In this document: in pieces, positions 1 to 64,000 of the stretch | How positions within the stretch are numbered: position 1 is the first letter of the stretch | How the letters are laid out: the number at the start of each line of letters is the position of its first letter | Source of the DNA: a bacterium | GTDB lineage: Bacteria; RUG730 | Direction: 5' to 3' | NCBI GenBank assembly: GCA_031551405.1 | Contig: JAVBNQ010000005.1 | Location: forward strand, 99,992 to 163,991 | DNA length: 64,000 bases | Program-made: the position numbers and the translations under genes | Notes under the pieces: model-generated | What the model saw: the letters and a program-made list of their open reading frames with translations, nothing else | What the model was told of the DNA's origin: nothing | The model's database searches: none

Positions 1-2
1 AA

Positions 3-155
3 CTTTTGTACGAGGATAAAATCAGTATAAAAGGCGTAAAAAAAATTTTATCCGGCAAAAAAGACAAAACGCTTGAAGCAACAAATAAAGAACATTTTTT
101 GATATTAGACGACATAAAAAAAGAAATCAAAAGTATTCTTAAATTACTAAAATGA
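3..155 (+). CDS. 3' end of a CDS entering from upstream of the window (last 50 codons only; possibly a MerR-type regulator tail)
   Basis: Frame 3 is open from the window edge to TGA at 153-155 (..LLYEDKISIKGVKKILSGKK..KLLK*). The stop overlaps the next ATG (ATGA). The family guess rests on this short tail only. Confidence 0.35.
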   Translation, partial: LLYEDKISIKGVKKILSGKKDKTLEATNKEHFLILDDIKKEIKSILKLLK

Positions 156-916
156 TTGTCGACGCACATTTGCATTTTGAGCTCAAAAATCCAGAAGAAA
201 TCGAAACTTTTCGTAAATTTTCACATAAAAACGAAATTTGTTATTTATTCAGTGTCTTAAACTTTGATTTTGCGTCTATAATTTCAAAAATTTCTGACAA
301 GAGATTCTTTTGTTTTTCTGGTATTCCTCCATTTTTTTTAGACGAAAATTTACAAAATTTAGAAAAATTAATCGAGCAAAACAAAAATTTGGGAATTAGC
401 GAAATTGGGCTGGATAAAAATTCAAAATTCGATATTTCTCACCAACTTGAATTTTTTTCAGCGCAACTTAAACTTGCATTCAAGTACAAAAGACCTTTTG
501 TTTTACATTGCGTCGGCAAATGGAATTTGATGCTTGAGAATTTGAAAAAATTCGATTGGGAAGAAGCAAAAATTCCGTTTTTAGCGCACAAATTTTACTC
601 ATCACGAGAAGTTCTAAACGAAATTCTAAGGCTCGGCGGCTACGTATCTTTTAACGAGATTGAATTTTCATTCAACATTAAAAAATTACAAGAACTAATC
701 GAGCTCACGCCACTCGACAAATTATTCCTCGAAACCGATGTTTTTTTTAACGACGAAATTACATTAAAAATTTTAGAAGCGCATAAAATAAAACTAAAAA
801 AATTTTACGAAAAAATTGCAGAAATCAAAAAAATTGATTCGTACGAATTAGAAAAAATTTTGTTTGAAAATTACAAAATATTCGTCGATAATTTAAAGTT
901 TAATGCAAAAAAATAA
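152..916 (+). CDS. tatD: TatD-family metal-dependent hydrolase/DNase
   Basis: 254-aa ORF with DAHLH at the N-terminus plus ISEIGLD, FVLHC and LETD motifs, collinear with the TatD family. Confidence 0.8.
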   Translation: MIVDAHLHFELKNPEEIETFRKFSHKNEICYLFSVLNFDFASIISKISDKRFFCFSGIPPFFLDENLQNLEKLIEQNKNLGISEIGLDKNSKFDISHQLEFFSAQLKLAFKYKRPFVLHCVGKWNLMLENLKKFDWEEAKIPFLAHKFYSSREVLNEILRLGGYVSFNEIEFSFNIKKLQELIELTPLDKLFLETDVFFNDEITLKILEAHKIKLKKFYEKIAEIKKIDSYELEKILFENYKIFVDNLKFNAKK

Positions 917-924
917 AAAATTAA

Positions 925-1623
925 ATGGACAGATTTTACAGAACCGAGCTTCTTCTCGGTAAAACGAATTTGGAAAAACTCAAAAAGTCACGGATTTTAA
1001 TTTTGGGTTTGGGAGGAGTCGGCGGGATTTCAGCGGAAATTCTAGCTAGAATAGGGATTATGCAGTTTTGCTTGGTTGATTTTGACGATTTCGACATAAC
1101 AAATTTGAATAGACAAATTCTCTCGACTAGCAAAAATGTCGGACAAAAAAAAGTTGACGTAGCGAGAGATAGGCTGCTCGCAATTGACCCAAATATCGAC
1201 GTAGAAATCTTTCCGAAATTTGTGGATGCCGCTAATATCGATAAATTTCTCGAGAAAAAAGTCGACTTTGTCATAGACGCGATCGATTCTGTAAAACAAA
1301 AAGTTGACATTATCGAATATCTCACAAAAAATCGCGTAAAATTCGTCTCATCGATGGGAGCAGGATTCCGAACGGATCCTTTTTGCGTGAAAGTCGGAAA
1401 TATTTTTGACACGAAAAATTGCAGGCTGTCTCGTTATATCCGCAAAAATTTAAAAAAACGCGGGATTAATGACGAACTTCCTTGTGTTTATTCCGACGAA
1501 CAAAACGTAAAAATAAATAAAAACCGTAATTCTGAAATCGGAAGTTTAGCGACGATTACAAACATTTTTGGGATTATTTTGGCAGATTACGTCATAAAAT
1601 CGATCATAACCGACACAATTTAA
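925..1623 (+). CDS. tcdA: tRNA threonylcarbamoyladenosine dehydratase (ThiF/MoeB superfamily, TcdA/CsdL type)
   Basis: 232-aa ORF. The GLGGVGG Rossmann loop and the NLNRQ and DAIDS motifs are collinear with E. coli TcdA. Confidence 0.75.
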   Translation: MDRFYRTELLLGKTNLEKLKKSRILILGLGGVGGISAEILARIGIMQFCLVDFDDFDITNLNRQILSTSKNVGQKKVDVARDRLLAIDPNIDVEIFPKFVDAANIDKFLEKKVDFVIDAIDSVKQKVDIIEYLTKNRVKFVSSMGAGFRTDPFCVKVGNIFDTKNCRLSRYIRKNLKKRGINDELPCVYSDEQNVKINKNRNSEIGSLATITNIFGIILADYVIKSIITDTI

Positions 1624-1635
1624 TTTCATAAAATT

Positions 1636-2514
1636 TTGAAAATTGGGATTTCAATGCGAATACTAAAACCTCACGAAATCGAGGCAAAAATTTATCAGAA
1701 TATTCTCGATGCAAACTTAAGTTTGGACGAAAACATCAAAAAACATATTCAAAATTCTGCAATAAATCAAGACGAAAAACATCAAAAATTCATAAATTAT
1801 ATACTGAAAAACTGCGAAATCGCTGAAAAACAAAAATTACCTATGTGCCAAGACACGGGAATTCTTGAAATTTTTGTTAAAATCGGAGCCAACGTTTTTT
1901 TAGATTTCTCTGAATCTTGCTACAAAAACTTCCAGGAATTTTTTGATAAAATCGCTGAAAAAGCATACTCTGACGGCTATTTTAGGAAATCTGTAGTTTA
2001 TGCTTTGTCTCGAGAAAACACAAAAACAAATACTCCTGTGCTCGTACATCTGGAGCAAACGCCCGGAGAAAAATTAGAAATTTACATAAATCCAAAGGGT
2101 TTTGGCTCAGAAAACATGACGAGCCTCAAAATGTTCAATCCTACCGCTGAACCGGAAGAAATCGTAAACTTTATCGTCGAACGAGTCAAAGCTGCAGGAG
2201 CAAATCCATGTCCTCCAATGTTTCTCGGAATAGGAATAGGTGGAACAAGTGAAATCGCGCTCACTCTTGCCAAAAAAGCTCAAATCGGAATTTTGGATTC
2301 TATCGTCGACTCAAATGATCAAAAAATTACGAATCTTTTAAAAAACGAAATTTTACAAAAAGCTAATTCTCTCAACATAGGTCCTTTTGGATTAGGTGGG
2401 GAAAATACCGTTTTGGATGTGAACATAAATGTTTGTCCTACGCATATTGCCGGACTTCCGGTTGCGGTCAGTATTTCATGCTGGTGCAATCGATATAAAA
2501 AAATCACGATTTAA
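1636..2514 (+). CDS. Class I (Fe-S) fumarate/tartrate hydratase, alpha subunit
   Basis: 292-aa ORF (TTG start in the track) with the LPMCQDTG and GIGIGGT motifs of the Fe-S hydro-lyase alpha domain. The beta partner lies far away at 47746-48273. Confidence 0.8.
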   Translation: MKIGISMRILKPHEIEAKIYQNILDANLSLDENIKKHIQNSAINQDEKHQKFINYILKNCEIAEKQKLPMCQDTGILEIFVKIGANVFLDFSESCYKNFQEFFDKIAEKAYSDGYFRKSVVYALSRENTKTNTPVLVHLEQTPGEKLEIYINPKGFGSENMTSLKMFNPTAEPEEIVNFIVERVKAAGANPCPPMFLGIGIGGTSEIALTLAKKAQIGILDSIVDSNDQKITNLLKNEILQKANSLNIGPFGLGGENTVLDVNINVCPTHIAGLPVAVSISCWCNRYKKITI

Positions 2515-2577
2515 CAAAAAAAAAGACTCATAAGAGCATAAACTCCTACGAGCCTTAAACAAATTTCAGGCATAATC

Positions 2578-2663
2578 TGCCGGGGGCCGGACTTGAACCG
2601 GCACAGATGTTGCCATCCGAGGGATTTTAAGTCCCTTGTGTCTACCAATTCCACCACCCCGGC
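2578..2663 (-). tRNA. tRNA-Leu (anticodon UAA)
   Basis: 86-nt cloverleaf read on the minus strand: acceptor GCCGGGG/CCCCGGC, T-arm GCCGGTTCAAGTCCGGC, long variable arm, anticodon loop CUUAAAA. CCA is not encoded. Confidence 0.9.
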
Positions 2664-2829
2664 AAAACACGCAAAAAAACATTGAATTTGACACAAAATT
2701 TTAAGTCACATTATATCAAATAAATTGAAAAAAACAATAAATTTGTTCTTATGACTTTTGTTAAAATTTCAATAAATTTTGCTTATGTTTTCATTTTAAA
2801 ACTTATTTTGCAAATTTTTTAAATATTTC

Positions 2830-2857
2830 TTTACAAGCAAATTTATCTATCTATAAT
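2830..2857 (+). promoter_or_regulatory. Putative sigma70-type promoter for the riboswitch/btu operon
   Basis: TTTACA (2830-2835), 16-nt spacer, TATAAT (2852-2857), just upstream of the riboswitch aptamer. Confidence 0.5.
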
Positions 2858-2869
2858 TAGCCTCGCAAA

Positions 2870-3000
2870 TCTAAATTCAACCATAAAATCGATATGATGG
2901 GAAAGCGCTGTTAAAATCAGCCACGGACGCGCCGCTGTGATGAAAATTTAGCATTATACGCTAAAATTTTCTAAGTCAGAATGCCAAATTATCAAATAAT
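2870..3000 (+). promoter_or_regulatory. Cobalamin (B12) riboswitch
   Basis: ATGGGAAAGCGCTGTTAAAATCAGCCACGGACGCGCCGCTGTGATG aligns almost block for block with the conserved core of the E. coli btuB leader (AGGGAAUCCAGUGCGAAUCUGGAGCUGACGCGCAGCGGUAAGG). A B12-box-like AAGTCAGAATGCC sits at 2973-2985. Cobalamin-type transporter genes lie directly downstream. The edges are approximate. Confidence 0.8.
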
Positions 3001-3035
3001 TTTTAAAAAAAATCCTTCGCGATTGAGGAGACATT

Positions 3036-4028
3036 TTGTACCGTAACTCATTCCTACCATTTTTTAAATCCAATAAATTTTTTATTATTAATTTCAGTAT
3101 TACTATTTTATTATTAATACTCGTTTTTTTTTACCTAATAACAGGGCTTGAACTAAAAAATTTTTCTGCTGAAAATGTGCGACAAATTCTTTTTTCTCTA
3201 CGTATTCCTAGACTAATTTTGGGAATTATCGTCGGATCTGGTCTTTCTATTTCCGGTGTCGTATTTCAAAGCATTTTACAAAATCCACTCGCCGAGCCGT
3301 ACACTCTCGGGATTTCCGGGATGGTAGTTTTGTGCGTGAATTTCAACCTTTTCGTCGAGCGTTTCTTCCGCCTCAATATTCCGAATTTTTTTTCAGCTAT
3401 TCTTGGCGCATTCCTTTCCACAACTATAATTTATAAAATCTTCTCGTCTAAAAAATTCTCCACCCCTCAAATCTTGTTGATCGGCATCACTCTGAACGTA
3501 GTTTCCCTCGCCATTGTCGAATTCATATCGAATTTCCTCGATTTCAAAAATCTTTATGCGTCGAAATCATGGCTTATAGGGAACTTATCGTCAGAAATTG
3601 ATATGACTTTTTACGTCATGGTTTTCTTGATATTTTGGCTTTTCTATTTTTTTTACAAAAAATCCCATGTTTTGGATATTTTGAGCTTAGGAGAAAAACA
3701 TGCGATTTATCTCGGAATAAACGTAAAATCTGAACAAAAAAATTTATTTTTGCTAGCTTCAATTCTCGTGGGATTTTGCGCAGCACAAACAGGAATTATT
3801 GGTTTTGTTGGACTCATGATTCCACATCTTTCGAGACAACTCGTCGGATACCAAAACAAAAATGTGATTATCACTAGCGCTTTGCTCGGCGCGACTTATT
3901 TGCTGGCGTCGGATTTTATCGCAAAAACTATTTTTTATCCGCAAGAAATTCCGGTCGGAGTCATCACCGGATTTTTAGGTGGAATATTTTTCGCTGCGAT
4001 CCTCATAAAACGAGGCAAATATGAATAA
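3036..4028 (+). CDS. FecCD-family ABC permease (BtuC-like, cobalamin/siderophore type)
   Basis: 330-aa polytopic membrane ORF (TTG start preceded by GAGGAG). FecCD/BtuC-type motifs include NPLAEPYTLGISG and the C-terminal PVGVITGFLGGIFF. Confidence 0.8.
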   Translation: MYRNSFLPFFKSNKFFIINFSITILLLILVFFYLITGLELKNFSAENVRQILFSLRIPRLILGIIVGSGLSISGVVFQSILQNPLAEPYTLGISGMVVLCVNFNLFVERFFRLNIPNFFSAILGAFLSTTIIYKIFSSKKFSTPQILLIGITLNVVSLAIVEFISNFLDFKNLYASKSWLIGNLSSEIDMTFYVMVFLIFWLFYFFYKKSHVLDILSLGEKHAIYLGINVKSEQKNLFLLASILVGFCAAQTGIIGFVGLMIPHLSRQLVGYQNKNVIITSALLGATYLLASDFIAKTIFYPQEIPVGVITGFLGGIFFAAILIKRGKYE

Positions 4029-4782
4029 TGTTGTTTTTAATTTCAAAAGCCTAACTGCGGGTTATCACAACCAGCAAATTCTAAAAAATTTTAGTCTTGA
4101 TTTACAAAAACAAGAACTTGTTGCGATCCTCGGGCCAAACGGCTCCGGAAAAAGTACAATCATAAATTCTATTTTTGGTTTAACGAAAATTTTTGCCGGT
4201 GAAATTTTTTTTGAAGGCGCAAATTTAACAAATTTCGAGCCAAAAATTTTAACAAAAAACATAGCAGCCGTTCCACAAATCGCGAGCATTTCCTACAATT
4301 TTTTGGCTAAAGATTTTTTAAAGTTTGGAATTTTACCAATTCAAAATATTTTATCTCGATACGAACTCATTGAAATTGAACAGCAAACGGATTTTATTAT
4401 CGATTTTTTTGATTTAAAATGCATTTTAAAAAAACCTATTCTCGAGCTTTCGAGTGGTGAATTTCAACGGCTTTTGATATCTCAAAATTTAATCAAAAAT
4501 CCAAAAATAATTTTTTTAGATGAGCCGCTATCGCATCTAGACATAAAATTTCAGCTGCAAATTTTAAATTTTCTGACAAATCTCAAGAAAAAAAATATTA
4601 CGATTGTGATGGTTATTCACGATTTGCATTTGGCTTACAAATTTTTCGATAGATTTATTTTTCTGAAACTGGGAGAAACACATTCGGATTTGCGAAAAAA
4701 AGACTCTAATACGCAAATTTTCAAAAAAATTATCAAAGAGGTTTATGAAATTGAAGAGACTCAAAACGACTTTTTTTATTAA
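4021..4782 (+). CDS. ABC transporter ATP-binding protein (BtuD/FepC-like)
   Basis: Walker A GPNGSGKST, signature LSSGEFQR, Walker B IIFLDEPLSHLD. The start overlaps the permease stop. Confidence 0.85.
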   Translation: MNNVVFNFKSLTAGYHNQQILKNFSLDLQKQELVAILGPNGSGKSTIINSIFGLTKIFAGEIFFEGANLTNFEPKILTKNIAAVPQIASISYNFLAKDFLKFGILPIQNILSRYELIEIEQQTDFIIDFFDLKCILKKPILELSSGEFQRLLISQNLIKNPKIIFLDEPLSHLDIKFQLQILNFLTNLKKKNITIVMVIHDLHLAYKFFDRFIFLKLGETHSDLRKKDSNTQIFKKIIKEVYEIEETQNDFFY

Positions 4783-6652
4783 ATTAATTTTGATTTTACT
4801 TGTTTTCAAGACGCAAAATCTTTTTTGTGAAATTCTTTCGTTTACAAAAGATATTTTTGTCGAAGAATCGCTCGATGCCAAAAATGAGTTTTTGCCAAAA
4901 CTCACAACTTTCTCGAGTTTAAATAGTACGACAACAAAAATCATTAAACAAAAAAAACTGGAACAATCAGGCTACAAAAATTTAGGCGAAATTCTCAAAT
5001 TTGAAAGTGGAATCACAGAAGCAACCGATGAGGATTTTGGAGTTGCGAAAAGCGTGAGATTTCGAGGATTGTCCTCAAATTATTCGCTAATTTTAGTCGA
5101 CGGCATTCCGATGAATTCTCCGAGTTTAGGTGGTGCGGACCCGAATTTTTTAAGTCCTGACGTTATCGAGAAGGTCGAAATAATAAAAGGCGGAAATTCG
5201 GTTGAATTCGGCTCGGGCGGCGTTGGCGGCATCGTCAACATCATCACGAAATCCGGGTCACAAAAACCGCGAGATTTCAACGCGAAAATTGACGTTGGGA
5301 GTAATGAATACAAACACTTAAATTTGAACGGAAGTTATGGCTTAGAGTCGCAAAGCAACGAAAAAAATTTAGCGCTGATCTCTAGTTTTGACACAGCAAC
5401 TTCAGACGGTTTTCGAGAAAACAGCGACTACAAAAAAACAAATTTTTTCCTAAAAACCGAAAATAAAATCGATAAAACAAAAAAAGTACAGGTAAGCTAT
5501 TTTTACGACGAATCAAAACTTGGACTCCCTGGAATGAGCATCGTGAAACTCGAAGACTATGACGGAAAATCCGAAAAAAAAGCACTTACTCCAAACAATC
5601 GCTTGAACTCAAAAGGAAATTTGATGCAAATGACTTATTCTTCAGAGCAGGAAAATCTGGCTTTTGAAATGAAATTTTATGGCAAAGTCTACGAAAAAAA
5701 CGACATTGATCCTGACGTTAATAAAAACGATTTTTTCCAGGATTTTACTGTAGGCGCTAAGCTAAAACTTTTAAATTCTAAAGGATTTTTATTTGGCTAT
5801 GAATTTGAATACGACGAATCAAATTATAAAAACAGCTCACTAAAAACCACAATTTATGATTATTCGCGAGGGATTCATTCGTTTTACTTACAAAAAATTT
5901 TTAAAATGCAAAATTGGGAAAATAGCTTTGGCGTTCGATACGATTACAATAAATTATTTGGCGAAAATTTTACACCAAAATTTTCGAGTATTTACAATTT
6001 TTCTGACGATATTTCTGTTTATTTGAATCTTTCGAAATTTTTTCGGATGTTGTCGTTCTCAGAAATTTATTACACGAACAACAATCTAAACTACAAATTT
6101 GAAGACGGATACGGTTTTGACGTCGGAGGAAACTTTGAATTAACGAAAAATTTGAAATTTCACGCGAATTATTTTCTACAAAAAATTAACAATAAAATCT
6201 CCTGGCTCGACTGGAATAATCCTAAACAAATGAAAATCGGAGAATCAAATGGATTTGAGACGAGCATTGAGCTAAAAACAGGGATTTTGGAGCATTCGAT
6301 TTGCTACAATTATTTGGTGGCGAGGACGAAAGAGGACGAGAAAAGTAAGTTTGGGGCAGAGGCGTATGCTCCGTACAATAAAATTACTTACATGCTTTTA
6401 ATCGACGAGAATGATTATTTTTGTGCGAGTTCAGCTTTAAATTACGTCGGAAAACAAACTTGGGAGGATAGTTTTGGAAAATATAGTTTAGATGAAATTT
6501 TTACGCTGGATTTTAATGTCACAAAAAACTTAAAATATTTCGAACTTTTTGCGAGCGTAAAAAATGTTTTTGACGAGAAATATGAGACGAGACTTGGTTA
6601 TCCAATGCCTGGACGAACATATTTTGCCGGTCTAAAGTTCAAATTAGCTTAA
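4745..6652 (+). CDS. TonB-dependent outer-membrane receptor (BtuB-like by context)
   Basis: 635 aa with a signal peptide, plug-domain motifs (VRFRGLSS..LILVDGIPMNSP, GGIVNIITK) and the C-terminal barrel ending GRTYFAGLKFKLA. It shares an operon with the riboswitch-controlled ABC genes. Confidence 0.85.
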   Translation: MKLKRLKTTFFIKLILILLVFKTQNLFCEILSFTKDIFVEESLDAKNEFLPKLTTFSSLNSTTTKIIKQKKLEQSGYKNLGEILKFESGITEATDEDFGVAKSVRFRGLSSNYSLILVDGIPMNSPSLGGADPNFLSPDVIEKVEIIKGGNSVEFGSGGVGGIVNIITKSGSQKPRDFNAKIDVGSNEYKHLNLNGSYGLESQSNEKNLALISSFDTATSDGFRENSDYKKTNFFLKTENKIDKTKKVQVSYFYDESKLGLPGMSIVKLEDYDGKSEKKALTPNNRLNSKGNLMQMTYSSEQENLAFEMKFYGKVYEKNDIDPDVNKNDFFQDFTVGAKLKLLNSKGFLFGYEFEYDESNYKNSSLKTTIYDYSRGIHSFYLQKIFKMQNWENSFGVRYDYNKLFGENFTPKFSSIYNFSDDISVYLNLSKFFRMLSFSEIYYTNNNLNYKFEDGYGFDVGGNFELTKNLKFHANYFLQKINNKISWLDWNNPKQMKIGESNGFETSIELKTGILEHSICYNYLVARTKEDEKSKFGAEAYAPYNKITYMLLIDENDYFCASSALNYVGKQTWEDSFGKYSLDEIFTLDFNVTKNLKYFELFASVKNVFDEKYETRLGYPMPGRTYFAGLKFKLA

Positions 6653-6714
6653 AAACTTAAAATAAAAAAAAGCCTGCCGGAATTAACCAACAAGCTTTAA
6701 TTTTTATTTTAAAC

Positions 6715-6787
6715 AGCCGATGAGAGGACTTGAACCTCCGACCTACTCATTACGAATGAGCCGCTCTACCAACTGAGCTACATCGGC
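6715..6787 (-). tRNA. tRNA-Thr (anticodon CGU)
   Basis: 73-nt cloverleaf on the minus strand: GCCGATG acceptor, D-arm AGCTCAGTTGGTAGAGC, anticodon loop UUCGUAA, T-arm GGAGGTTCAAGTCCTC. Confidence 0.9.
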
Positions 6788-6853
6788 GCTAAGCAAATTT
6801 TTTTGTTGCAGGATTTTAGCATAATTATATTTTTTGTCAAAAATTTTCTGCGA

Positions 6854-7465
6854 TCATTTTGGCTGGAAATATAAATTTATTTTGATTTGAATTTCATTGG
6901 GCATCGAGTCCGGCATTTTATCAAACGGCATCGCCTTTAAAACTGCATCCAAAGCTGCATTATTCAGTTTTTTTAAATTTGATTTCCTAGTTATTTTAAT
7001 ACGAGAAACAACTCCATTTTTATCAACAATAAATTCTAAGCTTACAAAATCCTCATACTTTTTTTTAAGATCTAATTTTGGATAAAATTTGTTTGCGTCT
7101 ATTTTCCTGTAAATATTTTCAATATAAGCATTTAAGTTTTTGCTAGAATCGCTCGCTATTATTGCTTCATCTAGTGTATTTTTTTCATCTTCGGAATTTT
7201 CTAAGGAAATTATTTTTTTTGCAGAATCTACACTTGACAATTTTCTGTCTTTTTCCTTTGCAGTAACTTTACTGCCAGAAAAAAGTTTTTCAGAAAATTT
7301 TGGTTTCGATGTAAATGTTTGTTTATCAATTTCTACGAGTTGAAATTCCAAAAAAACATTTTTCATAGAATTTTCTGTTCTATGCGCTATAATAAATATC
7401 AAAAATATTAATAAATGAACGATGCAGGAACTAAAAAAACTCAAAATATATCTTTTTTTATCCAT
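6854..7465 (-). CDS. TonB-like energy transducer (N-terminal anchor plus TonB C-terminal domain)
   Basis: 203 aa. It has one N-terminal TM helix. The C-terminal about 80 aa (YPKL..FVSLEFIVDKNGVVSRIKITRKS..LNNAALDAVLKAMPF) fit the TonB_C fold. The linker is Ser/Lys/Glu-rich rather than Pro-rich. Confidence 0.65.
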   Translation of the reverse strand: MDKKRYILSFFSSCIVHLLIFLIFIIAHRTENSMKNVFLEFQLVEIDKQTFTSKPKFSEKLFSGSKVTAKEKDRKLSSVDSAKKIISLENSEDEKNTLDEAIIASDSSKNLNAYIENIYRKIDANKFYPKLDLKKKYEDFVSLEFIVDKNGVVSRIKITRKSNLKKLNNAALDAVLKAMPFDKMPDSMPNEIQIKINLYFQPK

Positions 7466-7482
7466 ACAAAAAACTCTTGTAT

Positions 7483-7519
7483 ATAAAAAAATAGACTGCG
7501 CTAAAAAACGCAGCCTATT
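7483..7519 (-). terminator. Rho-independent terminator downstream of the RRM gene
   Basis: The minus strand reads ATAGGCTGCG-TTTTTTAG-CGCAGTCTAT (10-bp stem with one G.U) followed by TTTTTTA, about 30 nt after the stop at 7548. Confidence 0.7.
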
Positions 7520-7547
7520 TTAAATTTACTGGATTTAAATTTTAAGA

Positions 7548-7796
7548 CTATTCTCTATTTTGTTGAGGTCTAGCGAAATCTATTCTTAAAGTTCTTCCTT
7601 TGAAATCCTTTCCGTTCAATTCGTTTTTTGCTCTTTCTGCATCGCTTTCACTCGCCATATCGACGAATCCGAAACCTTTCCCTTCGATAATTTTAGCGTA
7701 TTTTACCTCGCCAAATGGAGCGAATAGATCCTTTAGCTCAGCGAAATTGACTGAGTAATTCAAATTCCCTACGTATAATTTACTGTTGTTTTGCAT
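7548..7796 (-). CDS. RNA-binding protein with a single RRM (RNP-type) domain
   Basis: 82 aa with RNP-2 LYVGNL and RNP-1 KGFGFVDM. Confidence 0.85.
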   Translation of the reverse strand: MQNNSKLYVGNLNYSVNFAELKDLFAPFGEVKYAKIIEGKGFGFVDMASESDAERAKNELNGKDFKGRTLRIDFARPQQNRE

Positions 7797-7925
7797 GTTT
7801 TCCTCCTTATATTTTTATATTCTGGAGAAAAATGCAAATGAAACTCCACAATATAATACACAAAAATACTTTCCTTTTAAAAAAATATTTCTGTTTTAAA
7901 AACTATATATTTTAAATTTTTGTAA

Positions 7926-7998
7926 AGCCTAGGATAGGACTTGAACCTACAACCTGAGGTTTACAAAACCCCTGCTCTGCCAATTGAGCTACCTAGGC
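7926..7998 (-). tRNA. tRNA-Thr (anticodon UGU)
   Basis: 73-nt cloverleaf on the minus strand: GCCTAGG acceptor, anticodon loop UUUGUAA, T-arm GTAGGTTCAAGTCCTAT. Confidence 0.88.
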
Positions 7999-8265
7999 AA
8001 TATCCAAAATTACAAGCCTAAAAACCTGTCGAAAATTCTTGCCAATTTTGTGGTAGGCTGAATTAAATTTTCATATATTTACGATAATTTATTAAAAAAG
8101 TCAAATTATTTTTACTACATTTCTGCCAGTCTAAATTTATAGATTTTTTCACAATAACAAAAATTATCTAAAGTAACAAAAAATACAAAACTTCCAAATG
8201 TACTCAGTTTTTATGCTTTTTATATTAGACAAAACTAACAATATTAGGTTAAACTAAAAAAATAC

Positions 8266-8294
8266 TTGCAAATTTTTAGAAAACTTATTATTTT
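8266..8294 (+). promoter_or_regulatory. Putative sigma70-type promoter for the porin-like gene
   Basis: TTGCAA (8266-8271), 17-nt spacer, TATTTT (8289-8294). This would give a leader of about 130 nt. AT-rich background makes chance matches likely. Confidence 0.35.
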
Positions 8295-8433
8295 ACAACC
8301 TAACTTTAAACTTCATAAAAAAATTCTATTTCAAATGTTAGATACAACTAATATTTATAAAATATAAACTTACATAAGGAGGCTTTTAAATTTTCTATTT
8401 CAGATAAATTAATTAAAAGGAGAAAAATATAAA

Positions 8434-9756
8434 ATGAAAAAATTCCACGCTTTCCTAATGCTAATTTTCTGTTTCCTGTTTTCTGGCTTTGCAATTGCTA
8501 AAGAAATCGAAAATTCTGAACGCTTAAACGTTTTTAATACGAATGCGAGCATAAAAATCGGCGGAGAAATCAAGTCGCAGTATTCGATTAGATCTGCGAA
8601 CATAGACGCAAATACAATTAATACATTTAATAATGGCGGGGACGATTATCTTGATTGGATTTATGGAACTTACGAAAGAAAACAAGATTTTGGAGCAGGC
8701 GATTTGTCAATGAGAGACGTGAAAGTCAATTTCGATATTTCAATAAACGAATGTTTCGGAGCATTCATTCAACTCGATCTGCAATCTTCCGGTGGAATTT
8801 CTGCCAACGGAGACTCAGATATCGCAGAAGCAGCTTATGTTTATTGGCAAAAAATAAATGATAGCAACTTCGGGATTTTAGTCGGACGTGACACGCTCAA
8901 ATTCGGGCAAGGAGATAATCCCGGAGTTCTGGGGACTTACGTTTCCGGCTCAGGCGAAGGAATTTCTGACTCTGGATCTAGCTCAAACTATTTCAATGCA
9001 GCCAAAAATATTTACGCGTTTGGATTCACAGATTCTACGTTCTTTGACATGGGTCTCATTTTGCCGCATAATGGCTGGGACGTCAAAAGAGTCACTCAAA
9101 TCACACCGTACTGGAAAGATGCCGACGAAAAATTGCGACTTGAATTGTCGCTTTTTCAAAATATTGGCTCAAATGATACTTTCACAGGCACAAATTTTGC
9201 CAATTACGATTCTAGCGACGACGGATTTCGTTCGTTCAGCGGAAGGATCGTCTCAAATCACATAAATGGTGTCCAATTAAGCGCGAGTTTTCTGAATTAT
9301 TTCAGCCGTTTTGCCGACGAACAATTTTATAATTTCCCAAAAAATTTAACTCTTAGCAAAAATAATACAGCTTTTGGATTAGCTGCGAGCTTCCGGCCGA
9401 TTTTTAACGAAAAACTTTTTGTCTGGGGAGAATGGATAAATAGTTCGAATGCAGCGCATTTCAAGGATTTGAATTCTGACGCGATTAATTTCGGAGCTGC
9501 TTACGATTTCACGAAAAATCTGACGATTTTTGGGCAAGGCGATTACTTAATTACGACGTTCAAGCAAACTGCTGCAAATAATTTGAAAACTGATGCATCA
9601 GCAATTTATGGCGGAATTCAGTACAAATTACCGTATGGCGTTAATCTCGAAGCTGGCTGGAAACATGAAATGATCGAATATTCTGATGACACCGACAAGA
9701 ATTTACTTAAAGCCAATGCAAACACGATTTATTTTAATGCAGGTTTTGCCTTTTAG
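8434..9756 (+). CDS. Putative outer-membrane beta-barrel porin
   Basis: 440 aa with a cleavable signal peptide (..SGFAIA/KE), an alternating amphipathic pattern, abundant G/N/S/D/Y and a terminal aromatic residue (..NAGFAF). A strong AAGGAG RBS precedes it. No specific family recognised. Confidence 0.55.
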   Translation: MKKFHAFLMLIFCFLFSGFAIAKEIENSERLNVFNTNASIKIGGEIKSQYSIRSANIDANTINTFNNGGDDYLDWIYGTYERKQDFGAGDLSMRDVKVNFDISINECFGAFIQLDLQSSGGISANGDSDIAEAAYVYWQKINDSNFGILVGRDTLKFGQGDNPGVLGTYVSGSGEGISDSGSSSNYFNAAKNIYAFGFTDSTFFDMGLILPHNGWDVKRVTQITPYWKDADEKLRLELSLFQNIGSNDTFTGTNFANYDSSDDGFRSFSGRIVSNHINGVQLSASFLNYFSRFADEQFYNFPKNLTLSKNNTAFGLAASFRPIFNEKLFVWGEWINSSNAAHFKDLNSDAINFGAAYDFTKNLTIFGQGDYLITTFKQTAANNLKTDASAIYGGIQYKLPYGVNLEAGWKHEMIEYSDDTDKNLLKANANTIYFNAGFAF

Positions 9757-9865
9757 AATTTTTATTTTGGATTTATTGGAAAAAAATTAGATTTATGCTA
9801 TCTTTAAATATTGACTGACATTCCTATTTACAGAGTCACTTAAAATCCAATTTAAACTTTAGCAA

Positions 9866-11161
9866 ATGATCGAAAATATCAAAAATTTTTTAACTAATTT
9901 ACCAAATAGCTCTGGCGTTTATTTTTTTAAAGACGCGAAAAACACCATAATTTATATCGGGAAAGCGAAAAATCTAAAAAAACGCGTCTCGAGTTATTTC
10001 GTGGGCAAAAAAGATTTTAAAGTCGTCATGATGGTGCCGAATATCAGGTACATCGATTTTTTAGTGACTGATACGGACGAGGAAGCGTTTTTATGGGAAA
10101 ATACTCTCATAAAACGCTTCTCGCCAAAATATAACATCGATTTGAAGGACGACAAAACTTATCCGTATCTCAAGCTAACAACCGATAAATTTCCCTCAAT
10201 TTACATCACGCGAAAAGTAGAAAATGACGGTGCCGAATATTTTGGGCCGTATGTCGATGTAGAAACGCTCAAGTGGGTCGTGAGCCTAATAAAACAAATT
10301 TTCAATTTGCGAAAATGCAAAAAAAAGCTGACAGGCAAAAAAGAGAAGCGTCCGTGCCTAAATTTTTTTATGAACAAATGTTTGGGGCCTTGCTGTTACG
10401 CAATAAAAACGCAAGATTCTAGTGAGCTTTTGAAAGATATAAAAAAATTCGTCAAATGCGATTACAAAAATTTACTCAAAAAATGGAAAAAAGAAATTCA
10501 AGAACTTTCGACGAATCTGAATTTTGAAAAAGCAGAAATTCTAAAGCAAAAAATTTTGAATTTGGAAAAATTGCAAAACTGGAATATAAAGGTTTGGGAA
10601 ATAAAAAAAGATGATCTCGAGAAATTGCACCAAATTTACGATAAAAAAGAACAGGAATTAGCAAATCTCGAGAATATTTTTGACTTGCCGAAAAAAGTCA
10701 AAACTATCGCTTGTTTTGATATTTCGAATATTTCCGGAAAACACGCTGTAGGCTCACGAGTTGTTTTTGTCGATGGAAAACCAGAAAAAAGTATGTACAG
10801 GAAATACAAAATCAAATACACAAGCACAGAAAAACCGAACGATTTTGCGATGATGAACGAAGTAATTGAGCGCACACTAAAAGGCGATGATATCGAAAAA
10901 ATTGATCTTTTTGTAATCGACGGTGGAAAAGGGCAACTGAACGTCGCGGAAAATTTGCTAAAATTTTACAAAAAAAATATTTCGTTAATTTCCATAGCTA
11001 AAAAACAAGAAATCATATTTTTGCCGCATCAAAAAAATGGGATTCGTTTGCCGATGAATTCTGAGATTTTGAAATTAATCAGACACTTGCGAGACGAAGC
11101 TCACAGATTTGCGATAACTTATCACAAAAAACTTCGAAGCAAAAACAGTTTAAAAACGTAA
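9866..11161 (+). CDS. uvrC: Excinuclease ABC subunit C, short form (GIY-YIG, UVR and RNase H-like endonuclease domains; no C-terminal HhH2)
   Basis: N-terminal GIY-YIG (GVYFFKD..IIYIGKAKNLKKRVSSYF), a UVR-like helix (NFEKAEILKQKILNLEKL) and the C-terminal nuclease block (CFDISN..DLFVIDGGKGQL..LRDEAHRFAI). It is 431 aa, whereas UvrC is usually about 600 aa. Confidence 0.8.
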   Translation: MIENIKNFLTNLPNSSGVYFFKDAKNTIIYIGKAKNLKKRVSSYFVGKKDFKVVMMVPNIRYIDFLVTDTDEEAFLWENTLIKRFSPKYNIDLKDDKTYPYLKLTTDKFPSIYITRKVENDGAEYFGPYVDVETLKWVVSLIKQIFNLRKCKKKLTGKKEKRPCLNFFMNKCLGPCCYAIKTQDSSELLKDIKKFVKCDYKNLLKKWKKEIQELSTNLNFEKAEILKQKILNLEKLQNWNIKVWEIKKDDLEKLHQIYDKKEQELANLENIFDLPKKVKTIACFDISNISGKHAVGSRVVFVDGKPEKSMYRKYKIKYTSTEKPNDFAMMNEVIERTLKGDDIEKIDLFVIDGGKGQLNVAENLLKFYKKNISLISIAKKQEIIFLPHQKNGIRLPMNSEILKLIRHLRDEAHRFAITYHKKLRSKNSLKT

Positions 11162-11163
11162 AA

Positions 11164-12456
11164 ATGCAAGAACAAAATTTAGAAATAATCGAGAGACTAA
11201 AAAATTATTACAAAAATACAAAAACAGCTCTGGATTTTAGCACACCTTTTGAGCTTCTCGTAGCAACGATTTTATCAAGTCAATGCACCGACGAGCGCGT
11301 TAATAAAATCACACCGAATTTATTCAAAAAATACAGAAACGTTCGAGGCTTTGCAAAAGCCGAGCAACTCGAACTTGAAGAAGAAATCAAAAGCTGCGGA
11401 TTTTTTCGCAACAAAACAAAAAGCATCATTGAATCGAGCAAACGCATCCTTGAAATTTACGACGGAAAAGTTCCGGAGAAGATGGAAGATTTGATTACTT
11501 TACGAGGAGTGGCGCGCAAAACCGCGAACATCATTCTCTCATCGTGTTTCGGCAAAGCTGAAGGAATTGCTGTTGACACGCATGTGATTCGTTTATCACA
11601 TCGATTCTTGTTTTCTGCGAGTCAAAATCCGGACAAAATTGAAAAAGATTTGATGAATTTTATTCCAAAAAAAGATTGGCTGATTACGAATTATATGCTC
11701 GTGAATCACGGTAGAAAATTTTGCCGTGCGATTAATCCAAAATGCGAAATTTGTTTTTTGAAAGATATTTGCCCATATTTCAACCGTGCAAAAAGACCAA
11801 AAATCACTCTAAAATTCGCGCAGAGTCTAGATGGAAAAATCGCGGCTCAAACCGGCGATTCAAAATGGCTAAGCAACCCAAAAATGCTCGAATTTGCTCA
11901 CGAACTTAGGGCAAAAAATGACGCGATTCTGGTTGGAATAAATACAATTTTGAAAGATGATTCTCTCTTAACAGTTCGACGAGTGAAAGGACAAAATCCA
12001 ATTCGACTCATACTCGACTCAAACCTAAAAATCTCTCTTGAATCGCAAATTATAAAAACCGCGAATAAAATCAAAACGATAATTTTTATTTCAAACAAAA
12101 CAAAAATTTCTGACGAAAAACAAAAATTTTTGGACAAAAAAAATATAAAAACTGTCAAAATAAAAAATGTAGACGAAAATTTAGGCTTGGATTTGGGCGA
12201 GATCCTAGAGCATGTAGAGAAAATCGGAGTGAAAACGCTCTTAGTTGAAGGCGGGAGCAAAGTCATCACGAATTTTATAAAAAACGATTTGTTTGATAGA
12301 ATTTATATTGTTTTTTCGCCAATACTCATCGGGAACGACGGAATTCCTGCAATTCAAAATTTAGGAATCAAAACCATAAAAAACGCTAAAAAACTCGAGC
12401 TGAAAAGTTTAAAGCAAATTGAAAATAATTTTATTCTTGAGCTTAGCCAAAAGTGA
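11164..12456 (+). CDS. nth: Fusion protein: endonuclease III (Nth, HhH-GPD plus 4Fe-4S) joined to a RibD C-terminal-type pyrimidine reductase domain
   Basis: aa 1-~210 carry Nth motifs: LVATILSSQCTD, HhH LRGVARKTANI, catalytic VDTHV and the Cys cluster C-x6-C-x2-C-x5-C (CRAINPKCEICFLKDIC). aa ~213-430 carry RibD_C motifs: ITLKFAQSLDGKIA, WLSN, HELRAKNDAILVGINTILKDD, LLVEGG. It is a single uninterrupted frame. Confidence 0.8.
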   Translation: MQEQNLEIIERLKNYYKNTKTALDFSTPFELLVATILSSQCTDERVNKITPNLFKKYRNVRGFAKAEQLELEEEIKSCGFFRNKTKSIIESSKRILEIYDGKVPEKMEDLITLRGVARKTANIILSSCFGKAEGIAVDTHVIRLSHRFLFSASQNPDKIEKDLMNFIPKKDWLITNYMLVNHGRKFCRAINPKCEICFLKDICPYFNRAKRPKITLKFAQSLDGKIAAQTGDSKWLSNPKMLEFAHELRAKNDAILVGINTILKDDSLLTVRRVKGQNPIRLILDSNLKISLESQIIKTANKIKTIIFISNKTKISDEKQKFLDKKNIKTVKIKNVDENLGLDLGEILEHVEKIGVKTLLVEGGSKVITNFIKNDLFDRIYIVFSPILIGNDGIPAIQNLGIKTIKNAKKLELKSLKQIENNFILELSQK

Positions 12457-12561
12457 ACGACACCTAATAATGAATTGTAAATTCCTTGTTGTCCAGTTCC
12501 AAAAATTAAGAGGCGACTCCATAATAAAGGAAATCGGACAAAATTTAGAAAATTTATATTT

Positions 12562-13027
12562 TCGTTTTTTGCTAAAAAATTCGTTTTTTCATCTCAAGTC
12601 CACACGTTTTTAGACAGAAAATTTCACAAAAATACAAAAAAATGTTCACGTTTTTTTGATTTTAAAAAACTTTTTTATTTTTCAGTCCTCACGATAAGAT
12701 TTTCATTTTCCACGTGCGCGGCGTTCTTTTTTTTCGAAAAACCAACTCCAAAGCCGTAGGTTTTTCGAGCTTTTCCTAGGCTTTTCCTCGCAAAACTCGC
12801 TTCACTCCATTTCGCTCATACAGTTGCGAGCAAGGTTTTCTTATTTAATCCCCGCCTAATTTTTTCGTTCCTTCCTAAAGTTTTTTTGGTCTACTTTTAG
12901 GAGCCTACAGACGATAAATTTTAAAAACCTTGTTTGAATTTTCTCTTTCTCGTGAGCTTTTTTGTCCTTTTTCTAGGTTTTTATTTTTTTTCTTCTGTTT
13001 TTTGTCTTTTTTTAAATAACTGCATTT
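12562..13027. repeat. Mosaic intergenic repeat locus A (X box, M1, M2, first ~15 nt of M3)
   Basis: X box 12562-12611 matches 32053-32102. M1 12664-12859 matches 57639-57832 (about 6 mismatches in about 200 nt by eye), and its core matches 32121-32268. M2 12860-~12998 matches 31385-~31520. There is no ORF of 60 aa or more apart from a junk-like one. Confidence 0.9.
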
Positions 13028-13056
13028 TTTCTCCGGGTCTTTGCTTTTAAATTTTT

Positions 13057-13428
13057 CTATTCCAAAAAATAACTCGAGCTTGAATCATCCGTCTCCCAAA
13101 CTGTCACTTTTGAAATTTTCACATTTTGCGAATTTATTTTTCCCGATAAATTTTTGTACAAATAAAAAGCCAAATTTTCACACGACGGATTCTTTGTTTT
13201 AAAAAAATCCAAATCGTTTATCAATTTGTGGTCGAGCTCGTCTAAAACTTCATTCAAAATCATTTTTAATTCTTTAAAATCTACGAGCAAACCGATTTTA
13301 TCGAGTTTTTCTCCTCGAACAAAAACTTCGACTTTCCAGTTGTGTCCGTGCAAATTCTCGCATTTTCCTTCGTATTCTCGCAAAAAATGCGCTGATGAAA
13401 ATTTTGATTTTACGCTTAATTCAAACAT
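13057..13428 (-). CDS. queD: 6-carboxy-5,6,7,8-tetrahydropterin synthase
   Basis: 123 aa with FSSAHFL..CENLHGHNW.VEV and the C-terminal TVWET motif typical of QueD/PTPS. Confidence 0.85.
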   Translation of the reverse strand: MFELSVKSKFSSAHFLREYEGKCENLHGHNWKVEVFVRGEKLDKIGLLVDFKELKMILNEVLDELDHKLINDLDFFKTKNPSCENLAFYLYKNLSGKINSQNVKISKVTVWETDDSSSSYFLE

Positions 13429-13437
13429 TTTACCTGC

Positions 13438-16083
13438 TTATTTTTTGGATTCAATCGCAGCTTGAGCAGCAGCAAGCCTTGCAATTGGCACTCTGAATGG
13501 CGAGCAACTCACGTAATCAAGCCCGATTCTGTGGCAAAATTTGACTGACTCAGAATCTCCGCCGTGTTCGCCGCAAATTCCGAGTTTAATATTTTTTCGA
13601 ACGCTTCTGCCTTTCTCGATCGCCATAGCAACTAATTTCCCTACGCCATTTTGATCGAGCGTTGTGAATGGATCATCTTTCAAAATTTTTGCATCAAGAT
13701 AAAGCGGGATAAATTTCCCGGCATCATCTCGGCTGAATCCGAAAGTCATTTGCGTCAAATCATTAGTTCCGAACGAAAAAAATTCTGCGACTTCTGCCAG
13801 CTCATCTGCCACCAAAGCCGCTCTCGGAACCTCTATCATTGTTCCGACTAAATATTCGAATTTTGTTCCGGTTTTTTTCATCAACTCTTCGGCAACTCTG
13901 TCAATGATTTCTTTTTGATGTTTTAGCTCATTGATGCTTCCGACGAGAGGAATCATTATTTCCGGGAGAATTTTTTTGTTCTCATTTTTTGTGAGCTCGA
14001 TCACAGCCCCAAAAATCGCTTTTACTTGCATTTCCGTGATTTCCGAGTAAGTAATTCCAAGCCTACAACCTCTGTGCCCAAGCATTGGATTTATCTCGTG
14101 CAATTCCTCAACGCGTTTCAATAAAATTTCTTTTTCAGTCACGTCTCCATGTCTTTCTTTTGAAATCGCGATATCGAGCATTAAATCTTCTCTCTTCGGC
14201 AAAAACTCGTGAAGCGGCGGATCCATGAGTCGAATTGTGACTGCGTATCCTTCCATTTCTTTGAATAATCCGTAAAAATCTTGCTCCTGCATTGGCAAAA
14301 GTTTATCTAAAGATTTCTGACGATCTTCTCTTGTTTTTGCGAGTATCATACTTTGAACGATTGGAATTCTGTCCTCTGCAAAAAACATATGCTCAGTTCT
14401 GCAAAGCCCGATTCCTTCAGCTCCAAAACCTCGCGCTGTTTTCGCGTCTCGAGGTATATCTGCGTTTGCTCTGACTTTTAGTTTTCTGAACTCGTCAACC
14501 CAAGTCATAAATTCACCAAATTCTCCGGTAAGCTCAGGGTCAACGGTTTTGACTTTTCCTAAAATTACACTCCCCACTCCGCCGTCAAGAGTAATCCAAT
14601 CACCTTCTTTTATGACGTTATTTTTGATATAAAATTCTTTTTTCGCATAATCCAACTTTAATTCTTCACAGCCAGCAACACAACATTTCCCCATTCCGCG
14701 AGCAACAACTGCAGCGTGAGACGTCATTCCGCCTCGCCCGGTCAAAATCCCTTGAGCAGCGTTCATGCCGTGGATATCATCAGGACAAGTCTCGACAGTA
14801 ACCAAAATCACCGGATTTTCTTTTGCTTGTTCGACCGCGTCGTCTGAACTAAAAACTACTTTTCCGCTCGCAGCTCCAGGAGACGCCGGTAATCCTTTTG
14901 CGATAATGTTCAATTTTTCCTTCGTATCGATGACAGGATGAAGAAGTTTATCAAGCTGACTTGCATCGACTCGCAAAATCGCTTCTTCTTTTGAAATAAA
15001 ACCTTCTTTCACCATATCGACAGCGATTTTTATCGCTGCTTTTACGGTTCTTTTTCCATTTCTCGTTTGAAGCATATAAAGTTTTTTGTTCTGAATCGTG
15101 AACTCAAAATCCTGAATATCTCGATAATGGTTTTCTAAATTAGTCGTGATTTTTTTCAATTGCTCAAAAACTTCAGGCATATCGTTTTTCAAGTTGATAA
15201 TCGGATTCGGTGTTCTGACACCGGCTACAACGTCTTCGCCTTGAGCATTAACCAAATATTCGCCGTAAAACTCTTTTTCGCCCGTAGAAGGGTTTCTCGT
15301 AAACCCAACGCCAGTCGCACAATCATTTCCCATATTTCCAAAAACCATCGCTTGGACGTTCACAGCTGTCCCGATATCATCTGGAATTTTATTCAATCTT
15401 CGATAAGTATTTGCTCTCGGATTATTCCACGAATTAAAAACTGCGTCGCGAGCCATAAATAATTGTATGATTGCGTTTTGCGGGAACTCAATTCCTTTCT
15501 CGCGTTTCACAATATTTTTAAAAATTTCTGCCAGTTTTTTCAAATTTTCAGAACTCACTTCAGTGTCAAGTTTTACGCCGAGCTCATGTTTCATTTTTTC
15601 GAAATCTTCTTCAAAAATCGCTTTGTCTATTCCCAAAACCACGTCTGAAAACATCATAATAAATCGTCTGTACGAGTCAAATGCGAACCTCTCATTATTT
15701 GTGAGTTTAGCAAGTCCTGCCACAACTTCGTCATTCAATCCCAGATTCAAAATAGTGTCCATCATTCCTGGCATCGAAACTCTGGCTCCGCTTCTGACTG
15801 AAACCAAAAGCGGATTTGTTGCATCTCCGAATTTCTTATTTGTAACTTGCTCGAGTTTTTTTATCGCTTCCAAAACTTGTTTTTCAAGGTCAATGGGCAA
15901 AGTTTTTGAATTTGCATAATAATATCTACAAACGTCAGTCGTAATCGTAAATCCCGGAGGAACAGGCACTCCTGAGCTCGACATTTCTGCAAGACCAGCG
16001 CCTTTTCCGCCTAGTAAGTCTTTCATTGAGCCATTTCCATCCGTTGCCTCGTAACTAAAAAAATAAACAAATTTTTCCATCAT
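13438..16083 (-). CDS. ppdK: Pyruvate, phosphate dikinase
   Basis: 881 aa with an ATP-grasp N-terminus (GGKGAGLAEM), the phosphohistidine loop GGMTSHAAVVARGMG and a PEP-utilising C-terminus (GICGEHGGD). Confidence 0.95.
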   Translation of the reverse strand: MMEKFVYFFSYEATDGNGSMKDLLGGKGAGLAEMSSSGVPVPPGFTITTDVCRYYYANSKTLPIDLEKQVLEAIKKLEQVTNKKFGDATNPLLVSVRSGARVSMPGMMDTILNLGLNDEVVAGLAKLTNNERFAFDSYRRFIMMFSDVVLGIDKAIFEEDFEKMKHELGVKLDTEVSSENLKKLAEIFKNIVKREKGIEFPQNAIIQLFMARDAVFNSWNNPRANTYRRLNKIPDDIGTAVNVQAMVFGNMGNDCATGVGFTRNPSTGEKEFYGEYLVNAQGEDVVAGVRTPNPIINLKNDMPEVFEQLKKITTNLENHYRDIQDFEFTIQNKKLYMLQTRNGKRTVKAAIKIAVDMVKEGFISKEEAILRVDASQLDKLLHPVIDTKEKLNIIAKGLPASPGAASGKVVFSSDDAVEQAKENPVILVTVETCPDDIHGMNAAQGILTGRGGMTSHAAVVARGMGKCCVAGCEELKLDYAKKEFYIKNNVIKEGDWITLDGGVGSVILGKVKTVDPELTGEFGEFMTWVDEFRKLKVRANADIPRDAKTARGFGAEGIGLCRTEHMFFAEDRIPIVQSMILAKTREDRQKSLDKLLPMQEQDFYGLFKEMEGYAVTIRLMDPPLHEFLPKREDLMLDIAISKERHGDVTEKEILLKRVEELHEINPMLGHRGCRLGITYSEITEMQVKAIFGAVIELTKNENKKILPEIMIPLVGSINELKHQKEIIDRVAEELMKKTGTKFEYLVGTMIEVPRAALVADELAEVAEFFSFGTNDLTQMTFGFSRDDAGKFIPLYLDAKILKDDPFTTLDQNGVGKLVAMAIEKGRSVRKNIKLGICGEHGGDSESVKFCHRIGLDYVSCSPFRVPIARLAAAQAAIESKK

Positions 16084-16193
16084 CCGCTCCTTATATTTTA
16101 TCGTTGTACGACGGGAGAATATTTAATCGCTTCCAGCGAAAATTTTTTAAAACAAAACGTTTTTTCTTTGCCAATATTAGCCGTACGCAGTAC

Positions 16194-17366
16194 TCATTTT
16201 ATCCAAACTTCAGGATCCATCGCAATCCCGTTCAAACGAACCTCAAAATAAAGCGCATTACTATTACTGATCGCAGAAAAACCGGTTGTTCCAAGGCTCG
16301 TATTTTTCGTCAAAACTTGTCCATGTGTAACGGAAATCGTGTTTAAATACGCATAAACTGTGTAAATTTGATCTTGATGCTCGATAATAACTGTATTCCC
16401 GTAGCTGCTGAATTTATCACAAAAAACGACTTTCCCGGGCAAAACCGCTTTTACTGCGACTGAGGAGGCATTTTTGATCTCGATTCCATTGCTTACATAA
16501 AAAGTATTGTATTTCGGATGCTGGTTTTTGCCGTACCTGATCGAAATTTCACCGACGCAAGGCTTGGAAATATATCCAAATTTTGTGATTACTTCTGAAT
16601 ATTTGCCAATATTTCCACGTTTATTTTGTGTCAAACTATTAAGCAAATTTTCGAGCTTTTTTGCGGCTTGGTTCATTTCGTTAATTTGCTGTTCGTACAA
16701 TTTCTGTTTCTTGTGCTCTTCCTCTATCAAATTTTCTTTCTCACTTTTCTGTCCTGATAATTTTTCTTGCGTTTTTTTGTTTGTTTGTTTTTTCTGACTC
16801 AAAACATTAATATTTTTTTCAATTTTGTGTTGCGCTTCTATAATCAAATTTTGCTGCGCCATCGAATAATTGTATTTGTTGTGGCTGTAAAACAAAAAAG
16901 TTTTGATATTGTATAAAAATTCCATTTCTCGAGTTAAATTATCTTCAACAAAAAACGAATTTAATACCAAAAGAAAATCGTTTCTATTGATAAATTTTTG
17001 TTTATAAAGAAGCTCAAGCTCTTTTTTCAGCATTTTACGATAGAGCTGTTCACGCTTTTTCTCGTCGTTTAATTTATGAATTTCGGATTCGTAGTCTTTT
17101 TTGGAAACGTCTATTGATTTTTCGAGAGATTTAATGTTTTTCAGAGTTTTTTGGAGGTTTTTGGAGATTACATCAACTTCTTTTTTTATTTTTTTTTCTT
17201 TTTGTTTGGAGATATCTAGGTCGGCTTTTGTTTTTTTGATATTTTCTTTGATTTGCGATAATTCCTGCTTTGTATCGCAGAAAACAGATGTAGTCGAGCA
17301 GGAAAATATAATGCAAAAAAGCAGCAAAACTAAAATTTTTATTTTTTGAATATTAAAAAGTTCCAT
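16194..17366 (-). CDS. envC: EnvC-like murein hydrolase activator (coiled coil plus degenerate LytM/M23 domain)
   Basis: 390 aa with a signal/anchor, about 230 aa of Lys/Glu-rich coiled coil and a C-terminal LytM fold. The M23 metal ligands are replaced (SNGIEI where HxxxD is expected, ALYFEV where HxH is expected). It overlaps ftsX by 14 nt. Confidence 0.7.
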   Translation of the reverse strand: MELFNIQKIKILVLLLFCIIFSCSTTSVFCDTKQELSQIKENIKKTKADLDISKQKEKKIKKEVDVISKNLQKTLKNIKSLEKSIDVSKKDYESEIHKLNDEKKREQLYRKMLKKELELLYKQKFINRNDFLLVLNSFFVEDNLTREMEFLYNIKTFLFYSHNKYNYSMAQQNLIIEAQHKIEKNINVLSQKKQTNKKTQEKLSGQKSEKENLIEEEHKKQKLYEQQINEMNQAAKKLENLLNSLTQNKRGNIGKYSEVITKFGYISKPCVGEISIRYGKNQHPKYNTFYVSNGIEIKNASSVAVKAVLPGKVVFCDKFSSYGNTVIIEHQDQIYTVYAYLNTISVTHGQVLTKNTSLGTTGFSAISNSNALYFEVRLNGIAMDPEVWIK

Positions 17367-18210
17367 GCTGGCTCTTCGTGTAGACGATGAGATTTGTAAT
17401 CATTGACATCAAGATGCCAAAAATACAAATAAATCCTACGTATTCGAGTTGCAAAAATTGTATATTAAATAGCAAAACAGAAATACTATAATAAAACAAA
17501 TAAACTAACGCTATTGCCAAAACGCTTGCTAAAAATCCCAAAATAAAAGCTTCGCCAAAAATCAAGGTAAAAATTGTTCTTGCTTTTGCACCAAAATATC
17601 GCCATAGCAAAAATTCATTTTTTCTGTAATGCAAATAAATTTTTATAGTGTACAAAATAATAAAAAATGCAAGAGCTAACAAAATTAGAAACAAAATAAA
17701 TCCAATTTTTGTCAGCTTATTCAAAAAATTTTCGATATTTTGTACCAAATCCTGGCTATAAACCAAATCATCGACAAAATCAAGTCTCACGATTCCATCA
17801 ACAAAGTTTGTAATTTTTTTATAATTTTTATTTTTTAATTTGATTATAAAATAATTTTTGAGCGGATTTTCTTTCAAAATTTGAAATTCTTCGCTAAAGT
17901 CTTGATTTTCTGCAATAAAAGTTTTGAGTGCCGTTTCTTTATCGACAAAAATGATATTTTTTACATTTTTTTCGTCATTTTCCAAAATCTTATTCTTTAA
18001 TTCATCGATTTTTTCCGAAGTTAAATTTATCCCATTTTTGACAAAAATCGCGATCTCAAGTTTATCTTTTACAGAATCCGAAAAGTTCTCAAAATTTGTT
18101 CTGAATAAAAGCATGCTTCCGAGTATAAACAAAAATAAAGCGATAAAAATCACCATATCAAAACTTACTGAGCTATAACGTCTAATATTTAAAAAAATTT
18201 GTTTTAACAT
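17353..18210 (-). CDS. ftsX: Cell-division ABC transporter permease FtsX
   Basis: 285 aa with TM1, a large extracytoplasmic loop and 3 C-terminal TMs (FtsX topology). It lies between ftsE and the envC-like gene. Confidence 0.75.
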   Translation of the reverse strand: MLKQIFLNIRRYSSVSFDMVIFIALFLFILGSMLLFRTNFENFSDSVKDKLEIAIFVKNGINLTSEKIDELKNKILENDEKNVKNIIFVDKETALKTFIAENQDFSEEFQILKENPLKNYFIIKLKNKNYKKITNFVDGIVRLDFVDDLVYSQDLVQNIENFLNKLTKIGFILFLILLALAFFIILYTIKIYLHYRKNEFLLWRYFGAKARTIFTLIFGEAFILGFLASVLAIALVYLFYYSISVLLFNIQFLQLEYVGFICIFGILMSMITNLIVYTKSQHGTF

Positions 18211-18869
18211 AATTCAAATCTTCCTGATTTCAAATTTAAGACTGTGGCTGCAAAATGTTCGAGCATGTATTTTTGGCTCGTCATAAAAAGACAAGTTGCA
18301 TTTGGATCTTTGTGTTTATTGATCAAATCCCAAAGCAAATTTTTTTTATTTGAATCGATGTGATTAAAAGGTTCGTCAGCAATAATAATTTTCGGTTTTG
18401 TGATAATCGCGCGTAAGATTTCGACAATACGTTTTTGTCCGAGCGTCAAATCGTCCGGAAAAGCATATTTTAGTGTAAACAAATCTGCTTCTTTCAAAAT
18501 TTCGTTACCTTTTTGAGAAATAACGTCTTCTTTTTGTCCTCGCAAAACTAAAGGCAGCGCAATATTTTCAAAAATCGTTTTATTCTCGAGAAGTATAGTT
18601 TCTTGCCAAATAATTCCCAACTCTCGCCGATATGTAAGAATTTGCTTTTTGTTAAATTTCGCAAGGTTGTCGCCACAAATTCGCACAATTCCGGACGTAG
18701 GCTTTATATCCTTCAGCAAAAGTTTGAATATAGCGGTTTTCCCGCTCGAGCTTTCACCAAACAAAAAATAATTCGTGCCACTCATAAAATCAAACGAAGT
18801 CTCATTCAAAACTAATTGTTTGTTCTTAAAAACTTTTGAAATTTTATCAAATTCGATTACTTTAATCAT
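18204..18869 (-). CDS. ftsE: Cell-division ABC ATPase FtsE-like
   Basis: 221 aa with Walker A GESSSGKT, Walker B IIIADEPFNHID and a divergent signature (LTLGQKR instead of LSGGQ/E). It overlaps ftsX. Confidence 0.7.
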   Translation of the reverse strand: MIKVIEFDKISKVFKNKQLVLNETSFDFMSGTNYFLFGESSSGKTAIFKLLLKDIKPTSGIVRICGDNLAKFNKKQILTYRRELGIIWQETILLENKTIFENIALPLVLRGQKEDVISQKGNEILKEADLFTLKYAFPDDLTLGQKRIVEILRAIITKPKIIIADEPFNHIDSNKKNLLWDLINKHKDPNATCLFMTSQKYMLEHFAATVLNLKSGRFELC

Positions 18870-18884
18870 TTTTTTTCCTAAAAA

Positions 18885-19907
18885 TTAGTCTAACGAAATT
18901 CTCTCATCTAATCCTAATAAAATATTCATATTTTGGACAGCTTGTCCGGAAGCGCCTTTCACCAAATTGTCGAGACTAGAAAAAACTATTAACTTATTTG
19001 TCTCGTCGATATACGTGAAACCTATATCGCAAAAATTAGAATAGCTCACTGCCCTAGCTGATGGATAAATTCCATCAGGCAAAACTCGAATAAAATACTC
19101 GTTTTTATAATATTTTTGATAAATTTCGCGGATTTCGTTCGTCGTAATCCTTTTCGTTGGAGTCACATAAATTGTCGACACAATTCCTCTCGTGAGCGGC
19201 GTCAAGTGCGGCGTAAACGTCAGATTGATTTTTACTTTCGTAAGTTCTTCCAAGATCGACTCAACTTCCGGAATATGACGATGTTTTCCCGGGCTGTAAG
19301 GCAAAAAATTTTCGTTTTGCTCGTTGTAAAGATACATTGAGTCAAGCTTTTTGCCTGCGCCGGAAACTCCGGATTTAGAGTCAATTATAATATCTTTTGG
19401 ATTTATGAGATTTTCTTTTAGCAACGGGAAAAGCGGAAGAATCATGCTCGTAGCATAACAACCAGGATTTGCGATTAGTCTTGCGTTTTTAATTTTATCT
19501 CGATTAATTTCAGGCAATCCAAACGCTGCTTTTTGCAATAATTCCGGATGCAAATGCTTGGTTTTGTACCATTTTTCGTAAAGTCTAGCATCTTTAATGC
19601 GGAAATCGCTCGAAAGATCAATCACAATTTTTCCATCTGAAAGCGCTTCATTTGCAAAAGTCATGGCAATTGTGTGTGGCAAAGCCAGAAAAACTATATC
19701 GACGTTTTTTTTAAGTTTTTCCCAGTCATATTTTTCAAAAATCAAATCTTTTTTATTCCTAAGCTCAGGATGCAAATCTCCGAGTGATTTTCCGGAATTT
19801 GTATCGGAAATTATATTGCAAAGATCAACATTTGGGTGCCGTAATAAAAATTTAATCAGCTCTCGCCCAGTGTATCCAGATGCTCCGATTATCGCTACTT
19901 TTTGCAT
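18885..19907 (-). CDS. argC: N-acetyl-gamma-glutamyl-phosphate reductase
   Basis: 340 aa with IIGASGYTG and the catalytic NPGCYATS motif. Confidence 0.9.
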   Translation of the reverse strand: MQKVAIIGASGYTGRELIKFLLRHPNVDLCNIISDTNSGKSLGDLHPELRNKKDLIFEKYDWEKLKKNVDIVFLALPHTIAMTFANEALSDGKIVIDLSSDFRIKDARLYEKWYKTKHLHPELLQKAAFGLPEINRDKIKNARLIANPGCYATSMILPLFPLLKENLINPKDIIIDSKSGVSGAGKKLDSMYLYNEQNENFLPYSPGKHRHIPEVESILEELTKVKINLTFTPHLTPLTRGIVSTIYVTPTKRITTNEIREIYQKYYKNEYFIRVLPDGIYPSARAVSYSNFCDIGFTYIDETNKLIVFSSLDNLVKGASGQAVQNMNILLGLDERISLD

Positions 19908-19929
19908 TATCAGCGTTGCCTCTAAATTT

Positions 19930-20340
19930 CTATTGTTTTTTTCTAACTGAAAGATTTTTCATAACGAGAAGATTTAGTTTATTATTCAATTCAATGATTT
20001 TTGTCTCGTGTTTTTTGTATTCAGCAAGCTTATCATTATAATTCTTTATTTCGCTGTTGTATTCTTGAACAGTTTTTATATATTTATTGTGATCATTTTT
20101 ATTTTTCAATTCTTTTATTTTTTGCTCTAAATCTTTAATTCCTTGCTCTTTTTTTAATATTTCTTCTTGAAAAGTGGTCAAAAAAGCTTGTTCTTCATTA
20201 ATTTGAATTTGCAATTGCGATAACTCTTTATAAACTTGAACTCCTCGTGGAAGATAAAAAATTCCTGCTGCAACTATTGCTAAAAATAACACCAAATAAA
20301 TATATTTTGAAACTTTTTTCATTTTGTCCTCCATTGACAA
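19930..20340 (-). CDS. Hypothetical membrane-anchored coiled-coil protein
   Basis: 136 aa with one N-terminal TM helix followed by a heptad-rich Lys/Glu/Gln region. It sits tightly between argC and jag. No family recognised. Confidence 0.5.
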   Translation of the reverse strand: MSMEDKMKKVSKYIYLVLFLAIVAAGIFYLPRGVQVYKELSQLQIQINEEQAFLTTFQEEILKKEQGIKDLEQKIKELKNKNDHNKYIKTVQEYNSEIKNYNDKLAEYKKHETKIIELNNKLNLLVMKNLSVRKKQ

Positions 20341-20341
20341 T

Positions 20342-20980
20342 CTAACTTTTCTTATAAACTACAATACATCTATCTCTGCCTTCTCCTTCTGACTGTGAAT
20401 AAAAATCTTTGCTTGAGTCAAGAATCAAATGTATTATCCTTCGATCTCTGTTATTCATGGGTCTTAATTTATATGGTTTTCCGGTTTCTAAAATTTTTTT
20501 TGTAACATGTTCGAGCATTTCTTCGATTTGAATTTTTCTTTGTTCTTTATAATTATCGACATCAATATCAATTTTTATGTTGTTTTTTTGTTCTTTTGCA
20601 ACAATCCAATTTACTATCATGTCAAAAGCGTCCAAAATATCACCGGATCTGCCTATCAAAAATTTTCTATCGTCGCCATATAGTTTTATCAAAATTCTGC
20701 CACCAAAAACTGTGGCTTTTATATCCAGCTTCAAATTCATCAATTTTAATAAATGTTCGACTTTCCACTTTACGTCCTGAAGAAGATCAGAAAGATCTAT
20801 TTTTGGATCCTTGAGAGACATCTTTATTTTGACATAAGTATCACCGAGTAAATTCAAAAATCCAGCCTTTTTCTCTTCCAAAATCTCAATATCGACTGCG
20901 TCTTTTGTGGTTTTCAATTCTTCTAACCCAAGCTTCACAGCTTCTTCAAAACTTTTAGCCTTTAAAGTCAAAGTTTTCAT
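20342..20980 (-). CDS. jag: Jag/KhpB-type RNA-binding protein (Jag_N, KH, R3H)
   Basis: 212 aa with a C-terminal R3H motif (NNRDRRIIHLIL) and a conserved position downstream of yidC. Confidence 0.8.
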   Translation of the reverse strand: MKTLTLKAKSFEEAVKLGLEELKTTKDAVDIEILEEKKAGFLNLLGDTYVKIKMSLKDPKIDLSDLLQDVKWKVEHLLKLMNLKLDIKATVFGGRILIKLYGDDRKFLIGRSGDILDAFDMIVNWIVAKEQKNNIKIDIDVDNYKEQRKIQIEEMLEHVTKKILETGKPYKLRPMNNRDRRIIHLILDSSKDFYSQSEGEGRDRCIVVYKKS

Positions 20981-21009
20981 ATTTTCCCTCTTTACAAAAT
21001 TTTTTAAGA

Positions 21010-22572
21010 CTATTTATTTTGTTTTGATAAATAAAAATTCAAAGCCAAAGTAAAAATATTGCTTACAAGCCAATACAAAACTAATCCCGACGGAAAGTTC
21101 CAAAACATAAATAAAAACAAAATTGGCATAAACAAAAACATTTTATTTTGCATATCATCCGACGACGTAACAGTATTAATTTTCTGATTCAAAAACATAG
21201 TTAGCCCCATAAGTATTGGCAAAATATTTATAGGAATCCCGGCCAAATGTCCTATTGTATCAGGTTTTGCAAGGTCTTTCACCCATAAAACAAATGGCGC
21301 GTGTCTTAGTTCCGTCGCATTCCGCAAAGTCGAAAATAATGCCCAAAAAATTGGCAGCTGAAGCAAAAGCGGTAAGCATCCTCCAAATGGATTAACTTTT
21401 TCGCTCTTATATAGAAGCATGGTTTCCATATTCATTTTTTGAGAATCGTTCTTATATTTTTGTTTCAAAGCTTCGAGTTTTGGTTGAAGTTTTTTCATGG
21501 CATGCATTGCGGAATAGCTTTTTTTGTTAAGAGGGAAAAGTAGGATTTGAAGAATTGCGGTTAGGATAATAATCGACCAGCCGTAATTTTTTGTAAAAGC
21601 ATAAAATAACGATAAAAGCCACAGTAAAAATTTCACGAGCCAACTAAAAATTCCAAGAGACAGATTTTTTTCTAAGTCTTTATCGAATGACGCGAGATAT
21701 TTGTAGTTTTTTATGCCCCAAATCGTGTCGAGCTCTAGCGTCGTAGCTGAATTTGGTTCTAATACTAAATTTGTCGAATAATAAGCATTCGGAATTTTGT
21801 AATCTATGACGTTAAATTGACTAAAAAAATTATTTTTATCTATCAAAATTGAACAAAAATAATGATTATTTATCGAAAACCAAGAATTTTTCCCGAGATC
21901 ATAAAATTGTTCTTTTGGCTTTTTTGTGATTTTGTCATTATTAAAAAATAAAAAACTCATGTCTTTAATTTCTTGATTATATTTCAATTTTTCATCGGTG
22001 CCTATGCCTGGTCCAAGTCCAATTCTGAAATTTGTAATTTTCTTTGCTTCACGAGACGAATTGCGAATTTGCATTTTTATGTTAATTAATCCAACGTCGT
22101 CGCCAAATCTATATTCCGTTTCAATGCCGATTTCATCATTTATTTTTCCGATCAGAATCAAGCTCGATTCGTCTTGCATGACTGGCGTCTGAAAATAAGT
22201 CACATTCGGATGAATTGTAAGCGGATAAATTTTATCGGAATAAATCAACTCAACGTTATTATTTTTTTCCTTGATAACATAGCTCGTGATACCACCAAAT
22301 TTATCAAAAGTAATTTTTCGATTTTTATCTTCCAGAACAAACGAATATTTATCATCTGAATTTGCCATCTCTAGCTTGTCATTTACAGACGTTATATCTT
22401 GGACTTTCTCGTCAGCAGTAACAACCTCGGATTTCATTTCCTGATTAGCAAGTTCACGAGGATTTGAAACTTTTTTCTTATTGTTGAAAAACATAAACCA
22501 CAAAAATATCACCAAAAAAGATAAAACTACAGCGAAAATAGTATTTTTTTCCATATTTTTTATTCCTATCAT
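21010..22572 (-). CDS. yidC: Membrane protein insertase YidC
   Basis: 520 aa with an N-terminal TM, a large periplasmic domain and a C-terminal 60-kDa IMP core (GGCLPLLLQLPIFWALF..). It lies within the rpmH-rnpA-yidD-yidC cluster. Confidence 0.9.
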   Translation of the reverse strand: MIGIKNMEKNTIFAVVLSFLVIFLWFMFFNNKKKVSNPRELANQEMKSEVVTADEKVQDITSVNDKLEMANSDDKYSFVLEDKNRKITFDKFGGITSYVIKEKNNNVELIYSDKIYPLTIHPNVTYFQTPVMQDESSLILIGKINDEIGIETEYRFGDDVGLINIKMQIRNSSREAKKITNFRIGLGPGIGTDEKLKYNQEIKDMSFLFFNNDKITKKPKEQFYDLGKNSWFSINNHYFCSILIDKNNFFSQFNVIDYKIPNAYYSTNLVLEPNSATTLELDTIWGIKNYKYLASFDKDLEKNLSLGIFSWLVKFLLWLLSLFYAFTKNYGWSIIILTAILQILLFPLNKKSYSAMHAMKKLQPKLEALKQKYKNDSQKMNMETMLLYKSEKVNPFGGCLPLLLQLPIFWALFSTLRNATELRHAPFVLWVKDLAKPDTIGHLAGIPINILPILMGLTMFLNQKINTVTSSDDMQNKMFLFMPILFLFMFWNFPSGLVLYWLVSNIFTLALNFYLSKQNK

Positions 22573-22599
22573 CTAAAATCACAAAGAAAATTCAAAAAA

Positions 22600-22851
22600 T
22601 TAATCTTCCAAATAATCAATTCCTCCCTCACAAAACGGATGACATTTTCTGAGCCTGTTCACGGTTAAAAAAAGCCCTTTCAAAAACCCTTTTTTCTGAA
22701 AAGCCTGCAAGGAATACTCAGAACACGTCGGATAAAATCTGCATCTTTTGGGGAAGAATTGTGAGGTAATTTTGTACAGTTTTATGATTGGCAAACATAA
22801 AAATTTCACTAGATTTTTATCTAATTTAACAAAAAATTTTATCTTTTCCAC
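22600..22851 (-). CDS. yidD: Membrane protein insertion efficiency factor YidD
   Basis: 83 aa with [13 protein letters not shown] motifs. Confidence 0.85.
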
Positions 22852-23180
22852 AAACTTAGTAGTTCCTCTTGTATGCCGGACATCTTCAAGTCCGAAAAAT
22901 CTTTTTTTGCAATTACAAGAATATCTTTCTTTTCCAAGTCAAATATTTCAGATTTGTGAAGCCGAAAAATCTCTCGAACTAATCTTTTCATTCTATTTCG
23001 TTTAGCTGCAATGGCAACGGACTTTTTTATCGAAATTGCGATTCGATTAAATTCTAAACCGTTCGGACAGAAATAAACCAAAAAAATTTTACTTGAAACT
23101 TTAGTGTTACACGTGAACAACCGCGTAAAATCTCTCTTTAAACGGATTTTTTCATTATAAGCAAACGAATTTTTTTTCAA
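22839..23180 (-). CDS. rnpA: Ribonuclease P protein component
   Basis: 113 aa, basic, with an RNR-type motif ([13 protein letters not shown]). It lies directly downstream of rpmH. Confidence 0.85.
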
Positions 23181-23181
23181 A

Positions 23182-23316
23182 TTACACGCACAAAACCTTT
23201 CTACCTTTCTGTCTTCTTGATTTCAAAACATTTCGTCCGGCTTTTGAGCTCATTCGCACCAAAAAACCATGTGTTCTTCGTCGTCGCCTATTATTAGGCT
23301 GGTAAGTCATTTTCAT
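23182..23316 (-). CDS. rpmH: 50S ribosomal protein L34 (below the ORF-track length cutoff)
   Basis: Manual translation of the minus strand gives [44 protein letters not shown] (44 aa), a clear L34 signature. A GGGAGA RBS sits upstream and the stop is 1 nt before the rnpA start. Confidence 0.9.
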
Positions 23317-23432
23317 CGTAATTCTCCCATTTCAATCTAAAATTTTAAAACTCGAATTATAAAACAAGTTCTTTTTTCTGTCAATTAATTATATATTTTG
23401 GCAAGGCAAAATAAAAATGTCAGTTTTTAACT

Positions 23433-24722
23433 TTATTCCTCGAAAATTTCTTTTTCTTCAGACTCATCGATCAAATCCAAAAGATTTTTTGAAATCGTTT
23501 TGTCAGTCTGAATTCCAAGGCTTTTTAATTTTTCAGCTTTTGCAATGATAGTGTCGCTTTTTCGAGCAGATTTCGTAAGCTTGTTTATAGCTGACTCATA
23601 AGATTTTTGACTCAAAGCCAAATGTTTTCCGATATCTTCCACGTCGCCAACGAACCCGGACATTTTGTTGTACAAATCCGCTCCGGTTTTAGTGATCTCG
23701 AGAAAATTTCGCCGCAAATCTTCTTGTTTCCAAATATGCGCGATCGTCCTCAAAGCCGGCACAAGCGTTGAAGCCGGAGTCAAAATAATACTTTTGTTGA
23801 GCGCATACTCGAAAAGATTCATGTCAAAGTGAGTCGCAATTACGAGAGCAGATTCTATTGGCACAAACATAAAAACAAAATCAGGATTTTTCAACCCAAT
23901 CGACGGATAATTTTTTTTACTCAAATTGTCTATGTGCGAATAAATACTGTCCACATGTTCTTTCAAATATGTTTTTTTATCCACTTCTTCCGTCGCAGAA
24001 AAATATTTTTCATAAGCTATCAGCGACACTTTTGCGTCAATAATCAAAATTTTCTGGTCTGTTAATTTTACGATACAATCCGGTTGCAACCTGTGGTTCT
24101 CGTCAGTCGTAAAATTTTGCTGTAACTCGTAATTTATACCCTTTTGCAATCCGGATATTTCCAAAATTCTCTCGAGCTGAGACTCACCCCAATTTCCCTG
24201 AATTTTCACATTACTTTTGAGCGCAGAAGCCAAATTGTTTGCTTCATCGGAAATTTTTCTGTTAAATTCAAACAAATTCTTGATTTCGTGCTTTAAATTT
24301 GATTTTTCTTGGCTTTCCGCCACAAAATAATTCTCAATCTTTTCTTCAAATTTTTTTATATTTTCCTTGAACGGGCTCAAAATCATGTTTAAAAAATTAT
24401 TGTTTTCGTCTAAAAAAAATTTAGTTTTCTCAATTAAAATTTTATTCGCTAAATTTTCAAAAGTCTCATTAATTTTAGTAGAATTTAAATTAGCGTTTTC
24501 TCTTGATTCTTCCAAATTTTTGACAATTTCATCTTTTTTCGCAAGCTCTATTTTTAGTTCAAAATTTTGCTCACTGATATCCTTCAGCTTAGCCTCGAAT
24601 TCATCAGCTTTAGTTTTCATAAACTCAAAAAATTTTCTCGACACAAAGTTTTTCTTAAAAATTTGCAATAAAAAATAAAATAAAACTACGGCGCTCAAAT
24701 TTTTAAGTATCGAAATTACCAT
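23433..24722 (-). CDS. rmuC: DNA recombination protein RmuC
   Basis: 429 aa with an N-terminal TM, a coiled coil and a C-terminal RmuC nuclease-like domain (..QPDCIVKL..IIDAKVSL..). Confidence 0.8.
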   Translation of the reverse strand: MVISILKNLSAVVLFYFLLQIFKKNFVSRKFFEFMKTKADEFEAKLKDISEQNFELKIELAKKDEIVKNLEESRENANLNSTKINETFENLANKILIEKTKFFLDENNNFLNMILSPFKENIKKFEEKIENYFVAESQEKSNLKHEIKNLFEFNRKISDEANNLASALKSNVKIQGNWGESQLERILEISGLQKGINYELQQNFTTDENHRLQPDCIVKLTDQKILIIDAKVSLIAYEKYFSATEEVDKKTYLKEHVDSIYSHIDNLSKKNYPSIGLKNPDFVFMFVPIESALVIATHFDMNLFEYALNKSIILTPASTLVPALRTIAHIWKQEDLRRNFLEITKTGADLYNKMSGFVGDVEDIGKHLALSQKSYESAINKLTKSARKSDTIIAKAEKLKSLGIQTDKTISKNLLDLIDESEEKEIFEE

Positions 24723-24737
24723 AAAAATCTCCGAGTT

Positions 24738-26015
24738 TTAATCTCTGTCCTTCAAATAATGCTGGCTTTCCAGTTCCATAGCTTTTAAAAAATCTTTATT
24801 TGTTTTTGTTGCTCGCATTTTATCAGCCAAAAGCTCCATCCCCTCGACGATATTTAGGCTCGAAATTACTTTGCGCAAAACCCAAGTTTTATTTAATTCG
24901 TCAGGACTCAATAGCAACTCTTCTTTTCTAGTGCCGGATCGTAAAATATCAATCGAAGGAAAAATTCTCTTATCGACCAATTTTCTGTCCAAGCAAAGCT
25001 CCATGTTTCCGGTTCCTTTAAATTCTTCAAAAATCACATCGTCCATTCTGCTTCCGGTGTCAACCAGTGCTGTTGCTAAAATCGTTAAACTTCCGCCCTC
25101 CTCAATATTTCGAGCTGCTCCGAAAAACCGTTTTGGCTTTTGCAAAGCGTTTGAATCAATTCCCCCGGACAAAACTCGTCCGCTCGACGGCATTGTTGCA
25201 TTATAAGCCCTTGCCAGTCTCGTGATGCTGTCTAAAAGAATCACAACATCTTTTTTTGTCTCGACTATACGTTTTGCTTTTTCGATTACCATTTCAGCGA
25301 CTTGCACGTGCCGTTCGCAAGGCTCGTCAAATGTCGACGCTATCACTTCGCCCTTCACTGATCGCTGCATGTCAGTAACTTCCTCTGGTCTTTCGTCAAT
25401 CAAAAGTACCATCAAAGTAATTTCCGGATGATTCGCCGTAATACTATTAGCAATTTTTTGCAAAAGAATAGTTTTTCCTGTCCTCGGTGGCGCGACTATT
25501 AATCCTCTCTGGCCTTTCCCGATCGGCGACACAAAATCCATTATTCGCATTGAAATCTCATTTTGCGTAGTTTCAAGATTGATTTTTTGTGACGGATAAA
25601 GAGGTGTCAAATTATCAAACAACATCCTCTCTCGTGTAATATTTGGATCAAGGCCATTAACAGCCTCAACTCTCAATAAAGCGAAAAATCTCTCACCTTC
25701 TTTTGGTGCTCGAACTTGTCCGGAAACCATGTCGCCTTTTCTCAAACCAAACTTTTTTATTTGCGACGGAGAAATATAAATATCGTCCTGACCAGGCAAA
25801 TAATTGTAGTTTGGAGATCGCAAAAATCCAAATCCATCAGGCAAAATCTCCAGTATGCCCTCATCATAAACATTGCCGTTTTCACTGGCTTGTTTTTGCA
25901 GAATTTTAAAGATTAAATCCTGTTTTAATAAACTAGCAACATCTTCGATTTCCAATTTTTTTGCCTCAGCTTGAAGCTCAGATAAAGTCATTTTGGATAA
26001 ACAAGTAATATCCAT
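24738..26015 (-). CDS. rho: Transcription termination factor Rho
   Basis: 425 aa with the Rho N-terminal and CSD-like RNA-binding domain (GFGFLR), Walker A PPRTGKT and Q/R loops. Confidence 0.95.
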
Positions 26016-26228
26016 CCATCCTCCTAGATGAAAAATTTAAATTTATAATAAAATTTTTGATTTTCTTGATTTTATGTTTTTTAGATTTGAAAAATGATTT
26101 GATAAAAAGAATTTTGAAGAAATTTCATAAGCTTAAATTTGGAATAATAATTGTAGGCTATGATTTGCTTGAATTTAAGGGTAATAATATTATCGAATTT
26201 TCTTGTTGTCAAGCTTTTTTAAAATAAT

Positions 26229-26257
26229 TTTACTTTTTCCTCGAAATTATTTATAAT
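26229..26257 (+). promoter_or_regulatory. Putative sigma70-type promoter for the methyltransferase gene
   Basis: TTTACT (26229-26234), 17-nt spacer, TATAAT (26252-26257), 40 nt upstream of the ATG. Confidence 0.4.
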
Positions 26258-26297
26258 CAGCGAAATTTTTTTATTAAATTTAGTCGAGAAAGTTCAA

Positions 26298-27071
26298 ATG
26301 CATGAAATTATTACAAATTTTGATAAAGCTTCGGAAACTTACGAAAAGTTTGGTAGCGTACAACAAGAAGCCGCTGAAATTACTTTCGAAATGCTCAAGA
26401 AATCTAATTTTTGCCCTCATTTTACGCTCGAACTCGGCTGCGGTCCCGGGAATTACACAAAAATGATCGCAAAAGGATTTCCAAATTCAAACATTTTGGC
26501 GATCGACGCGTCGGAAAAAATGATAAAGTTAGCTCAAAAAAACGCGAATTTTACAAACACAAAATATCTCGTCGGGAATGCTGAAAATGTCGACGAAATT
26601 GTAAAAGAGCAAAAATTTGACTTGATTACTTCAAACGCAACTTTTCAATGGATTCACGAAAAAAACATTTTATTTCAAAAACTAAAGCAAATCTTAAATC
26701 GGTCGGGAATAATGTTATTCTCAAGTTTCGGCCCAAAAACTTTTTGCGAGTTAGATTTTGCTTTAAACAAATTGGATTTTGCTATCGAAATTCCGTCACA
26801 AGGTTTTGCAGATGAGCTAATATACAAAAAACTAATTAATGAAATTTTTAAAAATTCGGGACTTGAAATAACAAAAAAATTTATCACTAAAAAATATGAA
26901 AATTTATTCGAACTTTTAAAAACAATTAAACAAACCGGAACTCAAGGACAAAAAAACAAACTAATCTGGACGAAAAATAAAATCCTCAAGTTGGAAGAAT
27001 TTTATTTAAAATCTTTTGGAGAAATAATCGCAACCTACGAAATTATTTTTGTAAAATGTTCTATTTCTTAA
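26298..27071 (+). CDS. Class I SAM-dependent methyltransferase, BioC-like (malonyl-ACP O-methyltransferase type)
   Basis: 257 aa with FDKASETYEKFGSVQQ at the N-terminus and SAM motif I LELGCGPGNYT. The tail ..IKQTGTQG..ATYEIIF is collinear with E. coli BioC. Confidence 0.6.
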   Translation: MHEIITNFDKASETYEKFGSVQQEAAEITFEMLKKSNFCPHFTLELGCGPGNYTKMIAKGFPNSNILAIDASEKMIKLAQKNANFTNTKYLVGNAENVDEIVKEQKFDLITSNATFQWIHEKNILFQKLKQILNRSGIMLFSSFGPKTFCELDFALNKLDFAIEIPSQGFADELIYKKLINEIFKNSGLEITKKFITKKYENLFELLKTIKQTGTQGQKNKLIWTKNKILKLEEFYLKSFGEIIATYEIIFVKCSIS

Positions 27072-28549
27072 ATTTTTTCACTCGCAAAAATCGAGCTAAT
27101 AATCGAAAAATGCGTTTTATTCGTTAAAAACAACACCACATCTCCAGCTTCCAAAACCGTATTTCCTTTTACTATTATATATTTATCATTTCTGCATACC
27201 AAAATAGCCAAACTATTTTTTGGAAAATTTATCTCGCTAATTGCTTTTCCTTGCATTTTGCTGTCGTATGGAACTATAAATTCAAATAAATCCGCATCGA
27301 CTTGCTCACTCTCGCTAAATTTCAGAGAAACCGTTTTTTTACGTTTTAACGGAGCTTCGACTTTCAACAGTTTAGCAACAAATGGAATACTCGTGCCTTG
27401 AACTAAAAGCGAGATAATTACGACAAAAAATACTACGTTAAAAATAATATCTGCATTTTCAACACCGGCTAGCTTCGGAAATGTTGCCAAAACGATCGGC
27501 GCAGCTCCCCTCAATCCCACCCACGAAATCATTATTTTTTCACGAATCTTTATCTTGGAAAAGACGAGGCATAAAAAAACACTTATCGGTCTTGCCAAAA
27601 CAACCAAAATCAAAGTAATAATTAGTCCGGGAAAGAAAACTTTGGTTAGTTGAGACGGAAAAACCAGTAAACCCAAAGCCAAAAACATAACGATTTGCAT
27701 GAGCCACGCCAAAGAATCATGAAAACTGCTCAAATGTTCCTTGTAAAAAAAATTTTTACTCGATAAATAAATTCCCAAAACATAAACCGCAAGAAATCCA
27801 TTTCCAGTCATAAGCGTCGTAGCACTATAAGTAAAAAGAACTGCAGCAAAAGTAAAAACAGAATATAACCCTTCATATTCAAGTCTAAGATTTTTTATAA
27901 AATGGAATAAAATTTTCCCGACCAAAAAACCTGAAACTATTCCTATTGAAATATTTTTCAGAAATAAAAGTATAAAATCCAAAATCGAAAAACTTGAAAC
28001 TTTGGTTAGCTCGATAAAAAATATTGTCAAGAAAAAAGCCATTGGATCATTGCTTCCCGACTCAAATTCTAATAATGGCCGCAATACTCCCTTTAAACTG
28101 ATTTTTTTTGATCGCAATATTGAAAAAACAGCGGCAGCGTCTGTCGACGAAACTATCGCTCCAAGAAGTAATCCGGTTTTTAGCGGAATTTTTAAAATTA
28201 GCGACGCGCTATAACCCAATATTAAAGCTGTAAATAAAACTCCGAATGTTGATAATAAAAAACTTTCTTTGAACACTTTTTTTATAGATTTATACTCGGT
28301 GTCCAATCCGCCGGCAAATAATATAAAACTAAGCGCTACAACTCCTAAAGATTTTGAAACCTCAGCATTGTCAAAATAAATCTTGCCTATCCCTTCCGAG
28401 CCTGCGAGCATCCCAATCCCAATATAGACCAGCAAAAAAGGAATGCTAAATTTATTAGACATTTTACTGCCAAAAATACTGGTGATTAAAAGCAGAGCTA
28501 CTCCCAACAAAAAAATTTCTGTATTTTGCATAGTTTGACCCGTTAACAT
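27068..28549 (-). CDS. K+/H+ (cation:proton) antiporter, CPA1 NhaP2/CvrA type with C-terminal TrkA-C domain
   Basis: 493 aa with about 12 TMs of Na_H_Exchanger type (..EFESGSNDPMAFF..) and a C-terminal soluble RCK_C-like domain. Confidence 0.8.
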   Translation of the reverse strand: MLTGQTMQNTEIFLLGVALLLITSIFGSKMSNKFSIPFLLVYIGIGMLAGSEGIGKIYFDNAEVSKSLGVVALSFILFAGGLDTEYKSIKKVFKESFLLSTFGVLFTALILGYSASLILKIPLKTGLLLGAIVSSTDAAAVFSILRSKKISLKGVLRPLLEFESGSNDPMAFFLTIFFIELTKVSSFSILDFILLFLKNISIGIVSGFLVGKILFHFIKNLRLEYEGLYSVFTFAAVLFTYSATTLMTGNGFLAVYVLGIYLSSKNFFYKEHLSSFHDSLAWLMQIVMFLALGLLVFPSQLTKVFFPGLIITLILVVLARPISVFLCLVFSKIKIREKIMISWVGLRGAAPIVLATFPKLAGVENADIIFNVVFFVVIISLLVQGTSIPFVAKLLKVEAPLKRKKTVSLKFSESEQVDADLFEFIVPYDSKMQGKAISEINFPKNSLAILVCRNDKYIIVKGNTVLEAGDVVLFLTNKTHFSIISSIFASEKI

Positions 28550-28751
28550 TTATTTTTATCTGGAGGATTTTAGCGTTATTCAGCATTAAAAAATTTACGA
28601 AAAAAACACTATCCCATTATTTCATGAAGGAAAATGGAAAAAATTTATAAGTTTTATTTTGTGTTTTACGATAGGAAAACGCAGCAAATCTTATGCGTTA
28701 AATCGTAGTTTTGGAGAGCTATAGCTCGTAAGTTGAGGATTCAAAAAAACT

Positions 28752-28824
28752 TACGCCATATAGGGTTCGAACCTATGACCTACTGATTAAGAGTCAGTTG
28801 CTCTACCAACTGAGCTAATGGCGC
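28752..28824 (-). tRNA. tRNA-Lys (anticodon CUU)
   Basis: 73-nt cloverleaf on the minus strand: GCGCCAT acceptor (G1.U72), D-arm AGCTCAGTTGGTAGAGC, anticodon loop CUCUUAA, T-arm ATAGGTTCGAACCCTAT. Confidence 0.85.
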
Positions 28825-28901
28825 ATACTGCGTACAGCAAACTGTACGTAACAATATTAAAACTATTGTGTGAGCTATCGATAAATATAAGTCTTATGCA
28901 A

Positions 28902-28978
<77 letters not shown>

Positions 28979-29042
28979 AATTTATTTTAAAACGAGAGAA
29001 TATTAGAAATTTAGTTTTTTAGCAACAAAAAATTTATTTATT

Positions 29043-31280
29043 TTAAAATCCAGACTTATCAGTTTCAATATCATTTATAATTTTATTACTAGAATAAAAG
29101 CTCGAATCCATGGCAAATTCAGCCGGTTCCGTGCCTTTTATAAAAACTTCCATGTACGAATTTTCATTCATCTCAAATGCTCTCAAACCTGTTTTTTTAT
29201 CGATAGGCACAAGAGTACAATTTTCAGGCATTACAAAATCTGAAATAGGTTTGTCTTTTAACGCTTCCTTCATAAAATCGAGCCATATAGACGCTGACAA
29301 CTTCCCTCCAGTCTGGTTTCGACCCAAAGTTTTCTGATCATCATACCCCACCCACACGCTAGCAACAAGCTCCGGAGTATAAGCAATAAACCACGCATCT
29401 GAATAATCATTCGTCGTACCCGTTTTCCCAGCCGCCGGACGACCCAAAGCCTTAGCTCGCATTCCTGTTCCATTATTGATTACTCCACGCAAAAGATTGG
29501 TTACAACATAACTAGTTTCTTCGCTCAATACAGCTGTCTCCTCTGGCGAATGTTCTTCCAAAATATTCCCCTGATTATCACAAATTTTTATAATTGCATA
29601 CGGCTCCGTCCTAATTCCATTATTTGCAAGAGTGGCGTAAGCGTTTGTAAGCTCAAGCGGCGTCACAACGAAAGTTCCAAGAGCCATTGACAAATACGGA
29701 CTCACACTGCTTTTTATCCCGAGTTTTTGCGTGTATTCAACACCGACTTTCGAAGTCACTTGTTCTAGAAGCTTTATTACTGCAATGTTCACAGAATTTT
29801 CAAGAGCCTGACGCATAGTTATATTACCTAAATATTTGTGAGAGTAATTCCCGGGCATCCAAATTTGCAAAGGATCGTACGGAGTTCTTTGTTTTTTTCG
29901 TTTTGCTTTGTCTTTGTATTCCGGCATATCCTCGAGTTTACGCAATTTATCTTTTATTTCTTGAGGAAGATCCGAGAGATCATGATTTTTCCCGACTAAT
30001 TGCCAATCAATTCCGTTGTTGTAGTAAACTACTGGTGAATCGTCCAGAATTGTGTTTGGCGGAATTTTTTGATCTATTGCAGCAGTGAAAATTATTGTCT
30101 TAAAACTTGATCCGGGTTGCCGTTTTGCCTGCGTAGCACGGTTAAATTGGCTTTGCTTGAAATTTCTACCGCCAACCAAAGCTCGAATTTGCCCGGTTTT
30201 TGGATCAAGAGCAATGACAGAGCCTTGAACGTTTTTGTAAGCTTCCGTACTAGCATAAATCTTCAAATCGTCATCTGGATAAGTAATTTTTTTTGTTTCT
30301 AAAAACTTTTGGATTTTCGAAAGTTTTTCTGCATCGAACTTAGCAAGATTATCTTCAAATGCGTTAACAGCTGCTATTTGCATGTCAAGGTCCAGAGTCG
30401 TGTAAATTCGCAATCCGCCTTTATACAAAACGTCTCCATAGTAAGGCTCAAGTTTCTGGCGGATATATTCAACAAAATACGAAGCATATCTCTGCCGACT
30501 AAATTTTTCCAAAACATTTGTAGGCTTCTCCAAAGCGTTTTCATAATCGCCTTTCGTTATAAATCCATCTTTAAGTAACCTTTTTATGACGGTGTTACGT
30601 CTAGCTATAGCTGCTTCTGGATTTTTGTATGGAGAGTAGTATTCCGGAGCTTTTGGTAAACCTGCCAAAAGAGCACATTCTTCCAAGTTTAAATCCGTCG
30701 GAGATTTTCCAAAATAAAGTTCAGATGCGAGTTGAATTCCATAAACTCCGTGTCCAAAATAAATATGATTAAGATAAATTTCCAAGATCTCATTTTTTGA
30801 ATAACGTTGCTCGAACTTTACAGCCAAAATCACTTCTTTAATTTTTCTCGAAATCTTTTTTTCGCTGGTTAAAAATAAAGTTTTTGAGACTTGTTGAGTA
30901 ATTGTGCTTCCGCCTTGTACAAACTTGCCGTGCGCAAAGTCTTTGATTAATGCACGTAAAATCCCCATTGGCGAAATACCCCAATGTCCATAAAAATCAG
31001 AATCTTCCGTCGCTATGATAGCATTTATTAGGTTTGGTGGGAGGTCTTTGAGATGTACAAATGCACGACGTTCGATAAAAAATTCGTCGACCAATTTACC
31101 GTTTATATCAAAAATTTTTGTAGAAAGCTTTGGCTTATACTCCTCTAATTCCTCGATAGAAGGCAAATCTTGCATGCAAGTTTGTAAAAAATTGTAGGTT
31201 AAAACACCACAAATTATTATAACGATTCCTGCTAGTGTTAAAATTAATTTAAATAAATTTTTCTTCAAAAAGTCGGTCAT
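29043..31280 (-). CDS. Class A penicillin-binding protein (bifunctional glycosyltransferase/transpeptidase, PBP1A type)
   Basis: 745 aa with GT51 motifs (EDSDFYGHWG, GGSTITQQ) and transpeptidase motifs SSFK, SVN and KTGTT. Confidence 0.9.
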   Translation of the reverse strand: MTDFLKKNLFKLILTLAGIVIIICGVLTYNFLQTCMQDLPSIEELEEYKPKLSTKIFDINGKLVDEFFIERRAFVHLKDLPPNLINAIIATEDSDFYGHWGISPMGILRALIKDFAHGKFVQGGSTITQQVSKTLFLTSEKKISRKIKEVILAVKFEQRYSKNEILEIYLNHIYFGHGVYGIQLASELYFGKSPTDLNLEECALLAGLPKAPEYYSPYKNPEAAIARRNTVIKRLLKDGFITKGDYENALEKPTNVLEKFSRQRYASYFVEYIRQKLEPYYGDVLYKGGLRIYTTLDLDMQIAAVNAFEDNLAKFDAEKLSKIQKFLETKKITYPDDDLKIYASTEAYKNVQGSVIALDPKTGQIRALVGGRNFKQSQFNRATQAKRQPGSSFKTIIFTAAIDQKIPPNTILDDSPVVYYNNGIDWQLVGKNHDLSDLPQEIKDKLRKLEDMPEYKDKAKRKKQRTPYDPLQIWMPGNYSHKYLGNITMRQALENSVNIAVIKLLEQVTSKVGVEYTQKLGIKSSVSPYLSMALGTFVVTPLELTNAYATLANNGIRTEPYAIIKICDNQGNILEEHSPEETAVLSEETSYVVTNLLRGVINNGTGMRAKALGRPAAGKTGTTNDYSDAWFIAYTPELVASVWVGYDDQKTLGRNQTGGKLSASIWLDFMKEALKDKPISDFVMPENCTLVPIDKKTGLRAFEMNENSYMEVFIKGTEPAEFAMDSSFYSSNKIINDIETDKSGF

Positions 31281-31528
31281 AAAATTCCTAATTTGATTAA
31301 AACTCTCTCATTCTCGCGAGATTTTTTGCTTATTTTTTCGTTTTTTTTATTTTCTTCTTCATTTTTTTCTAAAAATTACGATGTAATTTTTTCGTTCCTT
31401 CCTAAAGTTTTTTTTGTCTACTTTTAGGAGCCTACAGACGATAAATTTTAAAAACCTTGTTTGAATTTTCTCTTTCTCGTGAGATTTTTTAGTTCTTTTT
31501 ATGGTTTTTTTTCTTCTATTTTAAATGT

Positions 31529-31664
31529 CTGCATATCGAAGAGAAGATGGAAAAATTGAGAAAATCGTTTGAAATTTCTAACTGTTTGAGCCCTCACTTG
31601 TGAGCGGCGAGTTTTAGAAATTTAGATTTTTGAAAATTTTTTCCCTATCTCTGAAGTACAGCAG
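31529..31664. repeat. M3 module: ~136-nt imperfect palindrome (long hairpin)
   Basis: The left arm CTGCATATCGAAGAGAAGATGGAAAAATTGAGAAAATCGTTTGAAATTTCTAAC faces the right arm GTTTTAGAAATTTAGATTTTTGAAAATTTTTTCCCTATCTCTGAAGTACAGCAG. The centre holds CTCACTTGTGAG. A second copy lies at 57980-58116. Confidence 0.8.
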
Positions 31665-31698
31665 CCTAGCCTTTTTTGTTTATTTTTTGGGCAATGCC

Positions 31699-32020
31699 AA
31701 AAAAGAAAATAAAAATTTGACCAAACTTTCGTTTTTCGAAATCCGCAGGCTTTGCCGAAAAAATAAATTTTTAGCTTTATTTTTCTAAAACTTTTGTAAA
31801 TTTTTATCTCGCTGTCAAAAAAGAAAATAAAGATTTGACCAAACTTTTGTTTTTTGAAATCCGCAGGCTTTGCCGAAAAATGGATTTTTTAGCTTTATTT
31901 TTCTAAAATTTTTGTAAATTTTTATTTCGTTGCAAAAAAAATAGAAATTTGATCAAACTTTTGTTTTTCGAAATCCGCAGGCTTTGCCGGAAAATGAAAA
32001 TTTTTAACTTTATTTTTTTC
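31699..32020. repeat. M4 tandem repeat, ~118-bp unit x 2.7
   Basis: Units are 31699-31816, 31817-31933 and 31934-~32020. Each contains AAAAAAGAAAATAAAGATTTGACCAAACTTTTGTTTTTCGAAATCCGCAGGCTTTGCCG. Confidence 0.9.
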
Positions 32021-32251
32021 TCAGGATAACTTAAAGAAAAAAACAAAACCCATCGTTTTTTGCTCAAAAATTCGTTTTTTCATCTCAAGTCCACACGTTT
32101 TTGGGCTAGAAATATTGCATGCGGTATTCTTTTTTTTCGAAAAACCAACTCCAAAGCCGTAGGTTTTTTGAGTTTTTCCTAGGCTTTTCCTCGCAAAACT
32201 CGCTACGTTCCACTTCGCTCATACAGTTGCGAGCAAGGTTTTCTTATTTAA

Positions 32252-32265
32252 CCCCCCCCCCCCCC
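32252..32265. repeat. Homopolymeric C14 tract inside the M1 module
   Basis: I count 14 consecutive C. The other two M1 copies have TCCCCGCCTAATTTTTT at this position. Confidence 0.9.
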
Positions 32266-32328
32266 GCCGTTCCTTCCTAAAGTTCAATCGTTTGCAAATT
32301 TTTACTTTTCTTAAGCCTCAGCTACGCA

Positions 32329-33828
32329 CTATTCCAAGCTTCGCAAATATTTTTCAAGCAAATCAAAGGCTTCTTCTGTATTCGAAATCTCACCTACTGC
32401 CTGATTTTCCTCGACTAAATCCAATAATTTCCCAATCAATGGCGACGGATGCAACTCAAATTTTTGCATAACATCATTACCATTTATTAATAGTTTTGGT
32501 TTTTTATTTTCGAGTGATTTGAAATGCCAAGCCAATATTTTTTCGACTTGAAATTTGCAAATTTTAAAATCGCTGTACTCAAAATCCTCGAAAGTTATAC
32601 CGCCTTTGTACGTCTTGAGCCTAGCTCCACGGATCGATGCGAGCCAGTCCGCCAAAGTAAAAAACAAAAGTCCGACTGCTTCATCCTCAGTTTTCTTAAA
32701 AAATCGAAAATAGGCGCGATCAGTAATCTCTTTTTCCCTCGCCAAATTCCCAAAATACATGTGAAATTTCGCAAAATTTTTTGTTTTATCCGTTTCTTTA
32801 TTGCCGAATTTCAAATCTTTTAACATTTTATTTGTGTGCCGGCTCGAAATCTCATCGTGATTTATGAAATGAATTTTCTCGCCTTCAATCTTTAAAGTTT
32901 CAGGTTTTCCCACATCGTGAAAAAGACACGCGATTTTCAAAAGTCCAACATTATTTTCTTGCTCCAAATAATCTCGAAAAAAACTTGCAATTTTCGAATC
33001 GAACAATTTTTCTAAATTCTTGAGTATAAATTCGAAGCAAAACAAAACCTCGAGCGAGTGCCCCCACAAACCTTTTTTATGATAATAATTTTCTTGTTCT
33101 CGTTTCATTAAATTTGCTTGAGGGAAAATCTGCGAAAACAACTCAGTTTCATCCATCGCAAGTACAAACTCGAAAATATCGTCATAAGAAAAAAATTTCA
33201 CGAGTTCTTCGCGAATTCTCTCTCCGGCAGAATTTTTGATCAAACCTGTTTTTTTTTCAATCAAAACCAACGTAGATTTGTCGATATGAAATTTATATTT
33301 TGCGGCAATACGAAACGCTCGCAAAAGACGCAGCGGATCATCGTCAAAAATATTTACTGAAATCGCTCGAATCGTTTGGTTTTTCAAATCAGAAAACGCG
33401 TTCAATTTATCGATAATTTTTTGTTCAAAACCTTCAAAAATCGAATTTTGTTCATCTGTTAATTCTATCGCAAAACTGTTGATCGTAAAATCTCGAGTCT
33501 TCAAATCTTCCTCTAAAGTTTTACCTTTTGCTTGCGTAAAATCTAAACTAACTATTTTTTCTTCGACTTCAAAATTTTTCACAACTCGATAACTTTTTTG
33601 CTGATCGTCCAGAACTACAAAACTTGCTTTCAAAATAGCCGCTATTTCCTTCGCAAAAACCTGTGAATTTCCAAAAACTATAAAATCCAAATCAAAAGTT
33701 TTATTATCAAGCAAAAGATCTCGTATAAATCCGCCAACTAAAAAAACTTTAACATCTAACTTTTTTGCTAGTTTAATTGTTTTTTCAAGAAGAAAATCAA
33801 TCGTTTCTTTAAATTTAGCCTCGTTCAT
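32329..33828 (-). CDS. cca: CCA-adding tRNA nucleotidyltransferase / poly(A) polymerase family protein with HD domain
   Basis: 499 aa with the PolyA_pol head (LVGGFIRDLLL, DLDF), an RNA-binding region (DPLRLLRAFR) and an HD motif (CLFHDVGKP). Confidence 0.8.
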   Translation of the reverse strand: MNEAKFKETIDFLLEKTIKLAKKLDVKVFLVGGFIRDLLLDNKTFDLDFIVFGNSQVFAKEIAAILKASFVVLDDQQKSYRVVKNFEVEEKIVSLDFTQAKGKTLEEDLKTRDFTINSFAIELTDEQNSIFEGFEQKIIDKLNAFSDLKNQTIRAISVNIFDDDPLRLLRAFRIAAKYKFHIDKSTLVLIEKKTGLIKNSAGERIREELVKFFSYDDIFEFVLAMDETELFSQIFPQANLMKREQENYYHKKGLWGHSLEVLFCFEFILKNLEKLFDSKIASFFRDYLEQENNVGLLKIACLFHDVGKPETLKIEGEKIHFINHDEISSRHTNKMLKDLKFGNKETDKTKNFAKFHMYFGNLAREKEITDRAYFRFFKKTEDEAVGLLFFTLADWLASIRGARLKTYKGGITFEDFEYSDFKICKFQVEKILAWHFKSLENKKPKLLINGNDVMQKFELHPSPLIGKLLDLVEENQAVGEISNTEEAFDLLEKYLRSLE

Positions 33829-33847
33829 TTTTATATTTTCCGCAAAA

Positions 33848-34090
33848 TTATTTTTTTAAAACCAAAGCATAAAATCCTAGCAGCAGCAAAATCAAACCAC
33901 AAATTCGTAAAATTAAAATAAATTTTTTCTTGTCATTTTTTTGTTTATTGAACAAATATTTTTTTTCATAGATTCCGGTTTTAAAGAATTTAAGCCAAAG
34001 CTCTTTACAATAAATGTAATCATTTATTTCTTTTAAAAACAAAACTTTTTTGTTTATATGTTTTTGGGTTTGTTTCATCATATTTCTCAT
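33848..34090 (-). CDS. Possible small membrane protein (uncertain)
   Basis: 80-aa ORF with a basic N-terminal part and one C-terminal hydrophobic helix (FILILRICGLILLLLGFYALVL). It fills an otherwise empty 190-nt gap, but its 5' end overlaps the upstream gene by 71 nt. Confidence 0.3.
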   Translation of the reverse strand: MRNMMKQTQKHINKKVLFLKEINDYIYCKELWLKFFKTGIYEKKYLFNKQKNDKKKFILILRICGLILLLLGFYALVLKK

Positions 34091-35645
34091 GAATTGGAAT
34101 ATAAGCTGTAAGATAATTTTCTAAAACATTTCGTATTTTCAAGCCCGTGTCATTGATATCAAAAGCTTCTAGAGGCAAATTACGCTCGAGTTTACTAAAC
34201 AAAGTCCTCTCAATTGTGCTCACGCTATAAATTTTATTTTCATCGAAAATTTCGTTATTTTTATCCATTTTTACATTAACAATTTTTGCGTAAACCGGCA
34301 AACTTTTAACAAACGAATACGTCATTCCTGAAGTATTAATGTAATCACCCAAACCTCTGTAAAGACCTAACTCAAGAAATTTTTTTAAAGCTTTCCCTTT
34401 AATTTTGAAATTCAAAATTCTGTAGTCGTGTGGAAAAATCTCAACAAGATCCGAGTAAAAAATTTCGCCTTTATTGAATTCGCTCATAATGTCTTCATTT
34501 TTAATTATCGAGATTTCAGCATTTGAATGAATACGAATCGCATCTGTAATAAAATCCCCCAAATTTGAATCTGCTTCAAATTTCTTTTTCAATTTAAAAT
34601 TTGTTCGACCAATAACTTTTCTATATTTTTGTTTCTCATCATTTAATTTTTTAAAAATCTCATCATCTTTCACAATTTCTTCGTCTATCTTCTTCTCAAA
34701 AATTTCGGTGCTAAAACTAATTATATTTTTACTTTTTTTTCTAACGACCAAAGTAATTTTATTTAGAAATTTTCCGTCGTTCAACGAACTACAAATGATT
34801 GTTTTATGTTTTCTCGAATCTGTCAAAGTAACGTGATTTTTTGTAATGATATCAAATTTTTCAGTAGGAAAAATTATCAAATCTATTTCAGGAAGTTCTT
34901 TTGCAATTACCATATTATCAAGATGATACAAATTATTTTTAATAAAATTTCTGCCTTGAAAAAAATCATACCTCGATAAAAGAATTATAATATCCACCTT
35001 TTCTTCTTTTTTCAAAATCCTTATATATTTACGCAGAGTCTGAAAAATCAAATTAAATTCAAAAAATTGCGCCTTACTTATAGGCTGCAAATCCAGACTG
35101 TCTTTATCAGTAAAGCCGATCACACCGACTCTAATTCCTTTGATTTCACGAACGATGTATGGCAAAAAAAGATTCGTTTTGCCGACTGCTTTTAAATTTG
35201 CGCTAACAAAAGGCAAATTAGAGTTTTTCTTTAAATTTTCAAGCTCCTCAATTCCTAACGACAATTCTCCAAATCCAATATTCAACGCATCGTAATTTAA
35301 TTTTTCGACAAATCTCGCAAATTCTAAAATATTAGATTCATTTTTAAAACGTTTGTAAAAATTATTCCCGAGATCGAATAATAAATAATTTTTTTCTGGA
35401 GGAAGGAGGTAAGGCAAGGAAATCAACCCGGAAATTTGGTCGCCCTCGAGATCAAACATATTACCTTTCGCATCTGAAGTAAAAAAAATAGGAATATCTA
35501 CTGCTTTTATATCGAGATATACATAGTACCCTACAAATAATGCAAGTAAAATTATTATTCCATAAAATTTTTTATAAATTTGCAAGTAAGATTTTTGAGG
35601 ATTACATTTCATTTTGTTCTCTTTTAAGACTGTGAATTTATACAA
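34020..35645 (-). CDS. UshA/5'-nucleotidase-family protein with degenerate metallophosphatase motifs (probable pseudoenzyme or binding protein)
   Basis: 541 aa with an N-terminal TM/signal. It has a calcineurin-like fold region and a 5'-nucleotidase C-terminal domain (SNLGDFITDAIR). The canonical ligand motifs read FFTSDAKGN (for DxH), FDLGNNF (for GD) and GFGELS (for GNHE). Confidence 0.6.
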   Translation of the reverse strand: MYKFTVLKENKMKCNPQKSYLQIYKKFYGIIILLALFVGYYVYLDIKAVDIPIFFTSDAKGNMFDLEGDQISGLISLPYLLPPEKNYLLFDLGNNFYKRFKNESNILEFARFVEKLNYDALNIGFGELSLGIEELENLKKNSNLPFVSANLKAVGKTNLFLPYIVREIKGIRVGVIGFTDKDSLDLQPISKAQFFEFNLIFQTLRKYIRILKKEEKVDIIILLSRYDFFQGRNFIKNNLYHLDNMVIAKELPEIDLIIFPTEKFDIITKNHVTLTDSRKHKTIICSSLNDGKFLNKITLVVRKKSKNIISFSTEIFEKKIDEEIVKDDEIFKKLNDEKQKYRKVIGRTNFKLKKKFEADSNLGDFITDAIRIHSNAEISIIKNEDIMSEFNKGEIFYSDLVEIFPHDYRILNFKIKGKALKKFLELGLYRGLGDYINTSGMTYSFVKSLPVYAKIVNVKMDKNNEIFDENKIYSVSTIERTLFSKLERNLPLEAFDINDTGLKIRNVLENYLTAYIPIHEKYDETNPKTYKQKSFVFKRNK

Positions 35646-35710
35646 AATCTATACCATTTAGATCTAATTAAAAGCTAATTCATATTTCGCCTTATTTTAT
35701 GAAAACTCCC

Positions 35711-35744
35711 AAAATAAAAAAGGGAAGCTGCAAACTTCCCTTTT
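35711..35744 (-). terminator. Rho-independent terminator downstream of fba
   Basis: The minus strand reads AAAGGGAAG-TTTGCAG-CTTCCCTTT followed by TTTATTTT, about 25 nt after the fba stop. Confidence 0.75.
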
Positions 35745-35766
35745 ACATTCGATCTAAAAATAAGAA

Positions 35767-36711
<945 letters not shown>

Positions 36712-36722
36712 TTATTTTTATT

Positions 36723-37253
36723 TTAAATTTGTTCCATATTTACAGCTTCTGTTTCCGACGGTTCTGAAATTTTTTGTGAGATTTTAGTTTTACATTTTGC
36801 CGGTACCAGATTATAAACTTTCCCGTCAACTTTTAAAATGCAAGGCATAATTTTTGAATTATTTAAATTCGTCAAATTTATTAATTTTGGCGCCAAATTT
36901 GCTAAGAAATATTGAACCGCGCCCAAAAATAGAATGCCTAAAAACAAAAACAAAAGACTTCCTAAAATTTTATCTATCACCGAAGGCATAACTTTCAAAA
37001 TCGCATTAGTAAGCAATTTTGTAAGTAAAAGCACAACTATTGCTGACAAAATAAACAAAACCAAAAAGGCCAAAAAATATGTAAACTTACTTGGTTGTAA
37101 AATCTTTATCGAATAAACATAATACTTATTTGCTATTATTCCGCCCACCAAAATCGAAAAAAGCAAAAAAAAGGCTTTTAAAAAACCAAAATATACGCCA
37201 AATCCCAAAAAAATTAAAAGAATCGCAACCAAAACAATATCGATTGTTAACAT
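36723..37253 (-). CDS. cvpA: CvpA-family membrane protein
   Basis: 176 aa with 4 TMs. The N-terminal IDIVLVAILLIFLGFG.YFGFLK pattern is typical of colicin V production protein CvpA. Confidence 0.65.
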   Translation of the reverse strand: MLTIDIVLVAILLIFLGFGVYFGFLKAFFLLFSILVGGIIANKYYVYSIKILQPSKFTYFLAFLVLFILSAIVVLLLTKLLTNAILKVMPSVIDKILGSLLFLFLGILFLGAVQYFLANLAPKLINLTNLNNSKIMPCILKVDGKVYNLVPAKCKTKISQKISEPSETEAVNMEQI

Positions 37254-38530
37254 TTTTCCACCTCAAATTTATTTATTACTAAACCTGTCAAAAGCTTGGG
37301 ATAAAAATACGTCGATTTCTGAGGCATAACCTCGCCTTGCAAAGAAACGTCTCGTATTTGTTCAATTCTCGTCGGATTCATAATAAAAGCCGCTGTAAAT
37401 TCTTTATTATCGACGCTATCGATTGTCTCGCTAAAATCTTTTATGTATTTCAAATATTTCTGCTCGGCAATATCTTCTTTTGAAAAATTCAAAATCCTCT
37501 CAAAAACTAAACTTTCCAAAACAGCCACGTCTAATTCCCTGTAATATTTTGAGCCTTGCGTTAAATTTTGCAAATTTTCTTTATTTTTCAGCCTTAAAAC
37601 GAAACAGTTTTCTCCGTTATAAAAACCAAACGAAATATTTTGATTTTCATATTCTTTTTCTAAATCGGATTTTACGCTATTTTTCGACGAATGCAAAATT
37701 TCAAAATAATTTTCCAAATCTTTCGTAAATTTCGCGAAATCTATTTTACAATTCACAACTCTATGCGTCGGAAAAATCGCCAAACCTTTATCTGACATAT
37801 CACATAAAAACGCCAAAACGTGATCGAAATTTCCTTTTTTGCCTTGTGATTGCATTTCTTTATTGTAATTCATCGCAGTTTCATAACGATGATGTCCGTC
37901 GGCAATAAAAATTTTTTTATCTTTTAAACCTGTCACAATTTTGTTTATTTTATCCTCGCCTTTTATAATCCAAACACGATTTCTTTCGTTTGAGTCATCG
38001 ATAAAATCTACTGCCGGCTTATCCAAAATCGTTTCATCCAACACTTCTTTTACTGATCCGTCATCGTTATAAAGCCCGAAAATCGGACTGAAATTTGTTC
38101 TACACGCTCTCGTCAAATTCAAACGATCAGCTTTAGGCTTTGACAGTGTTCTCTCATGCGGATAAATCGTTCCGCCAAAAAGAGGTTCCTGTTTTAGAAT
38201 ACACAAAAATCCGGTTCTTGAGTATTTTTTACCGTACACTTCAAAATCTTGTTTGTAGACGTAAATTGCGTTTTTATCTTCTTGAATCAGATTTTTTTCG
38301 TTCTGCCAAGCCTCATAAAAATCGTTTGCTCTCGAATATTTGTTATTTTTTTCGTCATCGCTTGGAAGTTCTTTCCCAAGGATTAAACGAATAATATTTT
38401 TCTCGTGCCTAGAATACAAAGCTTCCTGCTGCTCTTTCGAAATTACGTCGTACGGCGGAGCTACGACTTTTTTTATATCGAGCTTCTCCAAATTATATCT
38501 GACTGCTTTGAAAGGCTTTATTTCTGCCAT
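37247..38530 (-). CDS. DUF1015-family protein
   Basis: 427 aa with an N-terminal IKPFKAVRYN..VVAPPYDVIS and an internal FIADGHHRYETA block characteristic of DUF1015. Confidence 0.75.
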   Translation of the reverse strand: MAEIKPFKAVRYNLEKLDIKKVVAPPYDVISKEQQEALYSRHEKNIIRLILGKELPSDDEKNNKYSRANDFYEAWQNEKNLIQEDKNAIYVYKQDFEVYGKKYSRTGFLCILKQEPLFGGTIYPHERTLSKPKADRLNLTRACRTNFSPIFGLYNDDGSVKEVLDETILDKPAVDFIDDSNERNRVWIIKGEDKINKIVTGLKDKKIFIADGHHRYETAMNYNKEMQSQGKKGNFDHVLAFLCDMSDKGLAIFPTHRVVNCKIDFAKFTKDLENYFEILHSSKNSVKSDLEKEYENQNISFGFYNGENCFVLRLKNKENLQNLTQGSKYYRELDVAVLESLVFERILNFSKEDIAEQKYLKYIKDFSETIDSVDNKEFTAAFIMNPTRIEQIRDVSLQGEVMPQKSTYFYPKLLTGLVINKFEVEKC

Positions 38531-38541
38531 TTATTTTACTC

Positions 38542-39042
38542 CTAATTTTGCAAATTGATAAATTTATTTAATTTTGATTTGAAATCGTGACAAATCGCAA
38601 CTGCTAAAGCATCAGCCGTATCATCCGGTTTTGGAATTTCTTTAAGCTTCAAAAGTTTCGTAACCATCACCTGAACCTGAGGTTTTTCGGCATTTCCGTA
38701 GCCAGTCACGGCTTGCTTTATTTCTCTCGGCTTATACTCGAATAAATTAACATTATTCTGTTTCAAAGCCAGCAAAATCACGCCTCGAGCTTGTCCAACA
38801 GAAATTCCTGTCGTGATATTTTTCACAAAAAAAAGTTCCTCTACAGCCGCTACTTCAGGTTTATAAAGAGTAATCAGCTCGCTTAACTTATCGTAAATAA
38901 TCGTCAATTTTTCGCTCAAAGTCGCGCCTTTTTTTATGATAATACTGTCATAACTTAACGCTTGCAAGTCTCGATTTTGCGTTTTCTCGATGATTCCCCA
39001 ACCGATGATATTTGTACCCGGGTCAATTCCCAAAATCCTCAT
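38542..39042 (-). CDS. ruvC: Holliday junction resolvase RuvC
   Basis: MRILGIDPGTNIIGWGII.. with catalytic D/E/D/D positions (..AVEELFF..DTADALAVAICH). I place the start at the internal ATG (39040-39042), 1 nt after the yebC stop. The track's longer ORF would overlap yebC by 86 nt. Confidence 0.85.
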   Translation of the reverse strand: MRILGIDPGTNIIGWGIIEKTQNRDLQALSYDSIIIKKGATLSEKLTIIYDKLSELITLYKPEVAAVEELFFVKNITTGISVGQARGVILLALKQNNVNLFEYKPREIKQAVTGYGNAEKPQVQVMVTKLLKLKEIPKPDDTADALAVAICHDFKSKLNKFINLQN

Positions 39043-39043
39043 G

Positions 39044-39808
39044 TTACTCGTCTTCTGCCAATTTTTCCATGATCGAATCGTCAATGTCAAAGTTAGCAAA
39101 AACGTTTTGTACGTCGTCGTGAGAATCAAGCTTTTCCATTAGCTTTAACATTTGCTCAGCTGGCTTATCCTCAAGTTTTATTCGAGTTTGCGGAATTTTC
39201 GTAAGTGACGAAGACTCGATTTTCAAACCTTTGTTTTTTAATTCAGCAGTAATTTTTTCAAGGTCTTTTGGCTCAGTAATAATCATAAAAAAATCATCTT
39301 CACTCTTAAAATCCAGTGCGCCGGCTTCGAGAGCGAGTTCAATGATTTCGTCTTCTTTGCTAACGTCTTTTTCTATTTCTATCACACCTCGAGAATCAAA
39401 CATCCATCCAACGCAACCTGTTTCTCCCAAGTTTCCACCGTAAAGCGAAAATATTTTTCGAATTTCAGCTGCTGCGCGATTTTTATTATCCGTCGTGACT
39501 TCGACTATAATTGCAACTCCGCCGGGTCCATATCCTTCGTAAACTAATTCCTCATACGCAACTCCGGGCAATTCTCCAGTTCCTCGCTGGACAGCTTTTT
39601 TGACGTTGTCAGCCGGCATATTGGCTTCTTTAGCAGCCTCGATTGCAGTTCGTAGTCTCGCGTTAATATTCGGGTCTCCGCCGCCAAGCTTTGCCGCAAC
39701 TGTAATTTCTTTCACAAGTTTTGTGAACAAATTTCCACGTTTTGCATCGGTAGCAGCTTTTTTATGTTTTATACTCGCCCATTTATTATGTCCTGACATT
39801 TTTTCCAA
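39044..39808 (-). CDS. yebC: YebC/PmpR-family DNA-binding regulator
   Basis: 254 aa starting MSGHNKWASIKHKKAATDAKRG.., a hallmark of the family. The conserved yebC-ruvC gene pair is present. Confidence 0.9.
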   Translation of the reverse strand: MEKMSGHNKWASIKHKKAATDAKRGNLFTKLVKEITVAAKLGGGDPNINARLRTAIEAAKEANMPADNVKKAVQRGTGELPGVAYEELVYEGYGPGGVAIIVEVTTDNKNRAAAEIRKIFSLYGGNLGETGCVGWMFDSRGVIEIEKDVSKEDEIIELALEAGALDFKSEDDFFMIITEPKDLEKITAELKNKGLKIESSSLTKIPQTRIKLEDKPAEQMLKLMEKLDSHDDVQNVFANFDIDDSIMEKLAEDE

Positions 39809-39832
39809 CCTCCAAATTTTTAAGTGTTTATT

Positions 39833-42145
39833 TTAAAAAATCTGCCCAATCGTGAAATAAAATTGCGCCGGATCTCGGCCTTCTTCTTTATTTAAACCGT
39901 AGCCCCAGTCAAGTCTGATTGGGAATGCCGGAGTTGTAAATCTAATCCCAACGCCCACTCCGGATCTCATCATATTAGGTCCTCGTCCTATACGTAAATC
40001 GACATCTCCTCCATTCGCCCATGAACCGCCTACGTCATAAAATATCGCGCCTTCCAAAACCACTTGTTTTTTATCCATCACGATAGGAAACTTGTACTCG
40101 ACATTATAAACGATCTTATACAAACCTCCGTCTTGAGGCCCGATATCGCCTCGATAATCGTATCCACGAACACTCTCAGATCCCCCGATATAAAATCTCT
40201 CATAAATAGGTACTTCTTTAGAAGGAGTAAAACTATCAACTTTTCCGGCATCAAGATTGAATGCCAAAACGAAATTCCAGAACACATTATAAAACCTGCT
40301 GTGATTGAATAAACCTTTAACGAAATTATTATTACCACCAAGAGCGCCTCCAGCGTATTTTACCGACAATCTCGTGTAAGTCCCTCGTCTCGTAAAAAAA
40401 ACATTATCTCGAGTATCTCGTGAAAATGTCGTCGTAATACTACTGGTATCCTGCTCGCCTTTCTTTTGTTCTTCGACGAGCGGCATATGATTCACAGAGG
40501 TATCGTCGTCTACGTCATAAATTTTCACTCTATCAAAGCCGTAAGAAACATTAACCAAATAATCATCAAAAAAACGCCGACCAAATTTTATAGCAGCTCC
40601 TTGATGTTTTTCCGTATAAACATCAGTTTTGCGAATGCCATTATCATCCGTATAAACATAATCTCGACTCCTTGTCATATCAAAAAGATCTGTTCCAAAC
40701 GAAATAAAACTTCCAAACAAATAGGGTTCAAAAAAACTAACTTGGTAATTTTGTTTTCTCTTACCAAATTCCCACATAAAACTCAGCTTTTGTCCTCGAC
40801 CAAAAAGATTTGCTTTTGAAATCTGCAAATTACCAATTACTCCATCCTCCGAGCTATATCCGGCTCCAATCGTAGCCATTCCGGTAGGTTTTTCCTCGAC
40901 CTTAAAAATCAAATCTACAGTATTGTTATTGACTTGATCTACGTCCAAGTTTATATCTCTGAAAAAGCCTAAATTAAAAATTCGCTCCTGGCTTCGACGA
41001 GTTTTGGTCACGTTAAAAGGCTCATGCTCTTTTATAACGATTTCACGCCGAATTACATGATCTTTCGTGACATTATTCCCGTCAATATAAATTTTATCTA
41101 TATAGACAATTCCATTTTCTACGATAGAAAAATTCACATTGACAAACTTATCTTTATAAATAATTTCCGGTTTTATTTCAGCTCTAACGTATCCTCGTTC
41201 AGCGTAGATATTGTGAAGGGCTGCAATACTTTCTTCGTATAAACTTTGCCTAAAAAGCTCGTTTGATTTTAAAGTCAATTTTGCAAAAAGCTCTTCTCGA
41301 GAAAATTCTTTATTACCTAAAATATTTATCTCACCAACCGAGTATTTCTGGCCTTCTTTTATTTCTAGTTCTACAATAATTTTGCTGCGTTCTTCGTTAA
41401 AAATACGATTTTTTTCAGTAACTTCAGCATCCAAATATCCTTTGTCTCGATACAACATTACAATATTTTTTAAGCCTTTTTTATAAGCATCTTCCTTAAA
41501 AACCTTCTTTTTCTTCATTCCAAGTGCTGCAATTATTTTTTTTGTTTTTATCTCAGCATTCCCGGAAATCACAAAAGAATCAAGTTTTGTCAAAACGCCT
41601 TCGCTAATGAAAAATGATATTTCGACGCTGTTTTCTTTATCGTCAAAATAATAAGAAGCTTCTAGCGCAACATCGGTATAGCCTTGCTCCTTATAAAAAT
41701 TCAAAATATCTTGTTTTGCCAAATTCAACGAAAACTCGTCATAATACCCCTTTATTTTTAATTGAATTTTATCTTTTATTTTACTTTTTTTTATATTCTG
41801 ATTACCTTCAATCAAAATCTTTTTTATCATCGGTTTTTCGACTACGCGATAAATCACGGCGATTCCACCGCTTATGATTTTTGTCTCAGATGTCACATCG
41901 TCAAAATATCCGGTTTCCAAAATCGCCTTAATGTCCTCGCCAATTTGTTCTTTTTTGATTTTGTCTTTTTTCTTTAGCTTGATCTTATCTCGAACAACAG
42001 ATTCGTTAAAATTTTTCGTTCCTTCAACTCGAATATCTCTAACCAAATCCGTCGCAAAAACTATTTTATTAAAAATAAAAAATACTATAAAAAATAAAAA
42101 AAATCTTTTTAAAATTAATCTAAAATTCACAAAAAAATACCTCAC
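39833..42145 (-). CDS. bamA: Outer membrane protein assembly factor BamA
   Basis: 770 aa (GTG start in the track) with repeated POTRA modules and an Omp85 barrel ending ..FYFTIGQIF. Confidence 0.9.
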   Translation of the reverse strand: MRYFFVNFRLILKRFFLFFIVFFIFNKIVFATDLVRDIRVEGTKNFNESVVRDKIKLKKKDKIKKEQIGEDIKAILETGYFDDVTSETKIISGGIAVIYRVVEKPMIKKILIEGNQNIKKSKIKDKIQLKIKGYYDEFSLNLAKQDILNFYKEQGYTDVALEASYYFDDKENSVEISFFISEGVLTKLDSFVISGNAEIKTKKIIAALGMKKKKVFKEDAYKKGLKNIVMLYRDKGYLDAEVTEKNRIFNEERSKIIVELEIKEGQKYSVGEINILGNKEFSREELFAKLTLKSNELFRQSLYEESIAALHNIYAERGYVRAEIKPEIIYKDKFVNVNFSIVENGIVYIDKIYIDGNNVTKDHVIRREIVIKEHEPFNVTKTRRSQERIFNLGFFRDINLDVDQVNNNTVDLIFKVEEKPTGMATIGAGYSSEDGVIGNLQISKANLFGRGQKLSFMWEFGKRKQNYQVSFFEPYLFGSFISFGTDLFDMTRSRDYVYTDDNGIRKTDVYTEKHQGAAIKFGRRFFDDYLVNVSYGFDRVKIYDVDDDTSVNHMPLVEEQKKGEQDTSSITTTFSRDTRDNVFFTRRGTYTRLSVKYAGGALGGNNNFVKGLFNHSRFYNVFWNFVLAFNLDAGKVDSFTPSKEVPIYERFYIGGSESVRGYDYRGDIGPQDGGLYKIVYNVEYKFPIVMDKKQVVLEGAIFYDVGGSWANGGDVDLRIGRGPNMMRSGVGVGIRFTTPAFPIRLDWGYGLNKEEGRDPAQFYFTIGQIF

Positions 42146-43362
42146 TATTTTCGGACTTTGCCTGCAATTTTATAAGGCAAGCTCCAGAGATCAATGAAAC
42201 CTTTTGCCAGTTTCTGGTCGAATTTATCGTCCTCGGAATAAGTAGCCAAATCGTTTTGATAAAGTGAATATTTTGATTTTCGTCCAACTACAATAGCATT
42301 TCCCTTGTAAAGTTTAATACGAATCGTGCCGTCGACATATTTTTGCGTTACGTCGTTAAAAGCCTGGATAGATTCTCTCAAGCTCGAGAACCAAAGCCCG
42401 AAATAAATTAACTCGGAAAATTTGTTTGCAAGCAAGTCTTTGTAATGCAGCATCTCTCTATCTAAAACCAAGCTCTCCAAATCTCTGTGCGCTTTTATCA
42501 AAATAGTTCCGGCAGGCGTCTCATAAACTTCTCGAGATTTTATTCCAACGAGCCTATTTTCGATCATATCAACTCGACCTACTCCGTGTCTCCCTCCTAT
42601 CTTATTCAGCTCTATAATCAAATCGACCAAATCAAATTCTTTATTGTTAATTTTTTTTGGCATGCCTTTCTCAAACGCAAGCTCAAGATATTCCGGTTCG
42701 TCTGGCGTATTTTGTAGTTCTGCCACTGTGATGTAAGTATTTGCCGGCGGCTCCGTCCACGGATCTTCGAGTGGACCGCATTCGATGCTTATTCCCCATA
42801 AACTTTTGTCAATTGAATAAACCTTTTTTTTGTCAACGTCAATCGGAATATTGTGTTTTTGCGCATACTCGATTTCAGACTCTCTCGACGTCAAATCCCA
42901 TTCTCTGACTGGCGCAAGAGTTGTCAAATGCGGGGCCAAAGCATTTATTGTCGTCTCAAAACGGACTTGGTCATTGCCTTTTCCGGTACAGCCGTGAGCA
43001 ATCGCGTCAGCTCCTTCTTTTATCGCAAAATCGACGAGCCTACTCGCAATCAGCGGTCTAGTCAAGGCCGTTGCTAGATCGTATTGATTTTCGTACAGAG
43101 CATGCATTTGCATTGCCGGCAAAATGTAGTCTTTCGCGTAATCAGCCTTCAAATCCTCTATAATAAGTTTGCTCGCTCCTGCAGCTTTTGCGCGCGCGTC
43201 CAAATCCTTCATTCCCTCGCCTTGTCCCATGTCTCCTGAATAACAAACGACTTCGCAGCCGTATTTATCGATCAGCCAACGCACTATTACCGATGTATCA
43301 AGTCCGCCGGAATACGCCAAAACTACTTTTTTGATCTTTTGATTTTCCATTTTTGACTCCAA
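42145..43362 (-). CDS. argG: Argininosuccinate synthase
   Basis: 405 aa with AYSGGLDTS and the conserved ..GCTGKGNDQVRFE.. block. Confidence 0.95.
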   Translation of the reverse strand: MESKMENQKIKKVVLAYSGGLDTSVIVRWLIDKYGCEVVCYSGDMGQGEGMKDLDARAKAAGASKLIIEDLKADYAKDYILPAMQMHALYENQYDLATALTRPLIASRLVDFAIKEGADAIAHGCTGKGNDQVRFETTINALAPHLTTLAPVREWDLTSRESEIEYAQKHNIPIDVDKKKVYSIDKSLWGISIECGPLEDPWTEPPANTYITVAELQNTPDEPEYLELAFEKGMPKKINNKEFDLVDLIIELNKIGGRHGVGRVDMIENRLVGIKSREVYETPAGTILIKAHRDLESLVLDREMLHYKDLLANKFSELIYFGLWFSSLRESIQAFNDVTQKYVDGTIRIKLYKGNAIVVGRKSKYSLYQNDLATYSEDDKFDQKLAKGFIDLWSLPYKIAGKVRK

Positions 43363-43365
43363 GTT

Positions 43366-45132
43366 TTAGGATAATATTTCTTTTGTACTAAAAGTATTTA
43401 TTTGATCAAGCAATTTTTTAACATATTGTTCATTTTTATATGTGACTTTTAAAAACTTTTCATAAACCCCGGAACTTAAAATTTTACTAAAAACAACTTT
43501 TTTATCATTAATTCTTTCAAGACAAATATCATATAATCTCAATATTGCTTTCAAAATCAAATATTGCTTTTCAAGCGACGTATAGGTGTCATCGTCTTCA
43601 AAAGCATTTTGATGCAAAAAATCTTCTCGAATTGACCGCGCTGTCTCGAGTGTGAGTCTGTCTTTATCTGACAGTGATTCGTAGCCGATCAATCTTACGA
43701 TTTCTTCGAGCGAAGCTTCCTCTTGCAAAATTTTCATTGCCTTATTCCGATTATCGATGAAATCCAACAAATTAGTTTTATTGAGAAACTCTCGAATATT
43801 TTCGATATAAAGCGAATAACTTCTCAGCCAATTTATCGCCGGGAAATGCCTACGAAAAGCTAGCTTTGATTCAAGGCTCCAAAAAACCTTAACAACACGT
43901 AAAGTCGCCTGAACAACCGGCTCGGATAAATCGCCTCCTGCAGGAGAAACTGCTCCAATAACAGTAAGGGTTCCTTCACGAGGACGCTCTACGTTCGAGG
44001 AACACTGAATCCTACCGGCTCTCTCGTAAAACTCTGCTATTCTCGTTGATAAATACGCAGGGTATCCTTCTTCGCCTGGCATTTCCTCAAGTCTACCTGA
44101 CATTTCTCGCAAAGCTTCTGCCCACCTCGACGTAGAATCCGCCATCAAAGCAACATTGTATCCCATATCTCGAAAATATTCCGCAATCGTAATTCCAGTA
44201 TAGACTGACGCTTCTCGAGCAGAAACAGGCATATTGCTAGTGTTTGCTATCAAAACTGTTCGTTTTATCAAGGGCTCTCCAGATTTTGGATCCTTTAGAT
44301 CCGGAAATTCATTCAAAACATCCGTCATCTCGTTTCCTCTTTCGCCACATCCAATATAGACGACAACGTCGACTTCCGCCCATTTAGCGAGCTGATGTTG
44401 AACTACAGTTTTTCCGCTGCCAAAAGGACCGGGAATACACGCGGTTCCTCCTTTTGCAAGAGGGAAAAACGAATCGATTACTCTTTGACCCGTTACAAAC
44501 AGCTCATTTGGAGTCAATTTTTTTTTATATTTCCTCGAGATTCTAACAGGCCACTTCTGAAGCATCACAATATTTTTCAAAGTTTTTGTCTCTTCATCTT
44601 CAACAATCGCTATCGTTTCTTCAACGGTAAAATTTCCGGAATCGATGGATTTTATGACCCCTTTTATACCAAACGGAATCATGATTTTATGTTTTACAAT
44701 TGTTGTTTCATCGACAAAACCAATAATATCGCCAAAATCAACACGATCGCCAACTTTCAAAATTGGATTAAAAAACCATTTTTTCTGACGACTTATTGCG
44801 GGTATTTCAAATCCTCTAGCAATAAAATTTCCGGTTTTCTCATAAAATACTTCCAAAGGACGCTCTATTCCGTCATAAATCGAAGAAATCAATCCTGGCG
44901 CGAGCTCCACGCTCAAAGCATCTCCGGTCGGTTCGACAGGTTCGCCTGGTTTTAAACCGTTTGTATCCTCATAAACCTGTATAGAGGCAAACTCTCCGTT
45001 TAATTCGACAACCTCACCAATTAACTTGAGATTCCCAACTTTTACGACCTCGTACATTTTGACGTTTTCGAGTCCTTGAGCGATCACGAGAGGTCCAGAA
45101 ATTTTTTGAATTACGCCTATTTTTTGGCTCAT
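43366..45132 (-). CDS. ntpA: V/A-type ATPase catalytic subunit A
   Basis: 588 aa with Walker [10 protein letters not shown], the non-homologous insert typical of A subunits, and ..[12 protein letters not shown]... Confidence 0.95.
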
Positions 45133-45324
45133 AATAATCTCCCAAATATCTTATGTCGTCATGTTTTGAAAATTAAAAATTTTTATAGAGAATCTGAGCA
45201 ATCTCGAAACATAAAAAATTTTTAAGCATTTTCATTTTCACGTTCACTAGACTGTTTTGTTTGAGTAAAACATAATTTGCATGACGGCTGTACTAAATTT
45301 CTGTGGATCAGCTATTATCATCTG

Positions 45325-45642
45325 TCAAGAAAGAACGTCGACACCCATAGCTTTTTCAACAACAGATTTCAGCCTTTTAAAATAAATTTGCTCATCTTTT
45401 TCTTGGTTTCTATCGAGCGAAGGCAAAATTATGATATTTAAATCTTGCTTTTTATATAGCTCATCTAATTTGCTCTTTATTAACTTTGCTGCAAATTCCG
45501 ATATAAAAACAAAATCGCATTTTTCTTCTAAAACTTTTGTGATAGAATCCAAGACTTGGATCTCAGACGAAACCTCAAAAAGTTTAATCCCGAACGAATT
45601 AAATCCTCTCCAAATCTCTTTTTCACCTATTAAAGCAATCAT
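45325..45642 (-). CDS. ntpF: V/A-type ATPase subunit F
   Basis: MIALIGEKEIWRGFNSFGI.. The track ORF starts 7 codons earlier (45663). I prefer the ATG at 45642, which has GAGG upstream and avoids overlap with ntpC. Confidence 0.75.
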   Translation of the reverse strand: MIALIGEKEIWRGFNSFGIKLFEVSSEIQVLDSITKVLEEKCDFVFISEFAAKLIKSKLDELYKKQDLNIIILPSLDRNQEKDEQIYFKRLKSVVEKAMGVDVLS

Positions 45643-45655
45643 TTTTCGCCTCGAT

Positions 45656-46624
45656 TTACGCAAAATAACTTTTGCTGATTTTTTGTTCCAACGGCAAAAT
45701 ATCTCTCGATATGATCGATTTCAAACACAAAATTCTGTTGATATTTTTTATCTCACAAAGCCGTCTATAAAAATAACTTATAATCGGCTCAACGGATTCC
45801 GAGTAAAATACCGCGTTTTGACAAAAATTCAGCAAAAAATTTTCTTCTTCGATTTCCCAACGACTGGCGTTCGTCTCAAGCAGAAAAGCATTTTTTACGA
45901 TTTCGCCATAACCATATTTTCCCAAAATAACGAAAATTTCCTCTAAACTCAAATTCGTCATTTTTTTTAAAATTTCAATATCAATATTTCCGTTTTCAAA
46001 AAATTTAAAGTTTTTAGATATAAGAGTTTTCAAGTTATAAAAATCAACTTGTATTTTCCAAAAATTTTCCAAAAATTCGTTTTTTAACTGTTTCGCCGTT
46101 TTTATCCTAAAACCAAACAGATACTCATCAAGCAAAATATCAAATTCTGCAGGCAAAATTGTATTTTTTTCATCTCGCAAAATCTGAACAATTTGATAAA
46201 AAAAATCCTCGTCGAACGAAATATATTTATTCGAATTTTGCAAATAATCTTTAAGTTCAGCAATATCAAAAAAACCGGAATTAGAAAAATTTTCATCAAA
46301 ATTAATTCCAAAAAATTTTTGTTTATAAAAAAGTTTGAGGTTATAAAAATCGAACTCATACAAAAACGATTTTTTTAAATCCAATTCTAAAAAATAATCT
46401 GCAATTTCTCGATATAAATCCAAAGTGTTTTTCGAATAATAAAGCGAAATATTTTCGGTCAAATCCGAATCAACAATATCTTTATATCCAACATCCACTC
46501 GAACGAGCTCAGCCCATAAATCTCTGAGAGAAATAATCCCAACGATTCGATCCCAATCAAGCCTCTTTAGAAGCCTGTCTTCTTTTGCTCTGATCACGCC
46601 GATCTGATAATCATATTTTTGCAT
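45656..46624 (-). CDS. ntpC: V/A-type ATPase subunit C (eukaryotic d-like)
   Basis: 322 aa and helical, with an N-terminal YDYQIGVIRAKEDRLL pattern. It sits between the E and F genes. Confidence 0.7.
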   Translation of the reverse strand: MQKYDYQIGVIRAKEDRLLKRLDWDRIVGIISLRDLWAELVRVDVGYKDIVDSDLTENISLYYSKNTLDLYREIADYFLELDLKKSFLYEFDFYNLKLFYKQKFFGINFDENFSNSGFFDIAELKDYLQNSNKYISFDEDFFYQIVQILRDEKNTILPAEFDILLDEYLFGFRIKTAKQLKNEFLENFWKIQVDFYNLKTLISKNFKFFENGNIDIEILKKMTNLSLEEIFVILGKYGYGEIVKNAFLLETNASRWEIEEENFLLNFCQNAVFYSESVEPIISYFYRRLCEIKNINRILCLKSIISRDILPLEQKISKSYFA

Positions 46625-46629
46625 TAATC

Positions 46630-47235
46630 TCAGCCCTCTCGCGGAAACAAAATTTGGTTTAACGCGAGCTCGTTTTCTTCTCTCAAAGCAAGCATAAAAA
46701 CGTCGAGACTTTCGTCTATAATTACGGTATTTTCGTAATATTTCAAGCCAAACTCCAGTTCAGTTTCAAAACTCAACTTCACAGTTTTTAAACTTAATTT
46801 CCCAAGTGAATCAAAAATATTTTTTTTAAAAATATCGTCTATTTTATCAGCAAAACTTCCAATTCCCACGACTAATTCGCCGGATTTATTCAAAAAATCG
46901 ATCTCGTTAATTTTTTTCAGAACCCACGCTTCATATTTCCTTATATCCCAAGACTTCAAAACACATCTAAAAGACTCGTAAACAGTATCTAGAAGCCTGG
47001 ATTTTATCTCAAGAATAGCTTTTTTTTTGTAAATCTCAAGGTCAATTTTGGATTTATTTTGTAAAAATTGTAAATTTTCTTCGACTCGCGCTTCAACGGT
47101 TTTCGAATAATTTGCAATTTCTGTGTCGAAAACTTTTTGTAAATGCTCTATTTCAAAATTCGCATCAGCAATAATTTTGCTGATTATTTCCTTATCTTTT
47201 TCGTCAACTTTTTGTAGTAATTTTTCTAAACTCAC
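46630..47235 (-). CDS. ntpE: V/A-type ATPase subunit E
   Basis: 201 aa with a long charged N-terminal helix (LEKLLQKVDEKDKEII..) and a globular C-terminus. The operon position is conserved. Confidence 0.7.
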   Translation of the reverse strand: MSLEKLLQKVDEKDKEIISKIIADANFEIEHLQKVFDTEIANYSKTVEARVEENLQFLQNKSKIDLEIYKKKAILEIKSRLLDTVYESFRCVLKSWDIRKYEAWVLKKINEIDFLNKSGELVVGIGSFADKIDDIFKKNIFDSLGKLSLKTVKLSFETELEFGLKYYENTVIIDESLDVFMLALREENELALNQILFPREG

Positions 47236-47251
47236 GTGTGTATTCCGCCAA

Positions 47252-47725
47252 CTATAATTTTATACTGTTCAATAAAAAATAACTGATAACAAGTCCAAGA
47301 ACTGCGTACGTCTCAACGAGAGCGGCAAAAACTAAAGCTTTCATACTTGCTTCTGGTTGCTTTGCTGCGACTGCAACTCCGGCAGCACAAACTTTTCCCT
47401 GGAATATACCGGATGAAAGGCCGCTGATTCCGACCGGAAGTGCAGAAACCAAAATTTGCAAACCCTGGATATTCGAAACAACAGCAGGAGCTCCGGATAG
47501 CAATTGAAGTTTCAGAATTATCAAAAACGCAACTAAAAATCCATATATTCCCTGCGTACCAGGAAGAGCTATCAAAAGAAGAAGTGTCCCGAATTTCTCA
47601 GGTTTCTCGCTGAGAACACCGTTAGCGGCAGCTCCTGATATTCCTAGACCAATGCTAGATCCATATCCTCCCAAAAACGTCGACACTGCTGCTCCAAACA
47701 TTGCGAAAAATAATCCCAATTCCAT
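47252..47725 (-). CDS. ntpK: V/A-type ATPase proteolipid subunit K
   Basis: 157 aa with four hydrophobic helices as a duplicated c-type hairpin. The essential Glu is in the last helix (ALVETYAVLGLV). Confidence 0.85.
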   Translation of the reverse strand: MELGLFFAMFGAAVSTFLGGYGSSIGLGISGAAANGVLSEKPEKFGTLLLLIALPGTQGIYGFLVAFLIILKLQLLSGAPAVVSNIQGLQILVSALPVGISGLSSGIFQGKVCAAGVAVAAKQPEASMKALVFAALVETYAVLGLVISYFLLNSIKL

Positions 47726-47745
47726 TTTTCCCTCCTACGAACTTT

Positions 47746-48273
47746 TTAAAGCTTCTCGTAAATATAATTTCCATTTACGTCAATACCGACGATTAAAGGC
47801 ATATCAACAATTTCAAGTTTGTAAATAGCTTCAGACAACAAATCCGAAAAAGCCGCAACCTCGCATTTCTTTACGGAATTTGCGAGAAGCGCCCCGCACC
47901 CACCCGGAGCGACCAGATAAATCGCTTTATTTTTAACACACGAATCTATTACTTTTACGCCTCGTTTTCCTTTTCCTATAGTAGCTGCTATTTTTATTTC
48001 ACTAAGCATAAACGGCGTAAAAGAATCCATTCTGCTACTCGTAGTTGGACCGCAAGAACCGATTACTTTACCTCGTGGAGTCTGAGATGGGCCGCAGTAG
48101 TAAATCACCTGATCCTTCAATTCTAACGGCGCTTTTTTTGCGTCAAAAATTCTTTTGTGAGCAGCATCTCGAGCTGTGTAAATAGTTCCACTTAAAAGTA
48201 CTTCGTCACCGACTGCTAAACCAGAGAAAATATTTCTATCTAAAAATGGAGCGACAATTCGTTTTGATTTCAT
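47746..48273 (-). CDS. Class I (Fe-S) fumarate/tartrate hydratase, beta subunit
   Basis: 175 aa; ..LSGTIYTARDAAHKR..YYCGP..GPTTSSRMD.. matches the Fumerase_C domain. Confidence 0.85.
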   Translation of the reverse strand: MKSKRIVAPFLDRNIFSGLAVGDEVLLSGTIYTARDAAHKRIFDAKKAPLELKDQVIYYCGPSQTPRGKVIGSCGPTTSSRMDSFTPFMLSEIKIAATIGKGKRGVKVIDSCVKNKAIYLVAPGGCGALLANSVKKCEVAAFSDLLSEAIYKLEIVDMPLIVGIDVNGNYIYEKL

Positions 48274-48352
48274 TATTTTAACCCACGAAAAAACCTTGTG
48301 TTACTTTTACAACCCAGCATTTTTATCGGAAATTCTTGATCTACTTGCTTTA

Positions 48353-49471
48353 TCACGAAATTATTCTAGGCAATCTCGACGTAAATTGAGTCACAATCTC
48401 GTACGGAATCGTCTCAGCTTTTTTTGCCAAATCCTCAATTTTTATCGATTGCTCACTGCTTCCACCAACTAAAATTATATCGTCGCCAATTTTAACATTT
48501 GCTACGTCTGTCACATCGAACATGCACATATCCATACAAATTCTTCCGATTTGTCTTACTTTTTGCCCTCGGACAATTCCGTCAATCTGATTCGACCAAG
48601 CCCTTCGATATCCGTCAGCATAACCAATAGGAATCGTAGCCACAACTGTTTTTCTCGTCGTCACAAAAGTCCCGCCATAACTAATTGGAGTCCCATCAGG
48701 AACTGTTTTCAAAAAAACGATTTTACTTTTTAATTCCAAAACAGGCTTAAATTTTTTATTAAAATCTCGAGGAAAAAATAATCCATAAAGCGAAATTCCG
48801 GCCCTCACCATATTGAACTCCGCATTCTTGTATCCAAACAAAGTTTCTGTGTTAGCTGCGTGAAAATATTTTACACTAACGCCCTTTTTTTTTAAGTCAG
48901 ACTTTAGGTTCGAAAACGATGCAATTTGTTTTTGCGTGAATTCAGCATCTTTGTCTGCACTGGAAATATGAGTATAAACTCCCTCGATCTTGAGTCCAGG
49001 CAAAAAGCTAATTTTCTCGATAAAACCACTCGCTCGTTTTACCGCCATCCCAATTCGCCCCATTCCGGTATCAACTTTTATGTGAACGTTTAAATTTATA
49101 TCCAGCTTTTTACAAAAAATGCTGATTTTTCTTGCAATCTGAAGACTCGAAATTGTTGGCGTTAGATTGTAGTTGATTATGTAATCAAAAGACGAGAACG
49201 GATAAATGCTTCCGAGCACCAAAATTTGACTTTTTATGCCTTTTGTCCGCAAATAAATTCCTTCTTCGATCGTAGCCACTCCAAAAATCAATTTATCCAA
49301 AATATATTTTTCGAGAGAATTTGCTATCTCGTAGCTGCCGTGTCCATACGCGTTGGCTTTCACAACAGTTAAAAGTTGCGTTTTTGGCTTAAGTTTATGC
49401 TTTAAAATTTTATAATTATGTAGTAAATTTTTAACGTGGATTTTGCAAAAAGCTGGACGAATTATTTCCAT
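48353..49471 (-). CDS. alr: Alanine racemase
   Basis: 372 aa with the PLP-lysine motif VVKANAYGHG and a C-terminal beta domain (..GYADGY..). Confidence 0.9.
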   Translation of the reverse strand: MEIIRPAFCKIHVKNLLHNYKILKHKLKPKTQLLTVVKANAYGHGSYEIANSLEKYILDKLIFGVATIEEGIYLRTKGIKSQILVLGSIYPFSSFDYIINYNLTPTISSLQIARKISIFCKKLDINLNVHIKVDTGMGRIGMAVKRASGFIEKISFLPGLKIEGVYTHISSADKDAEFTQKQIASFSNLKSDLKKKGVSVKYFHAANTETLFGYKNAEFNMVRAGISLYGLFFPRDFNKKFKPVLELKSKIVFLKTVPDGTPISYGGTFVTTRKTVVATIPIGYADGYRRAWSNQIDGIVRGQKVRQIGRICMDMCMFDVTDVANVKIGDDIILVGGSSEQSIKIEDLAKKAETIPYEIVTQFTSRLPRIIS

Positions 49472-49483
49472 TGTTTGCTCCTT

Positions 49484-50824
49484 TTAAATCACAATGTTCG
49501 ACATGTTTTCAAACCTGGTAAATTCTCCTCTAAAAACCATTTCAACGCTTCCGGTCGGACCATTTCTTTGCTTCCCGATAATTACCTCAGCTTTATTCGC
49601 CAGATCCGGAATATCCTGTTTATAATAACCTTCTCGATATAAAAATGCCACCAAATCCGCATCTTGCTCGATAGAACCTGATTCTCTTAAATCCGAAAGT
49701 TGCGGTCTTTGATCCGGACGTTTTTCAGTTGCTCTCGATAATTGAGACAAAGCAATAACTGGAACTTTTAGGTCTTTTGCAAGCATTTTAAGCCCCCGAG
49801 TTATCTCAGAAACGTCTTGCTGCCTATACTCAGCCTTTCCGGTTTTTCCGCTCATGAGCTGCAAATAATCAATAATTATAAGGCTTAAACCTTTGCTTAG
49901 TTTCAACTTTCGCGCTCTCGATCGCATTTCCAGGACAGTCAATCCCGGAGAATCATCGATATAAATTGGTGACTCTGCAAGCCTTTCTGCGGCATTCGTA
50001 ATTGGTGTCCAGGCTTTTTGCGACAAAAAACCGGTTTTCACGTGATGCGAGCTGACTTTCGCCTGAGAACAAATCATCCTAAAAACTAATTCTTCAGACG
50101 ACATTTCTAGACTAAATATACCAACCGGCTTTTTTTCCGTAATAGCGACATGTTCCGCGATATTCAAACAAAACGAGGTTTTTCCCATAGCAGGGCGAGC
50201 TGCGATAATGATGAGGTTTGAATCCTGAAGCCCGGCCGTCATTGCGTCAAAATCCGTGAATCCGGTCCTCAAACCAGTCACGCTCTTTTTTTCGTTAAAA
50301 AAATATTGCATTCTCTCGACAGTGTGATGCGTTTCGTCAGAAATCTGCTTAAATCCTCTGGCTTCACGTTTATCGGAGATGTCAAAAATTTTTTGTTCAG
50401 CTTTGTCGAGTACTGTGTCAGATGATTCCTCGGAATTGTAACAATCGTTTATAATTTCTGTCGACGAATGAATCAGATTACGCAAAACACTTTTTTCTTT
50501 AACGATATTAGCGTAATATTCGACATTTGCAGAGGTGGAAACATTATTCAGTAAGCTGCTCAAATATTCTTTTCCACCGATTTTTTCCAGATTATTCACC
50601 CTTGAAAGCTCGTCAATAATAATTATTATGTCGACGGGTTTTCCAAGATTATACAAGTTTTGGATAATCCCAAAAATCAGCCTGTGCGACTCGAGATAAA
50701 AATTTGGCTCTTTTAAAATTTCCAAAGCAATATTTACTGCAACGCTATCAAGAAGCATTGAGCCTAAAACTGCTTTTTCCGCGTCGATATTACTCGGCTC
50801 AATCCTATCAATTTTTTGCGACAT
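49484..50824 (-). CDS. dnaB: Replicative DNA helicase DnaB
   Basis: 446 aa with an N-terminal domain (PSNIDAEKAVLGSML), Walker A ARPAMGKTSF, ..IIDYLQLM.. and SRATE/IEQDAD motifs. Confidence 0.95.
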   Translation of the reverse strand: MSQKIDRIEPSNIDAEKAVLGSMLLDSVAVNIALEILKEPNFYLESHRLIFGIIQNLYNLGKPVDIIIIIDELSRVNNLEKIGGKEYLSSLLNNVSTSANVEYYANIVKEKSVLRNLIHSSTEIINDCYNSEESSDTVLDKAEQKIFDISDKREARGFKQISDETHHTVERMQYFFNEKKSVTGLRTGFTDFDAMTAGLQDSNLIIIAARPAMGKTSFCLNIAEHVAITEKKPVGIFSLEMSSEELVFRMICSQAKVSSHHVKTGFLSQKAWTPITNAAERLAESPIYIDDSPGLTVLEMRSRARKLKLSKGLSLIIIDYLQLMSGKTGKAEYRQQDVSEITRGLKMLAKDLKVPVIALSQLSRATEKRPDQRPQLSDLRESGSIEQDADLVAFLYREGYYKQDIPDLANKAEVIIGKQRNGPTGSVEMVFRGEFTRFENMSNIVI

Positions 50825-51064
50825 AATTTAATTTCCTATCGAGATTTACTGTTTAACCTTGAAAAAAGTTAAGTTTGTTATTATATTAAAAATTTTTGAA
50901 AATTAAAACAAAAAATTGCGAGTGAAAATTCAAAAATCCGGAATATAATTTTCACACTGAAAATTCCACGACAAAACAAAAATCTCTATCAATGAGCAAA
51001 ATAAAAATGTATAATGTATCCCAAAATATTTATGTCTCAATCTCAGTCTACAAAGTAGGTAAAA

Positions 51065-52465
51065 ATGCTAAAATTTTTTAACACACTTACAAAACGCGAA
51101 GAAGAGTTCAAATCCATAGAGCCAAACAAAATCAAAATGTATGTTTGTGGAATCACGCCGTACGACAGCTGTCATATAGGACACGCGAGGTGCTACGTAG
51201 TTTTTGACACTATCCGTCGATATTTTGAATTTTTAGGTTACGAGATAAATTACATCCAAAATTTTACTGACATCGACGACAAAATCATAAACAAAAGCAA
51301 TGCCTTAAACGTAAAATACAACGAAATTTCCGAAAAATATATAGACGAATATTTTATCGTGATGGACAAACTAAACATAAAACGCGCAAACTCAAATCCC
51401 AAAGTAAGCGAAAATATTGACAAAATCGTTACTTTTATCGAAAGACTGGTGAAAAAAAACTACGCTTACAATATAGACGGAAACGTATACTTTCGAGTCA
51501 AAAATTTTGAGGATTACGGTAAATTATCGGGCAGAAATCTTGAAGAATTGAAACAAGGTGCACGCGTAGAAATCGATGAAAAAAAAGAAAATCCTCTCGA
51601 TTTTGCACTTTGGAAAAAAGCAAAAGAAAACGAACCGTTTTGGGAGTCTTCACTCGGGAAAGGACGTCCTGGTTGGCATATCGAATGCTCCGTTTTAGCG
51701 ACTGCGAATCTAGGAGAAACAATTGATATTCACGGCGGCGGAGCGGATCTCATTTTTCCTCATCACGAGAACGAAATCGCGCAATCCGAAGCATTGACTG
51801 ACAAAAAATTTGCGAAATACTGGATTCACAACGGTTTCGTGATGATAAACAAAGAAAAAATGAGTAAATCTTTGGGCAACTTTTTCACATTAAATGACAT
51901 TTTGGAAAAATATGAACCAATGGCTTTGAGGCTATTTTTGCTTACAAATCATTACAGAAAACCGCTGGATTTTTCCGATGACAAATTGGAAGAAAACACA
52001 AAAAGACTTGCGAAATTCACGAATTTTTACAGAGACGTCAAAAATTTAAAATTAGATGATAAAACAAAAACAGAAATTTTCGCAAACTTGAAAAACTTTG
52101 AAAATTTAGAAGCTATGAAAAAAAAATTTTGCGACGCAATGAACAATGATTTTAATACTGCAGCTGCTCTAGCTGAGTTGCATGAAATTTTAGAATTTGG
52201 AAATAAAATTAAAGAATCCGACGCAGAACTCGCTTTTGCCAGTTTTTTAGTTTTAGACGAACTCGCAAAAGTTTTAGGTTTAAATTTCGAATTAACAGAA
52301 AAATCAAACGAAATCCCGACTGAAATTCAAGAAATATTGAAGCAAAGAGATGAAGCCAGAAACGCAAGAAATTGGGCTGAATCAGATAGGCTACGCGATA
52401 TTTTAAGACAGAAAGGATTTGAAGTAAAAGATACAAAAAATGGAACACAAGCGATGAAAATATGA
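51065..52465 (+). CDS. cysS: Cysteine--tRNA ligase
   Basis: 466 aa with HIGH (SCHIGHAR), KMSKS and zinc-site residues. Confidence 0.95.
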   Translation: MLKFFNTLTKREEEFKSIEPNKIKMYVCGITPYDSCHIGHARCYVVFDTIRRYFEFLGYEINYIQNFTDIDDKIINKSNALNVKYNEISEKYIDEYFIVMDKLNIKRANSNPKVSENIDKIVTFIERLVKKNYAYNIDGNVYFRVKNFEDYGKLSGRNLEELKQGARVEIDEKKENPLDFALWKKAKENEPFWESSLGKGRPGWHIECSVLATANLGETIDIHGGGADLIFPHHENEIAQSEALTDKKFAKYWIHNGFVMINKEKMSKSLGNFFTLNDILEKYEPMALRLFLLTNHYRKPLDFSDDKLEENTKRLAKFTNFYRDVKNLKLDDKTKTEIFANLKNFENLEAMKKKFCDAMNNDFNTAAALAELHEILEFGNKIKESDAELAFASFLVLDELAKVLGLNFELTEKSNEIPTEIQEILKQRDEARNARNWAESDRLRDILRQKGFEVKDTKNGTQAMKI

Positions 52466-53190
52466 GGAATTTAGAAGATTTTATTTTTGGAAGAAAAGTC
52501 ATTTTAACCGCTCTCGAAAACAATGTCGAGATCAACAAAATTTATCTTGCAAAAGGTTCTCAAGGCGCAATTATCGACGATATTGTGAATTTATGCAAAA
52601 AAAAACGCGTGATTTTTAATTTTTTGGATAGACGTGAACTTGATCACAAATTTGGCGAAAACCACCAAGGCGTAGTCGCTTATATCAACAAACAAAAATA
52701 TCTAGAAATTGAAGAATTTATCTCTCGAAAGAAAACCAGTAAAAATTTAAAAATCACGATTTTAGACAATATCACGGATCCTCACAACACCGGAGCAATT
52801 ATCCGGAGTGCGTACGCTTTTGGATTCGACGCGGTTTGTATCCCAACACGCCATTCTTGCCTCGTAAATTCCACAGTCTCAAAAGTATCAAGCGGTGCCT
52901 CGAATCTTATTCCGATCATCAAAATCACGAATATCGTATCAACCATAAAATTTTTGAAAAAAAACAATTTTTGGATAATCGGAGCAGACATTAACGGCGA
53001 AAATCTTAATGATTTAAACCTGAAAAAACAAAATATTTGCCTCGTTCTTGGCAGCGAAGGCGAAGGCATAAAAAAACTAGTCAGAGAAAACTGCGATTTT
53101 TTAGCCAAAATACCAATGAAGAATAATTTTGACTCAATAAACGTTTCTTGTGCAGCAGCCGTATTTTTTTATGAATTCTCAAAAATTTAA
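52462..53190 (+). CDS. rlmB: TrmH/SpoU-family 23S rRNA 2'-O-methyltransferase (RlmB-like)
   Basis: 242 aa with an N-terminal substrate-binding domain and SpoU motifs (DNITDPHNTGAIIRSA, LVLGSEGEGI, INVSCAAAV). It overlaps the cysS stop (ATGA). Confidence 0.8.
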   Translation: MRNLEDFIFGRKVILTALENNVEINKIYLAKGSQGAIIDDIVNLCKKKRVIFNFLDRRELDHKFGENHQGVVAYINKQKYLEIEEFISRKKTSKNLKITILDNITDPHNTGAIIRSAYAFGFDAVCIPTRHSCLVNSTVSKVSSGASNLIPIIKITNIVSTIKFLKKNNFWIIGADINGENLNDLNLKKQNICLVLGSEGEGIKKLVRENCDFLAKIPMKNNFDSINVSCAAAVFFYEFSKI

Positions 53191-53261
53191 AATTCAAACT
53201 AAATTTCTCTAGTATTTTAACTTTTTTTGAAAGTTTTATCACGGTAAACCAACAAAATAAT

Positions 53262-53290
53262 TTGCGTTAAAAAAATTTTTTTATTATAAT
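53262..53290 (+). promoter_or_regulatory. Putative sigma70-type promoter for the ferredoxin gene
   Basis: TTGCGT (53262-53267), 17-nt spacer, TATAAT (53285-53290), 30 nt upstream of the ATG at 53320. Confidence 0.5.
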
Positions 53291-53319
53291 TTCGAACATT
53301 TTTTATGAGGAGGTACAAA

Positions 53320-53493
53320 ATGGCGTATAAAATTACAGATGTTTGTATTAATTGCGGCGCTTGCGAACCTGTTTGCCCTGTTGAAGCAATTTCCGAGGAC
53401 ACGGCAATAGGCAAAAGAAAAATAGATCCAGAGAAATGCCTTGATTGCGGCGCTTGCCAAGGCGTTTGCCCGGTAGACGCGATTGAAAATTAG
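53320..53493 (+). CDS. 2x[4Fe-4S] clostridial-type ferredoxin
   Basis: MAYKITDVCINCGACEPVCPVEAI...CLDCGACQGVCPVDAI has two CxxCxxCxxxCP motifs. I choose the ATG at 53320 (GAGGAGG 7 nt upstream) rather than the track's 53305. Confidence 0.9.
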   Translation: MAYKITDVCINCGACEPVCPVEAISEDTAIGKRKIDPEKCLDCGACQGVCPVDAIEN

Positions 53494-53533
53494 TTTTTTT
53501 CGCAAAATTAATCTCGTTTTTTAAGGAGGAATC

Positions 53534-54037
53534 ATGAAAAAATTTCTAAGCATCTTAGTTTTAGTTTTCACTCTTTCGGTATCATGCTTTGCTTCTTCAA
53601 TTTTCAAATTATCTCTCTGGGACAAAATTTCTATTCCTCAAGCAGATTCTGTCGAAGGGTTAGATTTTGGAATTATCGGATCTCAGACAGCTACAAATGT
53701 TGGTATTCAATGGGTTTGGATTTATGCGCAATCTGATGATATGACTGGCGTTCAAGGAGCTTTCATCACTAACGCAAAAAAAATAAAAGGTGGACAAGGC
53801 GGATTTTTAGCTTATGCGGATAAAGTCGAAGGTTATCAAGGTGGACTAATTACTTATGCTGAACACATCGAAGGCGCACAGTTCGGTTTCATAAATATCG
53901 CAAAAAATATTAAAGGTTCTCAATTTGGTTTTATAAATTTAGCCTTTAACATGGAGAAGGGTTTTCAATTCGGACTTATAAACTATATCCAGAACGGCAC
54001 ACTTCCTATTATGGTAATCATTAACGGAACATTTTAA
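53534..54037 (+). CDS. Secreted/outer-membrane repeat protein (about 14-aa Gln-x-Gly repeats), function unknown
   Basis: 167 aa with a signal peptide, then about 7-8 consecutive repeats of the pattern xQ(G/F)G(F/L)I(N/T)xAxxIxG (e.g. AQFGFINIAKNIKG, SQFGFINLAFNMEKG, FQFGLINYIQNG). A strong AAGGAGG RBS precedes it. Confidence 0.6.
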   Translation: MKKFLSILVLVFTLSVSCFASSIFKLSLWDKISIPQADSVEGLDFGIIGSQTATNVGIQWVWIYAQSDDMTGVQGAFITNAKKIKGGQGGFLAYADKVEGYQGGLITYAEHIEGAQFGFINIAKNIKGSQFGFINLAFNMEKGFQFGLINYIQNGTLPIMVIINGTF

Positions 54038-54171
54038 TTAAATTAAAATTTTTGACAATTTAAGAAAGCACAAGGGAAAACTGGTTTCTCATTTTTGGGA
54101 TGCTAGTTTTTTCTTTGTGCTTTTTTTCTTACAATTCAAAGCATGAATTAAGTTTAATGTTGGAGATATCG

Positions 54172-54756
54172 ATGGATATAAAAAAAATGTTTGTAGAAAA
54201 TCAAGGGTTGCTCGAGGGACATTTTCTTTTGTCAAGCGGATTACACAGCGGTTTTTACATGCAATCTGCCAAAGTTCTGCAAGATCCTAAAAAAGCGAAT
54301 ATCCTTGGCAAAAAAATTGCTGACGAAATAAAAGCTAAAAATATTGATATTTCTCTAGTCGTTTCACCTGCTCTCGGCGGTGTCATAATTGGTCATGAAG
54401 TTGCTAGAGAACTTGGCGTTAATTTTGTGTTCACAGAAAGAAATGAAGGGAAAATGCAATTAAGGAGAGGATTTACAATTGAGAAAAACACAAAAGTCGC
54501 TGTCGTAGAGGACGTCTTTACGACTGGTAAATCGACTCGTGAAGTAATCGCCCTCATAAACGAAATTGGAGCAAATGTTGTCTTATGCGCTTCGATAGTC
54601 GACAGAAGTGGCGGAAAACTCGATTTTGGAGTCGAGACCGTTTCCCTCCTAAATTTGAATTTACAAAATTATGCGGTAGAGAACTGCCCTTTTTGTAAAA
54701 AAGGTTTGCCTGTTCAAAAACCGGGAACCAGAGATTTTAGTAGCCTAAACAAATAA
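54172..54756 (+). CDS. pyrE: Orotate phosphoribosyltransferase
   Basis: GHFLLSSGLHSGFYMQ and the PRPP loop VAVVEDVFTTGKST. I choose the start at ATG 54172 (GGAGA upstream). The track's extra 24 N-terminal codons look non-native. Confidence 0.85.
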   Translation: MDIKKMFVENQGLLEGHFLLSSGLHSGFYMQSAKVLQDPKKANILGKKIADEIKAKNIDISLVVSPALGGVIIGHEVARELGVNFVFTERNEGKMQLRRGFTIEKNTKVAVVEDVFTTGKSTREVIALINEIGANVVLCASIVDRSGGKLDFGVETVSLLNLNLQNYAVENCPFCKKGLPVQKPGTRDFSSLNK

Positions 54757-54798
54757 TCACTTAATCACTTAATCACTCAGAGAGGAGGCGTTTTATCA

Positions 54799-55464
54799 AT
54801 GCAAAAAATAAGTTTTACTAGCGAAGATTGTAAACAATTTGATCATTGGGCTACGGAAATAATAGGAATTCCATCGATTGTCCTGATGGAAAACGCCGGT
54901 TCGGCAGTTGCGAATGAAATATACAACACATATTTTTCAACAAAAACTGAATATGACGGAGTTTTTTTCTTTTGCGGCACTGGAAATAATGGCGGAGACG
55001 GGCTAGTCGCTGCAAGGCATTTATTCGTAAAAGGAGTTGAAGTTGAGGTTTATATAGTCGGAGGCGTATCAAATTTTACAATCGATACAGAGTTAAACTT
55101 TAGAATTCTGAGAAAACTTGGCGTCGAAGCTTATCCGCTTCTCTCAGAAAAAGATTTGATGAAAGTAAAAATTCCGGAAAAATTTTTGTTGGTCGACGCG
55201 ATTTTCGGCACAGGAATAAACAGGGATATTATCGGACTCGAACGTAAAGCTATCGACAAAATTAATAAAGCGAAGAAAACAATAATTTCTCTCGATGCGC
55301 CTTCAGGATTGAACGTAAACGATGGATCTGAGTGGGGCGTTTGCGTAAAAGCGAATCACACAATCTCGATCGCCTCGTATAAAAAGGCATTTGAGCTCGA
55401 CGAAACCAAAACGCTAACCGGTGAAATCTCAACAGTAGACATTGGAATAAACGTAACCGAATAA
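54799..55464 (+). CDS. nnrE: NAD(P)H-hydrate epimerase (YjeF N-terminal domain only)
   Basis: 221 aa with CGTGNNGGDGLVAARHL and DAIFGTG motifs. No fused C-terminal dehydratase (carbohydrate-kinase-like) domain is present. Confidence 0.8.
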   Translation: MQKISFTSEDCKQFDHWATEIIGIPSIVLMENAGSAVANEIYNTYFSTKTEYDGVFFFCGTGNNGGDGLVAARHLFVKGVEVEVYIVGGVSNFTIDTELNFRILRKLGVEAYPLLSEKDLMKVKIPEKFLLVDAIFGTGINRDIIGLERKAIDKINKAKKTIISLDAPSGLNVNDGSEWGVCVKANHTISIASYKKAFELDETKTLTGEISTVDIGINVTE

Positions 55465-55466
55465 AA

Positions 55467-55820
55467 ATGATCATCAAAAAAGGAGATATTATAGTCGCTG
55501 ACAAAGTAAAAATAGCCGGGACTTTTTTTTCAAGATTGATTGGTTTATTAAACAGAAAAAATCTTAATTCTAACGAAGGACTTTTATTTAAAGGAAGCGT
55601 GCAAATTCACACTTTTTTTATGAGATTTCCGATAGACGTGATTTTTCTGGATAAAAACAAAAAAATACTCGAAATTTACGATTCAATGCCGCCATTCAGA
55701 ATCACAAAAATTTTTTTAAAATCGCAATCCGGCTATGTTTTGGAATTATCTCACGGAATTGCAAAGTCCAAATTTCTGGCAAAAAATGATATTTTAGACT
55801 TTGAAGATAACAAAAATTAA
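55467..55820 (+). CDS. DUF192-family protein
   Basis: 117 aa; ..FFSRLIGLL.R..L...EGLLF....IHTFFMRFPIDVIFLD.. matches the DUF192 pattern. Confidence 0.7.
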   Translation: MIIKKGDIIVADKVKIAGTFFSRLIGLLNRKNLNSNEGLLFKGSVQIHTFFMRFPIDVIFLDKNKKILEIYDSMPPFRITKIFLKSQSGYVLELSHGIAKSKFLAKNDILDFEDNKN

Positions 55821-55821
55821 C

Positions 55822-57510
55822 TTATAAAACTTTTTTTTCGCACGGAATTTTATAATAGAATGCTAAAAATTCCACAATATCCTTAAAAGCCGGGCCACAC
55901 ACCTCGCCTCCCCAATAACCACCGCGAGGAGAATCCACAACAACCAAAATCGAAAATCGTGGATTATCGATCGGAAAAACTCCAGCCAAAGATGCAATAT
56001 AATCGGTATTTGAATATTTTCGCGTTCTCGGATCAATTTGTTGAGCAGTTCCGGTTTTCCCGCCAACTCTATATCCGCGCATTTTCACGAATTGCCCACT
56101 GCCTCGCGTTACAACTGCTTCCATACTTTTAAGCAAATCCTTACAAATATTTTCAGGCAAAATTTGTCTAACAAATCTAGGCTTTTGTTCTATCATTTTC
56201 CCGTCTTGTTCGATCGCTTTTATAATACGCGGCTCGAGCATGTTTCCATTATTTGCAATACTCGAATAGGCGCTTATGATTTGCAAGCAAGTCACTCCGA
56301 GCCCCTGTCCAAACGGGATAATGTACTGCGAAAGCCCAGACCAATTTTTTGTGTCTTTTAGCAAACCTTTTGCTTCGCCGGGTAATTCTATTCCGGTATA
56401 ACAATTAAATCCGAACTTTTTCAAATAATAGTACAATTTTTCTTTGCCAAGCATTTCACCAATTTTTGCCATTCCGATGTTACTGGAATTTACGAGTACA
56501 TCTTCAACTGTGATTTTATTATATTTTTGGCCATGATCTTTTATCGTGTGGTTGTAAATTTTAAATTTTCCGTTCTCGCAATCAATTTTGGTTTTTAAAG
56601 TTACAACATTTTCATTTAACGCTGCTCCAACAACCATAACCTTCAACGTCGAGCCTGGCTCAAAAACTTTGCTGATTGCGTTATTGCTGAGACTCGAAAT
56701 ATTTTTCTGCGTTTGATTCGGATTGAATCTAGGCGCATTCCCCATCGCTAGAATTTCTCCTGATTTTATATCCTGAACAATTATAGTGACAGTCAAAGCT
56801 TTACTTTTTTCCATAATTCTGTCTAAATTTTTCTCAATGTAAAGCTGTAAGTTCGAATCAATTGTCAAATAAATATTTTCGGCTTTGTAATTTTCAATTT
56901 CTAAAATCTTTTCTTGCCCAATATCTCGCCCTTTCGCATCTCTTTCATTATAAATTTTGATTACGCTGCCTTCCAAAATCTTTTCTTTGCTGAACTCAAT
57001 CCCGCTTAGTCCTCTATTGTCGAGACCAGTGTAACCGAGAGTATGACAAAGTATTTCGTTCGACGGATAAAATCTTTTTTCTTCCTTTATCCTCGCAATT
57101 CCTGTCGGTAATTTTTCTGCCATTTTATTTGAATCAAATTTACGTTTTAACCAGAAAAATCCTCGATGTTTTTGCAAGTCCTTCAAAAATTCATTTCTAT
57201 CAAAACCCAAGAATTCTTCTGTAAAATTTGCGGCCTCTATAGTATTTTTGATTTGTTTTGGGAAGCAAAAGTAGGAATATTTTAGGCTGGAAAATGCTAG
57301 AATTTCGCCATTTCGATCGTAAATATTACCACGCAAATGACGAACTTCCTCAGGTTTTAAGATCTGTTTTTTCAAAAAATTTCTGTAAGAAAAACTTTTT
57401 ATAGTCTGTATATAAAAAATACGTAAAAATAATACTGAGAATATAAAAATAATTAAAACTGCAAAAGCATTGATTTTCCAACGCATATTTGCTTGATATT
57501 CGCGATGCAT
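55822..57510 (-). CDS. Class B penicillin-binding protein (FtsI/PBP2-type D,D-transpeptidase)
   Basis: 562 aa with an N-terminal TM, the PBP dimerisation domain (RGNIYDRNGEILA) and transpeptidase motifs STLK, SSN and KTGTA. Confidence 0.9.
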   Translation of the reverse strand: MHREYQANMRWKINAFAVLIIFIFSVLFLRIFYIQTIKSFSYRNFLKKQILKPEEVRHLRGNIYDRNGEILAFSSLKYSYFCFPKQIKNTIEAANFTEEFLGFDRNEFLKDLQKHRGFFWLKRKFDSNKMAEKLPTGIARIKEEKRFYPSNEILCHTLGYTGLDNRGLSGIEFSKEKILEGSVIKIYNERDAKGRDIGQEKILEIENYKAENIYLTIDSNLQLYIEKNLDRIMEKSKALTVTIIVQDIKSGEILAMGNAPRFNPNQTQKNISSLSNNAISKVFEPGSTLKVMVVGAALNENVVTLKTKIDCENGKFKIYNHTIKDHGQKYNKITVEDVLVNSSNIGMAKIGEMLGKEKLYYYLKKFGFNCYTGIELPGEAKGLLKDTKNWSGLSQYIIPFGQGLGVTCLQIISAYSSIANNGNMLEPRIIKAIEQDGKMIEQKPRFVRQILPENICKDLLKSMEAVVTRGSGQFVKMRGYRVGGKTGTAQQIDPRTRKYSNTDYIASLAGVFPIDNPRFSILVVVDSPRGGYWGGEVCGPAFKDIVEFLAFYYKIPCEKKVL

Positions 57511-57979
57511 AGACGCTAGCCTTTTAATTTATTGAATTTTTATTAGAAACTAATTCAGGATATAATTTTTATTTCTCAATACTGAAAAACAAAAAAATCG
57601 GTTTAAAATTTCAGAAGTTTATATTTTTTTGCTTTTTCAAAACTTTTTTATTTTTCGGTCCTCACGATGAGCTTTTCATTTTCCACGTGCGCGGTGTTCT
57701 TTTTTTTCGAAAAACCAACTCCAAAGCCGTAGGTTTTTCGAGCTTTTCCTAGGCTTTTCCTCGCAAAACTCGCTTCACTCCGTTTCGCTCATACAGTTGC
57801 GAGCAAGGTTTTCTTATTTAATCCCCGCCTAATTTTTTTGTTCCTTCCTAAAGTCCTCTCGCCCAGCTTTTAAATTCTTTCTAAACGTTTTTCTTTTAAT
57901 TCTTGTTTAAATTCTATCAATCTCGTGAGCTTTTTTAGTTCTTTTTATGGGTTTTTCTTTTTTTTCTATTTTTAAATGT

Positions 57980-58116
57980 CTGCATAGCGAAGAGAAGATG
58001 GAAAAAATTGATAAAATCGTTTGCAATTTCTAACTGTTTGAGCCCTCACTTGTGAGCGGCGAGTTTTAGAAATTTAGATTTTTGATAATTTTTTCCCTAT
58101 CTCTGAAGTACAGCAG
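57980..58116. repeat. M3 module copy 2: ~137-nt imperfect palindrome
   Basis: Same arms and the same central CTCACTTGTGAGCGGCGAG as 31529-31664, with a few substitutions and 1-nt indels. Confidence 0.8.
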
Positions 58117-58150
58117 ACTAGCCTTTTTTGTTTCTTTTTTGGGCAATATC

Positions 58151-58328
58151 AAAAAAGAAAATAAAGATTTGACCAAACTTTTGTTTTTCGAAATCCGCAC
58201 GCTTTGCCGGGAGATGGAATTTTTTAGCTTTATTTTTCTAAAATTTTTATAAAGTTTTATCTCGCTGCCAAAAAAGAAAATAAAGATTTGACCAAACTTT
58301 TGTTTTTTGAAATCCGCAGGCTTTGCCG
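58151..58328. repeat. M4 tandem repeat, ~119-bp unit x 1.5
   Basis: Units 58151-58269 and 58270-58328 share the AAAAAAGAAAATAAAGATTTGACCAAACTTTTGTTTTT(C/T)GAAATCCGCA(C/G)GCTTTGCCG core with the locus B units. Confidence 0.9.
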
Positions 58329-58483
58329 TAATTGGAAACTTTAAGTTTTTGTTTTGGTTTCATCTCTACAAATTGCGATGCAATTCATCATGGAGGAAAA
58401 TGAGAAAACTTAGATAAATATATTTTCGTTTGTTGCCTAGAAATATTATTTTTCCATCTCAAAACATAAAAATCAAAATGTCT

Positions 58484-59338
58484 TTAAAAAACTATAGTTT
58501 TATTATTGTGGACCAAAATTTTATTCGACAAATGCAATTTTACAGCTTTTGACAAAACCGATTTTTCCAAATCTCGCCCTTTTTGCACCAAATCCGATTC
58601 ACTATCATTATGCTTAATATGAATCACGTCTTGTGAAATTATCGGACCGTCATCCAATAAATTTGAAGCATAATGACTGGTAGCACCAATGAGTTTTACC
58701 CCACGTTCAAAAGCCTGATGATACGGATTTGCGCCCATAAAAGCCGGCAAAAACGAATGATGAATATTAATAATAGAATGTTTAAATTCTGTCAAAAATT
58801 CCATTGAAAGAACCTGCATATATCTCGCTAAAACCACCAACTCAATCTCATATTTTTTCAAAAGTTCAAGTTCCATTTTTTCCTGCTCTTTCTTATTTTC
58901 TTTTGTTATCGGAAAATAGAAAAACTCGAGATTATGTAATTTTGCGACATACTCCAAATCTAAATGATTGCTTACGATAAACTTAATATTCCCATTAATT
59001 TCATCCATCTCTTTCCGTAAAATCAAATCTATCAAACAATGATTATATTTTGACACAAAAATCGCGATATTTTTCCTATCAGATGAAAAATTTATAGAAA
59101 AATTCATGTTAAATTTTCTCGCAATCACTTCTTCAAACCGTGCTGATATTGCAGATCGCGAAATTTTAAAATTTTCCAAATCCCACTCGAGTCGCATAAA
59201 AAAAGTATTGGTAATTGGGTCAGAACATTGATCAGAATTCAAAATATTGCCGCCATTTTTGAAAATAAAATCCGAAATATTGGCGATGATTCCTTTTTGA
59301 TCGGAACATGAAAGCAATAAAATAGCACTATTTTTCAA
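58484..59338 (-). CDS. purU: Formyltetrahydrofolate deformylase
   Basis: 284 aa with an N-terminal ACT domain (LLLSCSDQKGIIANIS) and a formyl-transferase domain (..VLARYMQVLS..INIHHSFLPAF.GA.PY). Confidence 0.9.
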   Translation of the reverse strand: MKNSAILLLSCSDQKGIIANISDFIFKNGGNILNSDQCSDPITNTFFMRLEWDLENFKISRSAISARFEEVIARKFNMNFSINFSSDRKNIAIFVSKYNHCLIDLILRKEMDEINGNIKFIVSNHLDLEYVAKLHNLEFFYFPITKENKKEQEKMELELLKKYEIELVVLARYMQVLSMEFLTEFKHSIINIHHSFLPAFMGANPYHQAFERGVKLIGATSHYASNLLDDGPIISQDVIHIKHNDSESDLVQKGRDLEKSVLSKAVKLHLSNKILVHNNKTIVF

Positions 59339-59355
59339 CTTTTTCCCTCGTCAAT

Positions 59356-60093
59356 TTAAGATTTTACAGCTAAAAACGATACAAAATTAAAAGCCTGCTG
59401 TATTGTAACGACCGACGTAAAGCCAATTTTTCTAAGCCTCTCAAAATGTTCTTTCTCAGTTTCCCGAATCAAAACGTCTTCGAGCGCTGTTTTCTTTTGA
59501 CTGATTTCAAGATCGGAGTAGCCGTTATTTTTTTTAAAAGCATGATACAAATCCGTCAATAAATTTTCTTCTTGCTCATTCTCAAATTTCAATTTTTCCG
59601 ATAAAATTAATGCACCATTTTTATTCAATCCTTTAAAGATTTTTTGCAAAAGCTCAAAACGCAAATTCACGTCTACAAACTGCAAAGTAAAATTCAAAAT
59701 CACAAAGCTCGCGTTCTCGAAACTCAAGTCATTAATATCTTTTGTCAAAAATTCAATGTTCTGATTTGGCATAAACTCCAAATTTCTGTAATTTTCTTTT
59801 GCTTTTTCAATCATGGCTTGCGAATTGTCGACTGCGAAAATCGTAAAATTTTTGTCCGGATTATTTTTTAGAACAAAAAAACTCGATGCGCCCAAAGAAC
59901 AACCAAGATCATAAACATTCGTCTCATTTTTGACGATATCCTTTGAAATTTGTCCGATTATTTTCAAAACGAAATCATAATTTGGAATTGAACGATTCAG
60001 CATATTTTCAAAAACATTCGCGACTTTTTCATCAAAAACAAATTTTCCTACATTTTTGAACTTATTTTTGTATAACTCGTCAATATTCTGCAT
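59356..60093 (-). CDS. cmoA: Carboxy-S-adenosyl-L-methionine synthase
   Basis: 245 aa, collinear with E. coli CmoA (FDEKVANVFENMLNRSIPNYD.., VYDLGCSLGA, AVDNSQAMIEK, VILNFTLQF, NGYSDLEISQKKTALEDV). Confidence 0.85.
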   Translation of the reverse strand: MQNIDELYKNKFKNVGKFVFDEKVANVFENMLNRSIPNYDFVLKIIGQISKDIVKNETNVYDLGCSLGASSFFVLKNNPDKNFTIFAVDNSQAMIEKAKENYRNLEFMPNQNIEFLTKDINDLSFENASFVILNFTLQFVDVNLRFELLQKIFKGLNKNGALILSEKLKFENEQEENLLTDLYHAFKKNNGYSDLEISQKKTALEDVLIRETEKEHFERLRKIGFTSVVTIQQAFNFVSFLAVKS

Positions 60094-60103
60094 TTTTAAA
60101 ACT

Positions 60104-61225
60104 CTATTCGTTATAAATTTCCAAAAATCTTTTAAGCGTCAACTCCAAACTAAATTTTTCTTCCACGGTTTTTCGTCCACTCTCGCAAATTTTTTTTCGT
60201 TTGTTTTCATCAAAAATTAATTCCAAAATCCCGTCGGCCAAATCATGTGGATTATTCGGCTTCACGATTCCATTTTCCCCGTCTGTAATAATCTCCAAAA
60301 AAGCCCCGGTATTATAAACGATCGTAGCAGTTCCACTCGCCATCGCCTCTATCACAACCAACCCAAAAGCCTCTTTTTTTGACGGAAAAACCGCAATATC
60401 CAAAGACTTCATTACTTGAGCAATGTCGCTCCTGAAACCTGTAAACACAAAATATTGCTCAACTCCAAATTTTAATGTTAGACTTTTCAAGTACATTTCG
60501 TAATTTATGCCACTACCTTTTTCGCTGCTGCCGACGATAAAAAATTTAATCTTTTGCAAAAATTCCGGCTTCTTTTCCTCGAGAGAATCCAATGTTTTTT
60601 TCGCTGCAATCACAAAATCTTCCTGACCTTTGCCATCATCTATTCTCCCGACTATACCAATTAAAAGACTGTCTTTATCTAAATCATAATCTTTCTTTAA
60701 CACATTTTCCGTCTTAACGCAGTCAAATTTGTTCAAATTAGTTCCGATATAAACTGTTTCTATTTTTTCTTTTTTTAGTTTTGTCTGCTCTAAAAAATCG
60801 TTTTTTATAAAGTCCGAAACAGCCATAACTTTATTTAAAGCGTTGAAAAGTTTTGTACGCAAAAAATCCTTCATTGAAACGGATTGCATACACCTAAGCA
60901 AAAATATCTTGGTTTTTGGCGAGAAAAGTTTTACGGCAGGCACAACTAACCAAATGTCAGAAATAAAGTAAATATGTACAATTTCAGGCTTAAATTCACG
61001 TAAAATTTTACCGATTCGAAAGATCGAAACCAAATCTACGTATTTTTGCATTCGCAGCGAATAAATTGGTATTTTCTGTTTTCTTGCTTCTTTTTCGAGC
61101 CAAGTGCCAGGTTTTACAATAAGTCTCACATCGCAGTCTTTACTTCGCAAACCTTCGGAAAGCGTCAAAACTTGCATTTCGCGTCCACCGATTCCGCCCG
61201 ACGAGCTTATATTCAAAATTTTCAT
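60104..61225 (-). CDS. GT4-family (GT-B fold) glycosyltransferase
   Basis: 373 aa with a C-terminal EAFGLVVIEAMASGTATIV......EII..GENG (E-x7-E) motif. Confidence 0.8.
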   Translation of the reverse strand: MKILNISSSGGIGGREMQVLTLSEGLRSKDCDVRLIVKPGTWLEKEARKQKIPIYSLRMQKYVDLVSIFRIGKILREFKPEIVHIYFISDIWLVVPAVKLFSPKTKIFLLRCMQSVSMKDFLRTKLFNALNKVMAVSDFIKNDFLEQTKLKKEKIETVYIGTNLNKFDCVKTENVLKKDYDLDKDSLLIGIVGRIDDGKGQEDFVIAAKKTLDSLEEKKPEFLQKIKFFIVGSSEKGSGINYEMYLKSLTLKFGVEQYFVFTGFRSDIAQVMKSLDIAVFPSKKEAFGLVVIEAMASGTATIVYNTGAFLEIITDGENGIVKPNNPHDLADGILELIFDENKRKKICESGRKTVEEKFSLELTLKRFLEIYNE

Positions 61226-61228
61226 AAC

Positions 61229-62350
61229 TTAATTTCCAGCCTCATTCAATATTTTTTCCCAATCTTTAACGTGAATGTCATAATTTTTCGATTTCAAAAA
61301 TTCTATCATTTCGCACAAATTTCTGTTATCGATTACTTCAAACTGTTCGAGCTCAGTCTCTTTTGCATCAAAATATCCGCCCGGTCTAGTCTTTGATTCA
61401 ACGCTCAAATTTGTAATGCAAATATCTGCAAGACCATCTCGAAATTCCGGTGTTTCGCGAGTCGAAAGCGAAATCGTGATATCCGGAAAAGCAATTCTAA
61501 AAATCATAAGTATCCTCGCGAACAATTCGTCCGGCACTTTAAATCTTGAAATGTCCGCGCCTTTAGCCGAAGTCATTCGAGGGATAGAAATCCCAATTTC
61601 CGCATTCCAAAAATTCTGACGAATAAATTTCAAGTGCTCGAACATTGCCAAAGCCTCGAATCTCGCGTCAAAAAGTCCGGCTAAAAATCCAAAACTTACT
61701 TTTTTAAAACCGGCCTTCAAAGCTCTTTCCTGAGACGCCAGCCTGTAAAAATAATCTTTTTTTAGACCGCCCAAATGAACTTTTTCGTAAGTTTTTTCGT
61801 GATAAGTTTCCTGATAAAGCACAAAACTTTCTGAACCGGCAGTGGCGAGCTTTTTCGCAAATTCTTCGCTCGCAGAACCGAGTTCATTTGCAATCGAGTG
61901 AAAGCCAATTTTTTTCGCAATTTTTATCGCGTTTTCAAGATAATCGATATTTTTGAAATTTTCCAATTCTCCGGATACCAAAAGGATATTTCGGAAGCCT
62001 TTTTCAAAAATAAGCCTTAATTCTTGTTCGATTTCTTTTTCTGTAAGGGTAATTCGTTGGATTTGATTTTCTCGTCGGAAGCCGCAGTAAACGCAGGAAT
62101 TGCTGCACTCATTCGACAGATAAAGCGGTATGTACAAGCCTTTTGTTCTTCCAAAACGATTTAGCGTCGTGAGCTTCGATTTTTCTGCTAATTTTTCAAA
62201 CGCTTCAACCGAAATTTCGGTCAGAATTAATTTTGCAAAATCATCAAAAGAAATATTTTGGTTTTCAGAATTTAAAACTTCTAAAAAATCTTGTTCAGTA
62301 AATTTATTTTCTAAAACTTCAAAAATTTTTGATGCTTCGAGTTTAAACAT
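61229..62350 (-). CDS. thiH: 2-iminoacetate synthase (radical SAM, thiazole biosynthesis)
   Basis: 373 aa with the radical-SAM cluster motif YLSNECSNSCVYCGF. Its length and its position directly downstream of thiG fit ThiH. Confidence 0.8.
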   Translation of the reverse strand: MFKLEASKIFEVLENKFTEQDFLEVLNSENQNISFDDFAKLILTEISVEAFEKLAEKSKLTTLNRFGRTKGLYIPLYLSNECSNSCVYCGFRRENQIQRITLTEKEIEQELRLIFEKGFRNILLVSGELENFKNIDYLENAIKIAKKIGFHSIANELGSASEEFAKKLATAGSESFVLYQETYHEKTYEKVHLGGLKKDYFYRLASQERALKAGFKKVSFGFLAGLFDARFEALAMFEHLKFIRQNFWNAEIGISIPRMTSAKGADISRFKVPDELFARILMIFRIAFPDITISLSTRETPEFRDGLADICITNLSVESKTRPGGYFDAKETELEQFEVIDNRNLCEMIEFLKSKNYDIHVKDWEKILNEAGN

Positions 62351-62352
62351 TT

Positions 62353-63114
62353 TTATCTCAAAAACCCAGTCAAAGGACTTGAAGCGCTGGCTTTATCTAG
62401 CTTTTTTCCGAGCCCAGATTCATAGGCCAGTCGACCGGCTTCAGTCGCGATTTTGAACGCTCGCGCCATTTTGACAGAATCTTTGGCAACAGCAATCGCA
62501 GTATTTACCAAAACAGAGCTCGCTCCTAATTCGAGACATAAACTAGCGTCAGAAGGCGCTCCAATTCCGGCGTCTATCACGACCGGGATTTTGCTCATTT
62601 CAATTATGATTTTCAACATTTCGATAGTTTTGAGACCACGGTTTGAACCGATCGGTGACGCAAGCGGCATTACTGCTTTCACCCCAACGTCCTCAAGCCT
62701 CTTCGCTAAAACAGGGTCAGCTCCAATATACGGCAAAACCGCAAAATCTTCTCTCGCCAAAATCTCGCCGGCTTTTAATGTTTCGATCGGGTCAGGCAGC
62801 AAATAAACATTATCCGATATGACCTCGAGCTTCACCCAATTTGTTCCCAAAAGCTCGCGAGACAGCCTGGCAATTCTGACGGCTTCGTCAGCAGTCCTGG
62901 CTCCGGACGTATTCGGCAAAAGTTGAATGTTCTTTGGAATAAAATCAACAATATTTCTTTGTATCGCATTTTCAAAATCAACCCGACGCAAAGCAACTGT
63001 AACCATTTCTGTTCCGGACTCTTGAATTGCTTGGTTCATTATTTCATTCGACGGATATTTGCCGGTCCCCAAAAAAAGCCGACTTTTAAATTCTTTATCG
63101 TGAATTTTTAACAT
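62353..63114 (-). CDS. thiG: Thiazole synthase
   Basis: 253 aa with [15 protein letters not shown]...LLPD and ..[12 protein letters not shown].. motifs. Confidence 0.9.
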
Positions 63115-63133
63115 TTTTTCCCTAAATCTCTTC

Positions 63134-64000
63134 TTATCTCAAAATAGCAAATTTTTCGAGTTTTTTATCATCTTTGTATTTTATCAACGCAACGTAAACT
63201 CCGCTAGCGGCTTTATTATTTTTTGAATCCATTCCGTCCCAAAGTAAAACGTTTCCGCTCACTTCCATTATAAAATTTCGAGCATCTAATTTTTTTATAC
63301 TTTTGCCTGAAATATCAAAAATTTCTACGGTGATATTTGAATAATCAAGAGGCAATTTACCAAATTTTACAGCTCTGAACTTATCAAAATAAAATGGATT
63401 TGGATAAACTTTTATGTCTTTTACAGCGTCGCTAAAATTAGTTTGCAAAAGCCCGTAAGTTGAAAAATGCGTCAAGTTTATGCTCACAGTTTTATTTTGC
63501 AAATTAAACTCAGGAATTCCAAAACCTTGCCATTCAATCAAATCTTCGTTCAAATAAAAAATAGACAAACTCTGAGGCTTTACAGTCGCGTCTTCTCTGT
63601 AATGCATTGTCAATTTTATATTTTTATCGAAACTGGCAATATCCTGCCCGGTTTGGCTCGTAGCTTTTAGCTTCACAAAAATACCATTATTAATTGCAAA
63701 TTCTCGCAATTTCAAGTCTGGAATTTTTCCATTTGCTATTTTGATTAGCTCGAGAAAATCTTTCAAATATTCAATCTCAAGACTCACGTCTTCTTTAAAT
63801 GTAAATGCCGGAATTACGAGATCAAAACCTTTTTTCGTGGTGATAGCATAATCTTTTTTGTAATTTATAAGGAAAATTTCAACGTCCGGTATTGCTCCGA
63901 GATCAATATATAGGCCTTTTGTTCTAGCTAAACTCGACCTGACGCCATTTGTGTCTTCTGCAATTACGTAGACATAGTATGTTGTTTTATCTTGTAAACT
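63134..64000 (-). CDS. 3' part of a larger secreted protein with a FlgD-Ig/T9SS-type C-terminal sorting-like domain (5' end outside the window)
   Basis: The frame stays open upstream of the track's GTG (63787) to the window edge; my manual translation gives ..[28 protein letters not shown]... The C-terminal about 90 aa ([10 protein letters not shown]....[16 protein letters not shown]......[21 protein letters not shown]) resemble Por/T9SS CTD or FlgD Ig-like domains. Confidence 0.6.

Follow-up and report, generated by a model that had tools for sequence, protein, structure and literature searches.

Three spacers built from a common set of modules

The intergenic spacer at positions 31281-32328 of the window, by which we mean the whole 64-kb stretch of DNA analysed, belongs to the genome of an uncultured Elusimicrobiota bacterium and is gene-free as originally predicted, holding no open reading frame of at least 60 aa (the longest are 54, 53 and 52 aa). 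Two other spacers are built from the same set of modules, and we refer to the three as locus A (12498-13030), locus B (the 31281-32328 spacer) and locus C (57603-58482). They are the three longest of the 59 intergenic gaps in the window (1048, 973 and 600 nt; median 20 nt), and the repeats fill them almost from gene end to gene end. The three copies are co-oriented, each lying immediately past the stop codon of a minus-strand gene. On that strand, the module run M4n-M3-M2 stands upstream of a class A PBP gene (29043-31280) at locus B and of a class B PBP gene (55822-57510) at locus C; locus A sits between convergent genes and has no PBP neighbour. The genome is AT-rich, at about 34% G+C.

Pairwise blastn aligned A12644-13007 with C57617-57981 (85.5% identity over 366 nt), B31384-31902 with C57830-58354 (86.3% over 527 nt), A12857-13001 with B31384-31522 (91.1%) and A12562-12626 with B32053-32119 (91.0%). 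When the 64-kb window was searched by nhmmer with one profile per module, copies were found at these three loci only, all on the plus strand. This bears out the predicted recurrence in a single orientation, although the extents first given for loci A and C (12562-13027 and 57639-58328) were too short. Every exact repeat of at least 31 nt in the window lies inside loci A, B and C. The modules follow one cyclic order, X-E-M1-M2-M3-M4(n)-X, of which each locus is a different arc; locus B covers slightly more than one turn, from M2 round to an M2 head, and lacks the E module of loci A and C, which the original prediction did not list. The loci are thereby shown to be three partly overlapping arcs of one ancestral non-coding unit (X-E-M1-M2-M3-M4n) of about 0.9 kb, the size proposed for the higher-order repeat in the original prediction. 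The features are as follows.

Locus A
12498-12561, plus strand: pre-X segment with weak homology to 58365-58425; 12498-12597 matches 58365-58462 at 73% over 101 nt (blastn, E=1e-10)
12562-12622, plus strand: X box, 90-91% identical to 32053-32113 (nhmmer X profile, E=4e-22)
12630-12715, plus strand: E module, 78% identical to 57603-57688 (nhmmer, E=5e-21)
12716-12856, plus strand: M1 core, 98.6% identical to 57689-57829 and 92.8% to 32121-32268
12857-13030, plus strand: M2 with CCTAAAGT..ACTTTTAGG hairpin, 91% identical to 31384-31522
Locus B
31301-31370, plus strand: a second, incomplete copy of the 3′ part of M2 that carries the palindrome TCTCGCGAGA, 79% identical to 31464-31520 and 72% to 12937-13030
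31384-31528, plus strand: M2 (blastn, nhmmer)
31529-31672, plus strand: M3, an imperfect hairpin (arms about 60 nt long, apex CCCTCACTTGTGAGCGG invariant), 96.5% identical to 57981-58125
31698-32020, plus strand: M4 array, with two complete units of 118 nt and a truncated one of 87 nt
32053-32113, plus strand: X box (blastn, nhmmer)
32121-32268, plus strand: M1 core, its 3′ end a C14 homopolymer (32244-32262) where loci A and C read TCCCCGCC
32269-32284, plus strand: M2 head, first 16 nt (GTTCCTTCCTAAAGT); the sequence beyond has no partner in the window
Locus C
57603-57688, plus strand: E module (alignment, nhmmer)
57689-57829, plus strand: M1 core, 98.6% identical to locus A
57830-57980, plus strand: M2 variant, its hairpin part replaced, with an internal 64-nt x1.9 tandem (TRF 57857-57977); 68% identical to the other M2 copies
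57981-58125, plus strand: M3 hairpin, the better-paired copy (fold scores)
58150-58355, plus strand: M4 array of one full and one truncated unit
58365-58482, plus strand: diverged pre-X segment and X box, 73% identical to 12498-12597 (nhmmer X profile, E=5e-13), ending 1 nt from the stop codon of a formyltransferase (purU-like) gene

The M2 hairpin, M3 palindrome, X box, M1 core and 16-nt M2 head (32269-32284) of locus B were recovered at their predicted coordinates. The partial M2 tail at 31301-31370, whose end lies 20 nt from the PBP1A start codon, was also matched, but weakly (72-79% identity; nhmmer E=7e-7). TRF agreed with the 2.7 tandem M4 units of about 118 bp expected at locus B (31698-32017, period 118, 2.7 copies, 87% matches), and called a 21-nt x2.8 micro-tandem in the T-rich 3′ part of M2 at locus A (12958-13012). 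Between a fixed M3 and a fixed X, M4 is present in 2.7 copies at locus B versus 1.9 at locus C, the last unit being truncated at the identical unit position in both, and the description of a non-coding modular repeat of fixed boxes and a variable-number internal box is thus upheld.

Conservation, relatives and independent assembly

Identity is strongly uneven within single alignments (p=2.5e-7 and 8e-11), in keeping with the earlier suggestion of 'concerted evolution or functional constraint'. It reaches 93-99% in M1, M3 and the first 60 nt of M4 only; the 90-97% originally estimated by eye therefore describes these cores but not the remainder, with M2 at 68-86%, E at 78%, X and its flanks at 56-73%, and the linkers overall at 56-86%. 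In M4 itself, columns 1-60 form a conserved core (94% identical) and columns 61-89 are 73% identical (p=1e-4). So sharp a difference between the cores (93-99%) and the linkers (56-86%) could be due to purifying selection for a genuine function instead of conversion tracts. Relatedness is mosaic as well: M1 groups locus A with C while M2 groups A with B, a pattern that we propose arose through ectopic gene conversion between the loci. A CTCAC/GTGAG motif had been thought to recur in M1, M2 and M3; it is not independently enriched, the M1 core has none, and the apparent excess came from counting copies of the same modules repeatedly. A 20-nt motif (CAAAGCC-N3-GG..TTTCGA) in opposite orientation in M1 and M4 was discarded because, by a rough estimate, it lies at about chance level given how many comparisons were made.

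The flank-to-repeat junctions are no product of misassembly: all six were reproduced at 100% identity in Logan contigs, an independent assembly with k=31. Four of these contigs break off precisely 30 nt inside an exact repeat, as this k predicts, among them those ending at 31413 (in repeat 31384-31414), 57725 (in 57696-57781) and 58299 (in 58269-58328). The contig ends at 32283 and 12972 have no repeat partner within the window, which hints at further copies elsewhere.

In relatives, whose PBP1A proteins are 58-63% identical, the spacers upstream of the gene are 30-97 nt long, with different neighbours and no modules, so the repeat DNA was gained in this lineage. Exact patterns for the M1, M3 and M4 cores gave 0 matches in GTDB representative genomes, JGI metagenomes and IMG/VR, an M4 20-mer excepted. 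That 20-mer was set aside: its 13 matches fall on contigs of 43-68% G+C and most extend over only 22-23 nt, and on one contig a weak match of 53-56 nt at 73-75% lies inside a coding ORF. Searches of phages and plasmids by blastn in distant mode returned no match to the repeats, and nothing relevant was found in the literature on Elusimicrobia intergenic repeats.

Coding capacity, folding and transcription signals

No reading frame is conserved across the copies, and the 118-nt unit shifts frame from unit to unit. Ten small ORFs were all absent from a collection of about 15 billion proteins, and a protein search with a 1428-aa concatenate of stop-free stretches of at least 28 aa, taken from the six frames of locus B together with selected locus A stretches, gave no match at E<=1e-3. 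Two candidates were rejected. On the plus strand, M1 has a frame without stops in each of the three copies, with a start codon in B only and non-synonymous differences between copies; hydrophobic ORFs of 32-38 aa in M2, which resemble type I toxins, are frame-shifted or start-less in C and are accounted for by T-richness.

M3, an imperfect hairpin of 136 nt, is the sole module that folds better than shuffles. As RNA the locus B copy folds at -35 kcal/mol (z=-2.4 on the plus and -3.5 on the minus strand) and the locus C copy at -44.2 kcal/mol (z=-5.1 and -5.9); as DNA it is equally significantly structured (z=-2.3 and -4.2), and its apex is invariant between copies. The M1 and M2 folds were not significant, with z-scores of -0.5 to -1.9 at best, and no compensatory pairs were seen among the five M4 units. 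At the gathering threshold only five tRNAs in the whole window passed Rfam, and when the three loci were searched at E up to 10 or 1 the best hit (E=0.13) was far below gathering; a known RNA family, raised in the original prediction, was thus not found. No terminator was called at loci A, B or C. Promoter-like sites show no excess over shuffles at B and C. Locus A has five against 1.3 expected, all at 12400-12502, outside the conserved modules and in or beside the end of the nth-ribD gene. DnaA boxes gave no match in the three loci, and a parS-like role was likewise rejected; A-tract phasing gave no period common to the three, by a comparison with an inadequate shuffle control.

These data bear on the possibility that the loci are multi-copy non-coding RNA genes, T-rich on the plus strand and antisense to the flanking minus-strand genes, with M1 and M3 as structured cores and the T-runs as terminators. 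The significant fold of M3 would fit, as would the T-runs that come after several hairpins, the five G-U pairs that the C copy of M3 forms on the plus strand (C-A mismatches if read on the minus strand), the one change specific to B in an M1 hairpin arm, which gives a plus-strand G-U, and the placement of most B-specific changes of M1 in a predicted loop. However, the minus strand of M3 gives a z-score at least as good and the signal persists in the DNA fold, M1 and M2 do not stand out from shuffles, M4 lacks compensatory pairs, the copies are too few for a covariation test, and neither an Rfam match nor a promoter or terminator was called. We therefore regard this reading, also entertained in the original prediction, as unlikely.

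Relation to known repeats and origin of the mosaics

The explanation that we favour, and to which we give an even chance, is that the loci belong to a lineage-specific family of composite, or mosaic, repeats, intergenic and non-coding, of the BOX/NIME/BIME-like kind; they matched nothing in the databases searched. Like the BOX-type elements of S. pneumoniae (boxA-boxB(n)-boxC) and S. suis (boxD, boxE, boxF), the loci are non-coding intergenic composites with one variable-number tandem module. The S. suis boxE and boxF modules are 115 and 133 nt long and occur in several permutations (PMC3049150), close in size to M4 (118 nt), M3 (136 nt) and M1 (141 nt), which weakens the original view of the element as several-fold larger than BOX. 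In contrast to boxA and boxC, which are terminal inverted repeats forming one stem-loop, loci A-C have no such pairing, their best end-to-end inverted pairs being A/T-rich matches of 71-75%. The full unit here is also about 0.9 kb and its loci are circular permutations, whereas BOX consists of complete A..C units and exceeds 100 copies per genome, against the three loci seen within the window. Changes in BOX copy number have been attributed to slippage, unequal crossover, or circular excision and then reinsertion. The comparison is one of architecture; the Rfam, phage and plasmid searches of the loci found nothing.

NIMEs are intergenic arrays of non-coding modules, each about 50-150 bp long, and are thought to act via recombination affecting flanking genes (PMC1797815). 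Loci A-C resemble them as arrays of different non-coding modules between genes, but NIME modules are delimited by the 20-bp inverted repeat dRS3 (ATTCCCN8GGGAAT) and vary in order, whereas here the order is a single cyclic one and the borders have no recurrent delimiter; only the M3/M4 border carries a short inverted repeat (TTTTTTGG-N6-CCAAAAAA). REPs are 20-40 bp long with a GTAG or CGTC tag, exceed 100 copies, take alternating orientations inside BIMEs and are associated with a RAYT gene (PMC2817692, PMC3733652). REPs, BIMEs and REPINs share with loci A-C an extragenic position at gene 3′ ends, hairpin formation and composite structure, but here there is one 136-nt hairpin per locus, the copies are co-oriented and the loci number three. 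The 118-nt units abut without spacers, unlike a CRISPR array, and M3 ends in ...AATGTCTGCAT and GTACAGCAGCC... without the R''/R' core sites (RYYYAAC ... GTTRRRY) of an integron attC. Mycobacterial MIRU/VNTR loci lie between co-directional genes and consist of tandem units, tens to about 100 nt long, whose copy number varies by locus. MIRUs are single-module arrays, often in frame with flanking genes, whereas here the tandem module is joined by five others in a composite.

Under the favoured reading, the ancestral unit may once have been a head-to-tail array, and the host's replication and recombination machinery would have seeded and reshaped the copies through deletions, ectopic gene conversion and, with periods of 21, 64, 118 and about 160 nt, slipped-strand mispairing and unequal crossover, without any element-encoded enzyme. 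The window holds about 55 housekeeping genes and no mobile-element gene, the predicted absence of transposase, RT, integrase and cas genes being borne out (RAYT, a Y1 transposase, and intI included). The element would yield no protein and probably no dedicated RNA. Most likely, the M1, M3 hairpin and M4 (first 60 nt) cores would form hairpins in DNA or in transcripts or be recognised by proteins. Their presence between genes would be tolerated or slightly beneficial, for instance in insulating neighbouring transcription units, with no more than incidental effects on the flanking PBP genes.

The common orientation of the three copies counts against this reading, as does the search for terminal inverted repeats, target duplications and empty sites, which found none. 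Nor would a neutral model lead one to expect repeat loci upstream of both PBP genes, the only two in the window (p about 0.002, post hoc). This placement would be explained if the repeats were cis-regulatory DNA, or a long 5′ leader, common to peptidoglycan synthases, the two PBP genes being co-regulated, with the M4 cores as iterated binding sites and the M3 hairpin as leader structure. The 527-nt block shared by B31384-31902 and C57830-58354 occurs only upstream of these two genes, the chance that three random gaps out of 59 include both PBP gaps is 0.0018, and both the far better conservation of the 60-nt M4 core than of the rest of the unit and the invariant M3 apex point the same way. The association was, however, spotted post hoc from three loci; the block lies 104 nt from the start codon in one case and 320 nt in the other, M1 and E intervening in C only; locus A has M1 and M2 yet no PBP neighbour; no sigma-70-like promoter stands out; and the spacers of the relatives hold nothing comparable. 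We consider co-regulation improbable on this balance. Little probability also attaches to the more specific proposal that M1, the M3 hairpin and the M4 core are an undescribed control region or leader coupling class A and class B PBPs, or a scaffold for a DNA- or RNA-binding factor, copied between PBP genes for that function.

Nested non-autonomous mobile elements (MITE- or REPIN-like), mobilised by a transposase acting in trans from outside the window with M3 as the recognised hairpin, would account for spacers filled by inserted DNA absent from relatives, for the resemblance of M3 to a long REPIN-type hairpin and for the contig ends without a partner in the window. Against this, the locus ends carry neither terminal inverted repeats nor target duplications, the homology of locus A stops about 8 nt into M3 instead of at a module edge, M3 arms were never found singly, the 64 kb hold no Y1 or other transposase, and the modules keep one fixed order with no independent insertion, so that we think mobility quite unlikely. 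That the loci are a duplicated gene or prophage in decay, or an artefact of assembly, is very improbable: reduced AT-rich genomes do gather pseudogene debris, and the C14 tract and the internal module order come from a single assembly, but there is no protein similarity in any frame and no phage or plasmid match, the copies differ by 1-30%, the six junctions are reproduced, and the longest exact repeat, at 86 nt, is within reach of large-k assemblers or 150-nt reads.

Most of what is known of composite intergenic repeats comes from a handful of well-studied pathogens. The modules described here are a real, lineage-specific relative of such repeats in other bacteria; as an orphan repeat at three loci, they are of modest importance. 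If the full genome confirms the family, a compact AT-rich genome from an uncultured phylum would be shown to tolerate kilobase-sized non-coding mosaics as well. The repeats break this organism's short-read assemblies at predictable points, and M4 copy number and the C14 tract could serve as candidate strain markers. Their position upstream of both PBP genes provides a testable hypothesis on the control of cell-wall genes.

Repeat modules in three intergenic spacers

The spacer between the gene for the class A penicillin-binding protein (PBP; PBP1A) and a CCA-adding/poly(A)-polymerase-family gene contains no ORF of at least 60 aa. Self-comparison of the window revealed that long co-oriented segments of this spacer recur in two others.

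31281-32328: locus B spacer, between the CCA-adding/poly(A)-polymerase-family gene and the class A PBP gene
32329-33828 (-): CCA-adding/poly(A)-polymerase-family gene with HD domain, flanking locus B
29043-31280 (-): class A PBP gene, flanking locus B
12457-13056: locus A spacer, between a convergent endonuclease III-RibD_C fusion gene and a PTPS/queD-type gene
57511-58483: locus C spacer, between a formyltransferase (purU-like) gene and a class B PBP gene, both (-)

Module profiles run against the window (nhmmer, maximum sensitivity) matched loci A, B and C only, on the plus strand every time, and all exact repeats of at least 31 nt in the 64 kb lie within these loci. Among 59 intergenic gaps, these three spacers are also the longest (1048, 973 and 600 nt; median 20 nt). 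Because profile matches and exact repeats are confined to what are also the three largest gaps, the gene-free repeat mosaic originally predicted in locus B, at 31303-32284, is real and far beyond chance. The repeats end 1-106 nt from the flanking genes, filling the spacers almost wholly, and all three copies share one orientation, each starting just past the stop codon of a minus-strand gene.

Six modules were found:

X: about 60 nt, with a weakly conserved pre-X in front
E: 86 nt, absent from locus B and overlooked in the original prediction
M1: 141 nt
M2: about 145-175 nt
M3: about 136-145 nt, an imperfect hairpin
M4: 118 nt, the tandem unit

One cyclic module order is kept, of which every locus is a different arc (primes mark locus C variants):

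Locus A: preX-X-E-M1-M2, stopping 8 nt into M3
Locus B: (partial M2)-M2-M3-M4 x2.7-X-M1-(16 nt of M2)
Locus C: E-M1-M2'-M3-M4 x1.9-preX'-X'

Locus B covers a little over one turn of the cycle, which bears out the proposed higher-order unit of about 0.9 kb. The expected array of 2.7 M4 units of about 118 bp was confirmed by TRF (118 nt, 31698-32017, 2.7 copies, 87% matches), and the final M4 unit is cut at the identical unit position in loci B and C. TRF also detected small tandem duplications inside the M2 of locus A (21 nt x2.8, 12958-13012) and of locus C (64 nt x1.9, 57857-57977). The element is moderately unusual in its unit size and in the circular permutation between loci.

A C14 homopolymer occupies the M1/M2 border of locus B (32244-32262), whereas the corresponding sequence of loci A and C is TCCCCGCC; it may mark a tract prone to slippage (phase-variable), or else an error of sequencing or assembly. 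The partial M2 copy of locus B contains, at 31313-31322 and thus 33-42 nt before the PBP1A start codon, a perfect 10-bp palindrome, TCTCGCGAGA, whose imperfect form TCTCGTGAG is present in the other M2 copies.

Several other features of the window were recorded. Beside locus A, a single 430-aa ORF (11164-12456, +) unusually fuses an endonuclease III-type HhH-GPD/FeS glycosylase to a RibD C-terminal (reductase) domain, and a short UvrC-like protein of 431 aa (9866-11161, +) matches only GIY-YIG and UvrC RNase H-like domains in a Pfam scan. At 7466-8433 and 8434-9756, tRNA-Thr(tgt) is flanked by two large gaps of 460 and 435 nt, with G+C down to 20%, which have no sequence in common with the repeat family, and past them lies a 440-aa ORF without a Pfam match. 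An rpmH-rnpA-yidC-jag cluster (20342-23316, -), of which dnaA/oriC is the usual neighbour, has rmuC and rho upstream instead, and cumulative GC skew does not switch. The genes for the two class I fumarate hydratase subunits (Fumerase and Fumerase_C domains; 1636-2514, +, and 47746-48273, -) are 45 kb apart on opposite strands.

Uneven identity and proposed origin

Identity is very uneven along single alignments.

Identity within alignments of repeat copies
A vs C, E against M1: 78% vs 98.6%; mismatches 19/86 vs 2/141; Fisher p 2.5e-7
B vs C, M2 against M3: 68% vs 96.5%; mismatches 46/145 vs 5/143; Fisher p 8e-11
Five M4 units, columns 1-60 against 61-89: 94% vs 73%; variable columns 7/60 vs 15/29; Fisher p 1e-4

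Relatedness is itself a mosaic, M1 grouping A with C and M2 grouping A with B. Both ectopic gene conversion and purifying selection acting on M1, M3 and the M4 core fit this pattern, and three loci are too few to tell them apart.

With moderate confidence, we regard the repeats as a new family of BOX/NIME-like composite non-coding repeats. Parts of a head-to-tail non-coding unit of about 0.9 kb, without a product of its own, would have been copied into short spacers, where slippage, unequal crossover, deletion and ectopic conversion then reshaped them; the conserved cores probably represent hairpins or sites of protein recognition.

Alternative explanations

The two PBP genes might share a control region or leader in these repeats, but this is doubtful. 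Loci B and C lie upstream of the window's only two PBP genes and alone carry the M2-M3-M4 block, and three random gaps of the 59 would include both PBP-upstream gaps with a post hoc probability of 0.0018. The block stands 104 nt from one PBP start codon vs 320 nt from the other. Promoter-like sites at loci B and C were not above shuffles; locus A has 5 vs 1.3 expected, all at 12400-12502, at or before the pre-X segment. No terminator-like sites were called at the three loci.

We give a similarly low probability to plus-strand ncRNA genes. M3 is the only module folding better than shuffles, on both strands as RNA (z -2.4 to -5.9) and also as DNA (z -2.3 and -4.2); M1 and M2 fold no better. The consensus fold of the five M4 units is weak (about -7 kcal/mol), and no compensatory changes occur among them. 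Rfam, against which the ncRNA idea was checked, returned only tRNAs at the gathering threshold and nothing credible up to E 10. The element is non-coding: no reading frame is conserved among copies, and the frame shifts from unit to unit of the 118-nt M4. Ten small ORFs were absent from a collection of ~15 billion proteins, and a 1428-aa concatenate (stop-free stretches of at least 28 aa, taken from all six frames of locus B and, selectively, from locus A) matched no protein at E<=1e-3. The only M1 frame open in all copies was rejected as a gene, its start codon being absent in A and C and the inter-copy differences non-synonymous.

Nested non-autonomous transposable elements, mobilised in trans, seem slightly less probable still; as first noted near locus B, the ~55 window genes include no transposase, integrase, reverse transcriptase or cas gene, and all look housekeeping.

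Gene debris or an artefact is very improbable. Repeat copies diverge by 1-30% and exact repeats reach 86 nt at most, so large-k assemblers or 150-nt reads can resolve them. Logan contigs (independent k=31 assemblies) of run SRR23967709 match the window at 100% identity, and those of SRR23967707 are identical in their overlap with locus A. Four contig ends (31413, 57725, 58299, 12604) each lie precisely 30 nt inside an in-window exact repeat, which is where a de Bruijn graph at k=31 is expected to break. Two more, 32283 and 12972, lack an exact repeat partner in the window (32283-32313, 12972-13002), which hints at more copies or module variants elsewhere in the genome, although contigs also end for other reasons. 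The agreement of both runs with the window independently confirms all six flank-to-repeat junctions; this answer to the mis-assembly concern holds for the junctions, and not for the order of modules inside the loci or the C14 tract.

Relatives and known repeat families

The nearest PBP1A homologues belong to Elusimicrobiota MAGs (at most 63% identical). Five homologue contigs have 30-97 nt of spacer upstream of PBP1A, other neighbouring genes and no detectable module. Exact-pattern scans with conserved 20-25-mers of M1, M3 and M4 found no relative among GTDB species representatives, JGI metagenomes and IMG/VR. The sole exception, 13 matches to the M4 20-mer, was rejected: they sit in contigs of 43-68% G+C and most are short (22-23 nt), and the single longer one among them, a weak match, lies within a coding ORF. 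Nothing matched in phage or plasmid collections. Because relatives, pattern scans, phages and plasmids all lacked the modules, the element is an orphan gained in this lineage.

The closest known system is the BOX-type repeats, which likewise combine fixed modules with a variable tandem module; the S. suis families comprise seven sub-sequences in differing permutations, including modules of 115 and 133 nt (PMC3049150). The pairing terminal modules that are the BOX hallmark are, however, missing here. The mosaic array is common to NIMEs, but the dRS3 inverted repeats that delimit those (PMC1797815) are absent. REP/BIME/REPIN elements are short, alternating in orientation, high in copy number and linked to RAYT transposases (PMC2817692, PMC3733652), none of which was seen within the window. 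We therefore file the element as a composite intergenic repeat outside any named family. The association with PBP genes is the one lead able to raise the importance of this repeat family.

Follow-up and report, generated by a model that had tools for sequence, protein, structure and literature searches.

A composite intergenic repeat preceding two penicillin-binding protein genes in an uncultured Elusimicrobiota lineage

The BOX elements of Streptococcus pneumoniae are built of boxA, a variable number of tandem boxB modules, and boxC, with modules of 45-60 nt that form elements of 67-637 bp carrying terminal inverted repeats and target duplications (PMC3049150). BOX elements were first proposed to be regulatory on the basis of their nearness to one functional class of genes, and later a genome-wide distribution and generic effects on co-transcribed genes were reported (PMC3049150). 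BIMEs, which consist of REP units and are connected with RAYT transposases, contain numerous short REP hairpins (approximately 20-40 nt), which are GC-rich and alternate in orientation; the number of copies exceeds 100 per genome (PMC2817692). They are extragenic mosaics of palindromic and non-palindromic motifs, often encountered past stop codons or in the gaps separating cistrons, and at such sites they can bind proteins or make the mRNA upstream more stable (PMC2817692). Furthermore, ERIC, Correia/NEMIS, RUP, and Rickettsia palindromic elements are imperfect palindromes located at intergenic sites (PMC3184786).

This paper describes a repeated sequence that occupies the spacer between purU and a class B penicillin-binding protein (PBP) gene in a window of 64,000 nucleotides (the whole stretch of DNA that was analysed). 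The locus, designated C, would belong to a composite repeat that is non-coding, lineage-specific, and present in at least three copies in its host, an uncultured member of the Elusimicrobiota with low GC content. Like BOX, it is an intergenic mosaic with an internal tandem module of variable number, non-coding and able to create spurious ORFs; like BIMEs, it is an extragenic mosaic of palindromic and non-palindromic motifs that is located past stop codons or between cistrons. On balance, it is judged probable that this lineage-specific composite intergenic repeat was copied in blocks and tolerated, and that its position ahead of two PBP genes is a by-product rather than a device for the co-regulation of cell-wall synthesis.

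The purU-PBP2 spacer (57511-58483; 973 nt) is gene-free, and nearly all of it is repeated elsewhere in the 64-kb window. In the forward direction it opens with a unique, repeat-free stretch beside the PBP2 start (57511..57600); on the minus strand, the sequence AAAGG in this stretch resembles a Shine-Dalgarno site. The adjacent module M1 (57601-57839; nhmmer 8.6e-80) is 92% identical to positions 12644-12899 of locus A and holds an invariant hairpin that reads CGAAAAACC...GGTTTTTCG in the locus C copy. The junction motif J, GTTCCTTCCTAAAG, is found at 57840-57853, and homology to the M2 copies of loci A and B stops directly after it. The M2 variant that follows (57852-57983) had been described as replaced by unrelated sequence; it is actually composed of two diverged tandem copies, of approximately 64 nt each, of the 3'-tail of M2 (M2t), as was found by TRF (57857-57977; period 64, 1.9 copies, 75% matches) and by nhmmer profiles (1.4e-7 and 2.6e-10), with which the alignment agrees. 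M3 (57978-58118) forms an imperfect hairpin of 140 nt that is GC-rich at its tip; next come a stretch that is T-rich on the plus strand (58119-58142) and approximately 1.9 copies of the 118-nt tandem unit M4 (58143-58377; nhmmer 1.2e-35 and 1.4e-31). The second M4 copy is diverged in its 3' half, and the array ends at approximately 58355-58377. Finally, a remnant of M0 (58404-58465), with 79-80% identity over 59-62 nt to the locus A copy in blastn and an nhmmer E-value of 6.4e-12, comes to within 18 nt of the purU stop codon. The overall extent of locus C is 57601-58465; the boundaries of 57639-58328 in the original prediction correctly had it fill the purU-PBP2 spacer, but missed the end of the M4 array and the whole of M0. 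In addition to the M1 match, a block of locus C (57830-58331) shares 87% identity with positions 31384-31878 of locus B over 503 nt, in agreement with the predicted construction from repeated sequence, in which the palindromic character of M3 and the tandem character of M4 had also been recognised.

Three loci of this kind are present in the 64 kb, all intergenic and all co-oriented: A (12541-13024), B (31303-32284), and C. The nhmmer E-values of their modules, 1e-8 to 1e-81, are far beyond chance, and searches with nhmmer profiles and blastn detected neither a fourth copy nor any copy inside a gene within the 64-kb window. The modules distinguished are M0, M1, the 14-nt J, M2, the 140-nt hairpin M3, and the 118-nt tandem unit M4. 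Locus B starts with a partial M2 tail (M2t; 31303-31364) and continues with M2 (31388-31531) and the left J (31394-31407), M3 (31526-31668; approximately 95% identity to the locus C copy), M4 (31691-32032), M0 (32032-32115), M1 with a deletion of approximately 90 nt (32113-32268), and the right J (32269-32282); both J copies are exact matches to GTTCCTTCCTAAAG, and the main body of the locus is bracketed by a 17-nt direct repeat, CGTTCCTTCCTAAAGTT, which contains J. The locus B copy of M1 includes a run of 14 C residues (32252-32265) where the A and C copies read CCCCGCC; this run may be prone to slippage, or it may have arisen as an error of sequencing or assembly. Locus A consists of M0 (12541-12623), M1 (12633-12866), J (12867-12880; again exact), and M2 (12861-13008), followed by approximately 12 nt of the start of M3. 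The number of M4 units is 2.9 in B, 1.9 in C, and 0 in A, and M2t is present in 1-2 copies. Within the 64-kb window, M3 and M4 are restricted to the two PBP loci, and M3 is never found alone. The pairwise identity of the copies is 87-93%, from which it follows that no copy is recent; as the copies are not identical, an assembly collapse is unlikely.

Several other classes of repeated or structured DNA were considered and rejected. A CRISPR array does not fit, since the 118-nt M4 units abut without unique spacers; on inspection, J and the ends of M3 do not conform to the GTTRRRY/RYYYAAC cores of integron attC sites; and a replication origin was dismissed on the basis of a cumulative GC skew that falls monotonically across the loci. 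Phased A/T tracts indicative of DNA curvature, with a period of approximately 10.75-11, were detected in A and B and are absent in C, and this inconsistency led to their rejection. The sub-motif GAGCTTTT occurs 17 times in the window against 6.75 expected, yet just 5 of the 17 occurrences lie in the loci, and it was discarded as a repeat-specific feature.

All loci fit a single template, M0-M1-J-M2-M3-M4n-M0-M1-J, of which a different stretch is kept in each: M0 to M2 in A, J to J in B, and M1 to M0 in C. The adjacency M0-M1 is present in A and B, M1-J-M2 in A and C, and M4-M0 in B as well as in C, where approximately 26-50 nt lie between the two modules. Such a template, of at least 1.3 kb, would be arranged in tandem or else have a core with direct repeats on both sides. 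The M4 units of B and C correspond by position, the first units sharing GGCAAT...TTCGAAATCC and the second CTCGCTG...TTTGAAATCC, which indicates that the array was copied as a block and was not amplified independently. These alignments indicate a common ancestral block for B and C, at least 500 nt long and with at least two M4 units already in place. The modular shuffling put forward in the original prediction stands in so far as real breakpoints cluster at J, but not for the block shared by B and C, which was apparently copied whole. Exact copies of J are found at four positions, all in the three loci, where 0.57 would be expected in the 64-kb window with up to two mismatches allowed, and homology stops at or beside J in three of these four occurrences. 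Moreover, the right half of J pairs with the start of M2 in A and at the left J of B, TCCTAAAG/CTTTTAGGA, to form a small hairpin. Taken from three loci, the clustering of breakpoints at J and the 17-nt direct repeat around B hint at recombination at J. The local changes that came after copying include the number of M4 units, the duplication of the M2 tail, and, in locus B, the deletion in M1, the expansion of the poly-C run, and decay of the M3 stem.

Pfam searches agreed with the predicted identity of all four genes that flank the two PBP-associated loci. Locus C lies upstream of a class B PBP gene (PBP2/FtsI type; 562 aa; 55822..57510, minus strand, ATG at 57510) with matches to Transpeptidase (9e-78) and PBP_dimer (3e-11); its homologues are named PBP2/FtsI in Elusimicrobiota metagenome-assembled genomes (MAGs), the best non-self match having 59% identity. 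At its other end, locus C adjoins the stop codon of a purU-like formyltetrahydrofolate deformylase gene (284 aa; 58484..59338, minus strand; Formyl_trans_N 3.7e-40), of which the weak match to ACT (2.6e-4, 21.2 bits) is under the 27-bit cutoff. Locus B is positioned between a class A PBP gene (PBP1A; 745 aa; 29043..31280, minus strand, ATG at 31280; Transgly 2.9e-67, Transpeptidase 1.2e-34) and the gene of the CCA-adding enzyme, cca (499 aa; 32329..33828, minus strand; PolyA_pol, PolyA_pol_RNAbd, HD, and tRNA_NucTran2_2), the stop codon of which is 44 nt from the locus. The mosaic is confirmed as the 5' flank of both PBP genes, and its predicted minus-strand order, M4n-M3-M2-(M1)-ATG, is correct.

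The predicted spacing of 130-350 nt between the modules and the start codons did not hold: the nearest edge of the repeat is 91-107 nt upstream of the PBP2 ATG, where it is formed by M1, and 23 nt upstream of the PBP1A ATG, where it is formed by the partial M2 tail. The M3 hairpin starts 468 nt (C) and 247 nt (B) upstream of the ATG, and the M4 array 633 nt (C) and 411 nt (B). With only 23 nt left between the repeat and the PBP1A ATG, the promoter of this gene must be contained in repeat DNA, or else the gene is served by read-through from cca, and this proximity is one point that favours some local effect of the locus B repeat on PBP1A. Locus A is located between convergent 3' ends, upstream of no gene, and is flanked by an endonuclease III/RibD_C ORF (11164-12456, plus strand) and a PTPS/QueD-like ORF (13057-13428, minus strand). 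All three loci start 18-44 nt past the stop codon of a minus-strand gene (queD-like, cca, and purU); a position after a minus-strand stop codon fits three of the three loci, and one upstream of a PBP gene two of the three.

Additional observations concern genes elsewhere in the window. The 430-aa ORF beside locus A joins endonuclease III (HhH-GPD plus Fe-S motif) to the RibD C-terminal reductase domain, which is an unusual fusion. A class I fumarate hydratase has its alpha and beta parts encoded by genes that lie on opposite strands, 45 kb from each other (1636-2514, plus; 47746-48273, minus). A 440-aa ORF (8434-9756, plus) has no Pfam match at 1e-5 and is preceded by a 436-nt gene-free spacer without the repeat (7999-8433). 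Two small genes fall under the 100-aa ORF cut, encoding an RRM-type RNA-binding protein (82 aa; 7548-7796, minus) and a 2x[4Fe-4S] ferredoxin (62 aa; 53305-53493, plus), and the internal duplication of the latter explains the direct repeat D15. Finally, the ORFs of RuvC (38542-39129, minus) and YebC/TACO1 (39044-39808, minus) overlap by 86 nt; the Pfam match of RuvC starts at residue 32, so that its true start is probably further downstream.

Among the modules, only M3 is more stable than shuffled sequences. The locus C copy has a minimum free energy of -44.2 kcal/mol on the plus strand and -40.5 on the minus strand, with z-scores of -3.7 to -4.8 across strands, including -4.5 on the plus and -4.8 on the minus strand, and the locus B copy folds more weakly (z of -1.9 on the plus and -2.9 on the minus strand). 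The z-scores of M0, M1, M2, and M4 are in the range of approximately -2 to +2, those of M4 being -0.1 to +2.0. The M3 copies of B and C differ at 6 positions, 5 of which are paired in the fold of the C copy; each of these breaks a separate pair in B, and none is compensatory. No covariation was detected between these two M3 copies, and the uncompensated breaking of pairs does not point to selection for structure; the palindrome may be a property of the DNA itself. The modules are non-coding: no ORF is common to all copies, the 118-nt period of M4 is not a multiple of three, and the one ORF that is open in both B and C carries an indel that shifts the frame, in addition to mismatches that number 5, 6, and 3 over the three codon positions. 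None of the repeat ORFs reached a Pfam cutoff, and a 56-aa repeat ORF had no homologue among 5.8 billion proteins. With Rfam 15, only five tRNAs were matched at the gathering score and none of these matches was to a repeat module, the best sub-threshold scores over B and C being 13-23 bits against thresholds of 40-65. Promoter-like sites, searched for with a sigma-70 type consensus in a phylum of which the promoters are uncharacterised, were not commoner than in shuffles, and terminator-like sites were not found in the repeat loci.

The link to the cell-wall genes was evaluated within the window and in related genomes. The original prediction rightly considered PBP1A and PBP2 the only two peptidoglycan synthases in the window, in that no other ORF of at least 100 aa has a transpeptidase or transglycosylase domain. 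The check that it proposed, on whether further envelope genes carry the same flank, had a negative outcome in the window: alr (alanine racemase), ftsE, ftsX, the M23 peptidase gene, bamA, and yidC are without the repeat, and so is a GT4 glycosyltransferase gene. Moreover, locus A carries the PBP-proximal modules (M1, J, and M2) away from any cell-wall gene. The nearest relatives are MAGs of the Elusimicrobiota/Endomicrobiales type, with best protein identities of 59% (PBP2) and 63% (PBP1A). The orthologous loci that were proposed for comparison gave a uniform result, as none of the six (52-63% protein identity) has similarity to the modules and their neighbouring genes differ; the spacers ahead of PBP2 measure approximately 50, 74, and 28 nt, and those ahead of PBP1A 96, 47, and 301 nt. 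The only repeats in these loci of the relatives are coding NHL repeats, and the long AT-rich spacer in one of them (L004) is unrelated low-complexity DNA. As these relatives are distant, absence of the repeat from them excludes an old element and not a young one. In the relatives, the PBP2 gene adjoins an LptE-like gene (L004 3328-5728, L007 1824-4146, L006 5431-7674); in the window it is followed instead by a convergent DUF192 gene, which indicates that the local gene order was rearranged in this lineage. The notion that repeats accumulate in long spacers has to be inverted, since the spacers of B and C are long because they are made of inserted repeat, and those of the relatives are short and repeat-free.

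The sequence searches extended beyond these relatives. Exact scans with a 20-mer of M1 and a 24-mer of M3 both gave 0 matches in genomes (596 Gb) and 0 in viral contigs; in metagenomes, the M1 20-mer gave 3 chance matches, of 20-23 nt only, in contigs of 41-58% GC. A 19-mer of M4 had one chance match in the exact scan of viral contigs, and a distant blastn search with locus C against plasmid and phage collections produced no match. For the PBP association itself, the chance that three randomly picked junctions include both PBP junctions is approximately 0.002 post hoc when all of the approximately 55-60 gene junctions are considered, approximately 0.02, likewise post hoc, when only the approximately 17 junctions of at least 90 nt are, and 0.02-0.06, again post hoc, when B and C are counted as one copying event. 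None of these probabilities is compelling, since the category of PBP was picked after seeing the data, and still the association is not negligible.

These findings bear on several explanations. If the M4-M3-M2 block were a shared cis-regulatory leader, or encoded sRNAs, that coordinate both peptidoglycan synthases, the restriction of M3 and M4 to the regions ahead of PBP1A and PBP2, where both their order and their orientation to the genes agree, would be accounted for, as would the low nominal chance of the two-gene association and the stability of the M3 hairpin, which clearly exceeds that of shuffles; in locus B, moreover, a repeat that comes so close to the ATG (23 nt) has to contain the promoter or the 5' untranslated region. 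However, M3 and M4 are more than 200 nt further from the ATG at one gene than at the other, the gene-adjacent module is M1 in C and M2 with an M2 tail in B, and locus A, with no gene downstream of it, also contains the proximal modules. A leader of this kind is also at odds with promoter- and terminator-like sites that do not exceed shuffles, the lack of an Rfam family, folding z-scores near zero for M4, M2, M1, and M0, and the pair-breaking, uncompensated differences in M3, as well as with the absence of the repeat from the six orthologous PBP loci of the nearest relatives and from alr, ftsEX, the M23 peptidase gene, and bamA in the window; it is regarded as quite improbable. Where the original prediction left the choice between chance and a shared leader or sRNA locus undecided, chance is favoured by locus A, by the relatives, and by the lack of an Rfam, promoter, or covariation signal. 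Small-peptide genes in decay, i.e., remains of coding sequences or type I toxin-antitoxin loci of the Ldr/Sib kind, would agree with the T-rich plus strand, which yields several hydrophobic ORFs of 30-64 aa, and with a minus strand that is purine-rich like the sense strand of the neighbouring genes. This is highly improbable, as no ORF is kept in all copies, the M4 period is not a multiple of three, the changes in the M3/M4 ORF are spread as 5/6/3 over the codon positions and accompanied by a frameshift, no Pfam cutoff was reached, and the 56-aa ORF has no homologue among the 5.8 billion proteins.

The loci might also derive from a non-autonomous mobile element that passes through a circular or tandem intermediate, with J as the recombination core and the enzyme acting in trans. 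The module order is cyclically permuted among the loci, which recombination of a circular or tandem intermediate at J would explain; locus B is one full unit bracketed by the J-containing 17-nt direct repeat; homology breaks off at J in three of the four places where this motif occurs, and in A and B-left J and the M2 start fold into a small hairpin; and all copies share one orientation on one replichore. Against this, no transposase or recombinase gene is present in the 64-kb window, the other loci end at varied positions outside J, a shared orientation of three copies has a one-in-four chance of arising, and with 87-93% identity none of the copies is recent. Besides, terminal truncation of a template M0-M1-J / M2-M3-M4 / M0-M1-J explains the pattern without a circle, the cores of M1, M3, and M4 have no genuine viral match, and locus C has no plasmid or phage match, which together render this mobile element unlikely. 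Equally doubtful as the shared leader is a combined reading, in which a non-coding element of approximately 0.9-1.4 kb spread via circular or tandem recombination at the J core (14-17 nt) and M3-M4 was perhaps recruited as a young, lineage-specific control region of the PBP genes. M3 by itself was rejected as a miniature inverted-repeat transposable element; inverted arms are present, and there is no duplication at the ends and no solo copy in the window. The retention in locus A of only approximately 12 nt of the M3 start likewise argues against M3 as an independently inserted miniature transposon.

The favoured explanation remains that of a tolerated, block-copied repeat, because a third copy away from cell-wall genes and the absence from the nearest relatives give it the appearance of tolerated repeat DNA. 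Large blocks would have been copied among intergenic spacers by recombination or by some mobilising function, M4 copy number would have changed by slippage, and copies would persist where insertion is tolerated, i.e., right after a stop codon and ahead of the next transcription unit. The place before both PBP genes would then result from this tolerance plus one copying event. Effects on neighbouring genes, by analogy with BOX and REP repeats, are probably generic: the M3 hairpin in a 3' or intercistronic untranslated region could alter mRNA stability or read-through, and in locus B the repeat would have to supply or displace the PBP1A promoter. The exclusive presence of M3 and M4 at the PBP loci and the low nominal probability of the PBP association count against this explanation, and no transposase, recombinase, or target-site duplication that accounts for mobility was found in the 64-kb window.

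If this ordinary reading is true, the loci constitute a new family of intergenic mosaics in this uncultured lineage of the Elusimicrobiota, with repeats of unusually large size. For annotation it is relevant that such repeats produce 1-kb gene-free spacers and spurious ORFs; the M4 copy number and the poly-C run could serve as a strain marker, and the repeats also in quality control of assemblies. Were the unusual reading true, repeat DNA would have been recruited recently to link the expression of the two main peptidoglycan synthases, and a non-coding element that is copied in an unusual way, through a circular or tandem form, could be revealed. Caution is provided by pneumococcal BOX, for which a regulatory role was also inferred from nearness to one gene class before genome-wide data revealed that the elements are generally distributed.

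The comparison with the described families places the repeat among composite intergenic repeats, in that several dispersed copies are confined to intergenic DNA and an internal tandem module varies in number. It differs from BOX in its modules of 60-240 nt, its loci of 0.5-1 kb, and an order that wraps around (M4, then M0-M1 again). Terminal inverted repeats joining the ends of a locus were absent at A, B, and C, and target-site duplication was not observed, as only B is bracketed by a direct repeat, the 17-nt sequence that is itself the internal J motif. Membership of the BOX family is unlikely in view of the host phylum and the module sizes, and similarity in sequence to boxA, boxB, and boxC is not expected. 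Compared with BIMEs, there is one 140-nt AT-rich hairpin per locus, all modules are co-oriented, and the window contains no RAYT gene. M3 alone resembles ERIC, Correia/NEMIS, RUP, and Rickettsia palindromic elements in size (approximately 140 nt), imperfect palindromy, and intergenic site (PMC3184786), but differs from elements of this type in being always embedded between M2 and M4, without target-site duplication. The missing terminal inverted repeats and alternating REP units, the larger modules, and the wrap-around order place the repeat in neither the BOX nor the BIME family. It belongs to no known family and is a new member of the general kind of composite intergenic repeats, with BOX and BIME as its closest counterparts in behaviour.
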